DNA from: Scyliorhinus canicula
Lineage: Eukaryota
Length of the DNA stretch: 64,000 bases
NCBI RefSeq assembly: GCF_902713615.1
Contig: NW_024055479.1
Span: 248,001 to 312,000, forward strand
Direction: 5' to 3'
The position numbers and the translations under genes are program-made. The notes below the pieces were generated by a model that was not told the origin of the DNA, made no database searches, and saw only the letters and a program-made list of their open reading frames with translations. Below, one piece after another: positions 1-64,000 of this stretch; within the stretch, counting starts at the first letter, position 1, and every line of letters starts with the position of its first letter.

Positions 1-3000
1 GGAGACTGAGTACGCGTGAGTGAGTAGCTGAGTGAGGGTACGAGTGTGAGTGTGCGTGAGTGAGTAATTGAGTGAGGGTAGACGAGTGATTGTGGATGAG
101 TAACTGAGTGAGTGGAGGAGTGTATGTGTGGATGAGTGAGTTCCTGAGTGAGGATAGGAGGGTGAGTGTGGGTGAGAGAGTAACTGAGTGAGGGTAGGAG
201 AGTGAGTGCTGGTGAGTGATTGACTGAGTGAGGGTAGTAGAGTAAGTGCGGGTAAGAGAGTAACTGAGTGAGGGTAGGAGAGTGAGTGTGGGTGAGTGAT
301 TGACTGAGAGAGGGTAGTAGAGAGAGTGCGGGTGGGTGAGTAACTGAGTGAGGGGAGGAGAGTGATTGCAGGTGAGTGATTGAGTGAGGGTAGGAGAGTG
401 AGTGTGGGTGAGTGAGTAACTGAGTGAGGGAAGGAGGATGAGTGCAGGTGAGTGAGTAAGTGAGTGAGGGTAGGAGACTGAGTGCGGGTAAGTGAGTAAG
501 TGAGTGAGGGTAGGAGAGTGAGTGTGGGTGATTGAGTAACTGAGTGAGGGTAGGAGAGTGAGTGTGGGTGATTGAGTAACTGGGTGAGGGTAGGAGAGTG
601 AGTGCGGGTGAGTGAGTAACTGAGTGAGGGTTGGAGAGTGAGTGCGGGGGAATGAGTAATTGAGTGAGAGTAGTAGAGTGAGTGTGGGTGAATGAATAAC
701 TGAGTGAGGGTAGGAGAGTGAGTGTGTGCCAGTGAGTAACTGAGTTAAGGTAGCAGAGTACGAGCGGGTGAGTGATTAGCTGAGTGAGTGTAGGAGAGTG
801 AGTGAGTAACTGAGTGAGGGTAGGAGAGAGAGTGCGGGTGTGGGAATAACTGAGTGAGTGTAGGAGAGTGGGAGCGGGTGAGTGAGTAAGTGAATGAGGG
901 TAGGAGATTGAGTGTGGGTGAGTGAGTAACTGAGTCAGGGTCGGAGATTGATTGCGGGTAAGTGGGTAGCTGAGTGAGGGTCGGAGAGCGGGTGCAGTGA
1001 GTGAGTAACTGAGTGAGGGTAGCAGATTGAGTGCGAGTGAGTGAGTAACTAAGTGAGGGTAGGTGAGTGGGTGTGGGTGAGTGAGTAACTGAGTGAGGGT
1101 AGGAGAGTGAGTGCAGGTGAGTGAGTAACTGAGTGAGGGTAGGAGAGTGAGTGTGGGTGAGTGAGTAACTGAGTGAGGGTAGGCAAGTGAGTGCAGGTGA
1201 GTGATTAACTGAGTGATGGTAGGAGAGTGAGTGCGGGTGAGTGATTAACTGAGTGAGTGTAACAGAGGGAATGCGGGTGAGTGGGTAATTGAGTGAGGGT
1301 AGGAGAGTGAGTGCTGGTGAGTGAACAACTGAGTGAAGGGAGGAGTGTGAGTGTGGATGAGTGAGTAAGTGAGTGAAGGTAGGAGAATGAGTTTGTGCGA
1401 GTGAGTAACAGAGTGAGGGTAGGAGGGTGAGTGCGAGTGAGTGAGTAACTAAGTGAGTGCAGTAAAGTGGGTGTAGGTGAGTGAGTCACTGAGTGAGGGA
1501 AGGAGAGTGAGTGCGTGTGAGAAAGTGAGGGCAGGAGAGTGAGTGCAGGTGAGTGAGTACCTGAGTGAGGGTAGGGGAGTGAGTGTGGGTGAGTGAGTAA
1601 CTGAGTGAGCGTAGGAGACTGAGTACGGGTGAGTGAGTAACTGAGTGAGGGTACGAGTGTGAGTGTGCGTGAGTGAGTAATTGAGTGAGGGTAGACGAGT
1701 GATTGTGGATGAGTAACTGAGTGAGTGGAGGAGTGTATGTGTGGATGAGTGAGTTCCTGAGTGAGGATAGGAGGGTGAGTGTGGGTGAGTGAGTAACTGA
1801 GTGAGGGTAGAAGAGTGAGTGCAGGTGAGTGATTGACTGAGTGAGGGTAGTAAAGTAAGTGCGGGTAAGAGAGTAACTGAGTGAGGGTAGGAGAGTGAGT
1901 GTGGGTGAGTGATTGACTGAGAGAGGGTAGTAGAGAGAGTGCGGGTGAGTGAGTAACTGAGTGAGGGTAGGAGAGTGATTGCAGGTGAGTGATTGACTGA
2001 GTGAGGATAGGAGAGGGATTGTGGGTAAGTGAGTAACTGAGTGAGGGTAGGAGAGTGAGTGTGGGTGAGTAACTGAGTGAGGGTAGGAGAGTGAGTGTGG
2101 GTGAGTGAGTAACTGAGTGAGGGTAGGAGGGTGAGTGCAGGTGAGTGAGTAAGTGAGTGAGGGTAGGAGACTGAGTGCGGGTAAGTGAGTAAGTGAGTGA
2201 GGGTTGGAGAGTGAGTGGGTGATTGAGTAACTGAGTGAGGGTAGGAGAGTGAGTGCGGGTGATTGAGTAACTGGGTGAGGGTAGGAGAGTGAGTGCGGGT
2301 GAGTGAGTAACTGAGTGAGGGTTGGAGAGTGAGTGCGGGTGAATGAGTAATTGAGTGAGAGTAGTAGAGTGAGTGTGGGTGAATGAATAACTGAGTGAGG
2401 GTAGGAGAGTGAGTGTGTGCCAGTGAGTAACTGAGTGAAGGTAGTAGAGTACGAGCGGGTGAGTGATTAACTGAGTGAGTGTAGGAGAGTGAGTGAGTAA
2501 CTGAGTGAGGGTAGGAAAGTGAGTGCGGGTGTGGGAATAACTGAGTGAGTGTACGAGAGTGGGTGCGGGTGAGTGAGTAAGTGAATGAGGGTAGGAGATT
2601 GAGTGTGTGTGAGTGAGTAACTGAGTCAGGGTCGGAGATTGAGTGCGGGTGAGTGGGTAGCTGAGTGAGGGTCGGAGAGCGGGTGCAGTGAGTGAGTAAC
2701 TGAGAGAGGGTAGGAGAGTGGGTGTGGGTGAGTGAGTAACTGAGTGAGGGTAGGACAGTGAGTGTGGGTGAGTAGCTGAGTGAGTGAAGGAGAGTGAGCG
2801 CGTGTGAGTGAGTAACTGTGTAAGGTTCGGAGAGTGAGCGTGGGTGAGTGAGTAACTGAGTGAGGGTACGAGTGTGAGTGTATGCGAGTGAGTAACTGAG
2901 TGAGGGTAGGCAAGTGAGTGCAGGTGAGTGATTAACTGAGTGAGGGTAGGAGAGTGAGTGCGAGTGAGCGAGTAAATGAGTGACAGTAGGAGGGTGAGGG

Positions 3001-4086
3001 CGGATGAGTGAGTAACTGAGTAAGGTTAGGAGACTGAGTGCGCGTGAGTGAAGGAGTGAGGGTGGGAGAGTGAGTGTGGGTGAGTGAACGAGTGAGGACT
3101 GGAGAGAGAATTTGGGTGATTCAATAAATGAGTGAGGGTCGAGAGTGAGTGCGGGTGGGTGAGTAACTGAGTAAGGCTAGGAGACTGAGTGTGGGTGAGT
3201 GAGTAACTGAGTGAGGCTAGGAGAGTGAGTGTGGGTGAGTGAGTAACTGAGTGAAAGTGAGAGCGTGAGTGCGGGTGATGGAATAACTGTGTGAGAGTAG
3301 GAGAGTGAGTGTGGGTGAGTAACTGAGTGAGAGTGGGAGAGTGAGAGCGGGTGATGGAATAACAGAGTGAGGGTAGGATATTGAGTGTGGGTGAGTAAAT
3401 CAGTGAGGATAGGAGAGTGAGTGCACGTGGGTGAATGAGGGTAGGAGAGTGAGTGTGGATGAGTGAGTAAGTGAGTGAGGGGAGGTTTGTGAGTGTGGGT
3501 GATTTAGTAACTGAGTGAGGGTAGGAAAGTGAGTTTGGATGAGTAAGTATCTGAGTGAGGGTAGGAGTGTGAGTGTGGATGAGTGAGTAACTGAGTGAGG
3601 GTAGGAGTGTGAGTGTGGGTGAGTGAGTAACTGAGTGAGGGTAGGAGTGTGAGTGTGGGTGAGTGAGCAACTGAGTAAAGATAGGAGTGTGATTGTGGAT
3701 GAGTGAGTAACTGAGTGAGGGTAGGAGTGTGAGTGTGGGTGAGTGAGCAACTGAGTAAAGATAGGAGTGTGATTGTGGATGAGTGAGTAACTGAGTGAGG
3801 GTAGGAGAGTGAGTGCGGGGGAGTGAGTAACTGACTGAGGGTAGGAGAGTGAGTGCGGGGGAGTGAGTAACTGAGTGAGGGTAGGAGAGTGAGTGCAGGT
3901 GAGTGAGTAACTGACTGAGGGTAGGAGAGTGAGTGTGGATGACTGAGGTACTGAGTGAGTGTAGGAGGGTGAGTGCGGGGGAGTGAGTAACTGAGTGAGG
4001 GTAGGAGAGTGAGTGCAGGTGAGTGAGTAACTGACTGAGGGTAGGAGAGTGAGTGTGGATGACTGAGGGAACAGAGGGAGTGCGGA
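1..4086. repeat. Tandem satellite, ~40-bp unit (consensus GAGTGAGTAACTGAGTGAGGGTAGGAGAGTGAGTGCGGGT), ~100 copies, running off the left edge
   Basis: Direct reading of the repeated unit; plus strand ~50% G and ~5% C. The His/Thr/Ser/Leu-rich minus-strand ORFs are by-products of this repeat. Confidence 0.97.
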
Positions 4087-4560
4087 TCCAGATCACTTTC
4101 TGGTCCATGTTAATCCCCAGGAGGTTGTTAGTGGGGATTCAATGATGGTAATGCCATTGAGGGGCGGTGGTTAGATACGTTCTTACTGGAGGTGGGCATT
4201 GCCCTCAATTGGGTGACTTGACTTTTACTTACCACCTGTTAGCCAGAACCTGATATGGCCGCCATGTTGCTTTATTTACACATAGATTTATTTAGTGACT
4301 GCACAGTTGCAAATTGTGCTGAGCATGGTGCAACAACCCCAGTTCAGACCTCATGGTGGAAAGAAGGTCATTGATGAATAAGCTGAAGATGGTTGGACCT
4401 AGGATATTGCCCTGAAGAAGTCTTGCAGTGATGTCCTGGAACTGAGATAATTGATCTCCAGCAATGGAATCCATCTACCTTGGAGATTGTTCCCCTAGTT
4501 CCCATGGTTCCATTCTTTGGTTGGACTGCTTGAGGTCACACGTTGAAATGCTGCCTTGAT
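4087..4560 (-). mobile_element. CR1/L2-group LINE reverse-transcriptase fragment (decayed)
   Basis: ORF 4292..4474 gives LLQGNILGPTIFSLFINDL, a degenerate (V)PQGSVLGP..F..FINDL RT motif. Confidence 0.75.
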
Positions 4561-4562
4561 TT

Positions 4563-4860
4563 GGCGGCACGACAGCACAGTGGTTAACCCTGTTGCTTCA
4601 CAGCACCAGGGACCCGGGTTCGATTCCCAGCTTGGCTCATTGCCTGTGTGCAGTCTGCACGTTCTCCCCGGAGTCTGCTTGTGTTTTTTCCGGGCGTTCC
4701 GGTTTCCTCTCACAAGTCCCGAGAAACGACCTGTTAGGGGGTTTGGATATTCTGAATTCTCCCTCTGTGTAGCCGAACCAGAGTGTGGCGACTGGAGGAT
4801 TTTCACAGTAACTTCATTGCAGTGCTAATGTAAGCCTACTTGTGACAATAAAGATTAATA
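4563..4860 (+). mobile_element. tRNA-derived V-SINE (HE1-like) with CACAGTAACTTCATTGCAGTG...GTGACAATAAAG tail
   Basis: A/B-box-like head (GGCACAGTGGTT...GGTTCGATTCCC) and a central domain shared with many other copies in the window. Confidence 0.85.
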
Positions 4861-4899
4861 TTGTTATTATTGATGTCAAATTCAGTCGCTCTCACCTGT

Positions 4900-5935
4900 G
4901 TATCTGAAAGTGCGTGCGTTTTTGAGTGTATGTGAGGGAGAGTGTGGGCATGTGTCTGAGAGCGTGGGTCTGTGTCTATGTATGTGACTGCATGCATGCG
5001 TGTTAATGTGTGTGTGTGTTTCTGCGAGACATGGGTCAAGAGAGTGGGAGAAAGAGTATACGTGTGAGTGTGTGTGTGAGAGAGAGTATCTGTCTGGGAG
5101 AGAATATCTGTGTGTGAGAGCGCGATTGTGTGTATCTGTGCGAGAGAAAGGATGTGTGTGTGAGGGAGCAAAATAGTGTGCACAGGAGAGAGATAGAGAG
5201 TATGAGCAAAATTGTGTGTGAGAGAGCATGTGTGTGAAAGAGTGCCTTCACAAGAGACCATGTGTGTGAGAGAGCATGTATGCACCAAAGCATGTGAGTA
5301 AGACAGCATGTATGTGAGAGAGCATGTGTGCGAGAGAACATGTGTGTGAGAGTGTGTGCGACACAACATATGTGTGAGAGCATGTGTGCAAGGGAGCATA
5401 TGTGTGAGAGTGCAAGTGTGAGAGAACGTGTGCATGGGAGAGCATGTGTGCAAAAGAACATGTGTGTGAGAGAGCATGTGTGCGAGAGAGCATGAGTATG
5501 ATAGAGCATGTGTGCGAGAAAACATGAGTACGAGAGCATGTGTTAGAGCATGTGTGCAATCAAGAATGAGAGTTCGTGTGTGAGAGAGTTTGTGTGTGAG
5601 AGAGCGTGTGTTGGTGAGAGCATGAGTGTGAGAGAGTGAGTGTATGAGAGAGCATGTATGTGAGAGAGCAAGTGTGTGAGAGAGCTTGTGTGTGAGAGAG
5701 CATGTGTGTGAGAGCATGTGTGTGAGAGAGCATGTGTGCAAGAGACGTTACAGGTGTGACAGAGCAGGATTACAAGAGCGCATGTGTGTGCGAGAGGCCG
5801 TGTGTGTGTGTCTGTGTGGGAGAGCGTGTGTGTGAGAGCGTGAGAGAGCGTGCATGCGAGAGACCATGCGTGTTAGAGAAAGTGTGTGAGAGAGAGCATA
5901 TGCATGAGAGAGTGTATGTACATGAAAACATATTT
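4900..5935. repeat. Compound (GT)n/(GA)n minisatellite, frequent unit GAGAGCATGTGTGT(GA)
   Basis: Direct reading; explains the His/Thr-rich ORFs at 4836-5960. Confidence 0.92.
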
Positions 5936-7538
5936 GGATAATATGGTTATAACACTGCATTATAATTGTTTAAGTTATATTAAGTTTACTCACTAATTTG
6001 AAAATGTTTTAATTAAATAGTTTCAGACTGCAGTAACAAATTGCGTTCTTAATGACGCCGTGGTTTAGTTTAATCAGTAAGCATTAGATAAAATTTTAAA
6101 AGTCTACCAATTCTTTAATTCCTTTCCTTATTTTTGAAACCTGCTGCGTTTACTCCCTACAATTGTGTTTCAAGGAGATTCAAACGCGCAAACCTTTTTA
6201 CATGTAACCAGAAAACGTGTAACTGCTCAATATCACCCAGTTTGAACAATGCAGAAACAAGGGAGAAACAGGAAACCGCTTCACAAATCGTACTTATTCA
6301 AAGTCACTCAGACAAACTATCTCCTCAGCAGGAAAACACCAAAACTCATCGTAAGGACTCAACCCGTTTCATTGAGAAACAGCTAAATTCTACATTCAAC
6401 AGAATCAAACGTAACATTTCAAAAACATCTGAATATCGAATCCAGCAAACCAGTTCGTCAACAAATGTACGAATTATCAATCTAAATAGAAATACAGAAT
6501 AACAGCAATATCATTGTGAGGATGTGGAGTATGTCCAAAATATTTTTGAAACTTTACCACATGTTATTCATGTTGGACCATATTTCAAACGCATTTAAAC
6601 AATTGCCAGGAGAGATAAAGCTGCATCCATCAATCCCACCAAGATGGAACATTGCAGAAAAACCAGGCTGTGATTGCAGTAACAAATTATGTTCGGAAAG
6701 AGCATTTTAAACTGTGGTTTAATCTGCAATCATCACTTTTAAAAACACTCTAAAACCCTGACTGTTTTCTGCCTACAATCATGCAGCCGTTTCAAACACG
6801 TGTGTTGTTTTCATTCAATTACAAAACATGGAACCGCTCAATATCAACGAGTTTAAAGAACATAGAAATGCCAGAACCGTTTCACAAACTTCACACATTC
6901 AAAATCACCCAGACTCAATATCTTCAGCAGAAATACACCAAATTTCATCAGCGAGGGGCTGAAATTTGTCTCACGGAGAACCATCTAAAATCTACAAACA
7001 CTTTCAACAGAATCAAACAGCGTTTCAAGAAAATCTCAATCTAGAACCCACCAAATCCGCCTTTCAGCAAGTGAATGAACAATTAAAACACACAGAAATA
7101 TGGAAGAATATCATCAGCATTGTCAATAAGCGGGAAGTGTTCAATAAATTGACACAGATACATCAGCACTTTTGTTAATATTGGGTTAGATTTCTAACAC
7201 TTGTGTAGCAGATGGTAAAACCTGCTCAGATGTCGCCGAGATTAAACATTACAAAATACCAAACTGTTTAACAGGCGTCAGGTATTTAAAGTATCCAGCC
7301 ACACAGTCCTCAGCAAATACACATCAAATCATAACAACCAGGGACTGAATCCCTCAGCAGCATATTTTATCAAGAGGCAGAGTAATTCCTATTTCAGCAG
7401 AATCACATGAAACATTGCAACAAAATCTCAATACAGCAAACCCACAATTCAGTGAACGAATGCATACTTAAAATAGAAAAAAATAAGTAAAACAAAGACA
7501 AAAGTAAAGCAGTTCATAAATAATGGAACAGTTCTTAC

Positions 7539-7586
7539 CTGCATTCGCCGTCACCATGGTGCCTTGTCCCCAGTAGCCCATGGCGT
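7539..7586 (-). CDS. IGHJ: Ig heavy-chain JH segment (AMGYWGQGTMVTANA) followed by splice donor GTAAG
   Basis: Minus strand AC GCC ATG GGC TAC TGG GGA CAA GGC ACC ATG GTG ACG GCG AAT GCA G|GTAAG; WGxG motif; flanked by a 23-RSS. Confidence 0.96.
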
Positions 7587-7625
7587 CACAGTGTCACATT
7601 CCCTGGGCTGCTCCATACAATAACC
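7587..7625 (+). promoter_or_regulatory. 23-bp-spacer RSS of JH
   Basis: CACAGTG (7587-7593), 23-nt spacer, ACAATAACC (7617-7625). Confidence 0.95.
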
Positions 7626-7925
7626 GCACCTGCACAAAATAGACATAAATCCGCCATTATTTTAAATATTCACAAACCAGCGGCAAAGCAAACTTGTAAT
7701 GATATTCATGAAATTAGAAATGTATTTGTGGATATCGCTTGCTGTTCAGAAATGACCCTATTGTTTTATATTTCAGAGTAACATATGAACATGTAATTGA
7801 AATGACTAACTAATGAGTGGATAATTATCACAGAGTTTCCATATTATTTCTCGTTATTTGGGCAGTGATGGACATAATTAATACTTCACTGTGAATAAAG
7901 TTGGATCAGTTAATTAGTGCTGAAG

Positions 7926-7993
7926 GGTTTTTGTATTGACAGTAACTGCTGTGCTACCCAGCTATCACAGTGAGACACAGCGTGTCAAATACT
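7926..7993 (-). other. IGHD: Ig DH segment (D2-type, ATAGCTGGGTAG at 7954-7965) flanked by two 12-RSS
   Basis: Plus strand: GGTTTTTGT (7926-7934), 12 nt, TGCTGTG (7947-7953), D, CACAGTG (7966-7972), 12 nt, TCAAATACT (7985-7993). About 300 bp from each neighbour, as in shark miniclusters. Confidence 0.93.
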
Positions 7994-8303
7994 GCGGCAG
8001 ACTGTTGAATGTAAAATACAGAGATTTAATTTCACTATTCCATCAAAAAACTAACTCTGTCTCTTCCAAGAGCGAATGGGTGAGTTATTTCAGCTTGTCC
8101 TGGTCATTCCATTTATAAAGAGGGTCGCAACACTTTTAAACTCTCTGTGCAGATTTAGTATGTCGGTTTACAGAGGTAAAGTGGAAGATATTTTACCCTT
8201 TTACAACTAATATTACTTCCAACCTTTGTTTTATCCGAGCCACATTTACTTTGACAATCCTTCTGTGACGCTGATCACCAATTTGAACAAGCTCTTTCTC
8301 TGG

Positions 8304-8341
8304 CGTTTTTGTATGAGGATGTCGCTGTGCACAGCACTGTG
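8304..8341 (-). promoter_or_regulatory. 22-bp-spacer (23-type) RSS 3' of the V-D1 exon
   Basis: Minus strand CACAGTG (8341-8335), 22-nt spacer, ACAAAAACG (8312-8304). Confidence 0.92.
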
Positions 8342-8658
8342 ATCCACTGCTGTACCTCTTGCACAGTAATAGATGGCGGTGTCTTCAGTCTTCAGACTCC
8401 TCATGGCCAAAGAAAAGATGTTGTTCGAAGTGTCTTTGGACGCAGTAAATCGATCTTTAATGGCTGGGGCGTAGCCGTTGTAGGATGAAGTACGGTAGCT
8501 AACGAGCCACTCCAGCCCCTGTCTGGGTACCTGGCGGACCCAGCTCATCCAGTAGCTGCCAAGGCTGAACCCGCTGGTTTTACAGATCAGTGTCAGGGAG
8601 CCTCCGGGACGCCCGGTCTCTGCCTCTGGCTGAGTCAACACAACCTGCGACTGGACAC
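8342..8658 (-). CDS. IGHV: Ig heavy-chain VH exon (shark IgM-like), open frame, with a 15-nt D1-like extension (8342-8356)
   Basis: After acceptor tttttacag: [50 protein letters not shown]...KDRFTASKD...[15 protein letters not shown]. Both Cys and the core Trp are present. Confidence 0.97.
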
Positions 8659-8786
8659 CTGTAAAAACATATCAAAAAGCCCGAGGATTAATGCTGGTGA
8701 AATGATTGGTGACTCTGGAACATTCCAGAGAGAGACCAACACTGAGACAGTAACAGTGAGAGACTTGGACAATAAAAACTACTCAC

Positions 8787-8832
8787 GGGATAAGAAAGTC
8801 AGCAACAAACTGAGAGAAATGGCCCACCTCAT
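8787..8832 (-). CDS. IGHV: VH leader exon (MRWAISLSLLLTFLS-R), phase-1 intron 8659-8786
   Basis: ATG AGG TGG GCC ATT TCT CTC AGT TTG TTG CTG ACT TTC TTA TCC C|GTGAGT; splices in frame to GT GTC CAG TCG, giving signal peptide MRWAISLSLLLTFLSRVQS. Confidence 0.93.
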
Positions 8833-8919
8833 CCTTCTGGTCATTTGGGGGAAATGGTTGTGTCAGGAACTCAGTGAACAAACCAGCTCCCGGACTGTTG
8901 GATTCGGGTCCCAGTGAGC

Positions 8920-8950
8920 GGCATTTAAATACCCGGCAGAAGGGGGCGGC
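8920..8950 (-). promoter_or_regulatory. Putative VH core promoter (TATA-like TATTTAAAT and adjacent GC box)
   Basis: Minus-strand TATTTAAAT ~90 bp upstream of the leader ATG; GGGGGCGG at ~8942-8949. No TSS data. Confidence 0.45.
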
Positions 8951-10679
8951 TTTCCAGGCGCCGCCTGTTGATTCCCTGGTGGAGGCGGCGACTGGATCCA
9001 CGTCCCACCTTCCACACCCCCAACAGAATGGACCCAGAGATTTAAATAGGTTATTATTTTAAAAACGATATTAGATCGATATCGGTATATTTGTTTGGCT
9101 GAATGAATTCATTGTAATGTCTATCCTCATCTCAATCGAAAATTATATTTGAAAATCTCTAAGTAAAATCTAATTCAATTATATATTAAGTCTCTTTATT
9201 TCTACACTCCAATATAAAGGGATGCACATAAACAGATTAAATTACATTATCAGGGAATAAATCGTCTGTCTGATTTGCAACATTCTCGGTCTCTATCCCA
9301 TTACAACAATAAAGTATAATTTATCAGACGAAATGTAACTAAATGAGGGAATGAATGAAGTGATTCCATTTGCAGTGCGGATGGCCATCACTGTACAATG
9401 TGGGTCTGTCGACAAGAAGAAGCTCTAACATTTCATAATGTCTCTCTTTACATTTCTCGAATTGCCCCTGAGCCTCAGACAGTCCTGTGAACATTAGCGG
9501 TAAAATAAGCCGCTTGCCTGATAATGCAACAGTGAGTTGACAGAGAAACATAAAATTCACACCAGCTTTTGACAGAGAAGTTAATGAATCAGAACGGACA
9601 CGGCGATCAGCAAAGTTATCCTTCAGCGTCCAAATCATTGCCGCTAATTTTACTGACCACCGGCTGTCTAACATTCACTGGTATTGGGAACACAGGATAT
9701 CAGGACTTTGCGGCATATTACACAATATCACAGGAATAAATGTGTTATCTTCCACTGAAGCTGGTCATGAACTGGTCATTTCTCCACTCATTGGCAGCAA
9801 TGAGAGAGACTGTTAAATAATTGAAATCCAGACAAACTAAACTGTACAGAACACGGTGTTAATCGAGTATAAGAGACGACTCCGTTTAAAGCAGATCAAC
9901 AACTCGGAGAATATTCCAGGATTCCCCGCGAGTTCAATGCAGTTTATTTACTTTTAATTCGTTTTATTTTATTTTTTGCAATTTCACTCATCTTATTGAC
10001 CTTGTGGATTGTGTCCATCAACACCACTCACTCTCACTTCATTAGGCTCTTAACAAACGGACTTTAATAGCTAGAGTGACCTTTACTCAGAACTAATATA
10101 AATTAAACAGCATCGGGTCAGGTTACTATTTTCCGATTGTGTTTAATCTCATAGTGAACAAAACATTCAGTGAATATATTTCTTTGCATGGATCACCATT
10201 TGAAACGTTTACTTCAAGTGCGACTAAACATTTATTGTTTGAATGGATAAATCCCATTGTGTCCATTCATATTCAGGCTAATCTGCCCCACACAGTATTT
10301 GGCAGCAATCCAGCCGCCTGCAGTCAGGGAGGCTCGAATGTTCAATGTTGTTTACAGGAAGCATCTGGATTTGTTTTTCAGAGATCTGTTTGCTCAGTAC
10401 TGACTGATTGGCTGCAAGCCAACTTCAAACTCTTAACATTGTCAATGAGGACTATTTATAAACAAATCTACCCAGCAACAGTACTTTTTATGTTTAAAAT
10501 CGTGAACTTATTTGAACTGTTCCCATCTCTAAGGAAAGGAGAGTTATCCAGCTTTTCTAGCCCCTCTTATCAACACTAGCCGGCTGGAGGATCTCTCCCA
10601 CACATCATAACATTGTGATGTTGGATAGAAATACAATCAGACTGTCAGACAGGGGATACATTTTTTAATAGATAAACAT

Positions 10680-11030
10680 GTACATTTATGTGTTTTTCCC
10701 TTTATTCTTCCGTGGAATGTGGGACTCACTGGCAAGCCCACCATGTGTTCCCTGTCCCTAATTGCTGTTGAACTGAGTGGGCCAGCTCAGAAGGAACTGA
10801 AGATTCAGACATGTTGCTCTCTGACTGGGGCCACATGTTGGTGAGACCAGGGAAGGTTGCCAGATTTCCTTCATTGGTAAAGCAGAGGGGATTTCATGGC
10901 CACCATTAGTATGTATTCCATATTTATTAATTGAATTCAAATTCCATCACCGGCCATGGTGGGATTTGTACCCGAGTCCCTACAGAATTAGCCTGGGCCT
11001 TTGGATTACTGGTACAATAACATTAATATT
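10680..11030 (-). mobile_element. Decayed SINE of the SacSINE1/DeuSINE-like family
   Basis: Reverse complement of the tRNA-like head and tail seen in the copy at 56440-56800. Confidence 0.55.
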
Positions 11031-12079
11031 GCCAAAAGATAAAGGGGTGACTGTTTTTGTGGAGGGATGGATGTTGGTTGGATGCCTGAACAATTTGATT
11101 GCGGAATCAGTGACTGGGGTTGATGGATGGATAGATAGTCTGAAAGATGTTGTTCCACATTCTCAATTTTGCACTTGATAAATTAAAGCAGGTCCATTAT
11201 AATTTGTGTCAGTGTAATACATTCGGTGGCTCAAGCTTTTCTGAGTGAATTGCATCCCCAGACTATCGGGAACTGATGAGATGGACGTCACTAAGAGGAA
11301 ACTGCAGATATTCCTGCGGTTCTGGCGATTCTTCTCCGCTGATGGCGTATCTTCATCTTAACGGAAAGCGGGAACATGATTACATTGAGGAGGGACGGCT
11401 GTAATTTTTGCAACATGTGGTCATTTCGTGTACAATAGGTCACTCAATATGTCCTCGCCCAAATCAATAAGACACCAGACTTGGAACCGAAATCCTGTGA
11501 AACCCGGTGGACAGCTGCAGACGTTGAATTACTTTTCCATAACAAATCCATATTTAGAGATTCATTAACGTAACATTAGGTACAGGTATTTTCGTTTCTA
11601 CCATCACTTTAAAAATCATCTCACACTCCAGTCTGCAGATTCTGTGTGACGATGAGGCGATTACTGACCAATACAGCGCAGAGGCTGCTGGGAAGCTGCA
11701 CATTATCCTCGGTGTGGTTTGATTCCATTTCACATTGAATTCCGATGAAGATGTGACTTCCTGGTGACAGAATGGTCAATGCTATCTCAATTACGTTTAA
11801 TCTCAATACATGATGTTAAACATACCAATAAAGAAATGAGGACCAGAAGTCGGAAATTCAGCCCTTCGAGCCTGCTCCGCCATTCAATCATCATGGCTGA
11901 TCTCTTCCTGGTCTCAAATCCACCTCCCTTAAATGAATTGCATTTACATTTTGTGAAAGAAAGTGCGGATCATAATTGGTGAACATAACTTTTTATGTTG
12001 TGAGTTGATGATAATTGATTAATGTCATTATTTAACTTTGTGAAATATGACAATTGGTAATATTAGCCACGGAATTACG

Positions 12080-12835
12080 AAACAATGACCATCTCCAGCA
12101 AAATAGAATCTAACCATCGCTCCTTGACATTCACTGATATTGCGATTGCGGAATCCCCAATTATCAATATCATGGGGTTACCATTGACCAGAAACTGTAC
12201 TGGACTGACCATATAAATGCTGAGGATACAAGATACGGTCAGCGTCTCGGAAGCCTGCGGCGAGCAACTCACCTCCTGACTCCCAAAGCCTGTTCACCAT
12301 CTGCAAGGCACGAGTCAGGACTGTTGAATACACTGACACCTTCCAGGCCAAAGCAGCTCCGCTTGATTGCCACCCTATGCGCAAACACTCATTCCATCCA
12401 CTACCGAAGCACAATGACAATAATGTACCATCCACATGATGAGCTGCAGGAACGCAGCAAGTCTCCCTTGAAACACTTTCTAAACCCAGGACCATTACCT
12501 TCCAGAAGGAAAAGGCAGCAAGCACATGGGAAGATGACCACTTGGAAATTCCCCTCCAAATCTTAAAGTCCCTGCTCTGCTGACGATGTCGAATGTTTAT
12601 TGAGATTGATGAAAGTAAGGTGAAGAGATCTACCTCCAAATCACTCACTATCCTGACTTGGAAATATATCACCGAATATGCGCTGGTTCAAAAACCTACA
12701 GCTTCCTCCCTAACAGCATCGTCGGTGTACCTACACCAGAGTGACTGCAGAGGTTGAAACAGGCAGTTCACCGCCTCTTTGTGAAAGGCAATTAGCGATG
12801 GACAATAAGTCATGGCCTAGCCCTCGGCGGCCACA
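12080..12835 (+). mobile_element. CR1/L2-group LINE, 3' part of RT plus tail (decayed)
   Basis: Frameshifted translation resembles MTIS..ESNH..LTF...IAESPIINI.GVTIDQKL.WT.HIN; 3' tail similar to the SINE tail at 56700-56800. Confidence 0.7.
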
Positions 12836-15269
12836 CCGTATAATTTAATTTAAAACTGTACTTTGTGGAACGGTGGCAATTTGTGAATCTAATTAATTAT
12901 ATTCATAAATGAATGAAATTGGTGAATATAATTGCTACGTTTCTGATCAGTTATGACCTATGCCTTCTCTGCTGGAAGACATAATCCATCCCACAGGAGA
13001 TTCATGATGCAAAATCATAACCAATATCTGAAAACAAAGTGGACAGAGGAGACTGCAGCAACTAGTGACATATCTCACTCATAGCAGCACTGGGAAGGCC
13101 TTTCCAATGGTCACACTTTAAACACTTCACCTGCTTGCAGGCCGAATGTTGCTGGAAGAAAGGGGCTGTGTTTGCGTCGCAAGATTTACTCTGGACATAA
13201 TCTGCTCCCTATACCACATGCCTACCTCTTCACCTTACGTTCGTCAATCTCAAAAAAAATTCGACACTGTCAGTGGAGTGGGGACTATATGATTTGGGGA
13301 AAATTGTCTGTCTGCCTAAGCTCCCCTCTCGCATTCACTCCTTCCACGGCAAAATGCACTGCACTGTACCGATTGATGATTCCACTTCAGAATAATTCTA
13401 AGTGAATAATTGAATGAAAGAGGACCGCGTACCACACCCAACTCTATTCGGCAGCTTCCTCTCCATGCTGCTGATCTTCGCCTTCCCTGAAGATATGGAT
13501 GACTCCACTTGCACACTCGGTCAGGCTGCAACCTCGGCAACCTTTCAGTTATCAAAGCGGAGACATAATCACAATACATCCTCATCAGAGAATTCCTCTC
13601 CGCTGAAAGTTGGATCATCCAAACAAAACATCATCTTCAGAGACTCATGGACTCTGTCCTCGGTGCCTGGTAACTTGTTCTTCCTTACCATATGCATGAG
13701 GAAAACCTTGGCAGTGGGACAAGGTGTTGCACTCTCGCCATGGTCACACTAAATAAGAGCCGGTGAGCAGATTCTGCTCTCGAGATTCCATGGTGAGAGA
13801 CTGCCTTGATGTAGAATGTGATGCTGTCATGGAGAAAGCAGATATGACCTTTGTTTTACTCGTTGAATGCTCATGGAATAACATCAAACTGATCCTTTGA
13901 AACACGCAGATGGTTTATAAGGCCTGAACGCCCAGAACCTTCTTGTATGGCTGTGAAACAGGGAACACCTGCACCTGTCAAGAAAAATAACTCAGCCAAT
14001 TTCATCTTTGTTGTCCGCAATGCATTATGGATATTTACTGGCCGGCCACAATCAGAAATGCGGCAGTTTTCTCAAAGACAGAGTTTGCAATTCTCTTCAA
14101 GACAATTAAAAGGAGATGGTTTGCACATTTCCAGTCTGGTCCCTAAATGGGACATAGTCACACGACCAAGGAATTTCCACTTTGCGAAGTAGCCGGAGCC
14201 ACGCACCCAGTGAGAAAGCCGATATCCCGCTTCAAGCATTTTTCCAAGTGCGATATAATGTCCCGAAACCTAAACATTGATCATCACAATCGGGTGTCAC
14301 CATCTGCAAACTGAAAAAAATGGCGACACCTTCGGTGGGCTGGTGTGAACCACCAGGACCAGTGGATTTAGCAGCTTTGAAATGGACGCAAACCGAGAAA
14401 ATGGCAACCCAGAACGACAACTGGGCTACATTTGTGGAAATATTTGCGGTGTATCTATTGGAAATAGAAGGATGCCGTGGCCTTTGTGAAATTTAGTTGT
14501 ACGCAACGTGTCTTTCACACAAACACAGCCACACACACAGTCTCTCACAGACGCACTCTCTCTGTCTTACACGCACACCCACATTTCCCCTTTAAAATTA
14601 AAATCCCATGTTAACCTCCTGGGAAGCTCCGGAGACAATGGCCCCAACCATCTTCCTGGTGGTATAATGAATGAATAAAATCTGCCCAACCCTATGCTTG
14701 TTAGATGAATCTTACATTTCCCATGGACTCCATACAGCGCCCAGGTAAACATTCCTCTATTTAACAAAGATGAACAAAAACGCGTGACCAGGAATTGAGC
14801 CGCTTTGCTCTGGTGCTGAACTCAATGTGGGAGAATCAGCCAGCGACACCTGCAATTAGTTACACCTTAAATTTTGGCACCTCCCGTCGAAGGCGATGTG
14901 ATATTACATTTGTGCAAATGGATTATGGATACATCGACATTATGGATTATTCCTGACAGCAACATTTTCACAGTAACTGCAATTGCAAAGTTTGGCCAGC
15001 AGATGGAATTTAAATCGAGATGCCTTGCATCACATGAAGCAGACATTGCCTCAATAATTACTGCTGCCTCTGCTAATTTTACATTGGACTCCATCTGTAT
15101 TTTTGTTAGGCTAGACACTGTCTTTGTTTTTATACACGACACTCTGTTTCAATTAATACTGCACCAGTACTTGTCAATGTTTATATCACACAGTCAATGT
15201 GATCCTATTTTCAATATGCAGGATCTGTCTCTGCAGTTTTGCCTCATCCAGTCCTGAATAGTAATGAAT

Positions 15270-15872
15270 AAAGAAACAAAAGGCCAGAATAGGAGCCTCA
15301 ATAAAAGTCCCTTCTTCAATGATGCGGGAGCCCAGCACGTCAGTGCAAAAAACAAGAGGGAAAGTTTCTGCCAGAGGTGCCGAGAGGATGATCCATCTCG
15401 GCCTCCTCCGGTGGTCTGCATCATCATGGATGTCAGTCTTCAGCAAATTAGATCCCTCCACACGATATCAAGAAACGGCTGACGGCGCTGCTAATGCATT
15501 ATCCCTGGCAACATTCTAGCAGCAATACTGAAGATGTGTGGCCTGGAACTGGCTGCGCCCCAGACAAGTTGCTCCAGTGCAGCTATAGCACTGACACGTA
15601 CCCAACAATGTGTAACATTGCCAAACATGACCCATCCACATAAGGCAGGAAAAATCCAACCCGGCCAATTATTGGCCCATCAATCTGCATTCGATCATCA
15701 GCAACCTCATGAAAAATGTCAAGGATCATCCTGTCACGTATAGTGTCCCAGCACAGTGCCCCCGGCCCTAGTTTCACCCTTCATCATAAGGTCAGAAATG
15801 GGGATGTTCATTGATGATTACCCAATGTTCTGCACCATATTCGATTCCTCAAATACTGAAGCAGTATTGCTT
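15270..15872 (+). mobile_element. CR1/L2-group LINE RT fragment (decayed)
   Basis: Degenerate NDAGAQHVSAK...DDPSRPPP...NPANY.PI and SEMGMFIDD segments. Confidence 0.7.
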
Positions 15873-15874
15873 CT

Positions 15875-18193
15875 AATGCGTAAGAGGTAGACTACATTGG
15901 TTGAGTCGCATGGGTATGTGCCACGTTCCTGGTGGGTGGTGTTACCACATGTAATGGTGGTATCCAAGTCGATGATCTGGCATGTCTTGCAGAGATTGCC
16001 CTGGCAGGGTTGTGTGGTGTCGTAGTTGCTGTTCTGAAGGCTGGGTAATTTGCTGCAAATCATTGGTTTGTTTGAGGTTGCGGTTGTTTGAAGGCCAGTA
16101 GTGGGGGTGTGGGGATGACCTTGGCAAGATGTTCATCTTCATTGATGATGTGTTGAAGGCTGTGAAGAAGATGTCGTAGTTTCTCCGCCCCAGGAAAGTA
16201 CTGGACGACGAAGGGTACTCTGTCAGTGGTGTCCCGTGTTTGTCTTCTGAGGAGGTCGGTGCGGTTTTTTGCTGTGGCGTGTTGCAACTGTCGATCGATG
16301 AGTCGAGCGCCATATCCCGTTCGTACGAGAGCATCTTTGAGCATCTGTAGGTGTCTGTTACGCTCCTCCTCGTCTGAGCAGATCCTGTGTATACGGAGGG
16401 CTTGTCCATAGGGGATGGCTTCTTTAATGTGTTTCGGGTGAAAGCTGGAGAAGTGGAGCATCGTGAGGTTGTCTGTGGGCTTGCGGTAAAGCGAAGTGCT
16501 AAGATGAGCGTCCTTGATGGAGATGAGTGTGTCCAAGAATGCAACAGAATTTGAGAATAGTCCATGGTGAGTCTGATGGTGGGATGGAATTTATTGATCT
16601 CATTGTGTAGTCGTTTCAGTGATTCTTTGCTGTGGGTCCAAAGGAAAAAAATGTAATCAATGTATCTTTTGGATAACATCGGTTGCGGGTCCTGTGTGGT
16701 GAGGAAGTCTTGTTCAAACTTGTGCATGAAGATGTTGGCATATTGAGGTGCAAATTTGGTCCCCATGGCTGTTCCATGCATCTGGGTGAAGAATTTGTTG
16801 TCGAAGGTGAAGACGTTGTGATCTAGAATGAAGCGGATGAGTTGCAGAATTGGGTCTGGAGATTGGCAGTTGTCAGTGTTGAGGACTGAGGCTGTTGCAG
16901 CAATGCCGTCGTCATGGGGGATGCTGGTGTAGAGTGCCGAGACATCCATTGTGACAAGGAATGTTCCTGGTTCAACTGGTCCATGGGTGCTGAGTTTCTG
17001 TAGGAAGTCCATCGTGTCACGACAGAAGCTGGGTGTACCTTGTACGATGGGTTTCAAGATGCCCTCGATGTGGCCAGAGAGGTTCTCATACAGGGTCCCA
17101 TTGCCTGAAACGATAGGATGGTGTGTTGGCCTTGTGTATTTTCGGGAGGCAGTAGAGATCTCCAATGCGGGGATTACGTGGGATGAGAGCACGTAGGGTG
17201 CTCTGCAGGTCTGGATCCAAGGTCCTGATCAGTCTGTTGAGTTGGCGGATGTGTTCCTTGGTTGGATCTGTGGGTAACTGTCTGTAATGTTCCTGGTTGT
17301 TGAGTTGTCAGTATACTTCTTTGCAGTAGTCCGTTCTATTCAGTATGACGGTGGCCCGTCCTTAGTCTGCTGGTTTGATGACGATGTTGCAGTTGGTTTT
17401 GACAGCGCGGATGGCGTTGGGTTGTACTTTGGTGACGTTCGGGGCTGCCTTGTGAATGCGACTGATGAATCTGGCATTGACACGACTTCTGACGGCTTCA
17501 GCATACATGTTGAGTCTGGGGCAGCGGCCTTCCGGAGGGGTCCAATTCGACTCTTTCCTTTTCGTTTGCTGCACCGTAGATCTCGCTGTCTGCTGTTCCG
17601 GTTCATTGGTCGTCTACTTGGGTTCGCTGTCGGCCTCTTGGGGTCTGTGGAAGAATTCCCGGAGCCTCATTCGCCTGATGAATTCCTCCGTGTCTGCCGC
17701 GATACTGATGGGGTCCATTTTGGTGGTGCTGCTGAAATTGAGCCCTCTGCTGAGGACTTTGATTTCATCTGGTTGAAGGGTGTAGTCTGACAAGTTGACA
17801 ATAGATTTCCCTGTATTGTTTTCAACTGTGGTACTGGGGGAGGCTTGGTTGCTGCTGGTGGTGATGCCGAGTTTCTCAAGCTTCCTGTTCTTGGTGTGCA
17901 TATAGGTAGCACAGTATCGTTGTCTCACCTGTTTGGCGGTGTTATGCAGCTGGTCTGCTGAGCGCAATTTGAGAATATGGCCTCTATCTTGGTTTCCAGG
18001 TTGCGTCGACTGCTGTAGAGCTGGTGTACGAGGTGTTTGAGGCGTGTGACAGAGGTGCGGCGGCAGAGTCTTTCAGTCTGTGTTGTAGGTCGACTTGAGT
18101 GGGTTTGTGATCAGTAGCCCTTTCGGGATCTTGTCTGCTTTTTTGCATCTTTGTAGAAACTTAATGCCAGTGTCTATATGCGCAATCTTCCTG
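15875..18193 (-). mobile_element. Penelope-like retroelement: N-terminal domain, RT and truncated GIY-YIG; inactive
   Basis: IVNLSDYTLQPDEIKVLSRGLNF (17614..17967); MDVSALYTSIPH, GTAMGTKFAPQYANIFM and RYIDY (catalytic YIDD mutated) in 15942..17192; CKTCQ...VVYL at the truncated end; several frameshifts. Confidence 0.92.
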
Positions 18194-18576
18194 GCAGCAT
18201 CCCCCATGACGACGGCATTGCTGCAACAGGCTCAGTCCTCAACACCGACAACTTCCACAACAGGGATCTTGGATTCATGTCGCATTACATCCACCCCCCA
18301 CCATCAGGCCTGGACTTGAAAAACCCTACCAACTGTTCGGGCTTGAGACAATTTACACCTCTTTAACCTGTGATTATCCCTCTCCCTGGATCTGCAATGA
18401 TTTGATTACCTGCAAATGCCTGCATTCCAAGCATTGTCCAGCATCTCTGACTTTGTCTATATAAATGTTTCGGGAACATACCTCGCCATTCACCTGAGGA
18501 AGGAGCTGCGCTCCGAAAGCTCGTGTTTGAATCAAACCTGTTGGACTTTAACCTTGTGTTGTAAGACTTCTTACTG
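18194..18576 (+). mobile_element. Inverted Penelope segment: short RT piece, ORF C-terminus (NRDLGFMSHY) and 3' terminal repeat
   Basis: 18194-18255 is the reverse complement of ~16865-16925; the 3' part matches the terminal repeats at 35911-36014 and 26960-27085. Confidence 0.85.
18491..18525 (+). ncRNA. Minimal type-I hammerhead ribozyme in the Penelope terminal repeat
   Basis: CAC-CTGAGGA-A-GGAGC-TGC-GCTCC-GAAA-GCTC-GTG: core, 5-bp stem II, palindromic AGCT stem III and CAC/GTG stem I. Confidence 0.75.
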
Positions 18577-18949
18577 TGGAGGGTGGTTCACATCAGACGA
18601 TAAGGGAGGGGGACAATAAATAAGAGCTGACACTTTGCACTCAAATCAGTGAGTACTCTGATCTCTGGCAAGGAAGGAAACCCTGGCAGGTGGGTGGGGC
18701 GGATTCACAAACACCCGCTGGAGGCCCCAAACCCCCAATAAGACCCATTGATTTTATTGTCAGTCTGCAGACAAGAGCTGGAGAACTGAACCCAAGCAGA
18801 GGAGAGGGAGGGAGAAAACTGGGAGTGGAGGAAAGAAATGGTGCAGATAGTGAGATGTGTTTGCATTTCAGCCCAGGGAGGAGGGAGAGTGTGTGGGATT
18901 TACAGCTTTGGGGGAACAAGAGAGGAAAAAATGTTCCAGAGAAACTAGA

Positions 18950-19140
18950 ATTGCCTGTTCAGAATTTCTATCCTGGACTGACAGTGATGGCTTTTGTAAA
19001 CTCCTTTTACAGGATATTAGAGTTGGAGAATTTGCACACAACAAACTGAACCCAACGGAAAGGTTTGTCTCTTTGCGAATTCTATCCTGCATTGACAGTG
19101 ATGACTTTTGTAACATGAGAGATTACAGCTCTCAGGAAAG
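18950..19140 (+). pseudogene. Zinc-finger-family splice-acceptor cassette and exon start (duplicated); probable 5' remnant of the ZNF at 22111
   Basis: AATTTCTATCCTGGACTGACAGTGATGGCTTTTGTAAACTCCTTTTACAG|GATATTAG; similar cassettes precede ZNF exons at ~35670, ~53300 and, reversed, ~30170-30240 and ~41490-41520. Confidence 0.55.
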
Positions 19141-19174
19141 ATTAAATGGAGCGGGGGGTGATGTGAGAGAGTGA

Positions 19175-19356
19175 CCATGGTTTAGCACACTGGGCTAAAT
19201 CGCTGGCTTTCAAAGATGACCAACGTAGGCCAGCAGAACGGTTCAATTCCTGTACCAGCCTTCCCGAACAGGCGCCAGAATGTGGCAACTACGGGCTCTT
19301 CACAGTAACTTCATTTGAAGCCCATGTGTGACAATAAGAGATTTTCATTTCATTTC
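19175..19356 (+). mobile_element. Short tRNA-derived SINE with GTGACAATAAG...(TTTCA)n tail
   Basis: Same family as the minus copies at 19469-19626 and 25682-25875. Confidence 0.75.
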
Positions 19357-19468
19357 AATAAACAAGTCATAAATACAAGATAGTTATGAATAAATCCAAG
19401 GGAACAATACAGACAAAATTATTTATGACTGGTTCAGAATGTGCAACTCATTACCATGGAAAGGAATT

Positions 19469-19626
19469 GAAAATGAAATGAAAGTCGCTTATTGTCACCA
19501 GTAGGTCTCAGTGAAGTTACTGTGAAAAGCCCCCAGTCGCCACATTCCGGCGCCTGTCCGGGGAGGCTGGTACGGGAATTGAACTGTGTTGCTGGCTTGC
19601 CTTGGTCTGCTTTCAAAGCCAGCGAG
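19469..19626 (-). mobile_element. Short tRNA-derived SINE, inverted relative to the neighbouring copy
   Basis: Reverse-complement match to 19175-19356. Confidence 0.75.
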
Positions 19627-19823
19627 GAAAGTGCTGAGATGTTTTCAAAAGGAAACGGGGCAAGGACGTGAGAGAAATTGGAATTGAAATCAGCTGAAAG
19701 GCTGAGATTTGATCGGTGTGACAGTCGGAGATGTGTGCCAAGTATTGACAGCAGCAGAATCTGTGACAGAATGGCCTGTTTGTGTCTTATATATTCACAG
19801 TATTTCAATGTAATCTCCTTTTT

Positions 19824-22110
19824 ACATAAGAACATAAGAACTAGGAGCAGGAGTAGGCCATCTGGCCCCTCCAGCCTGGTCCGCCATTCAATTAGATCGT
19901 GGCTGATCTTTTGTGGACTCAGCTCCACTTTCCGGCCCGAACACCATAACCCTTAATCCCTTTATTCTTCAAAAAACTATCAATCTTTACCTTAAAAACA
20001 TGTAATGAAGGAGCCTCAACTGCTTCACTGGGCAAGGAATTCCATAGATTCACAACCCTTTGGGTGAAGAAGTCCCTCCTAAACTCAGTCCTAAATCTAC
20101 TTCCCCTTATTTTGAGGCTATGTCCCCTAGTTCTGCTGTCACCCGCCAGTGGAAACAACCTGCCCGCATTTATCCTAGCTATTCCCTTCATAATTTTAAA
20201 TGTTTCTATAAGATCCCCCCTCATCCTTCTAAATTCCAACGAGTACAGTCCCAGTCTACTCAACCTCTCCTCATAATCCAACCCCTTCAGCTCTGGGATT
20301 AACCTAGTGAATATCCTCTGCACACCCTCCAGCGCCAGTACGTCCTTTCTCAAGTAAGGAGACCAAAACTGAACACAATACTCCAGGTGTGGCCGCACTA
20401 ACACCTTATACAATTGCAACATAAACTCCCTAGTCTTAAACACCATCCCTCTAGCAATGAAGGACAAAATTCCATTTGCCTTCTTAATCACCTGTTGCAC
20501 TTGTAAACCAACCTTCTGTGACTCATGCACTAGCACACCCAAGTCTCTCTGAACAGCGGCATGCTTTAATATTTTATCGTTTAAATAATAATCCTGTTTG
20601 CTGTTATTCCTACCAAAATGGATAACCTCACATTTGTCAACATTGTATTCCATCTGCCAGACCCTAGCCCATTCACTTAACCTATCCAAATCCCTCTGCA
20701 GACTTCCAGTATCCTCTGCACTTTTCGCTTTACCACTCATCTTAGTGTCATCTGCAAACTTGGACACATTGCCCTTGGTCCCCAACTCCAAATCATCTAT
20801 GTAAATTGTGAACAATTGTGGGCCCAACACGGATCCCTGAGGGACACAACTAGCTACTGATTGCCAACCAGAGAAACACCCATTAATCCCCACTCTTTGC
20901 TTTCTATTAATTAACCAATCCTCTATCCATCCTACTACTTTACCCGTAATGCCATGCATCTTTATCTTATGCAGCAACCTTTTGTGTGGCACCTTGTCAA
21001 AGGCTTTCTGGAAATCCAGATATACCACATCCATCGGCTCCCCGTTATCTAATGCACTGGTAATGTCCTCAAAAAATTCCACTTAATTAGTTAGGCATGA
21101 CCTGCCCTTTATGAACCCATGCTGCGTCTGCCCAATGGGACAATTTCTATCCAGATGCCTCGCAATTTCTTCCTTGATGATAGATTCCAGCATCTTCCCT
21201 ACTACCGAAGTTAAGCTCACTGGTCTATAATTTCCTGCTTTCTGCCTACCTCCTTTTTTAAACAGTAGCGTTACGTTTGCTAATTTCCAATCCACCGGGA
21301 CCACCCCAGAGTCTAGTGAATTTAGGTACATTATCACTAGTGCATCTGCAATTTCCCTAGCCATCTCTTTTAGCACTCTGGGATGCATTCCATCAGGGCC
21401 AGGAGACTTGTCTACCTTTAGCCCCATTAGCTTGCCCATCACTCCCTTCTTTGTGATAACAATCCTCTCAAGGTCCTTACCTTTCATAGCCTCATTTCTA
21501 TCAGTCGCTGGCATGTTATTTGTGTCTTCCACTGTGAAGACCGACCCAAAAAACCTGTTCAGTTCCTCAGCCATTTCCTCATTTCCCATTATTAAAACTC
21601 CCTTCTCATCCTCTAAAGGACCAATATTTACCTTAGCCACTCTTTTTTGTCTTATACATTTGTAAAAACGTTTACTGTCTGTTTTTATATTCTGAGCAAG
21701 TTTACTCTCATACTCTTCTTTATAGCATTTTTAGTAGCTTTCTGTTGCCCCCTAAAGATTTCCCAGTCCTCTAATCTCCCAGCAATCTTTGCCACTTTAT
21801 ATGCTTTTTCCTTCAATTTGATACTCTCCCTTATTTCCTTAGATATCCACGGTCGATTTTCCCTCTTTCTTCCGTCCTTCCTTTTTGTTGGTATAAACCT
21901 TTGCTGAGCACTGTGAAAAATTGCTTGGAAGGTTCTCCACTGTTCCTCAACTGTTCCACCATAAAGTCTTAGCTCCCAGTCTACCTTAGCTAGTTCTTCT
22001 CTCATCCCCTTGTAATCTCCTTTGTTTAAACACAAAACACTTGTATTTGATTTTACTTTCTCACCCTCCAGCTGTATTTTAAATTCCACCATATTGTGAT
22101 CGCTCCATCC
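19824..22110 (-). mobile_element. 5'-truncated CR1 LINE with a nearly intact RT
   Basis: NYRPVSLTSVVGK, YLDFQKAFDKVPH, PQGSVLGP and KFADDTK; one in-frame stop at 21083-21085; (TTCTTATG)n tail at the 19824 end. Confidence 0.95.
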
Positions 22111-23090
22111 GAAAGAGCTTTAAACGCAGAAAGGATTTGCTGACACATCAACGTATTCACACTGGGGAGAGGCCATTCACCTGCTCCGTGTGTGGGAAGG
22201 GATTCACTCTGTCATCCCACCCCCTGATACACCAACTTGTTCATACTGATCAGAGACCGTTTAAATGTGCTGACTGTGGAAAAAGCTTTTAAAGCAGAAA
22301 TAGTTTACTGTTACATCAATGCACTCACACTGGGGAGAGGCCATTCACCTGTTTGGAATGTGGGAAGGGATTTAATGCTTCGTCAAACCTCCGGGATCAC
22401 CATCAGGTTCACTCCGACCAGAGACCGTTTAAATGTGCTGACTGTGAAAAGAGCTTTAAACGCAGAAAGGATTTGTGGGCGCATCAACGCCAACACACTG
22501 GAGAGAAGCCACTCACCTGCTCCGTGTGTGGGAAGGGATTCACTCAGTCATCATTCCTCCTGAGACACCAGCTTGTTCATTCTGATCAGAGACTTTTTAA
22601 ATGTGCTGATTGTGAGAAGAGTTTTAAAAGTAAACAGGATTTACTGAGACACCAACGCACTCACACTGGGGAGAGGCCATTCACCTGCTCCGTGTGTGGG
22701 ATGGGATTCACTCAGTCATCAGACCTCCTGAGACACCAACTTGTCCATACTGATCAGAGACCTTTTAAATGTGCTGACTGTGAAAAAAGCTTTAAACGCA
22801 GAAATGATTTACTGACACATCAACGTACTCACACTGGGGAGAGGCCGTTCACCTGCTCCGTGTGTGGGAAGGGATTCACTCGGTCATCCCACCTCCTGGA
22901 ACACCAGCGAGTTCACACTGGGCAGAGGCCTTACTCTTGCCCCGTGTGTGACAAGAAAATTATTCAGTCATCCCGCCTGATGACACACCAACTTGTTCAC
23001 ATTGATCAGAAACCTTTCAAATGTTCTGACTGAAAAAGTTTTAAAAGTGAACAGCATCTGCTGAAACACCGGCGAGTTTACACTGAAACA
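22111..23090 (+). pseudogene. C2H2 zinc-finger array (~11-12 fingers), 5' end abutting a CR1, with in-frame stops
   Basis: ORF 22353..23033 has 8 fingers with TGE[KR]P and [ST]DQRP linkers; TAA at 22290-22292 in the same frame; premature TGA at 23031-23033. Confidence 0.88.
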
Positions 23091-23411
23091 GAATCATAGA
23101 ATTTACAGTGCAGAAGGAGGGCATTCAGCCCATCGAGTGCGCCGGCCCTTGCAAAGAGCACCTTACTTAAGCCCATACCTCCAACCTAACCCATAACCCC
23201 ACCTAACCTTTTTGGATACTCAGGGCAATTTAGCATGGCCAATCCATCTAATCTGCACATTTTTCGACTTGTGGGAGGAAACTGCAGCACCCGGAGGAAA
23301 CCCACGCAGACAATGGGAGAACGTGCAAACTCCACACAGACTGTAAGCCAAACCGGGAATTCTGGGACCCTGGAGCTTTGAAGCAACAGTGCTAACCACT
23401 GTGCTACCGTG
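23090..23411 (-). mobile_element. HE1-like V-SINE inserted in the ZNF 3' end
   Basis: V-domain plus CR1-type tail; a ZNF-like remnant resumes at ~23412-23520. Confidence 0.85.
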
Positions 23412-23862
23412 TGGCCTACATATGGGAGCGGTACTGGGGAGAGGATGTTTAACTGCTCTGTGCGTGGGAGGAGATTCACTCAGTCAAACAACCTGCACAG
23501 ACATCAGCAAGTTCACAGACAACAGCAGGGTTTGGATTCAGCTGCTGTTGCCGCTGTTAGTCACATCCAGGACTGAATGATGCCTGGATGTCTGTTTCCA
23601 GTGGGGCTCCACAGTTTCCGGTATATATCAGTGATTTAGACTGAAATGTATGCACCAGGATTATGCAAAAGTTGCTGATGTGTTTTAGACAATGAGGGAG
23701 AAAGCCATGGACTGGGTCAGGTGGACTGAAAAGTGGTGAATGGAAATTTAGATAATGAGAGGTTAGGAACACACTTCAGTTAACTCCCGATAAAAAATAA
23801 GGTCACTTCAGGATAATGGAAAAAATTGATTGGTGGGGAAGCTACAAATAATCCTTTTTTTT

Positions 23863-24075
23863 AAAAATAAATAAATTCAGAGTACCCAATTCTTTTTTTT
23901 CCAATTCAGGGGCAATTTAGCCTGGCCAATCCACCTAACCTGCACATCTTTGGGTTGTGGGGGTGAAACCCATGCAGACACGTGGAGAATGTGCAAACTC
24001 TACACGGACAGTGAACCAGGTTCTCAGCGCCGTAGTCCCATTTCCCACTCCTAACCACTGCTCCACGTGCTGCCC
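23863..24075 (-). mobile_element. V-SINE (A-tailed subfamily)
   Basis: AGGGGCAATTTAGCCTGGCCAATCCACCTAACCTGCACATCTTTG core. Confidence 0.85.
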
Positions 24076-24244
24076 TAGCTACAAATAATTCTAATAACTT
24101 TATTGAACAGTTCTCAAATGGAAAGGCACTTGACCACATTAAAACGAAGGATCTGCAATGGACGTTTGATCTAGCAAGTCATATTTAGGGCAAGATTATA
24201 AACAAAGGGCATTCATTTAAAGTGATTAGAAAAAGAAGCAATGC

Positions 24245-25005
24245 TGAGCAAGGCTAGGAGAGTGGGCAAAGAAGTGGCAGATGGAATACAATATGGAAAA
24301 GTGTGAGGTTATGCACTTTGGAAGGAGAAATGGAGGCATAGACTATTCTCTAAATGGGAAAATGCTGAGGAAATCACAAGCACAAAGGGACTTGGGAGAC
24401 CTTGTTCAAGATTCTCTTCAGGTTCACGTGCAGGTGCACTGCAGCCTCACGGCGCCGACGTCCCAGGTTCGATCCCGGCTCTGCGTCACTGTCCGTGTGG
24501 AGTTTGTACACTCTCCCTGTGTTTGCGTAGGTTTCGCCCCCACAACTCAAAGATGTGCAGAGTAGGTGGATTGGCCACGTTAAAATTCCCCTTAATTGGA
24601 AAAAATGAATTGGGTACTCTAAATTTTTTTTTTAAAGGTTAACGTGCAGGTTCAGTCGGCAGTTAGGAAGGCAAATGCAATGTATTCAGGTTGAGTAGGT
24701 GAGAATACAAGACCAGGGATGTACTTCTGAGGCTATATAAGGCTCTGATGAGACCCATTTGGAGTATTAAGTGCAGTTTTGGGCCCCATATCTAAGGAAG
24801 GCTGTGTTGGCCTTGGAAAGGGTCCAGAGGAGGTCACAGGAATGATTCCTGGAATCAAGAGCTTGTCAAATGAAGAATGGTTGAGGACTCTGGGTCTGTA
24901 CTCATTGGAGTTTAGAAGGATATGGGGGTATCTTATTAAAACTTACAGGATACTGCGAGGCCTGGGTAGAGTGGACATGGAGAAGATGTTTCCACTTGTC
25001 GGAAA
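24245..25005 (+). mobile_element. CR1 RT C-terminal fragment interrupted by a V-SINE (24435-24636)
   Basis: MEYNMEKCEVMHFGRRN...RDLG..V and LGLYSLEFRR segments. Confidence 0.85.
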
Positions 25006-25500
25006 TTATTCCTTAAAACTCTCCAAAAATGCTTTTGGCAGGAAAATCGGCAGGCATTGGAAAATAAACAGAAATCGCGGCAACATGTTCATTTTAACCA
25101 ACCCTCCAGTGCCCCCCCCCCCCAATCCTGAGCAACCTGCACCTAAAGTGAACCCCTGCCCTACGTAATGGCAGCCACCCCACCCCTGCCCACACCCCAG
25201 CCGAAACATCAGAAAATACTCACACTTGTCTAGATTTAATTTGTTCCCCGAGAAAGACCCAAACACCCGAAACAGCTCCAATATTCCCCCTCCTGACACA
25301 CTCGGTTCCGACACATATAATAACAAGTCATCGGAAGACAAGGGCACCCTGTGCTCCATTCAACCCCCCCCCCCCCCCCCCGCACTATCCCATTCCATAC
25401 CCCAAATGTCTTAATGCAATGGCCAATGGCTCAATCGTGAGTGCAAACAGCAGGGGTGGTGTGGGGGTGGGGTGGGGGGGGGGGGGGCATAGGACATATC
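25006..25500 (-). mobile_element. Internally deleted L1/Tx1-like ORF2 fragment
   Basis: HRVPLSSDDLLLY...FGSFSGNKLNLDK...PRFLFIFQCLPIFLPKAF matches the L1 at 42521..44782. Confidence 0.8.
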
Positions 25501-25554
25501 TGCCTAGTCCCACGGTGGAGAGAAAAGTATCTTTAGTTGATGTTTTTGTGCGGA

Positions 25555-26300
25555 CCAATCCCAAACCGCTCCAGAACTGCTATCAAGTGCCCCTATTCTA
25601 TTTGGTCAAATGCGTGCTTGCCGTCCAATGCTACTACTTTACCCTTAATGAATTGCATCTTCATCTTGTGCAGCAACCTTTTGAAAATGTAAATCGCTTA
25701 TTGTCACGAGTAGGCTTTAATGAAGTTACTGTGAAAAGCCCCTAGTCGCCACATTCCGGCGTCTGTCTGGGGAGGCTGGTACAGGAATCAAACCGTGCTG
25801 CTGGCCTGCTTTAAAGGCCAGCGATTTAACCCAGTGAGTTAAACCAGCCCCTCCAGTGAGCTAAACCAGCCCCTGTGTGGCACCTTGTCAAAGGCTTTCT
25901 GGAAATCCAGATATACCACATCCATTGGCTCCCTGTTATCTACTGCACTGGTAATGTCCTCAAAAAATTCCACTAAATTAGTTAGGCACGACCTGCCCTT
26001 TATGAACCCATGCTACGTCTGCCCAATGGAACAATTTCTATCCAGATGCCTCGCTATTTCTTCCTTGATGATAGATTCCAGCATTTTCCCTACTACTGAA
26101 GTTAAGCTCACTGGCCTATAATTTCCTGCTCTCTGCCTACCTCCTTTTTTAAACAGTGGTGTCACATTTGCTCATTTCCAATCCATAGGGACTATCCCAG
26201 AGTCTAGTGAATTTTGGTATATTATCACTAGTGCATTTGCAATTTCCCTAGCCATCCCTTTTAGCACTCTGGGATGCATTCCATCAGGGCCAGGAGACTT
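25555..26300 (-). mobile_element. CR1 RT fragment interrupted by a short SINE (25682-25875)
   Basis: Near-identical to 20980-21420 of the CR1 copy. Confidence 0.85.
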
Positions 26301-26389
26301 ACTAATGTAACATAAGTGGAAACAGGCAGTCTTAGTGATAGCACAGACAGGAGTCCAAAGATGTTCAGGTTAGGTGGATTGGCCAAGTT

Positions 26390-27085
26390 CCACACGCATG
26401 GGTACGGCCTCAACCGGGACCTTAGATTCATGTTGCATTACATTCATGCCCTCAACATCTGGCCTGGGCTTACAAAGTCCTACCAACTGTGCTGGCTTGA
26501 GACAATTCACATCTCTTTAACCTGTGATTAGCCCTCTCTCCAATTGCACCATCTGGATCTGTAAAGATTTAATTACCTGCAAAAACTCGCATTCAAAGTA
26601 TCATCTTGCATCATTGAATTTGTCTATATATGTTTTTTTTCATAGAATTTAGTGCAGAAAGAGGCCATTCGGCCCATCGAGTCTGCACCGGCTCTTGGAA
26701 AGAGCACCCTACCCAAGGTCAACACCTCCTCCTATCCCAATAACCCCACCCAACACTAAGGGCAATTTATCATGGCCAATCCACCTAACCTGCACATCTT
26801 TGGACTGTGGGAGGAAACCGGAGCACCCGGAGGAAACCCACGCAGACACGGGGAGGATGTGCAGACTCCCACAGACAGTGACCCGAGCCGGAATCGAACC
26901 TGGGACCCTGGAGCTGTGAAGCCATTGTGCTATCCACAATGCTACCGTGCTGCCCTCTTCATTCACCTGAGGAAGGAGTTGTGCTCCAAAAGCTAGTGAT
27001 GTGACACAAACCTATTGGACTTGAACCTGGTGTTATAAGACTTCTTCTGTGCCCACCCCAGGCCAATGCCGGCATCTCCACATCT
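26390..27085 (+). mobile_element. Penelope 3' end / terminal repeat interrupted by an HE1 SINE (26641-26955, minus)
   Basis: HGYGLNRDLRFMLHY; 3' UTR similar to 18270-18575; degenerate hammerhead at 26964-26998. Confidence 0.8.
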
Positions 27086-28574
27086 AGACTAGTAAAGCAG
27101 AGAACCAGGCTGAAGCTCCGGGGATCGGGGTTCCACACGGCAGATTAACGCAGCAACCCAATTCAAGGGCAATTCAGGATGGGTGTAAATGAATAATGAA
27201 AATGTCAATCATGTAACTTTTCCACACACAGAAATGAATGGGCTTTGATAATGTTTCTGTGCGGGTTTAAACCGAGGGCCTTTGAGCAAACATGATAATC
27301 ACTACACTACAGAAACAGGAAACATCGCTTAGTGCACTGACCGAGAATAGTAAACTATGCGTCCTTATTGCCCTGAAGAACCTGCTGTTGTGGGAGTACA
27401 ATTTGGCTGAAAATTAGGCAACTGGCGGAGAAATTGATCTGACATTAGAATCATAAAATGCCACAGCACATTAGAAAACCATTCACAACTAATACCTGTG
27501 AACTCTGAAAGCGATTCCTGCCATTCTCCATCACAGAGTATTTTGCAAGGTAATGCATTTGTTTAACTATTGAACAATAAATAACAATGATACAACTTAT
27601 CTGCAAATGTTAATGTGTAACGTCAATAATGTTTCGAATAATAATATGGGACATTTGGTGTGTGAGGGGAACGTGATAACCAGTACACTGAAAAAACAGC
27701 TGATTCGCAATGAGCCCATTGGACTGGTGTTTGGAAAATATGTTGTGTTATCTGTAAAAGTGATAAAAGTCGAATCAAAATATAGATTGAAAAAGAGCAA
27801 ATCGATTAGTCTCAATGCCTTTCTTTCTTTCTGTGATCTTGAGGATTCTCTATTCCAATTATTCTTCCAATTTGCTTTTGAAAAAGGAGTTTCTGCAGAA
27901 TCCTTGCTCAGTCTGATTTAATGACAATGTTCCCCATGTCCAATGACCAGAAGATTTGGACATTCAGATGGTGTAGTTTATGATATAAACATTATGTAAT
28001 CATGCAATTGGTTTCATATTGAATTTACAAAAGTGTATTTTTCTGCTGAAGCAACTTGTTATTATTTCTGAGTTGATAACAGAATTTAATACATTTGATC
28101 TACATCCTGTTTACAGAGTCTGTCTATTAGAGAGGGATTTGTAAAGTGTAACAAAGCCTTCTAGAGATGACTTTGCTGAAGTAGTTTACTTTATTAGATT
28201 TCAAATTAACTATGAAATGTAGACATGACCGCTCAGCAAATATCTACGGGCGAAATGATTTCCTATCATTCAGTAATAATATCATTCTTATATTCCTTTG
28301 AAAAACATCAAACAATTTTGCTCAGTATTTGTTCCATTACTCCAAACGTGATATTATTTGATATTTATGTCCTCATCCTAAAATGTGACTCTCTGAAATA
28401 TACAACATTTAATTGCAAACATGACTGACAAAATAAATTGAGTCACTGGGTAATATAAGTTCTGTTGAGTTCATTTGAGATTGCCCATGTCAGTTTTTAA
28501 ACACAATCAAATATCTTCACAGGTAGGAGATTAAAGAATGATAAATTTATTATATTTGACCCTCTTTGTTCTGG

Positions 28575-28835
28575 GTATGAAATGAGATGAGGAGAAATTT
28601 CTTCAACCAGATAGTGGTTAGTCTGTGGAAATTCTTATCACAGGATATAGTTGAGGCCAATACGTTCTTTGTTTTCAAGAAGCAGTTAGATATAGCACTG
28701 AGGGCGAAAGGGATCAAAGGATATGGAGGGGAAAGCGGGATTAGGCTATGGAGTTGGATGATAAGCCATGATCATAATGAATGTCAGAGCAGGTGCCAAG
28801 GCCAAATGATCTCTTCCTGCTCCTATTTTCTATGT
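28575..28835 (+). mobile_element. CR1 3' end
   Basis: MRRNFFNQIVVSLW...GIKGYG followed by a CR1-type 3' UTR. Confidence 0.85.
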
Positions 28836-28849
28836 AATCCCTTCCCTCA

Positions 28850-29800
28850 CTAAGAGCAGGTGAACGGTCTCTCCCCAGTGTGAACTCGCTGATGTTTCTG
28901 CAAACTGGATAAAGCACGGAATCTCTGTCCACACTGAGAGCAGGTGAATGGCTTCTCCCCAGTGTGAACTCGCTGGTGTGTCTGCAGATTGAATAATTGT
29001 GCGAATCCCTTCCCACACTGAGAGCAGGTGAATGGCCTCTCGCCAGTGTGAACACGCTGATGTCTCCGCAGACTGGATAAATCACTGAACCCCTTCCCAC
29101 ATTGAGAGCAGGTGAATGGCCTCTCTCCACTGTGGACTCGCTGGTGTGTCTGCAGACTGGATAACCAAGTGAATCCCTGCCCACACTGAGAGCAGATGAA
29201 TGGCCTCTCCCCAGTGTGAACTCGCTGGTGTCTCAGCAGATTGGATAAATCATTGAATCCCTTCCCACACTGAGAGCAGGTGAATGGCCTCTCCTCAGTG
29301 TGAACTCGCTGATGTCTCCGCAGGCTGGATAAATCACTGAATCCCTTCCCACACTGAGAGCAGGTGAATGGCTTCTCTCCAGTGTGAATTCGCTGGTGTG
29401 TCCGCAGGTTGGATGAATCAATGAATCCCTTCCCACACTGAGAGCAGGTGAATGGCTTCTCCCCAGTGTGAGTTCGCTGGTGTGTCTGCAGATTGAATAA
29501 TTGTGTGAATCCTTTCCCACACTGAGAGCAGGTGAATGGCCTCTCCCCAGTGTGAACTCGCTGGTGTGACTGCAGACTGGATGACTGTGTGAAACCCTTC
29601 CCACACTGAGAGCAGGTAAATGGTTTCTCCCCAGTGTGAACTCGCTGGTGTGCCTGAAGGTTAGATAACTGAGTGAATCCTTTCCCACATTTAGAGCAGG
29701 TGAACGGCCTCTCCCCAGTGTGAATGCGCTGATGAATCTCCAGCTTAGACGGGACTCTGAATCCCTTCCCACAGTCCCCACATTTCCACGGTTTCTCCAT
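28850..29800 (-). CDS. KRAB-less C2H2 zinc-finger protein, 11 complete fingers (316 aa), stop inside a 12th finger
   Basis: MEKPWKC start, canonical TGE[KR]PF linkers; TAG (from CAG) at 28850-28852 next to a CR1 insertion; family acceptor cassette near 30170-30240. Confidence 0.8.
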
Positions 29801-30410
29801 GTTTTAGGTCTCCTCGTGTCTCTCCAGATTGGACAATCAGTTGAAGCCTTGTCTGCACACAGAACATGTGCACTGTCTCTCCTCACTGTGAATGGGGTGA
29901 TGTTTTTTCAGGCTGTGTATCTGGTTGAAGCTCTTTCCACAATCAACTCACTGGAACTCTCTCATTCGGGTGTGTGTTGTGTGGGTCTCGGTGCTTTTCC
30001 AGTCACACTCATATTTAAAATCTTCTGAAGCCGATAGATCGGACAAACATTTCTCCTTCTTGCCGACGATATTCAGAGCTCAATGATATTCAGATCAGAA
30101 GGAATCGAATAAGTTTGTCACTTCGCGACATGATGTTTGAGATTATGTCTATAATTCCACCTCTTCCAATATCCTTTAAAAACAATTAACAAAAGTTATC
30201 ATTGTTCGTACAGGATAGAAATTCAGAACAGACAATTCTAGTTCCTATGGAATATTATTTCCTCTCTCATTGTAAATCTCCATCACACACAATCTCCCTC
30301 CATTCTCACTCTGCTGTATTTAATATTCACCCTCCCAATTCTCCTGAAGGTGCTGATTCATGTTGATTGACAGATCCAAGCTCAGCTCACTGCTTCCTGA
30401 CCAGGACACA

Positions 30411-30726
30411 GGGGCCTCACGGTAGCATGGTGGTTAGCATCAATGCTTCACAGCTCCAGGGTCCCAGGTTCGATTCCCGGCTGGGTCACTGTCTGTGTGG
30501 AGTCTGCACGTCCTCCCTGTGTGTGCGTGGGTTTCCTCCGGGTGCTCTGGTTTCCTCCCACAGTCCAAAGATGTGCGGGTTAGGTGGATTGGCCATTCTA
30601 AATTGCCCGTAGTGTAAGGTTAATGGGGGTATTGTTGGGATACGGGTTACGTGGGTTTAAGTAGGGTGATCATTGCTCGGCACAACATCGAGGGCCGAAG
30701 GGCCTGTTCTGTGCTGTACTGTTCTT
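30411..30726 (+). mobile_element. HE1-like V-SINE, full length
   Basis: tRNA head, V-domain and tail ...GGGCCTGTTCTGTGCTGTACTGTTCT. Confidence 0.9.
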
Positions 30727-30729
30727 CTA

Positions 30730-31428
30730 TTAGAATAGGAGCAGGAGTAGGCCATTCAGCCCACCGATTCTGCTCAACCACTCAATGAGATCCTTGGCCG
30801 ATCTACCTCAACACTATTTTCCCACACAATCCCCATATCCCTTGATATCTTCAATATCTAGAAACCTATCAATATTTGTCTTGAACATACCTGGTGACTG
30901 AGGCTCCACATTCTTCTGGGACAGAGAATTCCAAAGCTTCACCACTTCCTGAGTGAAGAAATCCCTCCTCAGCTCAGCTTTCTGTCTATTTTCCTGCCTG
31001 AACCCCATAACCCTTAACTCCATTGTCCATCAAATATCTGTCAAACCCGTGTTTGAATATAATCAATGACCCCCAGACTTCGCTGCTCACTGTGTAGAGA
31101 AATCCAAAGACAAACCTTCAGAACATCATATTCATTTTTATTGCCACAAGTAGGCTTACATTAACACTGCAATGAAGTTACTGTGAAAAGCCACTAGTCG
31201 CCACATTCCGGCACCTGTTTGGGTACACAGGGAGAATTCTGAATCTCCAGATTACCTAACAGCACATCTTTCCTTCCCACTTGTGGGAGGAAACCAGAGC
31301 ACCGGGAGGAAACCATGCAGACACGGGGAGAATGTGCAGACTCCGCACAGACAGTGACCCAAGTGGGAATCGAAGCCAGGTCCCTGGCGATGTGAAGCAA
31401 CAGTGCTAACCACTGTGCAACCGTGCCA
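30730..31428 (-). mobile_element. CR1 3'-end fragments (30730-31110) and a V-SINE (31135-31428)
   Basis: LRRDFFTQEVVKLWNSL...IKGYG; SINE core and tail. Confidence 0.8.
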
Positions 31429-31629
31429 CTACATTAGATATATCTCTGCCCAATGTTAATTTACTGTCCCTGAAATGTCAGCCATATCCTGGGGAAACCA
31501 GCCCTTTAATTGGGAACATTAGGAAAGAGATCATCCTTTTAACTTGACAAATAAATGAATCAAGCTGAGGGACACTGCAGCCTGTGAAGTATTTTCGGGC
31601 ACTAGGACCTGGCCTGGAACAGTCTATGA

Positions 31630-31765
31630 AGCCCCGCCCATTACTGACGTCACCACAACCCCGCATGCGCACCGCTCCATCTGAATCAAGATGGCGGCCG
31701 TTAAACTGGGCCTTTTATCGGGAAAAAGACACGATGCTGCAAACGCAGGACCTACAGGTACGTAT
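31630..31765 (+). promoter_or_regulatory. CpG-rich promoter and first exon with a splice donor
   Basis: GC box 31632-31639, CRE TGACGTCA 31645-31652, NRF1-like GCATGCGCA 31663-31671, YY1 CAAGATGGCGGC 31687-31698, donor CAG|GTACGT at 31757/31758. Confidence 0.7.
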
Positions 31766-32739
31766 TCCTGGTTTAGGGCCTTCACGCGGTGTTTAAAAAC
31801 TCCCTTCTTCCAGAGCTGGCTCTATCGCTTCGTTCGGATTGCCACATCCTTACCCGCTGCCGAGGACACAAAGAAGCGTCTCTTTCCCAGGCGGCATCAC
31901 ATACTGCGCATGCTCCAACTACTCCCAGGCAATGCACCTGCGCAATGCTGTCCTGCGGTGTCGATAGGGGACATTCACCACCGCGGGGAATGCCGGTTAA
32001 TGAACACGCCATTCATCATCCCAATTAGTGAATAGTGATTTTTGTTTGCTATGTTGTGAAGATTGGGTGGATGGGATAAAAATTATACATAAATCCAAGT
32101 GAGCAGGCCCTCAATTATAAACCAGAACAAAGGGGAGTACAAATTAATTTTCATTGAGGTATAATGAAAAGTATTGGGCTGGACCAAGTCCCCACGCCAG
32201 CGTGCAAGAGTTGGTGTTTTACGCCAGGAAAATTGGCACAAAACAGCCACTGATTCCCTGCTCCGAGGGAGGGAGAGGGAGTCGGGGACTAGCAGGGAGG
32301 CAGCATATAGCTCCCATCTCTAGATTCTGATACAGCCTGGAGGATTGCTGGGTCCGTGGCCGCACATGCGCAGGGTGAGACCAGCAGCGGCCTCGCTGTG
32401 CTTCACGGCAGACCATGCCCGGGACCCGGACCGCAAAAGTAGTATCCCCTTAGGCCGCTCGCATGCCCCGGACCTCCCCCCTACAGTGCTCCCAGTTGAA
32501 GCCCTCCCTGCTCGCGGATCGGCCCTACCCCGACTGAATATGATGCAAGGTTGCCGAACGGCTGGGACCATGAGAATCCGACGTCGTCGCGAACTCGGCC
32601 GATTGGAGACGGAGCATTCCGGGGCGGTCCTCCGGCAATCGCCTCAGGCCATGCCGCATGCGGAGTACTCCAAGAATACACCGATTTTCAGGAGGCAGAG
32701 CTTCCGAAAACTGGTGCCAATCCCGATTTCGCCGTCAAA

Positions 32740-33220
32740 ACAGATTCAATAAAATCAGGGCTGAATTGGTTGTGGTCTCAGTTCCCCTTGCCTGTCTGCA
32801 CCACCAACCCCTGCACCCAGAACCCTTGTCTCCCTTGTCTATCAAAAATCTGTCTTAACTCTGCCTTAAATAAATTCAATATCCCAGCCTCCACTGTTCT
32901 CTGGGAAGTGAATTCCACAGACTAATGAACTTCGGGGAAAAAAAATTATCCTCATTTTAGCCTTCATGTTCTCCCCATCTCTCATTCTTTTTTTTTCTTT
33001 TTTTAAAAGTAAATTTCGAGTACCCAATTATTTCTTCCAATTAAGGGGCAATTTAGCATGGCCAATCCACCTAACTTGCACATCTTTGGGTTGTGGGGGT
33101 GAAACCCATGCAAACACGGGGAGAATGTGCAAACGCCACATGGACAGTGACCCAGGGCCGAGATTCGAACCCAGGTCCTCAGCACTGTAAGCAGCAATGC
33201 TAACCACTGTACTGCCCCCC
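32740..33220 (-). mobile_element. CR1 3'-end fragment plus V-SINE (32995-33220)
   Basis: Similarity to the other CR1 tails and SINE cores in the window. Confidence 0.75.
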
Positions 33221-33779
33221 ATGTCTCATTCTTAAAGTGTGTCACCTCGTTCTAGTCTTTCCCACGGGTCCAAACCGCAGTTGACTTGTTGGGTCCGGAA
33301 ATTTCCAATGTGGGACACTAAAGGGAGGTAGGTTCCAGGAGAAATTATTTTTTAAGCAGACGTTGTCCAACATTGCAATAGAATACAGCATTGTTTGATT
33401 AACAAGTATATCCATTGAGTGTTTCAAGCTACAACGGTGTTCCAAAATACATTTGGTAGAATTGCAGAATTTCCATTCACTGACGATGGAGGAACAGGGA
33501 TAAATGTCCAACTCAGAATGATGTGTGACTGGAAGAGGATTTGTAGGTGATGGTGTTTGTCTACACCGGTGCCCTCATCTTTGTAGCTGGTGCGGTGACA
33601 GGTTCTGTTAATGTCCTGGCAAACTCTTGTGTAGGTTCAGAGCTGATGGCAGGTACCTTTCCCGGAAGGATATTAACATCGCAGTTGGGTTTTTACAATA
33701 ATCCAGCAGTTTCATGATCTCCTTTTCTAATGCTGGTCCCATCGATTCTGCCCAATGTCACAACCTGTCTACTTGTTTT

Positions 33780-34262
33780 TGTGGCCTCTCTGTTATGCTC
33801 CCTTTTTGCTTTCTTAAGACCATATTAAAGAGGTAGAAAATTTAAGACAGACTTGAGGAGAAACTACTTCTCCCAAATGGTTGTGAATCTGTGGAATTCG
33901 CTACCCCAGAGTGCGGTGGATGCAGGGACAGTGAGTAAATTTATGGAGAAGTTAGACAGATTTTTAATTGGTAATGGGGATAAAGGTTTATGGAGAACGG
34001 GCAGAACATTGGAGTTGAGGCACTACGAGATCAGCCATGATCACATTGAAGGTGTTTAGGCTCTGGATGCTAAATTGCCTACTCCTGCTCCTAGGTCATG
34101 TGTTCTAGGGAGGAGATGCTCTAGCTGATTTTGCAATCCAGCTCCTGCTCTGCAGATGAGGTGACAGATGAGAAACATATCAGCCATGATAGAATGGCGG
34201 ATCAGACTCACTTATAATAATAATGGGCCAAATGGCCTAATTCTGCTCCTATATCTTCTGAA
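33780..34262 (+). mobile_element. Tandem CR1 3' ends
   Basis: MRRNYFSQMVVNLWNSLP...; two or three CR1-type 3' UTRs. Confidence 0.75.
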
Positions 34263-34439
34263 CTTATGAACTGTTTCTTACTCTCAAATTGAGTGAATCC
34301 TTTGCTGTTTCTCCTCTGGGCCCCATCTCCACTATTATTGTCTGATTGTCCCACTGAGACTCTCACTGTTATTATTGGACAATCAGGGAGTCAGTCAGCC
34401 TGAGCCTGTGGCCGCTCTCACCATCTGGAACCGTCACAA

Positions 34440-34835
34440 TGCCCGGGTGATTGACGACAGCTCTGGACCAATAGGAAGAGCATGGGTGGGGCTGGAGGAC
34501 CGACCGAGCGCGGCTGGTCCTCCAACCAATCGGAGTGAATGAGGGGATTTGATTGAAGCATGCGCAGTGTGGGTAATGGTGATGGACAGCAGCTCCTTGT
34601 TGAGATCTAAAATCGGGAAGAGGCAATTGACGGGGCGGAGGGAGCGAAGAAACATGTGGTTAGGCGGAAAAGCTCCGTAAACATGTTGTGTGAGCTGCAA
34701 ATCTGGGAAAAGAGCTTACCTGACCCAATTTGTGCCGAGCGGGGCTGCAGATCCTCATGTTAGACCCGGGTGAATGGCCACCATCTTTATTGGGGTAAAG
34801 CGCACCAGGGCGCATGTGGAGCCGCCATCTTTGTT
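34440..34835. promoter_or_regulatory. CpG-rich, possibly bidirectional promoter; minus-strand first exon ending at donor 34720/34719
   Basis: CCAAT 34468-34472 and 34526-34530, GCATGCGCA ~34558, GGGGCGG ~34633, YY1 AAGATGGCGGC on the minus strand at 34821-34831, CAG|GTAAG on the minus strand. Confidence 0.65.
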
Positions 34836-34857
34836 GGAGGCAATGTTTTTAAAAAAA

Positions 34858-35305
34858 GAATAATCCTTATCATCACAAGTAGGCATACATTAACACTGCA
34901 ATGAAGTTACTGTGAAAATCCCCTATCGCCACATTTCAGCGCCTGTTGGGGTACACAGAGCGTGAATTCAGAATGTCCAAATTACCTAACAGCACATCTT
35001 CACACTCTGCACAGACAGTGACCCAAGCCAAGAATCGAACCTAGGACCCTGACGCTGTGAAGCAACAGTGCTAATCACTGTGCTACCGTAGATTGGCCAC
35101 GCTTAATTACTCCTTAATGTCCAGGGATGTGCAGGTTAGGTTCTTGGTTATGGGGATAAGGTGGGTGGATGAGGGAATGTAAATGGGTAGAGCGCTCATT
35201 CGAAGGGTTGGTGCAGACTCAATGGGCCGAATGGCCTCCTTCTGCACTGTTCGGGTACACAGAGGGAGAATTCAGAATGTCCAACTCTCCTAACAGCATG
35301 TCTTT
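34858..35305. mobile_element. Nested V-SINE fragments in both orientations
   Basis: SINE head, core and tail pieces. Confidence 0.75.
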
Positions 35306-35961
35306 TGGGATGTGTTGAAGGAGGTGATTGTTTTGGGAGGCATTTGTTACCCTATGTTCAGAATGAAGCCAACCATCAATCTACATTAGCCTTTGAGTCC
35401 CAACGTCTTATTGTTGAAGCAGAGCAGGAAAAGAAGAGAAAGACGTTCTGCTTTTCAGTTCTCACTACCTCTTGGGCTATTCTCCTCCATGTGTCCAAAG
35501 ACCTACGACTGTGTCCAGTCACATGAAGAACCATGTCAAATCTCTCAACCTACCCTGAGTAAACATCATCCTCGAATAGAGGGACTGCTGATGACATGGA
35601 GGGGCAAAGTGTAGCAGGGAGTATGAGCGTTCATCCTGGACCAGGGAGCAGGAGGAGAGAATGTTGTGAATTTCTATCCTGGACTGACAGTGATTAATTT
35701 TGGAAAATCCTTTTACAGGGGGTTAGAAAGGGAGGATTTACACAAAGCAAACTCAAACCAAGAATAGGTTTACTTTTTTCCTGAATTTCTTGTTTGGACT
35801 GACAAAGATGGCTTTTGTAACTTTCATTTTCAGGGTTTTAGAAAAGGATTTGCAGGCAGGAAACACAAGCGAATCCTGACATCAAACTCCTACAGCATCA
35901 CTCAATTCATCAGTAAGAAGTCTTACAACACCAGGTTAAAGTCCAACAGGTTTGTTTCAAA

Positions 35962-35996
35962 CACGAGCTTTCGGAGCACGGCTCCTTCTTCAGGTG
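35962..35996 (-). ncRNA. Minimal hammerhead ribozyme (downstream copy on the element strand)
   Basis: Minus strand CAC-CTGAAGA-A-GGAGC-CGT-GCTCC-GAAA-GCTC-GTG. Confidence 0.78.
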
Positions 35997-36271
35997 AATG
36001 GAAAGGCTTGTTCCAGAAATGTTTATATAGACACAGTCAGAGATGCCCCGGAATGCGAGCACCTGCAGGCAATCAAATCATCAAAGATGCAGATGTAGAA
36101 ACTGAATGTCAGTGTCTATATGCGCGATCTTCCTGGAGATCCTCTCCACTTTGAGCCGGCAGTTTGCGGTGTCAATGGTAGCCATGATGTGGAGATGCCG
36201 GCGTTGGACTGGGGTGAGCACAGTAAGAAGTCTTACAACACCAGGTTAAAGTCCAACAGGTTTGTTTCAAA

Positions 36272-36306
36272 CACGAGCTTTCGGAGCACGGCTCCTTCTT
36301 CAGGTG
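36272..36306 (-). ncRNA. Minimal hammerhead ribozyme (upstream copy on the element strand)
   Basis: Identical to 35962-35996. Confidence 0.78.
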
Positions 36307-36679
36307 AATGGAAAGGCTTGTTCCCAATTCATCAGGACCTGGATATTATTGCACTTTCAGTGTAAGCATTGAGTTCCAAGTCATTACCATTCACTGTAAA
36401 ATTTCTGCCTCATATCACCCTGTAGATCTTGCTCCAAATCTTAAATCTGTGTCCTGAAATCCTTTTGCAATCAGCTGGAAAGAGCAACGTTTCTTTAACT
36501 ACTTTACCGAGATCAATCAGAAACTTGTACCTAAATCAATCTCCTTTCTTCCAAGGAGAACAACCGCAGTTTCTCCAACCTAACATTGCAACTAAAATCC
36601 CTCATTCCTGGAACTATTCTGGTAAGTCTCCCCTGCACTCTTTCAAGGACCGTCACATCCTCCATAATATGTGGTTTGA

Positions 36680-36913
36680 GGGCAGCACGGTGGCCTAGTG
36701 GTTAGCACAACCGCCTCACGGCGCTGAGGTCCCAGGTTCGATCCCGGCTCTGGGTCACTGTCCGTGTGGAGTTTGCACATTCTCCCCGTGTTTGCGTGGG
36801 TTTCGCCCCCACAACCCAAAAATGTGCAGAGTAGGTGGATTGGCCACGCAAAATTGCCCCTTAATTGGAAAAAATAATTGGCTAATCTAAATTTATAAAA
36901 AAAAAAAAAAAAA
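36680..36913 (+). mobile_element. Young A-tailed V-SINE with a 13-bp TSD
   Basis: AATATGTGGTTTG at 36666-36678 and 36914-36926; long poly(A). Confidence 0.92.
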
Positions 36914-37469
36914 AATATGTGGTTTGCACAGATCCAGATGTTCTGTCTTCCTGTCTGTGATGTCATCACGCACCGACACTTGCACGGTGACATCACCCCC
37001 CGTTCCCCGATATTTCCTCAACTAGGAAACTTTTCCTCCGACTCCAGAGTTGCTGATATCTATCCAGCTGCAGGCTACAGTGGGACATTTTAATATTGAA
37101 AACAATGAAACTGCTTCACAGCTCAGTATTTCTGAGCATTTATCAACAATTTTGAGCTTTTAGTGCTCTGCTCTGTTACCTGTGAGGGGTTCCATGTCTC
37201 TGGAGCTGGTGTGACTCTCAAAAAACAATGCAAAACGCCCATGGAGGGTGCGGGCTACCAGCTATTGACATATAAAATCCCTTCTTTTTCTCTCTCGCTC
37301 GCTCCCTCCCTCAGAAAACTCAACCAAAATTCACTTCAAAATCTGACAGTCACTCAGTTCATGAGGACCTAAATGTAAGTGTTTCTGTTTGATCTGTGGT
37401 TAAAGATTTAAACATCTGTGCAGCTGAAAATAGGATAGAGCAAGATTTGCAAACAAGGATGTGAATGTT

Positions 37470-37690
37470 CCATTGAGATACTGCTTAACCAGGGCCCAAT
37501 GTAGGTCAATGAGCACAGGGGTGATGGGTAAGTGAGTGGGACTCAAATTTGGCAGATTCCCTTCCCTGAAGGACATTCGTGAACCAGTTGGGTTTTTACA
37601 ACAATCCAGCAGCTTTCATGGTCACTTTTTCCCAGTGCCGGCCCCACAAATGACCAGATTCATTCAGCTCAATTTCACAACCTGCCTTTG
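37470..37690 (-). mobile_element. SacSINE1/DeuSINE-like fragment
   Basis: GGACATTCGTGAACCAGTTGGGTTTTTACAAC is the reverse complement of the central domain at 56580-56610. Confidence 0.6.
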
Positions 37691-37745
37691 TGTTTTTGTG
37701 GTTTCTCTCTCACTCCCTTTATTCTGTTTCAAATCAGTTTCACAG

Positions 37746-38558
<813 letters not shown>

Positions 38559-38699
38559 CTGTTGTGATTGGAATTTGCTGGTGATCATATTCAGGACTGA
38601 ACCATGTCCATCTGAGTCTGTTTCTGCTTAATTAAAAAATAACTCCAGCTCAGTTATAGGTGTTAATATAGTTGGTCTTTGAAAGAGAGGATTTGCAGT

Positions 38700-39360
38700 T
38701 AGGAAACACAAACCAAACATCATATCAGCATCTAACACTTACCGAATTTATCGGAAACTGAATCAGATTTTGAACATAGCAGGAAAAAGCACCGTTCACA
38801 GTGGAGAGGAACCGCACGTGTCCTGTGTGTGGACAAGGCTTCAGCCAATCATCTGGCCTGCCAGTATATAAATGCAGTCACACTGGGAGAAACCATGGAA
38901 ATGTCGAGACTGTGGGAAGGGATTTGATTACCCATCCAAGTTGAAAATCCATCAGTGCACTCACACTGGGAGAGACCGTTCATCTGCTCCCAGTGTGGGA
39001 AAGGGCTGACACACTCACACCACTTGCAGCCACACCAACATTTCCCGCTGGAGAGAGGCTGTTCACCTGCTTCCACTGTGAGAAGGGATTTGCACATTCC
39101 TCCAATCTGCTGAGACATCAGTGAGTTCACACTGGGGAGAGACCATTTAAACATCCACACTGTGAGGAGTTTTAAAACAATTCTGGGGAACTGATGTCCT
39201 ATCAACATGTACACGCTGTAGAACGGGTTCAGACTATCTTCTCGCCTCACTAGAGCTGCGAGTTCACACAGGGGAGAAGCCGTTCACCTGCTCCGAGTGT
39301 AGGAGTGGATTCACTCAGTTATCCAAACTGCTGATGCACCAACAAGTTCAGGGATTGGAT
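38700..39360 (+). pseudogene. Decayed C2H2 zinc-finger exon with multiple frameshifts
   Basis: EKPWKC.DCGKGF and TGERPF remnants with no long ORF. Confidence 0.8.
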
Positions 39361-39559
39361 TTTTATGGTAATCACATCCTGGACTGAAACATGTTAATTG
39401 GGGTCAATTGCTGCTGATGTTCATGAACTCCAACCCAGTTAGAAGCAATTAAATTCTGAATAAAAATCAAGTCAAACTAGTTTGTGTGAATTATAGTGCA
39501 TTGAGTCTTTTTAATATCGCTGAAACAAGTTAGTTCCTTTTGAAGGGCTCTCCTCTCCG

Positions 39560-39700
39560 TCTCCTCCATCCTCACTTCCAACAACAAGCGTGAGGAGCTC
39601 GTGGAGTTTGTCACTAAGATTGAGACAATCTGATCATCTGTCGCTGCTATTCCCTCCTTCCACTCGTCCACCGGGCCAAACTGCTCGGAAGTCCATTTTT
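39560..39700 (+). mobile_element. Probable L2 LINE fragment
   Basis: CAACAACAAGCGTGAGGAGCTC...GTCACTAAGATTGAGAC resembles a shark L2 ORF2 segment (recognition from memory only). Confidence 0.4.
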
Positions 39701-40177
39701 ATCCAAGGTCTTTGACTCCATCATCTTTGCAAGTGGACTTGTAATAGTTTTGATAAAGAAAGAAATTACAGGAAGTTTTAATGTCAGAATAAAGGACAAA
39801 AAAGTGTCCAGTTCAGGTTCAAAGATGGGTAATATTAGCATTGAAACATTAACTCTGTTTCTCTCACCACAGATGCTGCCTGACCTGCTGAGATTTTCCA
39901 GAACTTTCTGTTTTGATTTCAGTAAGCTTTTAAAATAGCTTAATACTCAGGTCAATCATTTTATCCACGAGGGTTCGAGAGCCTCAGAAGCATCCAACTG
40001 CACCATTAAACTCTCAGATTACTACAGCAGATATTCATTGTTCTGGCTCAGCCAGCCTGACTGTGGAATTAATTGGATGGATGTTTCAAAGAGCCACCTC
40101 TGGTATATTAGACCGAATGGTTTCAATCTGTGCTGTATCATTCTATAAAACAATGAATATTCCACAGGAATAGGCTC

Positions 40178-40400
40178 GGGCAGCACGGTGGCGCAATGGT
40201 TAGCACTGCTGCCTCATGGCACCGAGGTCCCAGGTTTGATCCCGGCTCTGGGTCACTGTCCATGTGGAGTTTGAACATTCTCCCCATGTTTGCATGGATC
40301 TTACCCCCACAACCTAAAGATGTGCCAGGTAGGTGGATTGACCATGGTAAATTGCCCCTTAATTGGAAAAATGAATTGGGTACTCTAAATTCATAAAAAA
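40178..40400 (+). mobile_element. V-SINE (A-tailed)
   Basis: Head, core and A tail; AGGAATAG repeated on both flanks. Confidence 0.88.
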
Positions 40401-40688
40401 GGAATAGAAGTCGGCCATTCATTTGATTTATTGTCACATGCACTGAAGTACAGTGACAAGTATTTTTCTGCGGCCAATTATTTGTGTTAAATACTGTGTG
40501 TTAAGTCTTTTTAATATCTCTAACCTAAGTTCCCCCTCTGCCCTGTTCCTCCACCTTCACCCCTGTGGCTTCTCCTGTGGCTTCTTTGTCATTCAGATTG
40601 GGCAGGGTTTTCCGGTTCTCCTGTGGCTTCTTTCTCATTCAGATTGAGCAGGGTTTTTTGGTTCTCCTGTGGCTTCCCATTGGCCACA

Positions 40689-40822
40689 GGTGGGATCTTC
40701 CAGTCCTGTCAAAGTCTACGGCCTTTTGCATGGTTCATCCGTCCTGCCGCATGGGAGGCTGCCGCAAGGCGGTTGGTGAGTCTGGAAGATCCAACCAGCG
40801 GTAAGGGCTGGAAAATTCCACC
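40689..40822. mobile_element. Small hairpin element (MITE-like)
   Basis: Terminal inverted repeats GGTGGGATCTTCCAG and CTGGAAAATTCCACC (13/15 match). Confidence 0.55.
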
Positions 40823-41094
40823 CACTGAAACAATCGGATTCTGTTGATTCTAATAATCTTTATGACTGTCACAAGCAAGCTTACATTAACACTGCAATGA
40901 AGTTACTGTGAAAATCCCTGTAAAAATCCTTCACTAAACCACTCAGTAAAATTGCCTATGAAGTCCTTTCTTGCCCAAGTTCTGAACTCACATCTTTCTC
41001 CTCTTTTCCTGCTGTCTCCCATCATGCTCTCTCAGAGCTCATCTTGTTTGTGAAACTCACCCATTGCTCCTTTGACCTGATTCTCACTAACCTG

Positions 41095-41550
41095 CCGAAC
41101 AGCCACTTCCACAATCTCCATGTTTCCATGATATCTCCATGGAGTCAGTGTCTTCGTGCCTCTCCTCTTTAGACAATCAGTTGAAGCTCGGCCACACACA
41201 CAACACATGGATGGTTTCTCCTGGCAGTGAATGGTGTGATCTTTCCTTCAGGCTGTGTAACAGGTTAAAGCTCTTTCCACAGTCAGTTCACTGGAACACT
41301 CTCTCTCGGGTGTGTGTCTGTCTCAGTGATTTTCCAGTCACACTGATGTTTGAATATTTTCCCACAAAGGAAACTTTTTCATTCCACATTCATAGTCTGA
41401 GGATATTCAGATCCTGATTAACCGAATGACACTGTTGGAGCTTGATGTGATATTTGATTTGTGTTTCCAGTCTGAAAGTCCTCTCCTAATGCCCTGTAAC
41501 TGAAATTCAGAACAGACAATTCCAGTTTCTGGGCAACATTTTTCCTCCAT
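41095..41550 (-). pseudogene. 5' remnant of a ZNF-family exon
   Basis: Family acceptor and leader sequence with a degenerate MEISW-K-GDCG start; homologous to 29790-30240. Confidence 0.65.
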
Positions 41551-41566
41551 ACGGACAGTGACCCAG

Positions 41567-42250
41567 TCGAAGTAAACGATGAATTCAGCAGGTATTTCTT
41601 CATCGTCTATCAAATCTTCATAAGCCTCTTCGACATCTTCAACGGGGAGGAAAGCTAACGCTGAAAAACATCGAATTTTAAGACAGAATTCAGAGTCTGT
41701 GTTGTATTTTTCTTTGAGGCCTAAATCGGTAATTTTTCGAAACACAGATTGGCTCAAATGAAACAAACATGCCACGACAGATGCATTAAGGAATGATGAA
41801 TTAATTGCCTTGTGAACTGCAGCTTCGAAATCTGCCATGATATCAATCGGATCTGCATCAGGTTGCATAATTTTCAATTGGTCAAAGAATAATTCGTATG
41901 TCTGCTTCCTTTTATTCGGCAGTAATGCAAAGACCCGTGGTAGACTGCTACCTTTAACTTGTACATGAATGCAGAACAGTTGAAACCACTGTTGTGGCAC
42001 AATCTTGAATGTTCCATCACATGCCCAATGACGATATGATGCAAAATCCTGAAGAGCACTTTCTGATGCGAATACTAGTAAGCGCTGTTGATCCTCGACG
42101 CCCGAATCGAACCTCAGAAACTGCTCGTCATTGTCAAGCTTGCAATATTTGTCAGGTATTTCAAAACCGTGTCTAGCCGCTGGATTAGCGGGAAATCCAG
42201 AATTTTTTTGTCGGCACCTTTGAATAGTCCTTGAGACGACGGGCAACCTT
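41567..42250 (-). mobile_element. MULE transposase catalytic region (3'-truncated) of a Phantom-like Mutator element
   Basis: WACDGTFKIVPQQWFQLFCIH...FALLPNKRKQTY...ADFEAAV...CLFHLSQ. Confidence 0.9.
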
Positions 42251-42520
42251 GGGAGCAGGTATTTTCTCTTTTTTTTAAAATAATTTTTATTGAGAAATCT
42301 TGATTTTATACAACATTGACGCACCTTAGTAAAATACCGAAAATAACAATAATATTAACAATCATATACATTCGCCCCATCCCCATGAACAACCCAGCAT
42401 TTTAACAACAACGCAAATTAACACACTATAAAGTTACAGAATAAACACTACAATAATGCACCCCCACCCCCACCCCCCCCCCCCCCCCCCCCGGGTTGCT
42501 GCTGCTATTGACCCAGTTAC

Positions 42521-45500
42521 CTATCTCTGAGCCAGGAAGTCCAGAAAAGGCTGCCATCGTTTATAGAACCCTTGTATTGATCCTCTCAGGGCAAATTTGA
42601 CCTTTTCCAATTTTATAAATCCCGCCATGTCACTGATCCAGGTCTCCACACTTGGGGGCCTTGCATCCTTCCATTGTAACAGAATCCTTCGACGGGCTAC
42701 TAGGGACGCAAAGGCCAGGACACCGGCCTCTTTCGCCTCCTGCACTCCCGGCTCTACCGCAACTCCAAAAATCGCGAGTCCCCACCCTGGTTTGACCCTG
42801 GATCCAACCACCCTCGACACCGTCCCCGCCACCCCCTTCCAGAATTCTTCCAGTGCTGGGCATGCCCAGAACATTTGGGCATGGTTCGCAGGACTCCCCG
42901 AACATCTGGTGCACCTGTCCTCACCCCCGAAGAACCTACTCATCCTAGTCCCGGACATGTGGGCCCGGTGCAGCACCTTAAATTGGATGAGACTAAGCCT
43001 CGCACATGAGGAGGAAGAGTTGACTCTCTCCAAGGCCTCCGCCCAAGTCCCGTCCTCCATCTGCTCCCCGAGTTCCTCCTCCCATTTAGCCTTCAGCTCC
43101 TCCATTGACGACTCCTCCACCTCCTGCATTACCTTATAGATGACCGACACCTTCCCCTCTCCTACCCACACCCCCGAAAGCATTCTGTCCATCGTCCCCT
43201 GCGAGGGCAGCAAAGGGAATCCCTCTACCTGTCGCCTAGCAAACGCCTTTACCTGCAGGTATCTGAACATGTTCCCCTGGGGGAGGCCAAATTTATCTTC
43301 CAGTTCCCCCAGGCCCTCAAACCACCCGCCAATAAATAGGTCCCTCAATTTGCTGATGCCCGCCCTTTGCCACCCCCTAAATCCCCCATCCGTGTTCCCC
43401 GGGATGAACCGATGGTTACAACCCAGTGGAGCCTCCATCGAGCCCCCTGTTTCCCCCCAAAGCCGTCTCCACTGTCCCCAGATTCTTAGGGTCGCCGCCA
43501 CCACCTGGCTCGTGGTAAACCTCTTAGGGGAGAGCGGCAACGGTGCCGTTACCATGGCACCCAGGCTCGTACCTCTACATGACGCCATCTCCATTCTTTT
43601 CCACGCCGCCCCTCCCCCCTCCATCACCCATTTACGCACCATTGACACATTGGCTGCCCAATAGTACCCCAGAAGGTTGGGCAGCGCCAGCCCACCTCTA
43701 TCCCTTCCTCGCTCCAGGAACACCATCCTCACTCTCGGAGTCCCATGTGCCCACACAAAGCTCAGAATACTGCTAGTCACTCTCCTAAAGAAGGCCCTGG
43801 GGATAAATATGGGCAGGCACTGAAAAAGGAACAAGAACCTCGGAATTTTGACGGACTGCACCCTCCCCGCCAACGACAATGGCAGCATGTCCCACCTCCT
43901 GAACTCCTCCTCCATCTGATCTACCAGTCTGGTAAAGTTATGCTTGTGGAGAGTCCCCCAGTCCCTGGCAACTTGCACCCCCAGGTACCTAAAGCTCTCC
44001 CCTGCCCGCCTAAGCGGGAGCCTACCAATTCCTTCCTCCTGGTCTCCAGGGTGCACCACAAACACCTCGCTCTTGCCTAAGTTTAATTTATACCCTGAGA
44101 AGGTCCCAAACTCGGCTAGTAACTCCATCACTCCAGGCATCCCTCCCACCGGGTCCGCCACATACAGTAACAGGTCGTCGGCAGACAACGACACCCTATG
44201 TTCCTCTCCACCTCGCACCAAGCCTCTCCACCTCTCTGAATCTCTCAATGTCATCGCCAGCGGCTCGATTGCCAGTGCAAACAACAAGGGGGACAGGGGG
44301 CAACCCTGCCTGGTCCCTCGGTAAAGCCGGAAGTACTCCGACCTCCTCCTATTCGTGGCCACGCACGCCATCGGGGCCTCATATAGCAGCCTTACCCATC
44401 TAATGAACCCTTCACCAAATCCAAACCTCCCCAACACCTCCCATAGGTACCCCCACTCCATTCTATCGAAGGCCTTCTCCGCATCCAGCGCCACCACTAT
44501 CTCTGCCTCCCCCTCAATCGCCGGCATCATAATGACATTCAGCAATCTCCGCACATTCGTGTTCAGCTGCCTTCCCTTCACAAAACCTATCTGGTCCTCG
44601 TGCACAACCCCTGGCACACAGTCCTCTATCCTGGTGGCCAGGATTTTTGCCAGCACCTTAGCATCCACGTTGAGGAGAGATATGGGCCTGTATGAACCAC
44701 ACTGCTGGGGGTCCTTGTCCTTCTTTAAAATTAACGAGATCAGCGCCCGTGACATCGTCGGGGGCAAAGTCCCCCCTCCCACGCTTCATTGAGTGTTCGC
44801 ACCAGCAAGGGGCCCACTAGATCCACAAACTTTTTATAAAATTCCACCGGGAACCCATCCGGCCCCGGTGTCTTCCCTGACTGCATCTGCCCGATCCCCT
44901 TAACTAGCTCCTCCAGCTCAATCGGCGCACCCAACCCCTCCACCTTCTCCTCCTGCACCTTCGGGAAAGAAAGCCCGTCAAGGAACCTCTCCATTCCCCT
45001 CCTCTCCCCCGTTGGCTCCGACCGGTACAGTTCCCCGTAAAAGTCCTTGAAGACCTCATTCACCTCTACCCCCTTCCGCACCACATTCCCACTCTTACCT
45101 CTCACTCCAGCAATCTCCTTAGCCGCATCCCGCTTACGCAGCTGATGAGCCAGCATCCTACTCGCTTTTTCACCATGTTCGTACACTGCCCCTTGTGCCT
45201 TCCTCCACTGTGCCTCCGCCTTTCTAGTGGTCAGCAAATCAAATTTAGCCTGCAGGCTGCGCCTCTCCCCCAACAGTCCCTCCTCTGGTGCCTCTGCATA
45301 CCTCCTGTCCACCTCCAGCATCTTTCCCACCAGTCTATCCCTCTCACTCCTCTCGCTCCTCTCCCTGTGTGCCCGGATGGATATCAGCTCCCCACGAATT
45401 ACTGCCTTCAGGGCTTCCCAGACCATCCCCACCTGAACCTCCCCCGTATCATTCACCTCGAGGTACCCCTCAATACTTGCCCGGACCCTCCTACACACCT

Positions 45501-46359
45501 CCTCCTCCGCCAACAACCCCACATCCAACCGCCACAACGGACGTTGGTCTCGCACCTCCCCCATCTCCAACTCTATCCAATGCGGAGCGTGGTCGGAGAT
45601 TGCAATGGCCGAATACTCTGCCTCCTCCACTCTCGGAATCAGTCCCCTACTCACCACGAAGAAATCTATCCGAGAGTAGACCCTATGTACGTGGGAGAAG
45701 AAAGAGTACTCGCGTGCCCTCGGCCTCACAAATCTCCATGGATCCACTCCACCCATCTGATCCACAAACCCTCTCAGTACCTTGGCCGCCGCCGGCCTCC
45801 TACCCGCCCTAGAGCTGGACCGATCCAGTGAAGGATCCAACACCGTATTAAAGTCCCCCCCTATGATCAGACCTCCCGCCTCCAGATCCGGGATCCGTCC
45901 CAACATACGCCTCATAAAGCCCGCATCGTCCCAATTTGGGGCATACACACTAGCCAGTACCACCTTCTCTCCTTGTAGCCTGCCCCGAACCATCACATAC
46001 CTACCCCCCTTATCCGCCACCACCTCCGATGCCTCAAACAACACATTTTTCCCCACCAGAATCGCCACTCCCCGGTTCCTCACATCCAACCCCGAGTGGA
46101 AAACCTGCCCCACCCATCCCTTCCTCAGGCGGACCTGGTCCGCCACCCTCAGGTGGGTCTCCTGAAGCATTGCCACATCTGCCTTTAGCCCCTTCAGATG
46201 AGCCAGTACCCTCGACCGCTTCACCGGCCCATTCAACCCTTTCACATTCCAGGTGACCAACCGGATCAGAGGGCGTCCCGCCCCCCTCCCCCGTCGGCTA
46301 GCCATAGCCCGTCGACTGCCCGCCCCAGGCCAGCACCCCCTGCTCGACCCCGTCCCCAT
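42521..46359 (-). CDS. L1-type ORF2 (APE endonuclease + RT), split by one frameshift near 44775; catalytic YADD reads SADD
   Basis: TWNVKGLN, QETH, YAPN, GGDFN, SRID and SDHAP (APE); YRPISLLN, LDAEKAFD and QGCPLSP (RT). Confidence 0.9.
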
Positions 46360-47000
46360 AGCGACAACCCCTCACCTCTGTCCCCCCAGCCCCCACCAGC
46401 TCCTTCTTGACCCTACCAGCAGCAACCCGGTATTCCCCTTTCCCCCCCTCCCTTCCCCCCCAGGCTAGGAACCCTCCCAGCCGCGAACCGTCCTCCATTG
46501 TACTTCCGTGGGTCAGCTAACTTCTGCTGACCCCGGAAACTCCCGCCAATAGCCCGACCCTTCCCGAAGTGGGATCATCCCCCAATCTATCCCTCCTCCA
46601 GGCACCGCTCCAGCGCGGAGAAGAACCAGTTAAGGCCCCGCCTCCCCCGTCACCGTCTCCACCCCCCAGCCCCGCAGCACGGGAAACCAGAGGAAAGCCT
46701 GCGCTTTCGCACTGCCCCACCACACCCTTCTGACGCAGCTCCCAAATATCAGCCCCACTCCATACCCCCACTCCGACATAGAATACAACATACCCCCCCG
46801 ACCCTCCCCTCAAGATACACAGCCCAAACAATGCCCCACAGCACAAAAACAAAAACATAGCAGAACAACCCCTCCGTAAATAACCATATCAAAATTGCAA
46901 AAGTACTAAAACAAGAAGAAAACAACAGAAGAAAAAGAGAACACAGCAACAGCAGTATCCAGCACTAATATATTACAGCCGACCTTGCAACCCCCAACCC

Positions 47001-47846
47001 CTAGTTCAAATCCAGTTTCTCCGTCCGCACGAAGGCCCACGCCTCCTCCGGGGAAACTAAATAATGGTGCCGGTCCAAATAAGTTACCCACAGGCGCGCG
47101 GGCTGCAATATTCCGAACTTTATCTTTTTTCTATAAAGCACCTCTTTCGTCCGATTAAATCCGGACCGTCGCTTAGCCACCTCCGCACTCCAATCCTGGT
47201 AGATCCGTACTACCCCATTCTCCCACTTGCTGCTCTTCACCTTCTTGGCCCAGCGCAGCACGCACTCCCGATCACTGAACCGGTGGAACCTCACCAGCAC
47301 CGCACGCGGGGGTTCATCTTCCTTGGGCCTCCTGGCCAGCACCCTGTGCGCTCCCTCCAGCTCCAAGGGCAGATGGAGAGACCCGGCCCCCACTAGCGAA
47401 TTCAGCATTACAGCCACATAGGCTGTCAGGTCTGATCCCTCTAGCCCCTCTGCAAGGCCCAAGATCCGCAGGTTTTTCCGCCTCATGCAATGATCCAGCT
47501 CCTCGAAGCGTTCCTGCCACTTCTTGTGGAGTGCTTCGTGCCCCTCCACCTTACTCACGAGGACCACGGCCTCCTCCTCTCGTTCAATGGCCTGCGTCTG
47601 CAACTTCTTGATGGCAGCACCCTGGGTGGACTGAATCTCTGACAGCCTTCTGTTCGTTTCCTGCAGAGAGCTCAGTACTTCATCCTTGAATTCTTTAAAG
47701 CAGCGCAGGAGATCAGTTTGTTGCTCCTGGGCCCAGAGCCTCCACTCCTCTGGAGCTCTGTCGGCGGCTATCTTGGATCCCTTCCCCCGTTTTTTCTGAG
47801 GAGCTGCTGCTGTTTTTTCCCCCTTTCCACTCCGAGTTCGAGTCAT
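47001..47846 (-). CDS. L1-type ORF1p (281 aa, coiled coil + RRM/CTD)
   Basis: RRKNLRILGLAEG, AHR, PRAVLVRF, IYQD.S and F.ILQPARL motifs. Confidence 0.9.
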   Translation of the reverse strand: MTRTRSGKGEKTAAAPQKKRGKGSKIAADRAPEEWRLWAQEQQTDLLRCFKEFKDEVLSSLQETNRRLSEIQSTQGAAIKKLQTQAIEREEEAVVLVSKVEGHEALHKKWQERFEELDHCMRRKNLRILGLAEGLEGSDLTAYVAVMLNSLVGAGSLHLPLELEGAHRVLARRPKEDEPPRAVLVRFHRFSDRECVLRWAKKVKSSKWENGVVRIYQDWSAEVAKRRSGFNRTKEVLYRKKIKFGILQPARLWVTYLDRHHYLVSPEEAWAFVRTEKLDLN

Positions 47847-47929
47847 GGACTGCAGGGAAAGTCGTTCAGCACACCTTCCCCCACCGGGAGACGTCGAAAA
47901 ATTTCCGTTTTGGGGAGCAGGTATTTTCT

Positions 47930-48670
47930 GATAGCTGCGTAAACTTGGCCACTAGTATGCTACGCGAACTTGCTGCTATGTTTTCCACTGCTTCATGTTT
48001 TATTTCTGCAACTGCTTTTCTAGCATTTAACGAATTGACATCAGCTGGATGAAGGTGCTCATTAGAGAAATAAATAATTTTAGGCTCATTGTTTTCCGTG
48101 ACCGTGTGAATCCGCACTGAACATAGCCTTCTTTTCTCACATCTCCAGTATTCTTTTCCTAGGTTTGCACTGCTCGAATGAAAATCGTAGATATAGTTAT
48201 TTCCATCAGCCACCTTCCGTTTACTCTTCGTTGACACAATGAACTTTGCCATTTCGGGATGGGCGAATTCGGGATTAGGAAAGAGACAGATAATATCTAT
48301 CCTTTAACGAGGCTCGTTAAAGGGGCGAGAACGATAATAACTATCCTTTAACGAGGCTCGTTAAAGGAAAGAGGCCGGTAATAAAGATCCTTTATTGTAT
48401 ATTATGTGCATTAGAGAAGATTTCCATGTACAAAAGTTAAAGTGGAGTGGAGTGCTACGAAGCAAGTTACTAAAAGTCAAGTTCCAAAAAGTCTTTGACA
48501 AAAAAAATCGTCCAGCAAAAACACGTAAAAAGTCACAAAAAATCTTTGACGAAAAAAATCACCGGACAAAATGACGTTGGACCAAAAGACGGACGGACAA
48601 AAAGACGTTGGAAGAAAAGACGTGGACGAAGTGTCGGACGAAATGACGTCGGACGAAAAGACATAGCACC
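47930..48670 (-). mobile_element. 5' part of the Phantom-like MULE: FLYWCH-type N-terminus (ATG 48252) and a repeat-built terminus
   Basis: YIYDF...EYWRCEKRRLCSVRIHT...NEHLH; arrays of GACGAAA/GACGTTGG-type repeats at 48476-48668 ending at ...CATAGCACC. Confidence 0.85.
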
Positions 48671-49165
48671 AACCCACCAGAGTCATATTATCCGCAAACT
48701 TATAGATCGAATTGGAGTTAAATTTTGCCACACAGTGTGTGTGTATAGGGAGTACAGTAGAGGACTGAGCACACATCCTTGTGGGGCCTTGGTATTGAGG
48801 ACTATTGTGGAGGAGGTGCTGTTACCTATCCTGACAGATTGCAGTGTGTTGGTGAGCGAGTCAAGGATCCAGCTGCACAGGGAGGGGTCAAGTCCAAGAT
48901 TGCAGAATTTGGTTATTAGTCTTAGCAGTGATAATGGTGTTGAAGGCGGAGCTGTAGTCTATGAACACGTCTGATGTAGGTGTCCTTGTTGTCGAGGTGT
49001 TTGAGTGTTGATTGTAGGGCCAAAGAGATAGCATCTGCTGTGGACCGATTGCGGTGATAGGGGAGCTGCAATGCATCGAGACTGTCTGGGAGGCTGGCAT
49101 TGATCCGTCCCATGATTCGCCATTTGAAACATTTCATGATTTCAGATGTCAGAGCCACTGGTCAG
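48671..49165 (-). mobile_element. Rex1/Babar-like LINE RT fragment
   Basis: [10 protein letters not shown]...[22 protein letters not shown]...[11 protein letters not shown] and [14 protein letters not shown]. Confidence 0.8.
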
Positions 49166-49179
49166 TAGTCGTTGAGGCA

Positions 49180-49530
49180 GACTACCTTATTGAGGAACAG
49201 ACTAGAGAACAGGGTGTTTTAGATCTAGTATTATGTAATGATAAAGGGTTAATTGATAATCTTGCCATAAAAAACCTTCAGAGATGTGTGACCAGATGAT
49301 GATAGACTTACATTGTGCTTGAATGTGAGATATTTCAATCTGCAGCCAGGGTATTAAATTTGAACAAAATAAATTATGAACGTATAAAGGACAAATCAGC
49401 TGTGGTGAATTGGGGAAATACATTAAAATAGGTGTGACTGTACACAGGCGATTGATAGAATGGACATAATTATTACATTATTTATATTCCTTCAATACAC
49501 AAGAACCCAAAAAGGTCAGTCACCTGTGGC
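49180..49530 (+). mobile_element. CR1 endonuclease-region fragment
   Basis: TREQGVLDLVLCN segment. Confidence 0.7.
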
Positions 49531-49679
49531 AACCAGAGGAAGTTCAGGGTTTAGTCACCAATTTGCCCCCAGAACGAGAAATGGAAAGGGGGAAACACTG
49601 ATTTCCTCCCAGATGTTGGTGAGAGGAGGCAATTTCATTGTTCAACTTCCGTATTGTGCCGTCACAATGGATGTCTGAA

Positions 49680-50063
49680 TCAGCCAATAGGAATCACCCT
49701 GCTCCATGGTGACGTCTCCAGGTTCCAATGCGCAGGCTTGGCCCCTCCCCCAGCCACCTCAGACACATTTTCCAGTGTTTAACCCACAGTTTCCAGGCAA
49801 CCGGCTGCTGGCTCCAGCCAGAGCGAGAAACCGCTCCGGTGATGGCACCCTCCCCCGTGACCCGTGACTGCGCATGTCCAAGGGAGAGGGTAAGCTGCGC
49901 ATGTGCGGGTTATCCCCTGAGCTGCATGCTGAGATATTGACCAATGGGAAGTGTTGGAGGACCGGAAGGACTTTGGTCCTCCAGTCAATCAGCGCGGGCT
50001 TTGTGTAAATGAAAATTGAGCTGGACAGACTGATACGTCCTTCTGTGAGCAACATCTGTGAGT
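49680..50063 (+). promoter_or_regulatory. Promoter and first exon of the ZNF at 53336-54290
   Basis: CCAAT 49684-49688 and 49941-49945, TGACGT ~49710, TGCGCATG at 49869 and 49896, donor GTGAGT 50058-50063. Confidence 0.65.
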
Positions 50064-50299
50064 AAATCACTTTTCTCCCGCTTTCTATTTGTTTTCTCAT
50101 TCTGGGCTTCAATTGTTGACTTGCAGGAATTGAAGGGAAAGGAATGACGCTGTCAGGACTCTCAGAAAGAGCACCCTCCCTCGGCCCATGCCCGCTCCCC
50201 TGTAACCCCACCTAACCTTTTGGACGTTGTAAGGATCCTCTTCTTGATCCCTGTCTGCCCTTGTTTTCCCTTTTAATTTCTGTTGTTTTTCTATTTGGG

Positions 50300-51185
50300 A
50301 CAGTGTGGTGGCACAGTGGTTAGCAGTGCTGCCTCACAGCACCAGGGACCTAAGGTTCAATTCTGGCCTCTTTGTGGAGTCCACAGATATGCAGGTTAGG
50401 TAATAATCTTTAGTGTTACAAATAAACTGACATTAACACTGCAATGAAGTTACTATGAAAATCCCCTAGTCGCCACACTCCGGTGCCTGTTCGGGTGCAC
50501 AGAGGGAGAATTCAGAATGTCCAAATTACCTAACAAGCTCACCTTTTGGGACTTGTGGGAGGAACCCAGAGTACCCGGAGGAAACCCACGCAGACATGGG
50601 GAGAAGGTGCAGACTCTGCTTGGACAGTGACCCAAGGCGGGAATCGAACCTGGGGCCCTGGAGCTGTGAAGCAACAGTGCTACCCGCTGTGCCACTGTAG
50701 ATTGGCCACGCTAAATTGCCCCTTAATGTCCAGGGATATGCAGGTTCGGTTCTCGGTTATGGGAATAAGGCGGGCAGGAGTGAATGTAAATGGGTAGAGT
50801 GCTCATTCGAAGGGTTGGTGCAGACTCATAGGACATAGAACAGTACAGCACAGAACAGGCCCTTCGGCCCTCGATGTTGTGCCGAACAATGATCACCCTA
50901 CTCAAACCCACTTATCCACCCTATACCCGTATCCCAACAACCACCACCCCCCCCCCCCCCCCCTTAACCTTACTTTTTAGGACACTACGGGCAATTTAGC
51001 ATGGCCAATCCACCTAACCCGCACATCTTTGGACTGTGGGAGGAAACCGGAGCACCCGGAGGAAACCCACGCACACACGGGGAGGACGTGCAGACTCCGC
51101 ACGGACAGTGACCCAGCCGGGAACCGAACCTGGGACCCTGGAGCTGTGAAGCATTTATGCTAACCACCATGCTACCGTGCTGCCC
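50300..51185. mobile_element. Stack of nested V-SINEs (+ partial, -, + partial, - full HE1 at 50832-51185)
   Basis: Repeated SINE heads, cores and two tail types. Confidence 0.85.
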
Positions 51186-51268
51186 CTTATGGGCCACTCG
51201 TGGGCCAAATGGTCTCCTTCTGTACCTTAAGAATTCTATGATGATTTTATGATTCTATTTCATTATTT

Positions 51269-52757
51269 GTATATGGACAAAAATGTGCTAATATCTTTAA
51301 GATGGGCTTCACCTTTAAGTTTAAAACCGGGATCTCCAGTTGGATATGCTATTTGGCCTGACATCAATGATGGCACATCTTGATGGACTTGGCTGTCGGC
51401 CAATGGACTGGTTCAGATTGCCGGGCCTTATCAATGGGTTGTGTTGATTGGCCAGGTTTTTCTCTAGAATAGTCCATCGTCTGTGAGACTGTGTTTTCTG
51501 TTTTTTTAGTTTTGTTTTGAAAACGGAGCTGAAGGAGTCTCTTTGAGTTTCTCTCTCCCTGAAAGGGTAAAACTCTCTCAAACCTGGCGCTCACTCCAGG
51601 GAAATGGATCCAGCTAACTTTCCCTTTCTAACCAGCCTGTGGGTGTTTAATGCCTGAAGACAGAGCTGGAGGGAACTCTTTGGGCTTCTCTCCCTGAAAG
51701 GATACCAGACCTCTCTAATATCTCATAGAAGATGCTTCTCTGATACTCCATTTTCCTCAGTAAAGCTAGGGGACATTCTGGTGAGTCTGGAAAGCAGTGA
51801 AGTTTAAATCACAAGTTGAAGCTGGGGAGTTGAAGCTGAGGAGAAAGTGAGACCAAGAGCTTAAGAATTACACAGGACTGAGGCTGTTCGTTTTGAGTGA
51901 AGGCCCTGGGTTAACGCAAGTTAAAGTGATTTCCCCACAGGGAACCCTATAGCTGGGAGTTCTGGCTGAATGCTACTACCAAAGGATCCTCATTAGCGAT
52001 CCAACCAGCGGTTACAATCACCCCTCGGCGTGGGAGGACAGCCTGCTGCTGCAACAACTTCAGCATCTGAAGCAAGCACACCCATCTTCCATTTCATATT
52101 AATCCTCTTTTTATTTTTACCCCTTCTCTTCCCTTTGTGTGTCTCCGTCTTGTGTGTGTGTCGGTGGAGGGTCAGATGGTGAAAGGGGGGGACTGGTAGA
52201 TTATCTGGCTATTATTCTATTATTATTGCTTGAATTATTTCTAAGTGGGGCAGCACGGTAGCATTGTGGATAGCACAATCGCTTCACAGCTCCAGGGTCC
52301 CAGGTTCAATTCCGGCTTGGGTCACTGTCTGTGCGGAGTCTGCACATCCTCCCCGTGTGTGCGTGGGTTTCCTCCAGGTGCTCCAGTTTCCTCCCACAGT
52401 CCAAAGATGTGCAGGTTAGGTGGATTGGCCATGATAAATTGCCCTTAGTGTCCAAAATTACCCTTAGTGTTGGGTGGGGTTACTGGGTTATGGGGATAGG
52501 GTGGAGGTGTTAACCTTGGGTAGGGTGCTCTTTCCAGGAGCTGGTGCAGACTCGATGGGCCGAATGGCCTCCTGCACTGTAAATTCTATGTTTAAAAAAA
52601 ACAGTTGTTGTGTTTCACTTACAAATCTGATGCTTGTAAGTTATTGGAGCAGTTTAGGGCCAAAGATCTTGAATACTTTCTACAAATTGTTAGTTAATTC
52701 ACTCGTGTTGAGACTCTGGCTCTGTGGGGCTGGAATTGACCGCACATTAACCCAGGG
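51269..52757. mobile_element. Possible solo LTR (TG...CA) carrying an inserted V-SINE (52246-52595)
   Basis: Non-coding block starting TGTA and ending TGTAACA with LTR-like composition; no matching TSD seen. Confidence 0.35.
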
Positions 52758-52764
52758 TGATGTA

Positions 52765-52945
52765 ACAACACCAAGAGGCAATTTAACATGGAAAATCCAC
52801 CTAACCTGCACATCTTTGGACTGTAGGAGGAAACCCACACAGACAGAGGAGAACATATAAACTCCACAAAGCAAGGACCTGAAGGTCAGAATCGAACCTG
52901 GGTCCCTCGTGCTGTGAAGTAGCAGTGCTAACCACTTTGCCACAG
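52765..52945 (-). mobile_element. V-SINE fragment
   Basis: ATCCACCTAACCTGCACATCTTTGGACTG core. Confidence 0.8.
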
Positions 52946-53699
52946 TGCAATCCTCAAGGAGGCCATTTGGCCTATCGATCTCCTTGAGGGCAACACAGTG
53001 GTGTACTGCTGCCTCACAGCAGCCGGAACCCGGGTTCAATTCCATCCTTGGGCCAGGGACATGCAGCTGTCTGGCAGCCTACATGAAGATTGTGAGGTCT
53101 CTGTGTCCAGGATAGGAAGCAGTGAGCATAGATTTGTCAATCAACCTTAACCAAAACCTTCAGTAGAATTTGGAGGGTGACTATCAGCTACAGTAGAGTG
53201 AGAATGGAGGGAGAATGTGTTGGATGAATATTTATAGCTTTTCAGTAAATGAGAGAGGAAACAAATTTCACATCAACTAAAATTGTCTATTCTGAATTTC
53301 TATCTTGTAATGATACTTGTAAATTCCTTTCACAGGATAATGGAAGGAGAGGATTGACGGAGAAAAATCTCAAACTAAATGCAAGTTGAGATATGACCGA
53401 GTCACTCAGTTCATAGCGACATGAATATCATCGGCTTTTGAATCTAGAAGGAGATATGTTTGCCTGTTCCACCTGCTTCAAAAGATTTTAAAAAATCAGT
53501 GTGACTGCCAAAGCACCGGGATACACAGACACACAATTTAGCAGGTTCCATTGTACAAACTGTGGAAAGAGCTTTAAACACTGACACAGTCGGAAAAAGA
53601 CATTGCGCCACTCACAAAGCGGAGAGGGATCGTACTGTGTTCTCTGTGTTTGTGGACGAATCATCTTTCAACTTGGACAGAGGCAGTGACATCTGGATC

Positions 53700-54290
53700 A
53701 TGGCGAAACCGTGGAAATGTGGAGAATGTGAGAGGGGATTTATTTGCCCATCCCAGCTGGAAATCCATCGGCGTCGCCATACCGGGGAGAAGCCATTCAC
53801 CTGCCCTGATTGTGGGCAGGCATTCACTGAATCATCTACGCTGCGGAGACATCTCCGTGTTCACACCGGGGAGAGGCCGTTCACCTGCTCCGATTGTGGG
53901 AAGAGATTCGCTGATTCGTCTACCCTGCTGAAACATGAGCGTGTTCACACTGGGGAGAGGCCGTTCCTCTGCTCAGTGTGTGAAAAGGGATTTAATCAGT
54001 CATCCGCCCTGCGGAAACACCAGCGAATTCACACCGGGGAGAGGCCATTCACCTGCTCTCAGTGTGAAAAGGGATTCAGTGATTCATCCAACCTGCAAAA
54101 GCACCAGCGAATTCACACTGGGGAAAGACCGTTCACCTGCTCTGACTGTGGGAAGGGATTCAGTCGTTCGTCCACCCTGCTGTCACACCAGCGACTTCAC
54201 ACCGGAGAGAGACCATTCATCTGCTCTGACTGTGGGAAGGGATTCACTCAGTCATCCACACTCAAGAAACACCAGCAAATTCACAAATGA
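53700..54290 (+). CDS. Intact KRAB-less C2H2 zinc-finger protein, 7 fingers (196 aa from MAKPWKC)
   Basis: Seven complete fingers with TGE[KR]PF linkers ending HK-stop; acceptor tttcacag at 53335. Confidence 0.85.
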
Positions 54291-56439
54291 CAGGTTGATT
54301 TATGGGGTACAAGAAATTACCATTGCAAAATGAATCAAGTTTCACAAGCCTTAACCATCCAGCCAGAATGGACACTTCAAATGGTCAATTCATAGGATTC
54401 ATTAGCTGTTCAGAGGTAGGAAAGTAACAAGTTAAAAAGATTTTCTTAAACTTTCAATGAAAAGTACGTCACCATCAAGACGGAAGATGAAACATATCTG
54501 TCAGCTGGGCTACTATATAAAGTATTTTTATTAATGATTTTCGGAAGGTACAATTGCTGAGCTGACAGGTTGGTTCCAGCAGGTCACATGATGGGTTCTG
54601 GAAGTTTCTGAGGAGTTTCAAAGTGAACAAAGGCTAACACCCCAGATGTCCTGGAATGTAACACATCTTGTATCACATGAACATTCCAGCTAAGCCACAC
54701 AGTGGCCCAGCAGACGGTGGGTCTGTCTGCCCCAACCAGTTACCAACAAAGCCATCTGGTTGCAAATCCTAATCTTCAATAATGGTAAGAAGTCTTACAA
54801 CACCAGGTTACAATCCAACAGGTTTGTTTCAAACATCATGGCTACCCTCAATAATGGTGCCAATGGCCTCACATTAACTGTTCTGAAGCAAAGGTTTGAA
54901 CATGAAACCAGTGTCTCGAAGAATAAAAGGAACCCTGATTACAACTGAATGCCTCGAGCTTCCAGCCCTGGGAAAATGATCCCTTATTCAACATTGCGGA
55001 GGAATGGTGGAAGGCTTTCCCAAGCTGGTAGCATGTGTAATATTGTCCTGGGGAATTGAACGCGGGCCGTCTCTGCTGGATCTCCGGGAAACAGCTCCAG
55101 GCACGCAGCCTGCACTGTCCACCATCTTACCTTCAACCCCCGGTGGGGGCAGTAAGAACTCTGACCCTCATCGAACTGCAAAACAAGGAAGGGGGTGGAC
55201 ATGTGAGCACAGGAAGCGGCTGCATTTTCTCAAACTCTGGCACTTCTCATCTTTTAATCCTTGTTTTTAATCTGGGTGGACATTACATAATTACTTGCTT
55301 TTGGAGCACGTGCTTTTGGAGCACGTGTCTTGTACTATGTCCCTGGAAGATCCTGGCTGGACTTTAGCGATGAGGATCCGAGTTGAGGACTCAGTGGTTG
55401 GGGTGGGCCCAGCCTGCAGTGGTGGTTTTGCTGGTGAGCAGGCCTACACCCCGGCTGTGCTGTTGACATTGTGATGGTGGCTGCCATTAGGAAGGATGTT
55501 GTGGCCGATAGTCTCTGCTCCGTGGTGCAGCTTGTTGGTGCTCACTTTGATGAACTGCGAAACATCCTTGAGAGAACAGTGGAATCGGAGATGAGAATCT
55601 ATTTGCTCGTTGGGGCAAACTACCCAGTGAGGGCTCATATGAATACAAAATCCTGTTGCACGGTGTGCTGATTATTCTGACTGACTCAGAGTTGGGGCCG
55701 GACAGAGTATGCCGGCACACCAGGTCCCTTGAGGGGAGTGGGGAATGTGTTCCTGGCTGAATTTGAGAATTGGCTGCCTTCACAATCTCGAAATGAAGTC
55801 TGGGCGTTTTCAGTTTGATGGTAAAGTAAACTTGCCTTTATTAGGCGAGGCATAGAATTTCAGAGCAGGGAGGTTATACATAGAACAGTACAGCACAGAA
55901 CAGGCCCTTCGGCCCTCGATGTTGTGCCGAGCCATGATCACCCTACTCAAACCCACGTATCCACCCTATAACCCCCCCACCCCCCACCCACCACCCCCCC
56001 CCACACACCCCCCCCCCCCCCACCCCACCCCACCCCCCACCCCAAGAATATAGTCAACTGTAACTAAGAGAAATGTGCTTTTCACTTGAGTTACAGCTGT
56101 GTTGCAGCCCCACGGTAAATAAAAGGTTCTTTTAAGTTACCTGGTGTTCGACTGCTGATTACCCCTGGACTGCAAAAATTTAGTATTTTCATTTTCATGG
56201 CAAAAAACAAGAATTAAATTCATGATTATTCAGTAGTTAACATTGATTATCATTAGTGAATTGGTGTATTAGGTAATCATATTGCAAAGACTAGATCTTT
56301 ATTTTTTTTAAATGACACGATCAACCAAAATGTTTCCAGAAACTGCAGAGCTATCAGAATTTGTTTGAAAAATAAATTACTTTTATAATTTTGAGAAGTT
56401 ACAAGACATCATACTCTGCCAAGACTATGTGGGCTGGGC

Positions 56440-56800
56440 ATTGGAGTAATGGAATTGTTACTGGGCTAGTAATCCAGAGACCCAGGTTAATGCTCTGGGG
56501 ATCTGGGATCGAATCTGCCGATGACATATTGAATTTGAATAAAATCTCAAATTAAAAGTCGAATGATGACATTGTTGGTTGTTGTAAAAACCCATCTGGT
56601 TCATGAATGTTCTTCAGGAAATCTGCTCTCCTTACGTGGCCTGTCCTACACGTGACTCCAGATCCACAGCAATGTTGTGGTTGATTCGTAAGTGCCCTCT
56701 GAAATAGCCTCAAAAGACAAGCAGTTCAAGGGCAATTGGAATGAGCAGTAAATGCTGGTCCAGCCATTGACCCCCACCTCCCATGAATGAATAATTTTTA
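56440..56800 (+). mobile_element. SacSINE1/DeuSINE-like SINE
   Basis: tRNA-like head (TAGTAATCCAGAG...), central GTAAAAACCCATCTGGTTCA...GTGACTCCAGA domain, tail CCCATGAATGAATAA. Confidence 0.65.
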
Positions 56801-57446
56801 AGGCGGCTCATTGTTCAATCTGAAGATTAGTCAGAAACTGTCTCTTTGATTGGATTTGATTTATTGTCACGTGTACCGAGGTACAGTGAAAGGGTTTGTT
56901 CTGCGTACAGTCCAGAAAGATCGTTCCATACATGAAAAAACTCAGACATACGATAAATACACAATGTAAATACATAGACACAGATCCCAGGTGAAGCATA
57001 GATAACTAGTGTATCTTGTATCAAATGTATCAATTACAAATTACTGTATTAATTAGCTACCAGTTTGTAACAGATGATTAAATAAGCAGTGATCTTTAAT
57101 TGATTTACAATTAAACAATAATGAATCAGTAGTTATAGTAAAAGTTTGAGTTTTATTTGTTGTAAAAATGTAAAAGCTTCATTGTTGTGTATATAAAGAA
57201 TGTGCATTGAGGATAAATATAGCAGCAAGAGAAACCTTCCAACTCTGATTAGCCTCAATGTTTGAAACTGTTTGAATAAGGAATTGTGCAGAATCAGGTA
57301 AAGGGCTGGTATGAAACAGTTCGATTGTATTCCTGTCAAAGGTAATGAGAGAAGGTGGTTTTCAGTAATTAAAGATCCAATTAAATTAAACTGGTGCCCA
57401 ATTGACCAATGGTTATATTACCACAGGCCCAACTCTGACATAAGCC

Positions 57447-60400
57447 ACGTGCCCGAGCCACGTGCCAATTGGCATAGGGATAGGAAAATTAGGGAAGTAA
57501 ACACGTGGCTAAGGGATTGGTGTGGGAAAGAGGGATTCCACTTCATGGGACATTGGCATCAGTTTTGGAACCGGGGGATCTGTACCGTTGGGACGGTCTC
57601 CACCTGAACCGATCTGGAACCAGTGTTCTAGCGAAGAGGATAAATAGGGTGGTCAGTAGGACTTTAAACTTCTGAGTTGGGGGGAAGGGAAAGTGAAGCG
57701 ACAGGGAGCAGGGAGTTAAATGGCAAGATACGCAGGAGGATAACATGTAGGCAGGTGGATTTAAGCTTGAGGCAGACTAGGAATGCAACAAAAAGGAAGG
57801 ATAACTTTGGACATCTTAGGACTTCCAATATCTGTACTGATAAGAAAGTTAACATTAAGGCACTTTACCTGAATGCTCGTAGCATTTGTAACAAAGTAGA
57901 TGAACTAATGGCACAGATCATCGTGAATGATTATGATGTGGTAGGCATCACAGAGACATGGCTGCAGGGGGTTCAGGACTGGCAGTTAAACATCCAAGGA
58001 TATACAACCTATCGAAAAGACAGGGAGGTGGGCCGAGGGGGTGGGGTTGCCTTGTTAGTTAAGAACAAAATTAAATCTATGGCACTAAACGACATAGGGT
58101 CGGATGATGTGGAGTCTGTGTGGGTAGAATTGAGGAACCACAAAGGCAAAAAAAACCATAATGGGAGTTATGTACAGACCGCCTAACAGTGGTCAGGACC
58201 AGGGGCGCAACATGTACCGGGAAATAGAAAAGGCATGTCAGAAAGGCAAGGTCACAGTGATCAGGGGGGACTTCAATATGCAGGTGGATTGGGTAAAATA
58301 ATGTAGCCAGTGGATCCAAAGAAAAGGAATTCATGGAATGCTTACAAGATGGCTTTTGGAACAGCTTGTCATGGAGCCCACAAGGGAGCAGGCTATTCTG
58401 GACCTAGTGCTATGTAATGAACCAGACTTTATTAAAGATCTTAAAGTAAGGGAACACTTAGGAAGCAGCGATCATAATATGGTTGAGTTCAGTCTGCAGT
58501 TTGAAAGAGAGAAGGCAAAATCGGATGTAATGGTGTTACAGTTAAATAAAGGGTAATTACGAGGGCATGAGAGAGGAACTGGTGAAAATCAACTGGAAGC
58601 AGACCCTAGCAGGGAAGACAGTAGAGCAAAAATGGCAGGAGTTTGTATGCATAATTGAGGACAACGGTACAGAGGTTCATCCCCAAGAAAAGAAAGATTA
58701 TCCAGGGAGGGATTAGACAGCCATGGCTGACAAAGGAGGTCAGGGAAATGTATCAAAGAAAAAGAGAGATCCTATAAAGTGGCCAAAGCACCGGGAAATC
58801 AGAAGATTGGGAAGGCTACAAAAACAAACAGAGGTTAACAAAGAGACAAATAAGGAAGGAGAGGATCAAATATGAAGCAGGCTAGCCAGTAATATAAGAA
58901 ATGATAGTAAAAGTTTCTTTCAATACATAAGAAACAAACGTCAGGCCAAAGTCGACATTGGGCCAATTCAAACTGATTCTGGAAGGCTAGTGATGGGAGA
59001 TGAGGAAATGGCTGGAGAACTTAATAAGTACTTTGCGTCTGTCTTCACAGTGGAAGACGTTAGTAATATCCCAAAAATTATAAAGGGTCAGGGGCTGAGT
59101 TGAGTATGGTTGCCATTACAAAAGAGATGGTGCTAAAAAAGCTAAAAGGTCTTAAAATTGACAAATCTCCTGGCCCCGATGGGCTACATCCTAGAGTTCT
59201 GAGGGAGGTGGCTGAAGAAATAGCGGAAGCGTTGGTTGAGATCTTTCAAAAATCACTGGAGTCAGGGAAAGTCCCGGACGATTGGAAGATCGCTGTTGTA
59301 ACCCCCTTGTTCAAGAAAGGATCAAGACAAAAGATGGAAAATTATAGGCCAATTAGCCTAACCTCGGTTGTTGGTAAAATTCTAGAATCGATCGTTAAGG
59401 ATGAGATTTCTAATTTCTTGGAAGAGCAGGGTCGATAGAACAAGTCACATGGATTTAGTAAGGGGAGGTCGTGCCTGACAAACCTGTTAGAATTCTTTGA
59501 GGAGGTGACAAGTAGGTTAGACCAGGGAAACCCAGTGGATGTGGTCTATCTGGATTCCAAAAGGCCTTTGATAAGGTGCCACACAGGAGGCTGCTGAGTA
59601 AGGTGAGGGCCCATGGTGTACGAGGTGAGCTACTGGCATGGGTGAGGATTGGCTGTCTGACAGAAGGCAGAGAGTTGGGATAAAGGTTCTTTTTCGGAAT
59701 GGCAGCCGGTGACCAGGCGGTGTCCCACAGGTTCAGTGGTTGGGGCCGCAGCTGTTCACCATATATATTAATGATCTGGATGAAGGGACGGGGGGCATTC
59801 TAGCGAAGTTTGCTGATGATACGAAGTTAGGTGGTCAGGCAGGTAGTGCTGAGGAAGTGGGGAGGCTGCAGAAGGATCTAGACAGTTTGGGAGAGTGGTG
59901 CAGGAAATGGCTGATGCATTTCAACGTGAGAAAATGTGAGGTCTTGCACTTTGGAAAAAAGAATCCAAGCATAGACTACTTTCTAAACGGTGAGAAAATT
60001 CATAATGCCAAAGTACAAAGGGATCTGGAGTGCTAGTCGAGGATTCCCTAAAGGTAAACATGCAGGTTGAATCCGTGATTAAGAAAGCGAATGCTATGTT
60101 GTCATTTATCTCAAGAGGGTTGGAATATAAAAGCAGCGATGTGCTACTGAGCCTTTATAAGGCTCTGGTAGGCCCCATTTGGAGTACTGTGTCCAGTTTT
60201 GGGCCCACATCTCAGGAAGGACATACTGGCACTGGAGCGGGTCCAGCGGAGATTCACACGGATGATCCCTGGAAATGGCGGGTCTAGCATATGAGGAACG
60301 GCTGGCGTTCCTGGATTGTATGCATTGGAGTTCAGAAGGTTAAGGGGAGATCTAATAGAAACTTACAAGTAAATACATGCTTAGAAAGGATGGACGCAAA

Positions 60401-60729
60401 GAAACTGTTTCCGTTAGGCGAGGAGTCGAGGACCCGTGGGCACAGCCTTAGAATTAGAGGGGGTAATTCAAACAGAAATGCGGAGACATTTCTTCAGCCA
60501 GAGAGTGGTGGGCCTGTGGAATTCATTGCCACAGAGTGCAGTGGAGGCCGGGACGCTAAATGGCTTCAAGGCAGAGATAGATAAATTCTTGATGTCGCGA
60601 GGAATTAAGGGCTATGGGGAGAATGCTGGGAGGTGGAGTTGAAATGCCCATCAGCCATGATTGAATGGCGGAGTGGACTCGATGGGCCGAATGGCCTTAC
60701 TTCCACTCCTATGTCTTATGGTCTTATGG
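57447..60729 (+). mobile_element. CR1 LINE: end of the SGNH-esterase ORF1 plus complete but frameshifted ORF2
   Basis: NTWLRDWC...WDGLHLN (DxxH); YLNARSI, GITETWL (APE); NYRPISLTS, KFADDTK (RT); (GTCTTATG)n-type tail at 60710-60729. Confidence 0.93.
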
Positions 60730-61229
60730 TAATGGTCACTTTGGGGGTAAAAGTCGAGTTTCCAAAGGTCTTCCTTGCTGGCCAAGTACTGAAGACTCTC
60801 GAGGCCGAGTTCCAAGGAAATTAGTGTCAAAGAAGGAGCCAGGGTGGGTTACACTTCCACAGACTGATCACTGCCATGAAGTTGTAAACGTCAATTTCTT
60901 CAAGTCAGTCAGAAAAGCTTTTCTTTAAAAAAACTCCTTTTTAAATTTACTGTTCAGAATTCTGCCTTTGATTTAATTGGTTAAAGTCTTGTCCGAACTA
61001 AAGCAAATTTATTAATTGGGGATGTCTGAAATCAATGAAGGATCAGAAAGCATCAATCTTCAATTTAAAACTTGCACTTCTGTAGCACCTTTCATAACCA
61101 CAGCATGTCCCAAAGTGCTTCTGAAGTGTCGTCACTGTTATAGGAAATGCAGCAGCCAATTTCCACAAAGCAACATGCCACAAACAGCAATGTGGCAATG
61201 TGCAGATGATCTGATTTTGGTGATGTTGA

Positions 61230-64000
61230 TTTTTAAAAAAATACATTTTGTTAAGGTTTTGTAATTTTATAATAATAAGTGACAACAGTAAACAATGCAA
61301 ATCCACATAAAACATCATGCATAAATCATCTCCATCCTTAACAAGTCCCTCCTACCCTCAACAGAGAATAGCCTAACTGTCCCCCTTTAAGTTTTGTGCC
61401 TCTGCTGACAGTTAATTTTCTCTAAAGAAGTCGACAAACGGCTGCCACCTCCTGATGAAACCGAGCGTTGACCCTCTGAGGGCAAACTTGATTTTTCAAG
61501 TCTGAGAAATCCAGCCACGTCGCTAACCCAGATCTCCGATTCCGGCGGTTTCGAGTCCCTCCACGCTAGCAATATCCGTCTCCGGGCTACCAGGGAGGCA
61601 AAGGCCAAGACATCAGCCTCTCTCGCCCCCTGGACTGCCGACACTCCAAAATCCGCCACCTCTGGGCTCAGCACCACCCGTGTTTTTAGGGCCGTGGACA
61701 TGACATCTGTAAAACCCTGCCAGAATCCCCCAAGCTTCAGGCAGGCCCAGAACATACGGACATGACTTGCTGTCCCCCCACCCCCCCCCCCCCCCTCTCC
61801 TCTACCCCAAGAAACCTGCTCATCCAGGCCACCGGCATGTGTGCCCGGTGAACGGGGCAGCACGGTGGCACAGTGGTTAGAATCGCTGCCTCACGGCGCC
61901 AAAGTCCCAGGTTCGATCCCGGCTCTGGGTCACTGTCTGTGTGGAGTTTGCACATTCTGCCTGTGTTTGCGTGAGTTTCGCCCCAACCCCAAGATGTGTA
62001 GACTAGGTGGATTGGCCACGCTAAATTGTCCCTTAATTGGAAAAAATAAATTTGGTACTCTTAAATTTTTTAAAAAATGTCTGCCCTGTGAACGACCATA
62101 AATTGTATCAGGCTGAGCCTGGCACATGATGAGGACGTATTGACTCTGCTCAAGGCATCCGCCCACAGACCTGCCTCTATCCCTCCCCAGAGCTTCTCTT
62201 CCCATTTGCCCTTTAGCTCCTCTATCTGAGTTTCCCCCGACTCCATGAGATCTTTGTAGATAACCAATACCTTTCCCTCTCCCACCTTTCATAACGTTTA
62301 AGAGGCTTCTGACTTTGGCCGTAAGTTGCCTGCCCTTCACAAACCCCGTCTGGTCTTCCCTCATCACCTCAGGGACACAGCCCTCTAGCCTTGAGGCCAA
62401 TATGCTGGCCAACAGTTTGGCATCCACGTTCAATAGGAAGATTGGCCTATATGACCCGCATAGCTCAGGGTCCTTCTCGCACTTCAGGATCGAGGCCTGT
62501 GACATTGTTGGGGGAAGGGCACCCTGCTCCCTTGCCTCATTAAATTCCCTCACCAGCAGCGGGCCCAGCATCTCCGAGAACTTCTTATAAAATTCAACTG
62601 GGTAGCTGTCCGATCCCGGGGCCTTACCCAATGCCTGGCCCCCAGCCCCTCTACTATTTCTTCAATTCCAATCGGGGCTCCCAACTCCTCCACCAGTCCT
62701 TCCTTCGGACTTCAACTCACCCAGAAACTGCCTCATCCCCTCTACCCCAGCTGGGGTTCTGACTCATATAACTTGCTATAAAACTCCATAAACACCCCGT
62801 TCACCCCTGCTGGGTCCAAGACCGGGTTCCCACCTCTGTCCTTCACTCTTCCAAGCTCCCTGGCCGCCTCCCTTTTCCTCAGCTCGTGCGCTAGCATCGT
62901 ACTGGCCTCACCATACTCGTATACCGCTCCCCCCTCGCCTTCCTCAGTTACTCCTCCGCCTTCCCTCCAGATAACAGCTCAAACTCCATTTGTAGCCCCT
63001 GCCACTCCTTCAATAACCCCGCCTCCGGGGCCTCCGAATATGTCCTGTCCACCTGGAGTATTTCCCCAACTACCCTGTCCCTCTCTGCTCGCTCCACCTT
63101 TTCCCTATGGGTCTGTATCGACATTAACTCCCCCCTAACCACTGCCTTCAGCGCTTCCCAAACCGTTGCTGCCGAGACATCCCCCGTCTCATTTATTTCC
63201 AAATAGTTCTGGATAGATTCCTTCACCCGCCTGCACACCCCCTCATCCGCTAACAGTCCCACACCCAACCTCCATTGCGGGCGCTGCCCTCTCTCCTTAC
63301 CCGTAAATCCACCCAATGTGGGGCATGGTCCGACACAGCAATTGCCGAATATTCGATATCAACCACCCCCACCAGCAGAACCATGCTCAGAATAAAGAAG
63401 TCGATCCGGCAGTACGCTTTGTGCACATGGGAGAAAAAAAGAAAATTCCTTCACTCTTGGCCGTCCGAACCGCCGCGGGTCTACCCCCCTCCCCCCCCCA
63501 CAATTTACTCCATGAACCCCTTTAGTTCCTTTGCTACAGCAGGCACCCTCCCTGTCGTTGACCTCGAACCCCCCACCTCACCATGATGAACTTGCCCCCA
63601 CGTCCACCACTATTCTCCCTGCCTCAAATGCCACCCGTTTGTTGATCAGGATAGCGACCCCCCTAGTCTTAAGAGTCCAGCACTGAAATGAAATACTTGG
63701 CCGACCCATCCCTTCCTCAATCTGGTCTGATTTATTGCTCTCAGGTGTGACTCCTGTAACATTGCCACGTTCGCCTTCAATCCCTTCAAATGTGTGAACA
63801 TGTGAGCTCTCTTAACCAGCCTATTCGGCCCTCTAATGTTCCATGTACTGATCACCCTTCTTAGGCCAGCCTCCAGCTCGCGTCCCTCAACTCCATTGGC
63901 CCACCTTCGGGCATCCACTGTCCTCGACCTCCCCTTTTGTCTCTCAGCAATAGTTTCTCCTCTGTCAGCAGAGCAGCTCCCTCTTCCCCCTCCGCCCCAC
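61230..64000 (-). mobile_element. Second, internally deleted L1/Tx1-like copy with a V-SINE insertion (61853-62075); runs off the right edge
   Basis: ORF pieces (TWNIRGPN...QESH; GKAPGSD.YP.EFYK; YRPIFLLNVDAK; ARRRILLAW) match the L1 at 42268-47912. Confidence 0.9.

What the first reader, a model, noticed from the sequence alone, without database searches (positions are those of the whole stretch)
35903..36335. Retrozyme-like mini-Penelope: two identical hammerheads bracket a 310-nt unit, inserted with a clean TSD
Seen: a 411-bp insert flanked by CAATTCATCAG on both sides. It carries two identical 104-bp direct repeats, each holding CAC-CUGAAGA-A-GGAGC-CGU-GCUCC-GAAA-GCUC-GUG on the minus strand. 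Between them lie the first ~30 codons of a Penelope ORF fused to the Penelope 3' UTR, with RT and endonuclease deleted. Known: Penelope terminal repeats carry minimal type-I hammerheads whose short palindromic stem III needs dimeric folding; an extra A after A9 occurs in a natural viroid hammerhead; metazoan non-LTR retrozymes are units of a few hundred nt that give circular RNAs. Inference: the two copies on one RNA could form a double hammerhead, cut at 36275/36274 and 35965/35964, and release a 310-nt monomer able to circularise and be mobilised in trans by Penelope RT. Identical repeats and an intact TSD suggest recent insertion as a unit.
Basis: partly seen in the sequence, partly recalled or inferred. 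Interest (0 to 1): 0.85.

Follow-up and report, generated by a model that had tools for sequence, protein, structure and literature searches.

The report
Internally deleted shark Penelope insertion
This is a very young 411-bp copy of an active shark Penelope-like retrotransposon that lost its whole protein-coding middle and kept only the end pieces with two small hammerhead ribozyme motifs. It is one of many such mini copies in this genome, a known kind of element. No test here could show that this copy cuts itself or makes a circular RNA.

Summary
Window 35914-36324 is a 411-bp insert with two identical 101-104-nt terminal repeats 310 nt apart. It is flanked by an 11-bp target duplication, and paralogous copies of the host sequence carry that 11-mer once and lack the insert.

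The insert is 100% identical to positions 1-231 and 2906-2984 (plus the repeat) of a 2984-nt Penelope-like element (PLE). That element has a 905-aa ORF with a reverse transcriptase (RT) and a GIY-YIG endonuclease, and 2674 nt of it are missing here. Each repeat holds a hammerhead with every hallmark published for PLE minimal hammerheads. Rfam does not detect it.

However, at least 24 other junction types exist at about 27 loci. These loci have their own target duplications. Two junction types recur at two or three loci. One 4-kb array of about 12 identical 333-nt units lies inside a single target duplication.

So the PLE repeatedly spawns retrozyme-sized mini units, and this copy is a singleton of that class. 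Self-cleavage and circular RNA remain untested: no contig in the four runs carried the junction. PLE hammerheads, PLE-derived animal retrozymes and non-autonomous PLEs are already published. The scan has noted Penelope hammerhead elements many times in this genome. Verdict: new member of a known kind.

The parts
35903..35913 (.). Target-site duplication, left copy (CAATTCATCAG)
   Evidence: Paralogous empty sites L077-L080 have this 11-mer once.
36325..36335 (.). Target-site duplication, right copy
35914..36324 (-). Whole insert: 1.33 units of an internally deleted Penelope-like element (unit 310 nt)
   Evidence: 100% identical to full-length unit positions 1-231, then 2906-2984, then 1-101.
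36221..36324 (-). 5' pseudo-LTR copy (element positions 1-104)
35911..36014 (-). 3' pseudo-LTR copy. The insert ends at element position 101-104 (..CTTACTG), one of the two usual 3' ends of this family.
   Evidence: Two internal RT start sites and the 'tail' are described in PMC11167929.
36268..36310 (-). Hammerhead motif, 5' copy: stem I 36304-36310 / 36268-36274, core and stem II 36275-36303, predicted cut 36275|36274
   Evidence: Features match PLE minimal hammerheads. No Rfam hit.
35958..36000 (-). Hammerhead motif, 3' copy: core 35965-35993, predicted cut 35965|35964
36081..36185 (-). Remnant ORF: 30 codons plus 2 nt of the PLE ORF, then 4 out-of-frame 3'-UTR codons and a stop (34 codons)
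36093..36094 (-). Deletion junction (full-length 231 | 2906): 2674 nt missing, no microhomology, unique in the genome
36015..36093 (-). Last 79 nt of the 127-nt PLE 3' UTR
36025..36121 (-). 13/15-nt complementarity between the 5' ORF region (36107-36121) and the 3' UTR (36025-36039). It closes a stem around the junction in the predicted fold.
   Evidence: (I2). No covariation seen, so a role is speculative.

Best explanation
The insert is a very recent, non-autonomous internal-deletion derivative of an active Penelope-like element (PLE) of a catshark-like genome. It was inserted by the PLE's own target-primed reverse transcription into one paralog of a multi-copy host segment. cDNA synthesis started at the family's usual internal start site (element position about 103). 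It ran back through the last 79 nt of the 3' UTR, continued at position 231 so that 2674 nt with RT and endonuclease are missing, and stopped after 1.33 units. That overrun duplicates the pseudo-LTR and its minimal type-I hammerhead. Shown: the anatomy, the parent element, the true target duplication, the uniqueness of the junction, and the existence of many sibling minis. Inferred: the deletion arose by RT template switching, or already existed in the template RNA, rather than in genomic DNA. Also inferred: the two hammerheads could pair through their AGCU helix III. This copy has the size and parts of an animal non-LTR retrozyme unit, but nothing shows that it has cut, circularised or moved again.
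For: One search shows the identical repeats and the 11-bp target duplication. Searches show more than 15 paralogs of the flanks at 94-100% identity. The four I read (L077-L080) have one copy of the 11-mer (one with a small indel inside it) and no insert, and coordinates show the flanks abutting in several others, including a copy on C104 that is 100% identical over about 2.7 kb. Searches show 100% identity to a 2984-nt unit that occurs as identical tandem copies. Searches show a 905-aa ORF with RVT_1 and a GIY-YIG-type C-terminus, best hits in sharks at 84-91% identity, and PF01541 in relatives. One search shows the junction is unique in 4.22 Gb. Searches show at least 24 other junction types, with 5' breakpoints at 228-291, 3' breakpoints at 2879-2913 and 0-2 nt of microhomology. 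In inverted or tandem insertions every unit and arm that spans the junction region shares one junction, which argues against later genomic deletion. Insert 3' ends fall at about 102-106 or about 138-148, as in the published two start sites and 'tail' of PLEs. The hammerhead matches all published PLE minimal-hammerhead hallmarks. The exact 35-nt motif occurs 11,581 times. Variants change only N7, loop 2 and H17.
Against: No Rfam hammerhead model matches, even at E<=10. No RNA evidence exists for this locus: no contig in four runs bridges 36093/36094, and those runs are only guessed to be RNA. For this single copy, a deletion in DNA after insertion cannot be strictly excluded. I could not determine whether the template was a linear tandem transcript, a jumped template or a circle.
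Confidence: 0.85

Rival explanations
1. One reading: the locus is a working retrozyme. A transcript with both hammerheads folds as a double hammerhead, cuts at 36275/36274 and 35965/35964, and releases a 310-nt monomer. A host ligase circularises the monomer, and PLE RT copies it, possibly by rolling circle, into new loci.
For: The unit size (310 nt) and its parts fit animal non-LTR retrozymes of 150-450 nt. Sibling minis occur as multi-unit arrays inside one target duplication. L073 has 6.5 plus 5.7 identical 333-nt units whose junction is found nowhere else, so a multimeric or circular template is needed. Junction 250/2897 lies at 3 loci and 266/2897 at 2 loci, each with a different target duplication. 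PLE RT initiates internally and so could use a circle. Two cDNA 5' ends coincide with the predicted cut: L006 and window 54785-54838. The circular fold of the monomer has z = -2.1.
Against: This junction is unique and was not seen in any contig of four runs. PLE minimal hammerheads cleave poorly in vitro. In the Anolis PLE the ribozyme needed protein, was dispensable for insertion, and left no read ends at the cut site. The insert's 3' end lies 51-54 nt beyond the cut site, so the template was not a cleaved linear monomer. No promoter upstream of the first hammerhead is shown. The 3' breakpoints fall in hot spots, so shared junctions could be recurrent jumps.
Confidence: 0.25
2. A full-length Penelope with both pseudo-LTRs inserted here, and the 2674-bp middle was later lost by a genomic deletion such as end joining or slippage.
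For: It cannot be excluded for one locus from sequence alone. The junction has no microhomology, which is compatible with end joining.
Against: The retained parts show zero divergence from the master copy, so there was little time. About 27 other loci carry similarly placed deletions. Within an insertion, the arms and tandem units that span the junction region carry the same junction, so the deletion predates integration there. Breakpoints cluster next to the same short retained ends far more than larger remnants do: about 27 loci with 0-80 nt retained between the anchors against about 12 loci for 81-400 nt.
Confidence: 0.05
3. The hammerhead-like motifs are inert passengers. They are conserved only because the family is young, and the element's structure and spread owe nothing to ribozyme activity.
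For: There is no Rfam hit. Helix III is only a 4-nt palindrome and helix I has 5 Watson-Crick pairs in 7. Nearly all of the 11,581 copies are identical by descent, so their identity says little about constraint. Published data show the ribozyme is dispensable for insertion in vitro.
Against: The same architecture recurs in PLEs across eukaryotes. Diverged families here differ only at N7, loop 2 and H17. There are a few 5' ends at the predicted cut.
Confidence: 0.25

Closest known systems
Penelope-like elements with minimal type-I hammerheads in their pseudo-LTRs (Cervera & de la Pena 2014, PMC4209133)
   Same: The repeat arises from a partial tandem. [quoted passage not shown]
   Different: RT and endonuclease are deleted here. 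Only 231 nt of the 5' end and 79 nt of the 3' end remain.
Animal non-LTR retrozymes (Cervera & de la Pena 2020, PMC7229834) and their proposed PLE origin (Li, Clavereau & Pollet 2026 preprint, 10.64898/2026.07.22.740005)
   Same: A non-coding unit of a few hundred nt with one type-I hammerhead per unit and target duplications longer than 4 bp. It co-exists with autonomous PLEs and is homologous to PLE termini. One chondrichthyan in the preprint has retrozymes averaging 363 bp.
   Different: This locus has only 1.33 units and is a singleton. No circular RNA is shown. It is 100% identical to its living parent, whereas described retrozyme families are diverged consensus families.
Poseidon element PAc of Anolis carolinensis (Frangieh et al. 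2024, PMC11167929)
   Same: Tandem pLTR-ORF organisation, reverse transcription starting at two adjacent internal sites (the 'tail'), extension from both cleaved DNA strands, and a hammerhead at the pLTR-ORF border.
   Different: Here the start sites (about 103 and about 140) lie before or at the ATG, not 111-118 nt into the ORF. The hammerhead lies wholly upstream of the ORF.
Non-autonomous Chlamys PLEs such as MRC1, and an internally deleted Chlamys-3 copy in Chlamydomonas (Craig et al. 2021, PMC8557442)
   Same: Non-autonomous PLE derivatives that form pseudo-LTRs and multicopy head-to-tail insertions. One transcribed copy has a 2.84-kb internal deletion.
   Different: They belong to a different PLE clade in green algae, and most lack canonical hammerheads.

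Membership tests
Penelope-like element (non-autonomous derivative) | Parent element encodes an RT plus a C-terminal GIY-YIG endonuclease in one ORF | tested here: met
   The parent has a 905-aa ORF. Pfam RVT_1 scores E 5.9e-10. A CxxC..VVY..YIG..R..H..E..N C-terminus is read by eye. Relatives carry PF00078 and PF01541. My local Pfam scan of the C-terminus alone gave no hit.
Penelope-like element (non-autonomous derivative) | Pseudo-LTRs formed by partial tandem copies | tested here: met
   The insert is 1.33 units with identical 101-104-nt ends. Full-length copies lie in tandem with a 2984-nt period.
Penelope-like element (non-autonomous derivative) | Insertion with a target duplication and a 3' end at the family's internal RT start sites (with or without the 30-40-nt tail) | tested here: met
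   The 11-bp target duplication is verified by empty paralogs. The 3' end is at position 101-104. Sibling copies end at about 102-106 or about 138-148.
Penelope-like element (non-autonomous derivative) | Own RT and endonuclease present (autonomy) | tested here: not met
   Positions 232-2905 are deleted and only 30 codons remain. The copy is therefore non-autonomous.
Type-I minimal hammerhead of PLEs | Conserved core C3-U4-G5-A6-N7-G8-A9, G12-A13-A14, A15.1/U16.1 and H17 | tested here: met
   CUGAAGA..GAAA-GCU-C is read directly from the sequence.
Type-I minimal hammerhead of PLEs | Extra nucleotide between 9 and 10.1, a G10.1-C11.1 pair and a palindromic 15.2-16.2 / helix III | tested here: met
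   An A follows A9, stem II is GGAGC/GCUCC and helix III is the AGCU palindrome. The hallmarks are as listed in PMC4209133.
Type-I minimal hammerhead of PLEs | Match to a curated hammerhead covariance model (Rfam) | tested here: not met
   There is no hammerhead hit at gathering score or at E<=10 on 841 nt. This is expected for a motif without a closed helix III, but it is still a negative.
Type-I minimal hammerhead of PLEs | Variation confined to permissive positions, or compensatory changes | tested here: inconclusive
   Variants differ only at N7, loop 2 and H17. No compensatory stem changes were seen, and the copies are mostly identical by descent.
Type-I minimal hammerhead of PLEs | Site-specific self-cleavage | not testable with these tools
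   Only indirect evidence exists: two cDNA 5' ends at element position 51 to 53.
Animal non-LTR retrozyme | Non-coding unit of about 150-450 nt carrying a type-I hammerhead | tested here: met
   The unit is 310 nt with a 34-codon remnant ORF.
Animal non-LTR retrozyme | Tandem multi-copy arrangement | tested here: inconclusive
   This locus has only 1.33 units. Sibling minis form arrays of 2-12 units.
Animal non-LTR retrozyme | Propagates as a family (same unit at many sites) | tested here: not met
   The junction is unique in 4.22 Gb. Two other junction types occur at 2-3 loci.
Animal non-LTR retrozyme | Expressed as linear and circular RNA | tested here: inconclusive
   No contig bridges the junction in 4 runs. 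The runs are contigs only and their RNA status is a guess.

The most novel reading that the evidence does not exclude
This genome catches the birth of animal retrozymes in the act. An active PLE repeatedly generates 310-380-nt units that keep the hammerhead, through RT jumps between hot spots next to the retained 5' (up to about 228) and 3' (from about 2914) cis-elements. These units are processed by the dimeric hammerhead into circles. The internally initiating PLE RT then copies the circles by rolling circle, which would explain pseudo-LTRs and single-event multi-unit arrays. On this reading the window copy is a functional, newly born 310-nt retrozyme.
Probability: 0.2. Interest if true: 0.7.

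Novelty: new member of a known kind. Interest (0 to 1): 0.4.

Why it matters
On its own the locus is an ordinary young transposon fragment. Its value lies in the family context.

The origin of animal hammerhead retrozymes from Penelope-like elements has so far been argued from co-occurrence and from phylogeny of diverged consensus sequences. Here the parent and dozens of independently deleted daughters are still 99-100% identical. That makes three things readable directly:
- the exact breakpoints
- the minimal retained cis-regions (first about 228 nt and last about 71 nt)
- the single-event multi-unit arrays

Together these give a concrete, testable system for two questions: what the PLE RT needs in its template, and whether circular templates are used.

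Tried and rejected
1. Rfam gave no hammerhead hit, either at gathering score on the whole window or at E<=10 on 841 nt. Identification of the hammerhead therefore rests on reading the motif and on published PLE hallmarks.

2. Read laying on four runs showed an 'empty-site' joint 35902->36325 in all four. I first read this as insertion polymorphism and then rejected that reading. The flanks are multi-copy (at least 20 paralogs at 95% identity or more) and the paralogs checked are empty, so the joint can come from paralogs.

3. I could not resolve whether C104 is the other haplotype, which would make the insertion heterozygous. It is 100% identical over about 2.7 kb apart from a 137-nt indel and the empty site.

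4. I counted copies with a non-C base before position 51 as a genome-wide test for cDNA 5' ends at the cut site. The test was confounded. Most of the 8,428 hits have A, which marks families with H17 = A, and T is expected from CpG decay.

5. The step in k-mer depth near the cut site fits a break at positions 50/51 in coarse bins. It can also come from divergence between PLE families at positions 51-57, as the loose ends at 35957/8 suggest, so I do not use it.

6. Folding gave little. The 411-nt RNA has z = -1.3 and the circular monomer z = -2.1. Cofolding of two hammerheads pairs them through stem II, not helix III.

7. Splicing as the cause of the deletion is rejected: there are no GT..AG ends and the junctions vary.

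8. I looked in my loci for the U3-A8 compensated core mentioned in other scan notes and found none.

Full report
**1. What is in the sequence**

Window 35911-36014 and 36221-36324 are identical 104-nt direct repeats 310 nt apart. CAATTCATCAG lies at 35903-35913 and again at 36325-36335. The element is sense on the minus strand.

Each repeat reads CAC-CUGAAGA-A-GGAGC-CGU-GCUCC-GAAA-GCU-C followed by GUG. This 29-nt core occurs twice exactly, plus once in a diverged form at 18494-18522, against 0 expected by chance. The predicted cleavage sites after C17 are 36275|36274 and 35965|35964, which are 310 nt apart.

**2. The parent element**

A search of the window's own 4.22-Gb assembly found at least 30 places that are 100% identical to the first 231 nt of the insert. 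In those places the last 180 nt of the insert lie directly upstream. This is the arrangement of tandem full-length elements.

One such array (L031) has three units of 2984 nt. The two complete units are identical to each other. The unit carries a 905-aa ORF from ATG at unit position 140 to the stop at 2857. The ORF has:
- a Pfam RVT_1 domain
- a C-terminal CxxC..VVY..YIG..R..H..E..N region typical of the GIY-YIG endonuclease of Penelope-like elements

Its best database relatives are shark proteins: Scyliorhinus torazame at 91%, Heptranchias at 84% and Mustelus at 82%. Many relatives carry PF00078 plus PF01541.

The insert equals unit positions 1-231, then 2906-2984, then 1-101. The 2674 nt holding RT and endonuclease are absent, and the junction has no microhomology. 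What remains is 30 codons plus 2 nt, then 4 UTR codons and a stop.

**3. The insertion event**

The flanks are themselves multi-copy. More than 15 places in the assembly match them at 94-100% identity over several kb. Other scan notes place the window in an IgH cluster region. I did not verify that, but it would explain the paralogy.

The four paralogs I read (L077-L080) have the left flank running straight into the right flank with no insert. Three carry exactly one CAATTCATCAG, and L080 has a small indel inside it. For several further copies the match coordinates show the two flanks abutting with an 11-nt overlap. The 11-mers are therefore a real target-site duplication, and the insert boundaries are exact.

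The closest copy, on C104, is 100% identical over about 2.7 kb apart from a 137-nt indel, and it is empty. So the insertion is younger than the youngest duplication or haplotype split of this segment. The insert also shows no substitution against the master copy.

**4. The hammerhead**

Rfam finds nothing, even at E<=10 on 841 nt. The motif nevertheless has every feature that Cervera and de la Pena (2014) list as consistently emerging in PLE minimal hammerheads:
- the conserved core
- a G10.1-C11.1 pair
- a palindromic minimal helix III (AGCU here), expected to pair between two copies

The 'extra A' is therefore the family norm, not an exception borrowed from a viroid.

The exact 35-nt motif occurs 11,581 times in the genome. 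Diverged families differ only at N7, loop 2 and H17. That is consistent with constraint but weak, because most copies are identical by descent.

The literature cautions against assuming activity. PLE minimal hammerheads cleave poorly in vitro. In the Anolis element the ribozyme needed protein, was dispensable for insertion, and left no read ends at the cut site.

**5.

The 40-nt junction sequence occurs only once in the genome, even allowing 2 mismatches.

A gapped pattern across the junction region tells a second story. It found 56 matches with up to 80 nt between the anchors, at about 27 loci, and about 12 more loci with 81-400 nt. Mapped to the full-length unit, the first set gives:
- at least 24 distinct junction types
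- 5' breakpoints at 228-291
- 3' breakpoints at 2879-2913, with hot spots near 2885, 2897, 2904-2906 and 2913
- 0-2 nt of microhomology, and in some cases a filler copied from inside the ORF

This census required the 14 nt ending at position 228 and the 17 nt starting at 2914. Breakpoints outside those anchors were therefore not sampled.

**6. Structure of the sibling minis**

Most are head-to-head insertions flanked by their own target duplications of 7-13 bp (most 8-11 bp). One arm ends at about 102-106 and the other at about 138-148. This is the published PLE signature of a 30-40-nt tail on one side and extension from both cleaved strands.

Within an insertion, the arms and tandem units that span the junction region carry the same junction. 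The deletion therefore predates integration.

Junction 250/2897 lies at three loci with different target duplications, and 266/2897 lies at two. This fits re-mobilisation of already deleted RNAs. Recurrent jumps at hot spots cannot be excluded, and no private substitutions are available to decide.

The locus at C2:78.22 Mb (L073) has 6.5 inverted plus 5.7 direct units of 333 nt. All complete units compared are identical, and the whole array lies inside one target duplication. Its junction is found nowhere else. That event needed a multimeric or circular template, or repeated end-to-end template jumps.

**7. What this means for the window copy**

The simplest account is an ordinary PLE insertion. 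cDNA started at position about 103 and was copied from a tandem transcript, a jumped template or a circle. It skipped from 2906 to 231 and stopped after 411 nt. The two identical repeats follow automatically from covering 1.33 units.

The copy has the size and parts of an animal non-LTR retrozyme unit. The retained regions probably mark what the RT needs. In Anolis the protein-binding region is in the first 172 nt of the ORF, and initiation is internal.

The insert's 3' end lies 51-54 nt beyond the predicted cut. The template was therefore not a cleaved linear monomer, though a circle or an uncleaved multimer would serve.

**8. RNA evidence**

The listed runs are Logan contigs whose RNA status is only guessed. 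In four of them, contigs follow the full-length element on both sides of 36093/36094 and none bridges the junction. This is uninformative, because those samples may lack the insertion.

There are two fossil hints of cleavage in vivo. The direct arm of L006 begins exactly at position 51. A tiny copy with its own target duplication, at window 54785-54838, begins at 51-53. That is 2 of roughly 35 inner 5' ends, where about 0.5 would be expected by chance. An earlier scan follow-up reports a similar single locus.

**9. Novelty**

The following are already published:
- hammerheads in PLE pseudo-LTRs
- their dimeric mode of action
- animal non-LTR retrozymes
- the proposal that PLEs mobilise those retrozymes
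- the claim that retrozymes derive from PLE termini
- non-autonomous and internally deleted PLEs

The scan index returned 463 notes matching the words 'Penelope hammerhead' in this genome. The locus is a new member of a known kind.

What I did not find in the papers I read is the family-level picture. It consists of dozens of independent, still-identical deletion derivatives with clustered breakpoints, together with single-event multi-unit arrays.

Noticed in passing
L073 (G000:C2:78218400-78222470): A 4.07-kb head-to-head array of 6.5 plus 5.7 identical 333-nt mini-Penelope units lies inside one target duplication (about GGGGCCTTT). Its deletion junction (245/2897) is found nowhere else in the genome. 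This implies a multimeric or circular template in a single event.
   Followed up: partly
window 54785-54838 (-): A tiny Penelope insertion is flanked by CCATTATTGA. It has a 13-nt inverted tail piece joined to a direct arm that begins at element position 51-53, the predicted hammerhead cut, and ends at 102.
   Followed up: partly
L006 (G000:C5:176460069-176460655): In this head-to-head mini, the direct arm starts exactly at the predicted hammerhead cleavage product (GUGUUUG..). In L054 the two arms meet inside the AGCU helix-III palindrome.
   Followed up: partly
window 15878-18578: An older Penelope copy (about 93% identity to the master) has a head-to-head structure. Its hammerhead variant at 18494-18522 reads CUGAGGA-A-GGAGC-UGC-GCUCC-GAAAGCUC, the same variant as in L007. 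More decayed fragments lie at 26382-27084.
   Followed up: partly
window 28000-44000 and flanks of the insert: The host segment is multi-copy, with more than 15 copies at 94-100% identity on many small contigs (C104, C107, C619, C621, C61, C633 and others). Other scan notes call this window an IgH cluster region. C104 differs from the window by a 137-nt indel at window 34042-34178 and by the empty insertion site.
   Followed up: partly
genome-wide (one search list, contig C1): The exact 35-nt hammerhead occurs 11,581 times. About a quarter of the listed hits are head-to-head pairs only 39-100 nt apart, so very short palindromic insertions are common. Their arms stop a few nt upstream of hammerhead stem I (positions about 9-17). 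This could mark an RNA 5' end or an RT stop.
   Followed up: no
genome-wide: A sister family with A instead of C at the cleavage-site nucleotide (H17) and the same downstream sequence is very abundant, making up most of 8,428 matches.
   Followed up: no
L069 (G000:C26:15560000-15562500): This mini array has a junction carrying a 23-nt filler copied from inside the ORF (around codon 85), so two template jumps occurred in one deletion.
   Followed up: no
window 36174: Contigs of four runs show G instead of A here (element position 151, fourth codon of the ORF) at 30-68% of depth. This is a common variant among family copies.
   Followed up: no
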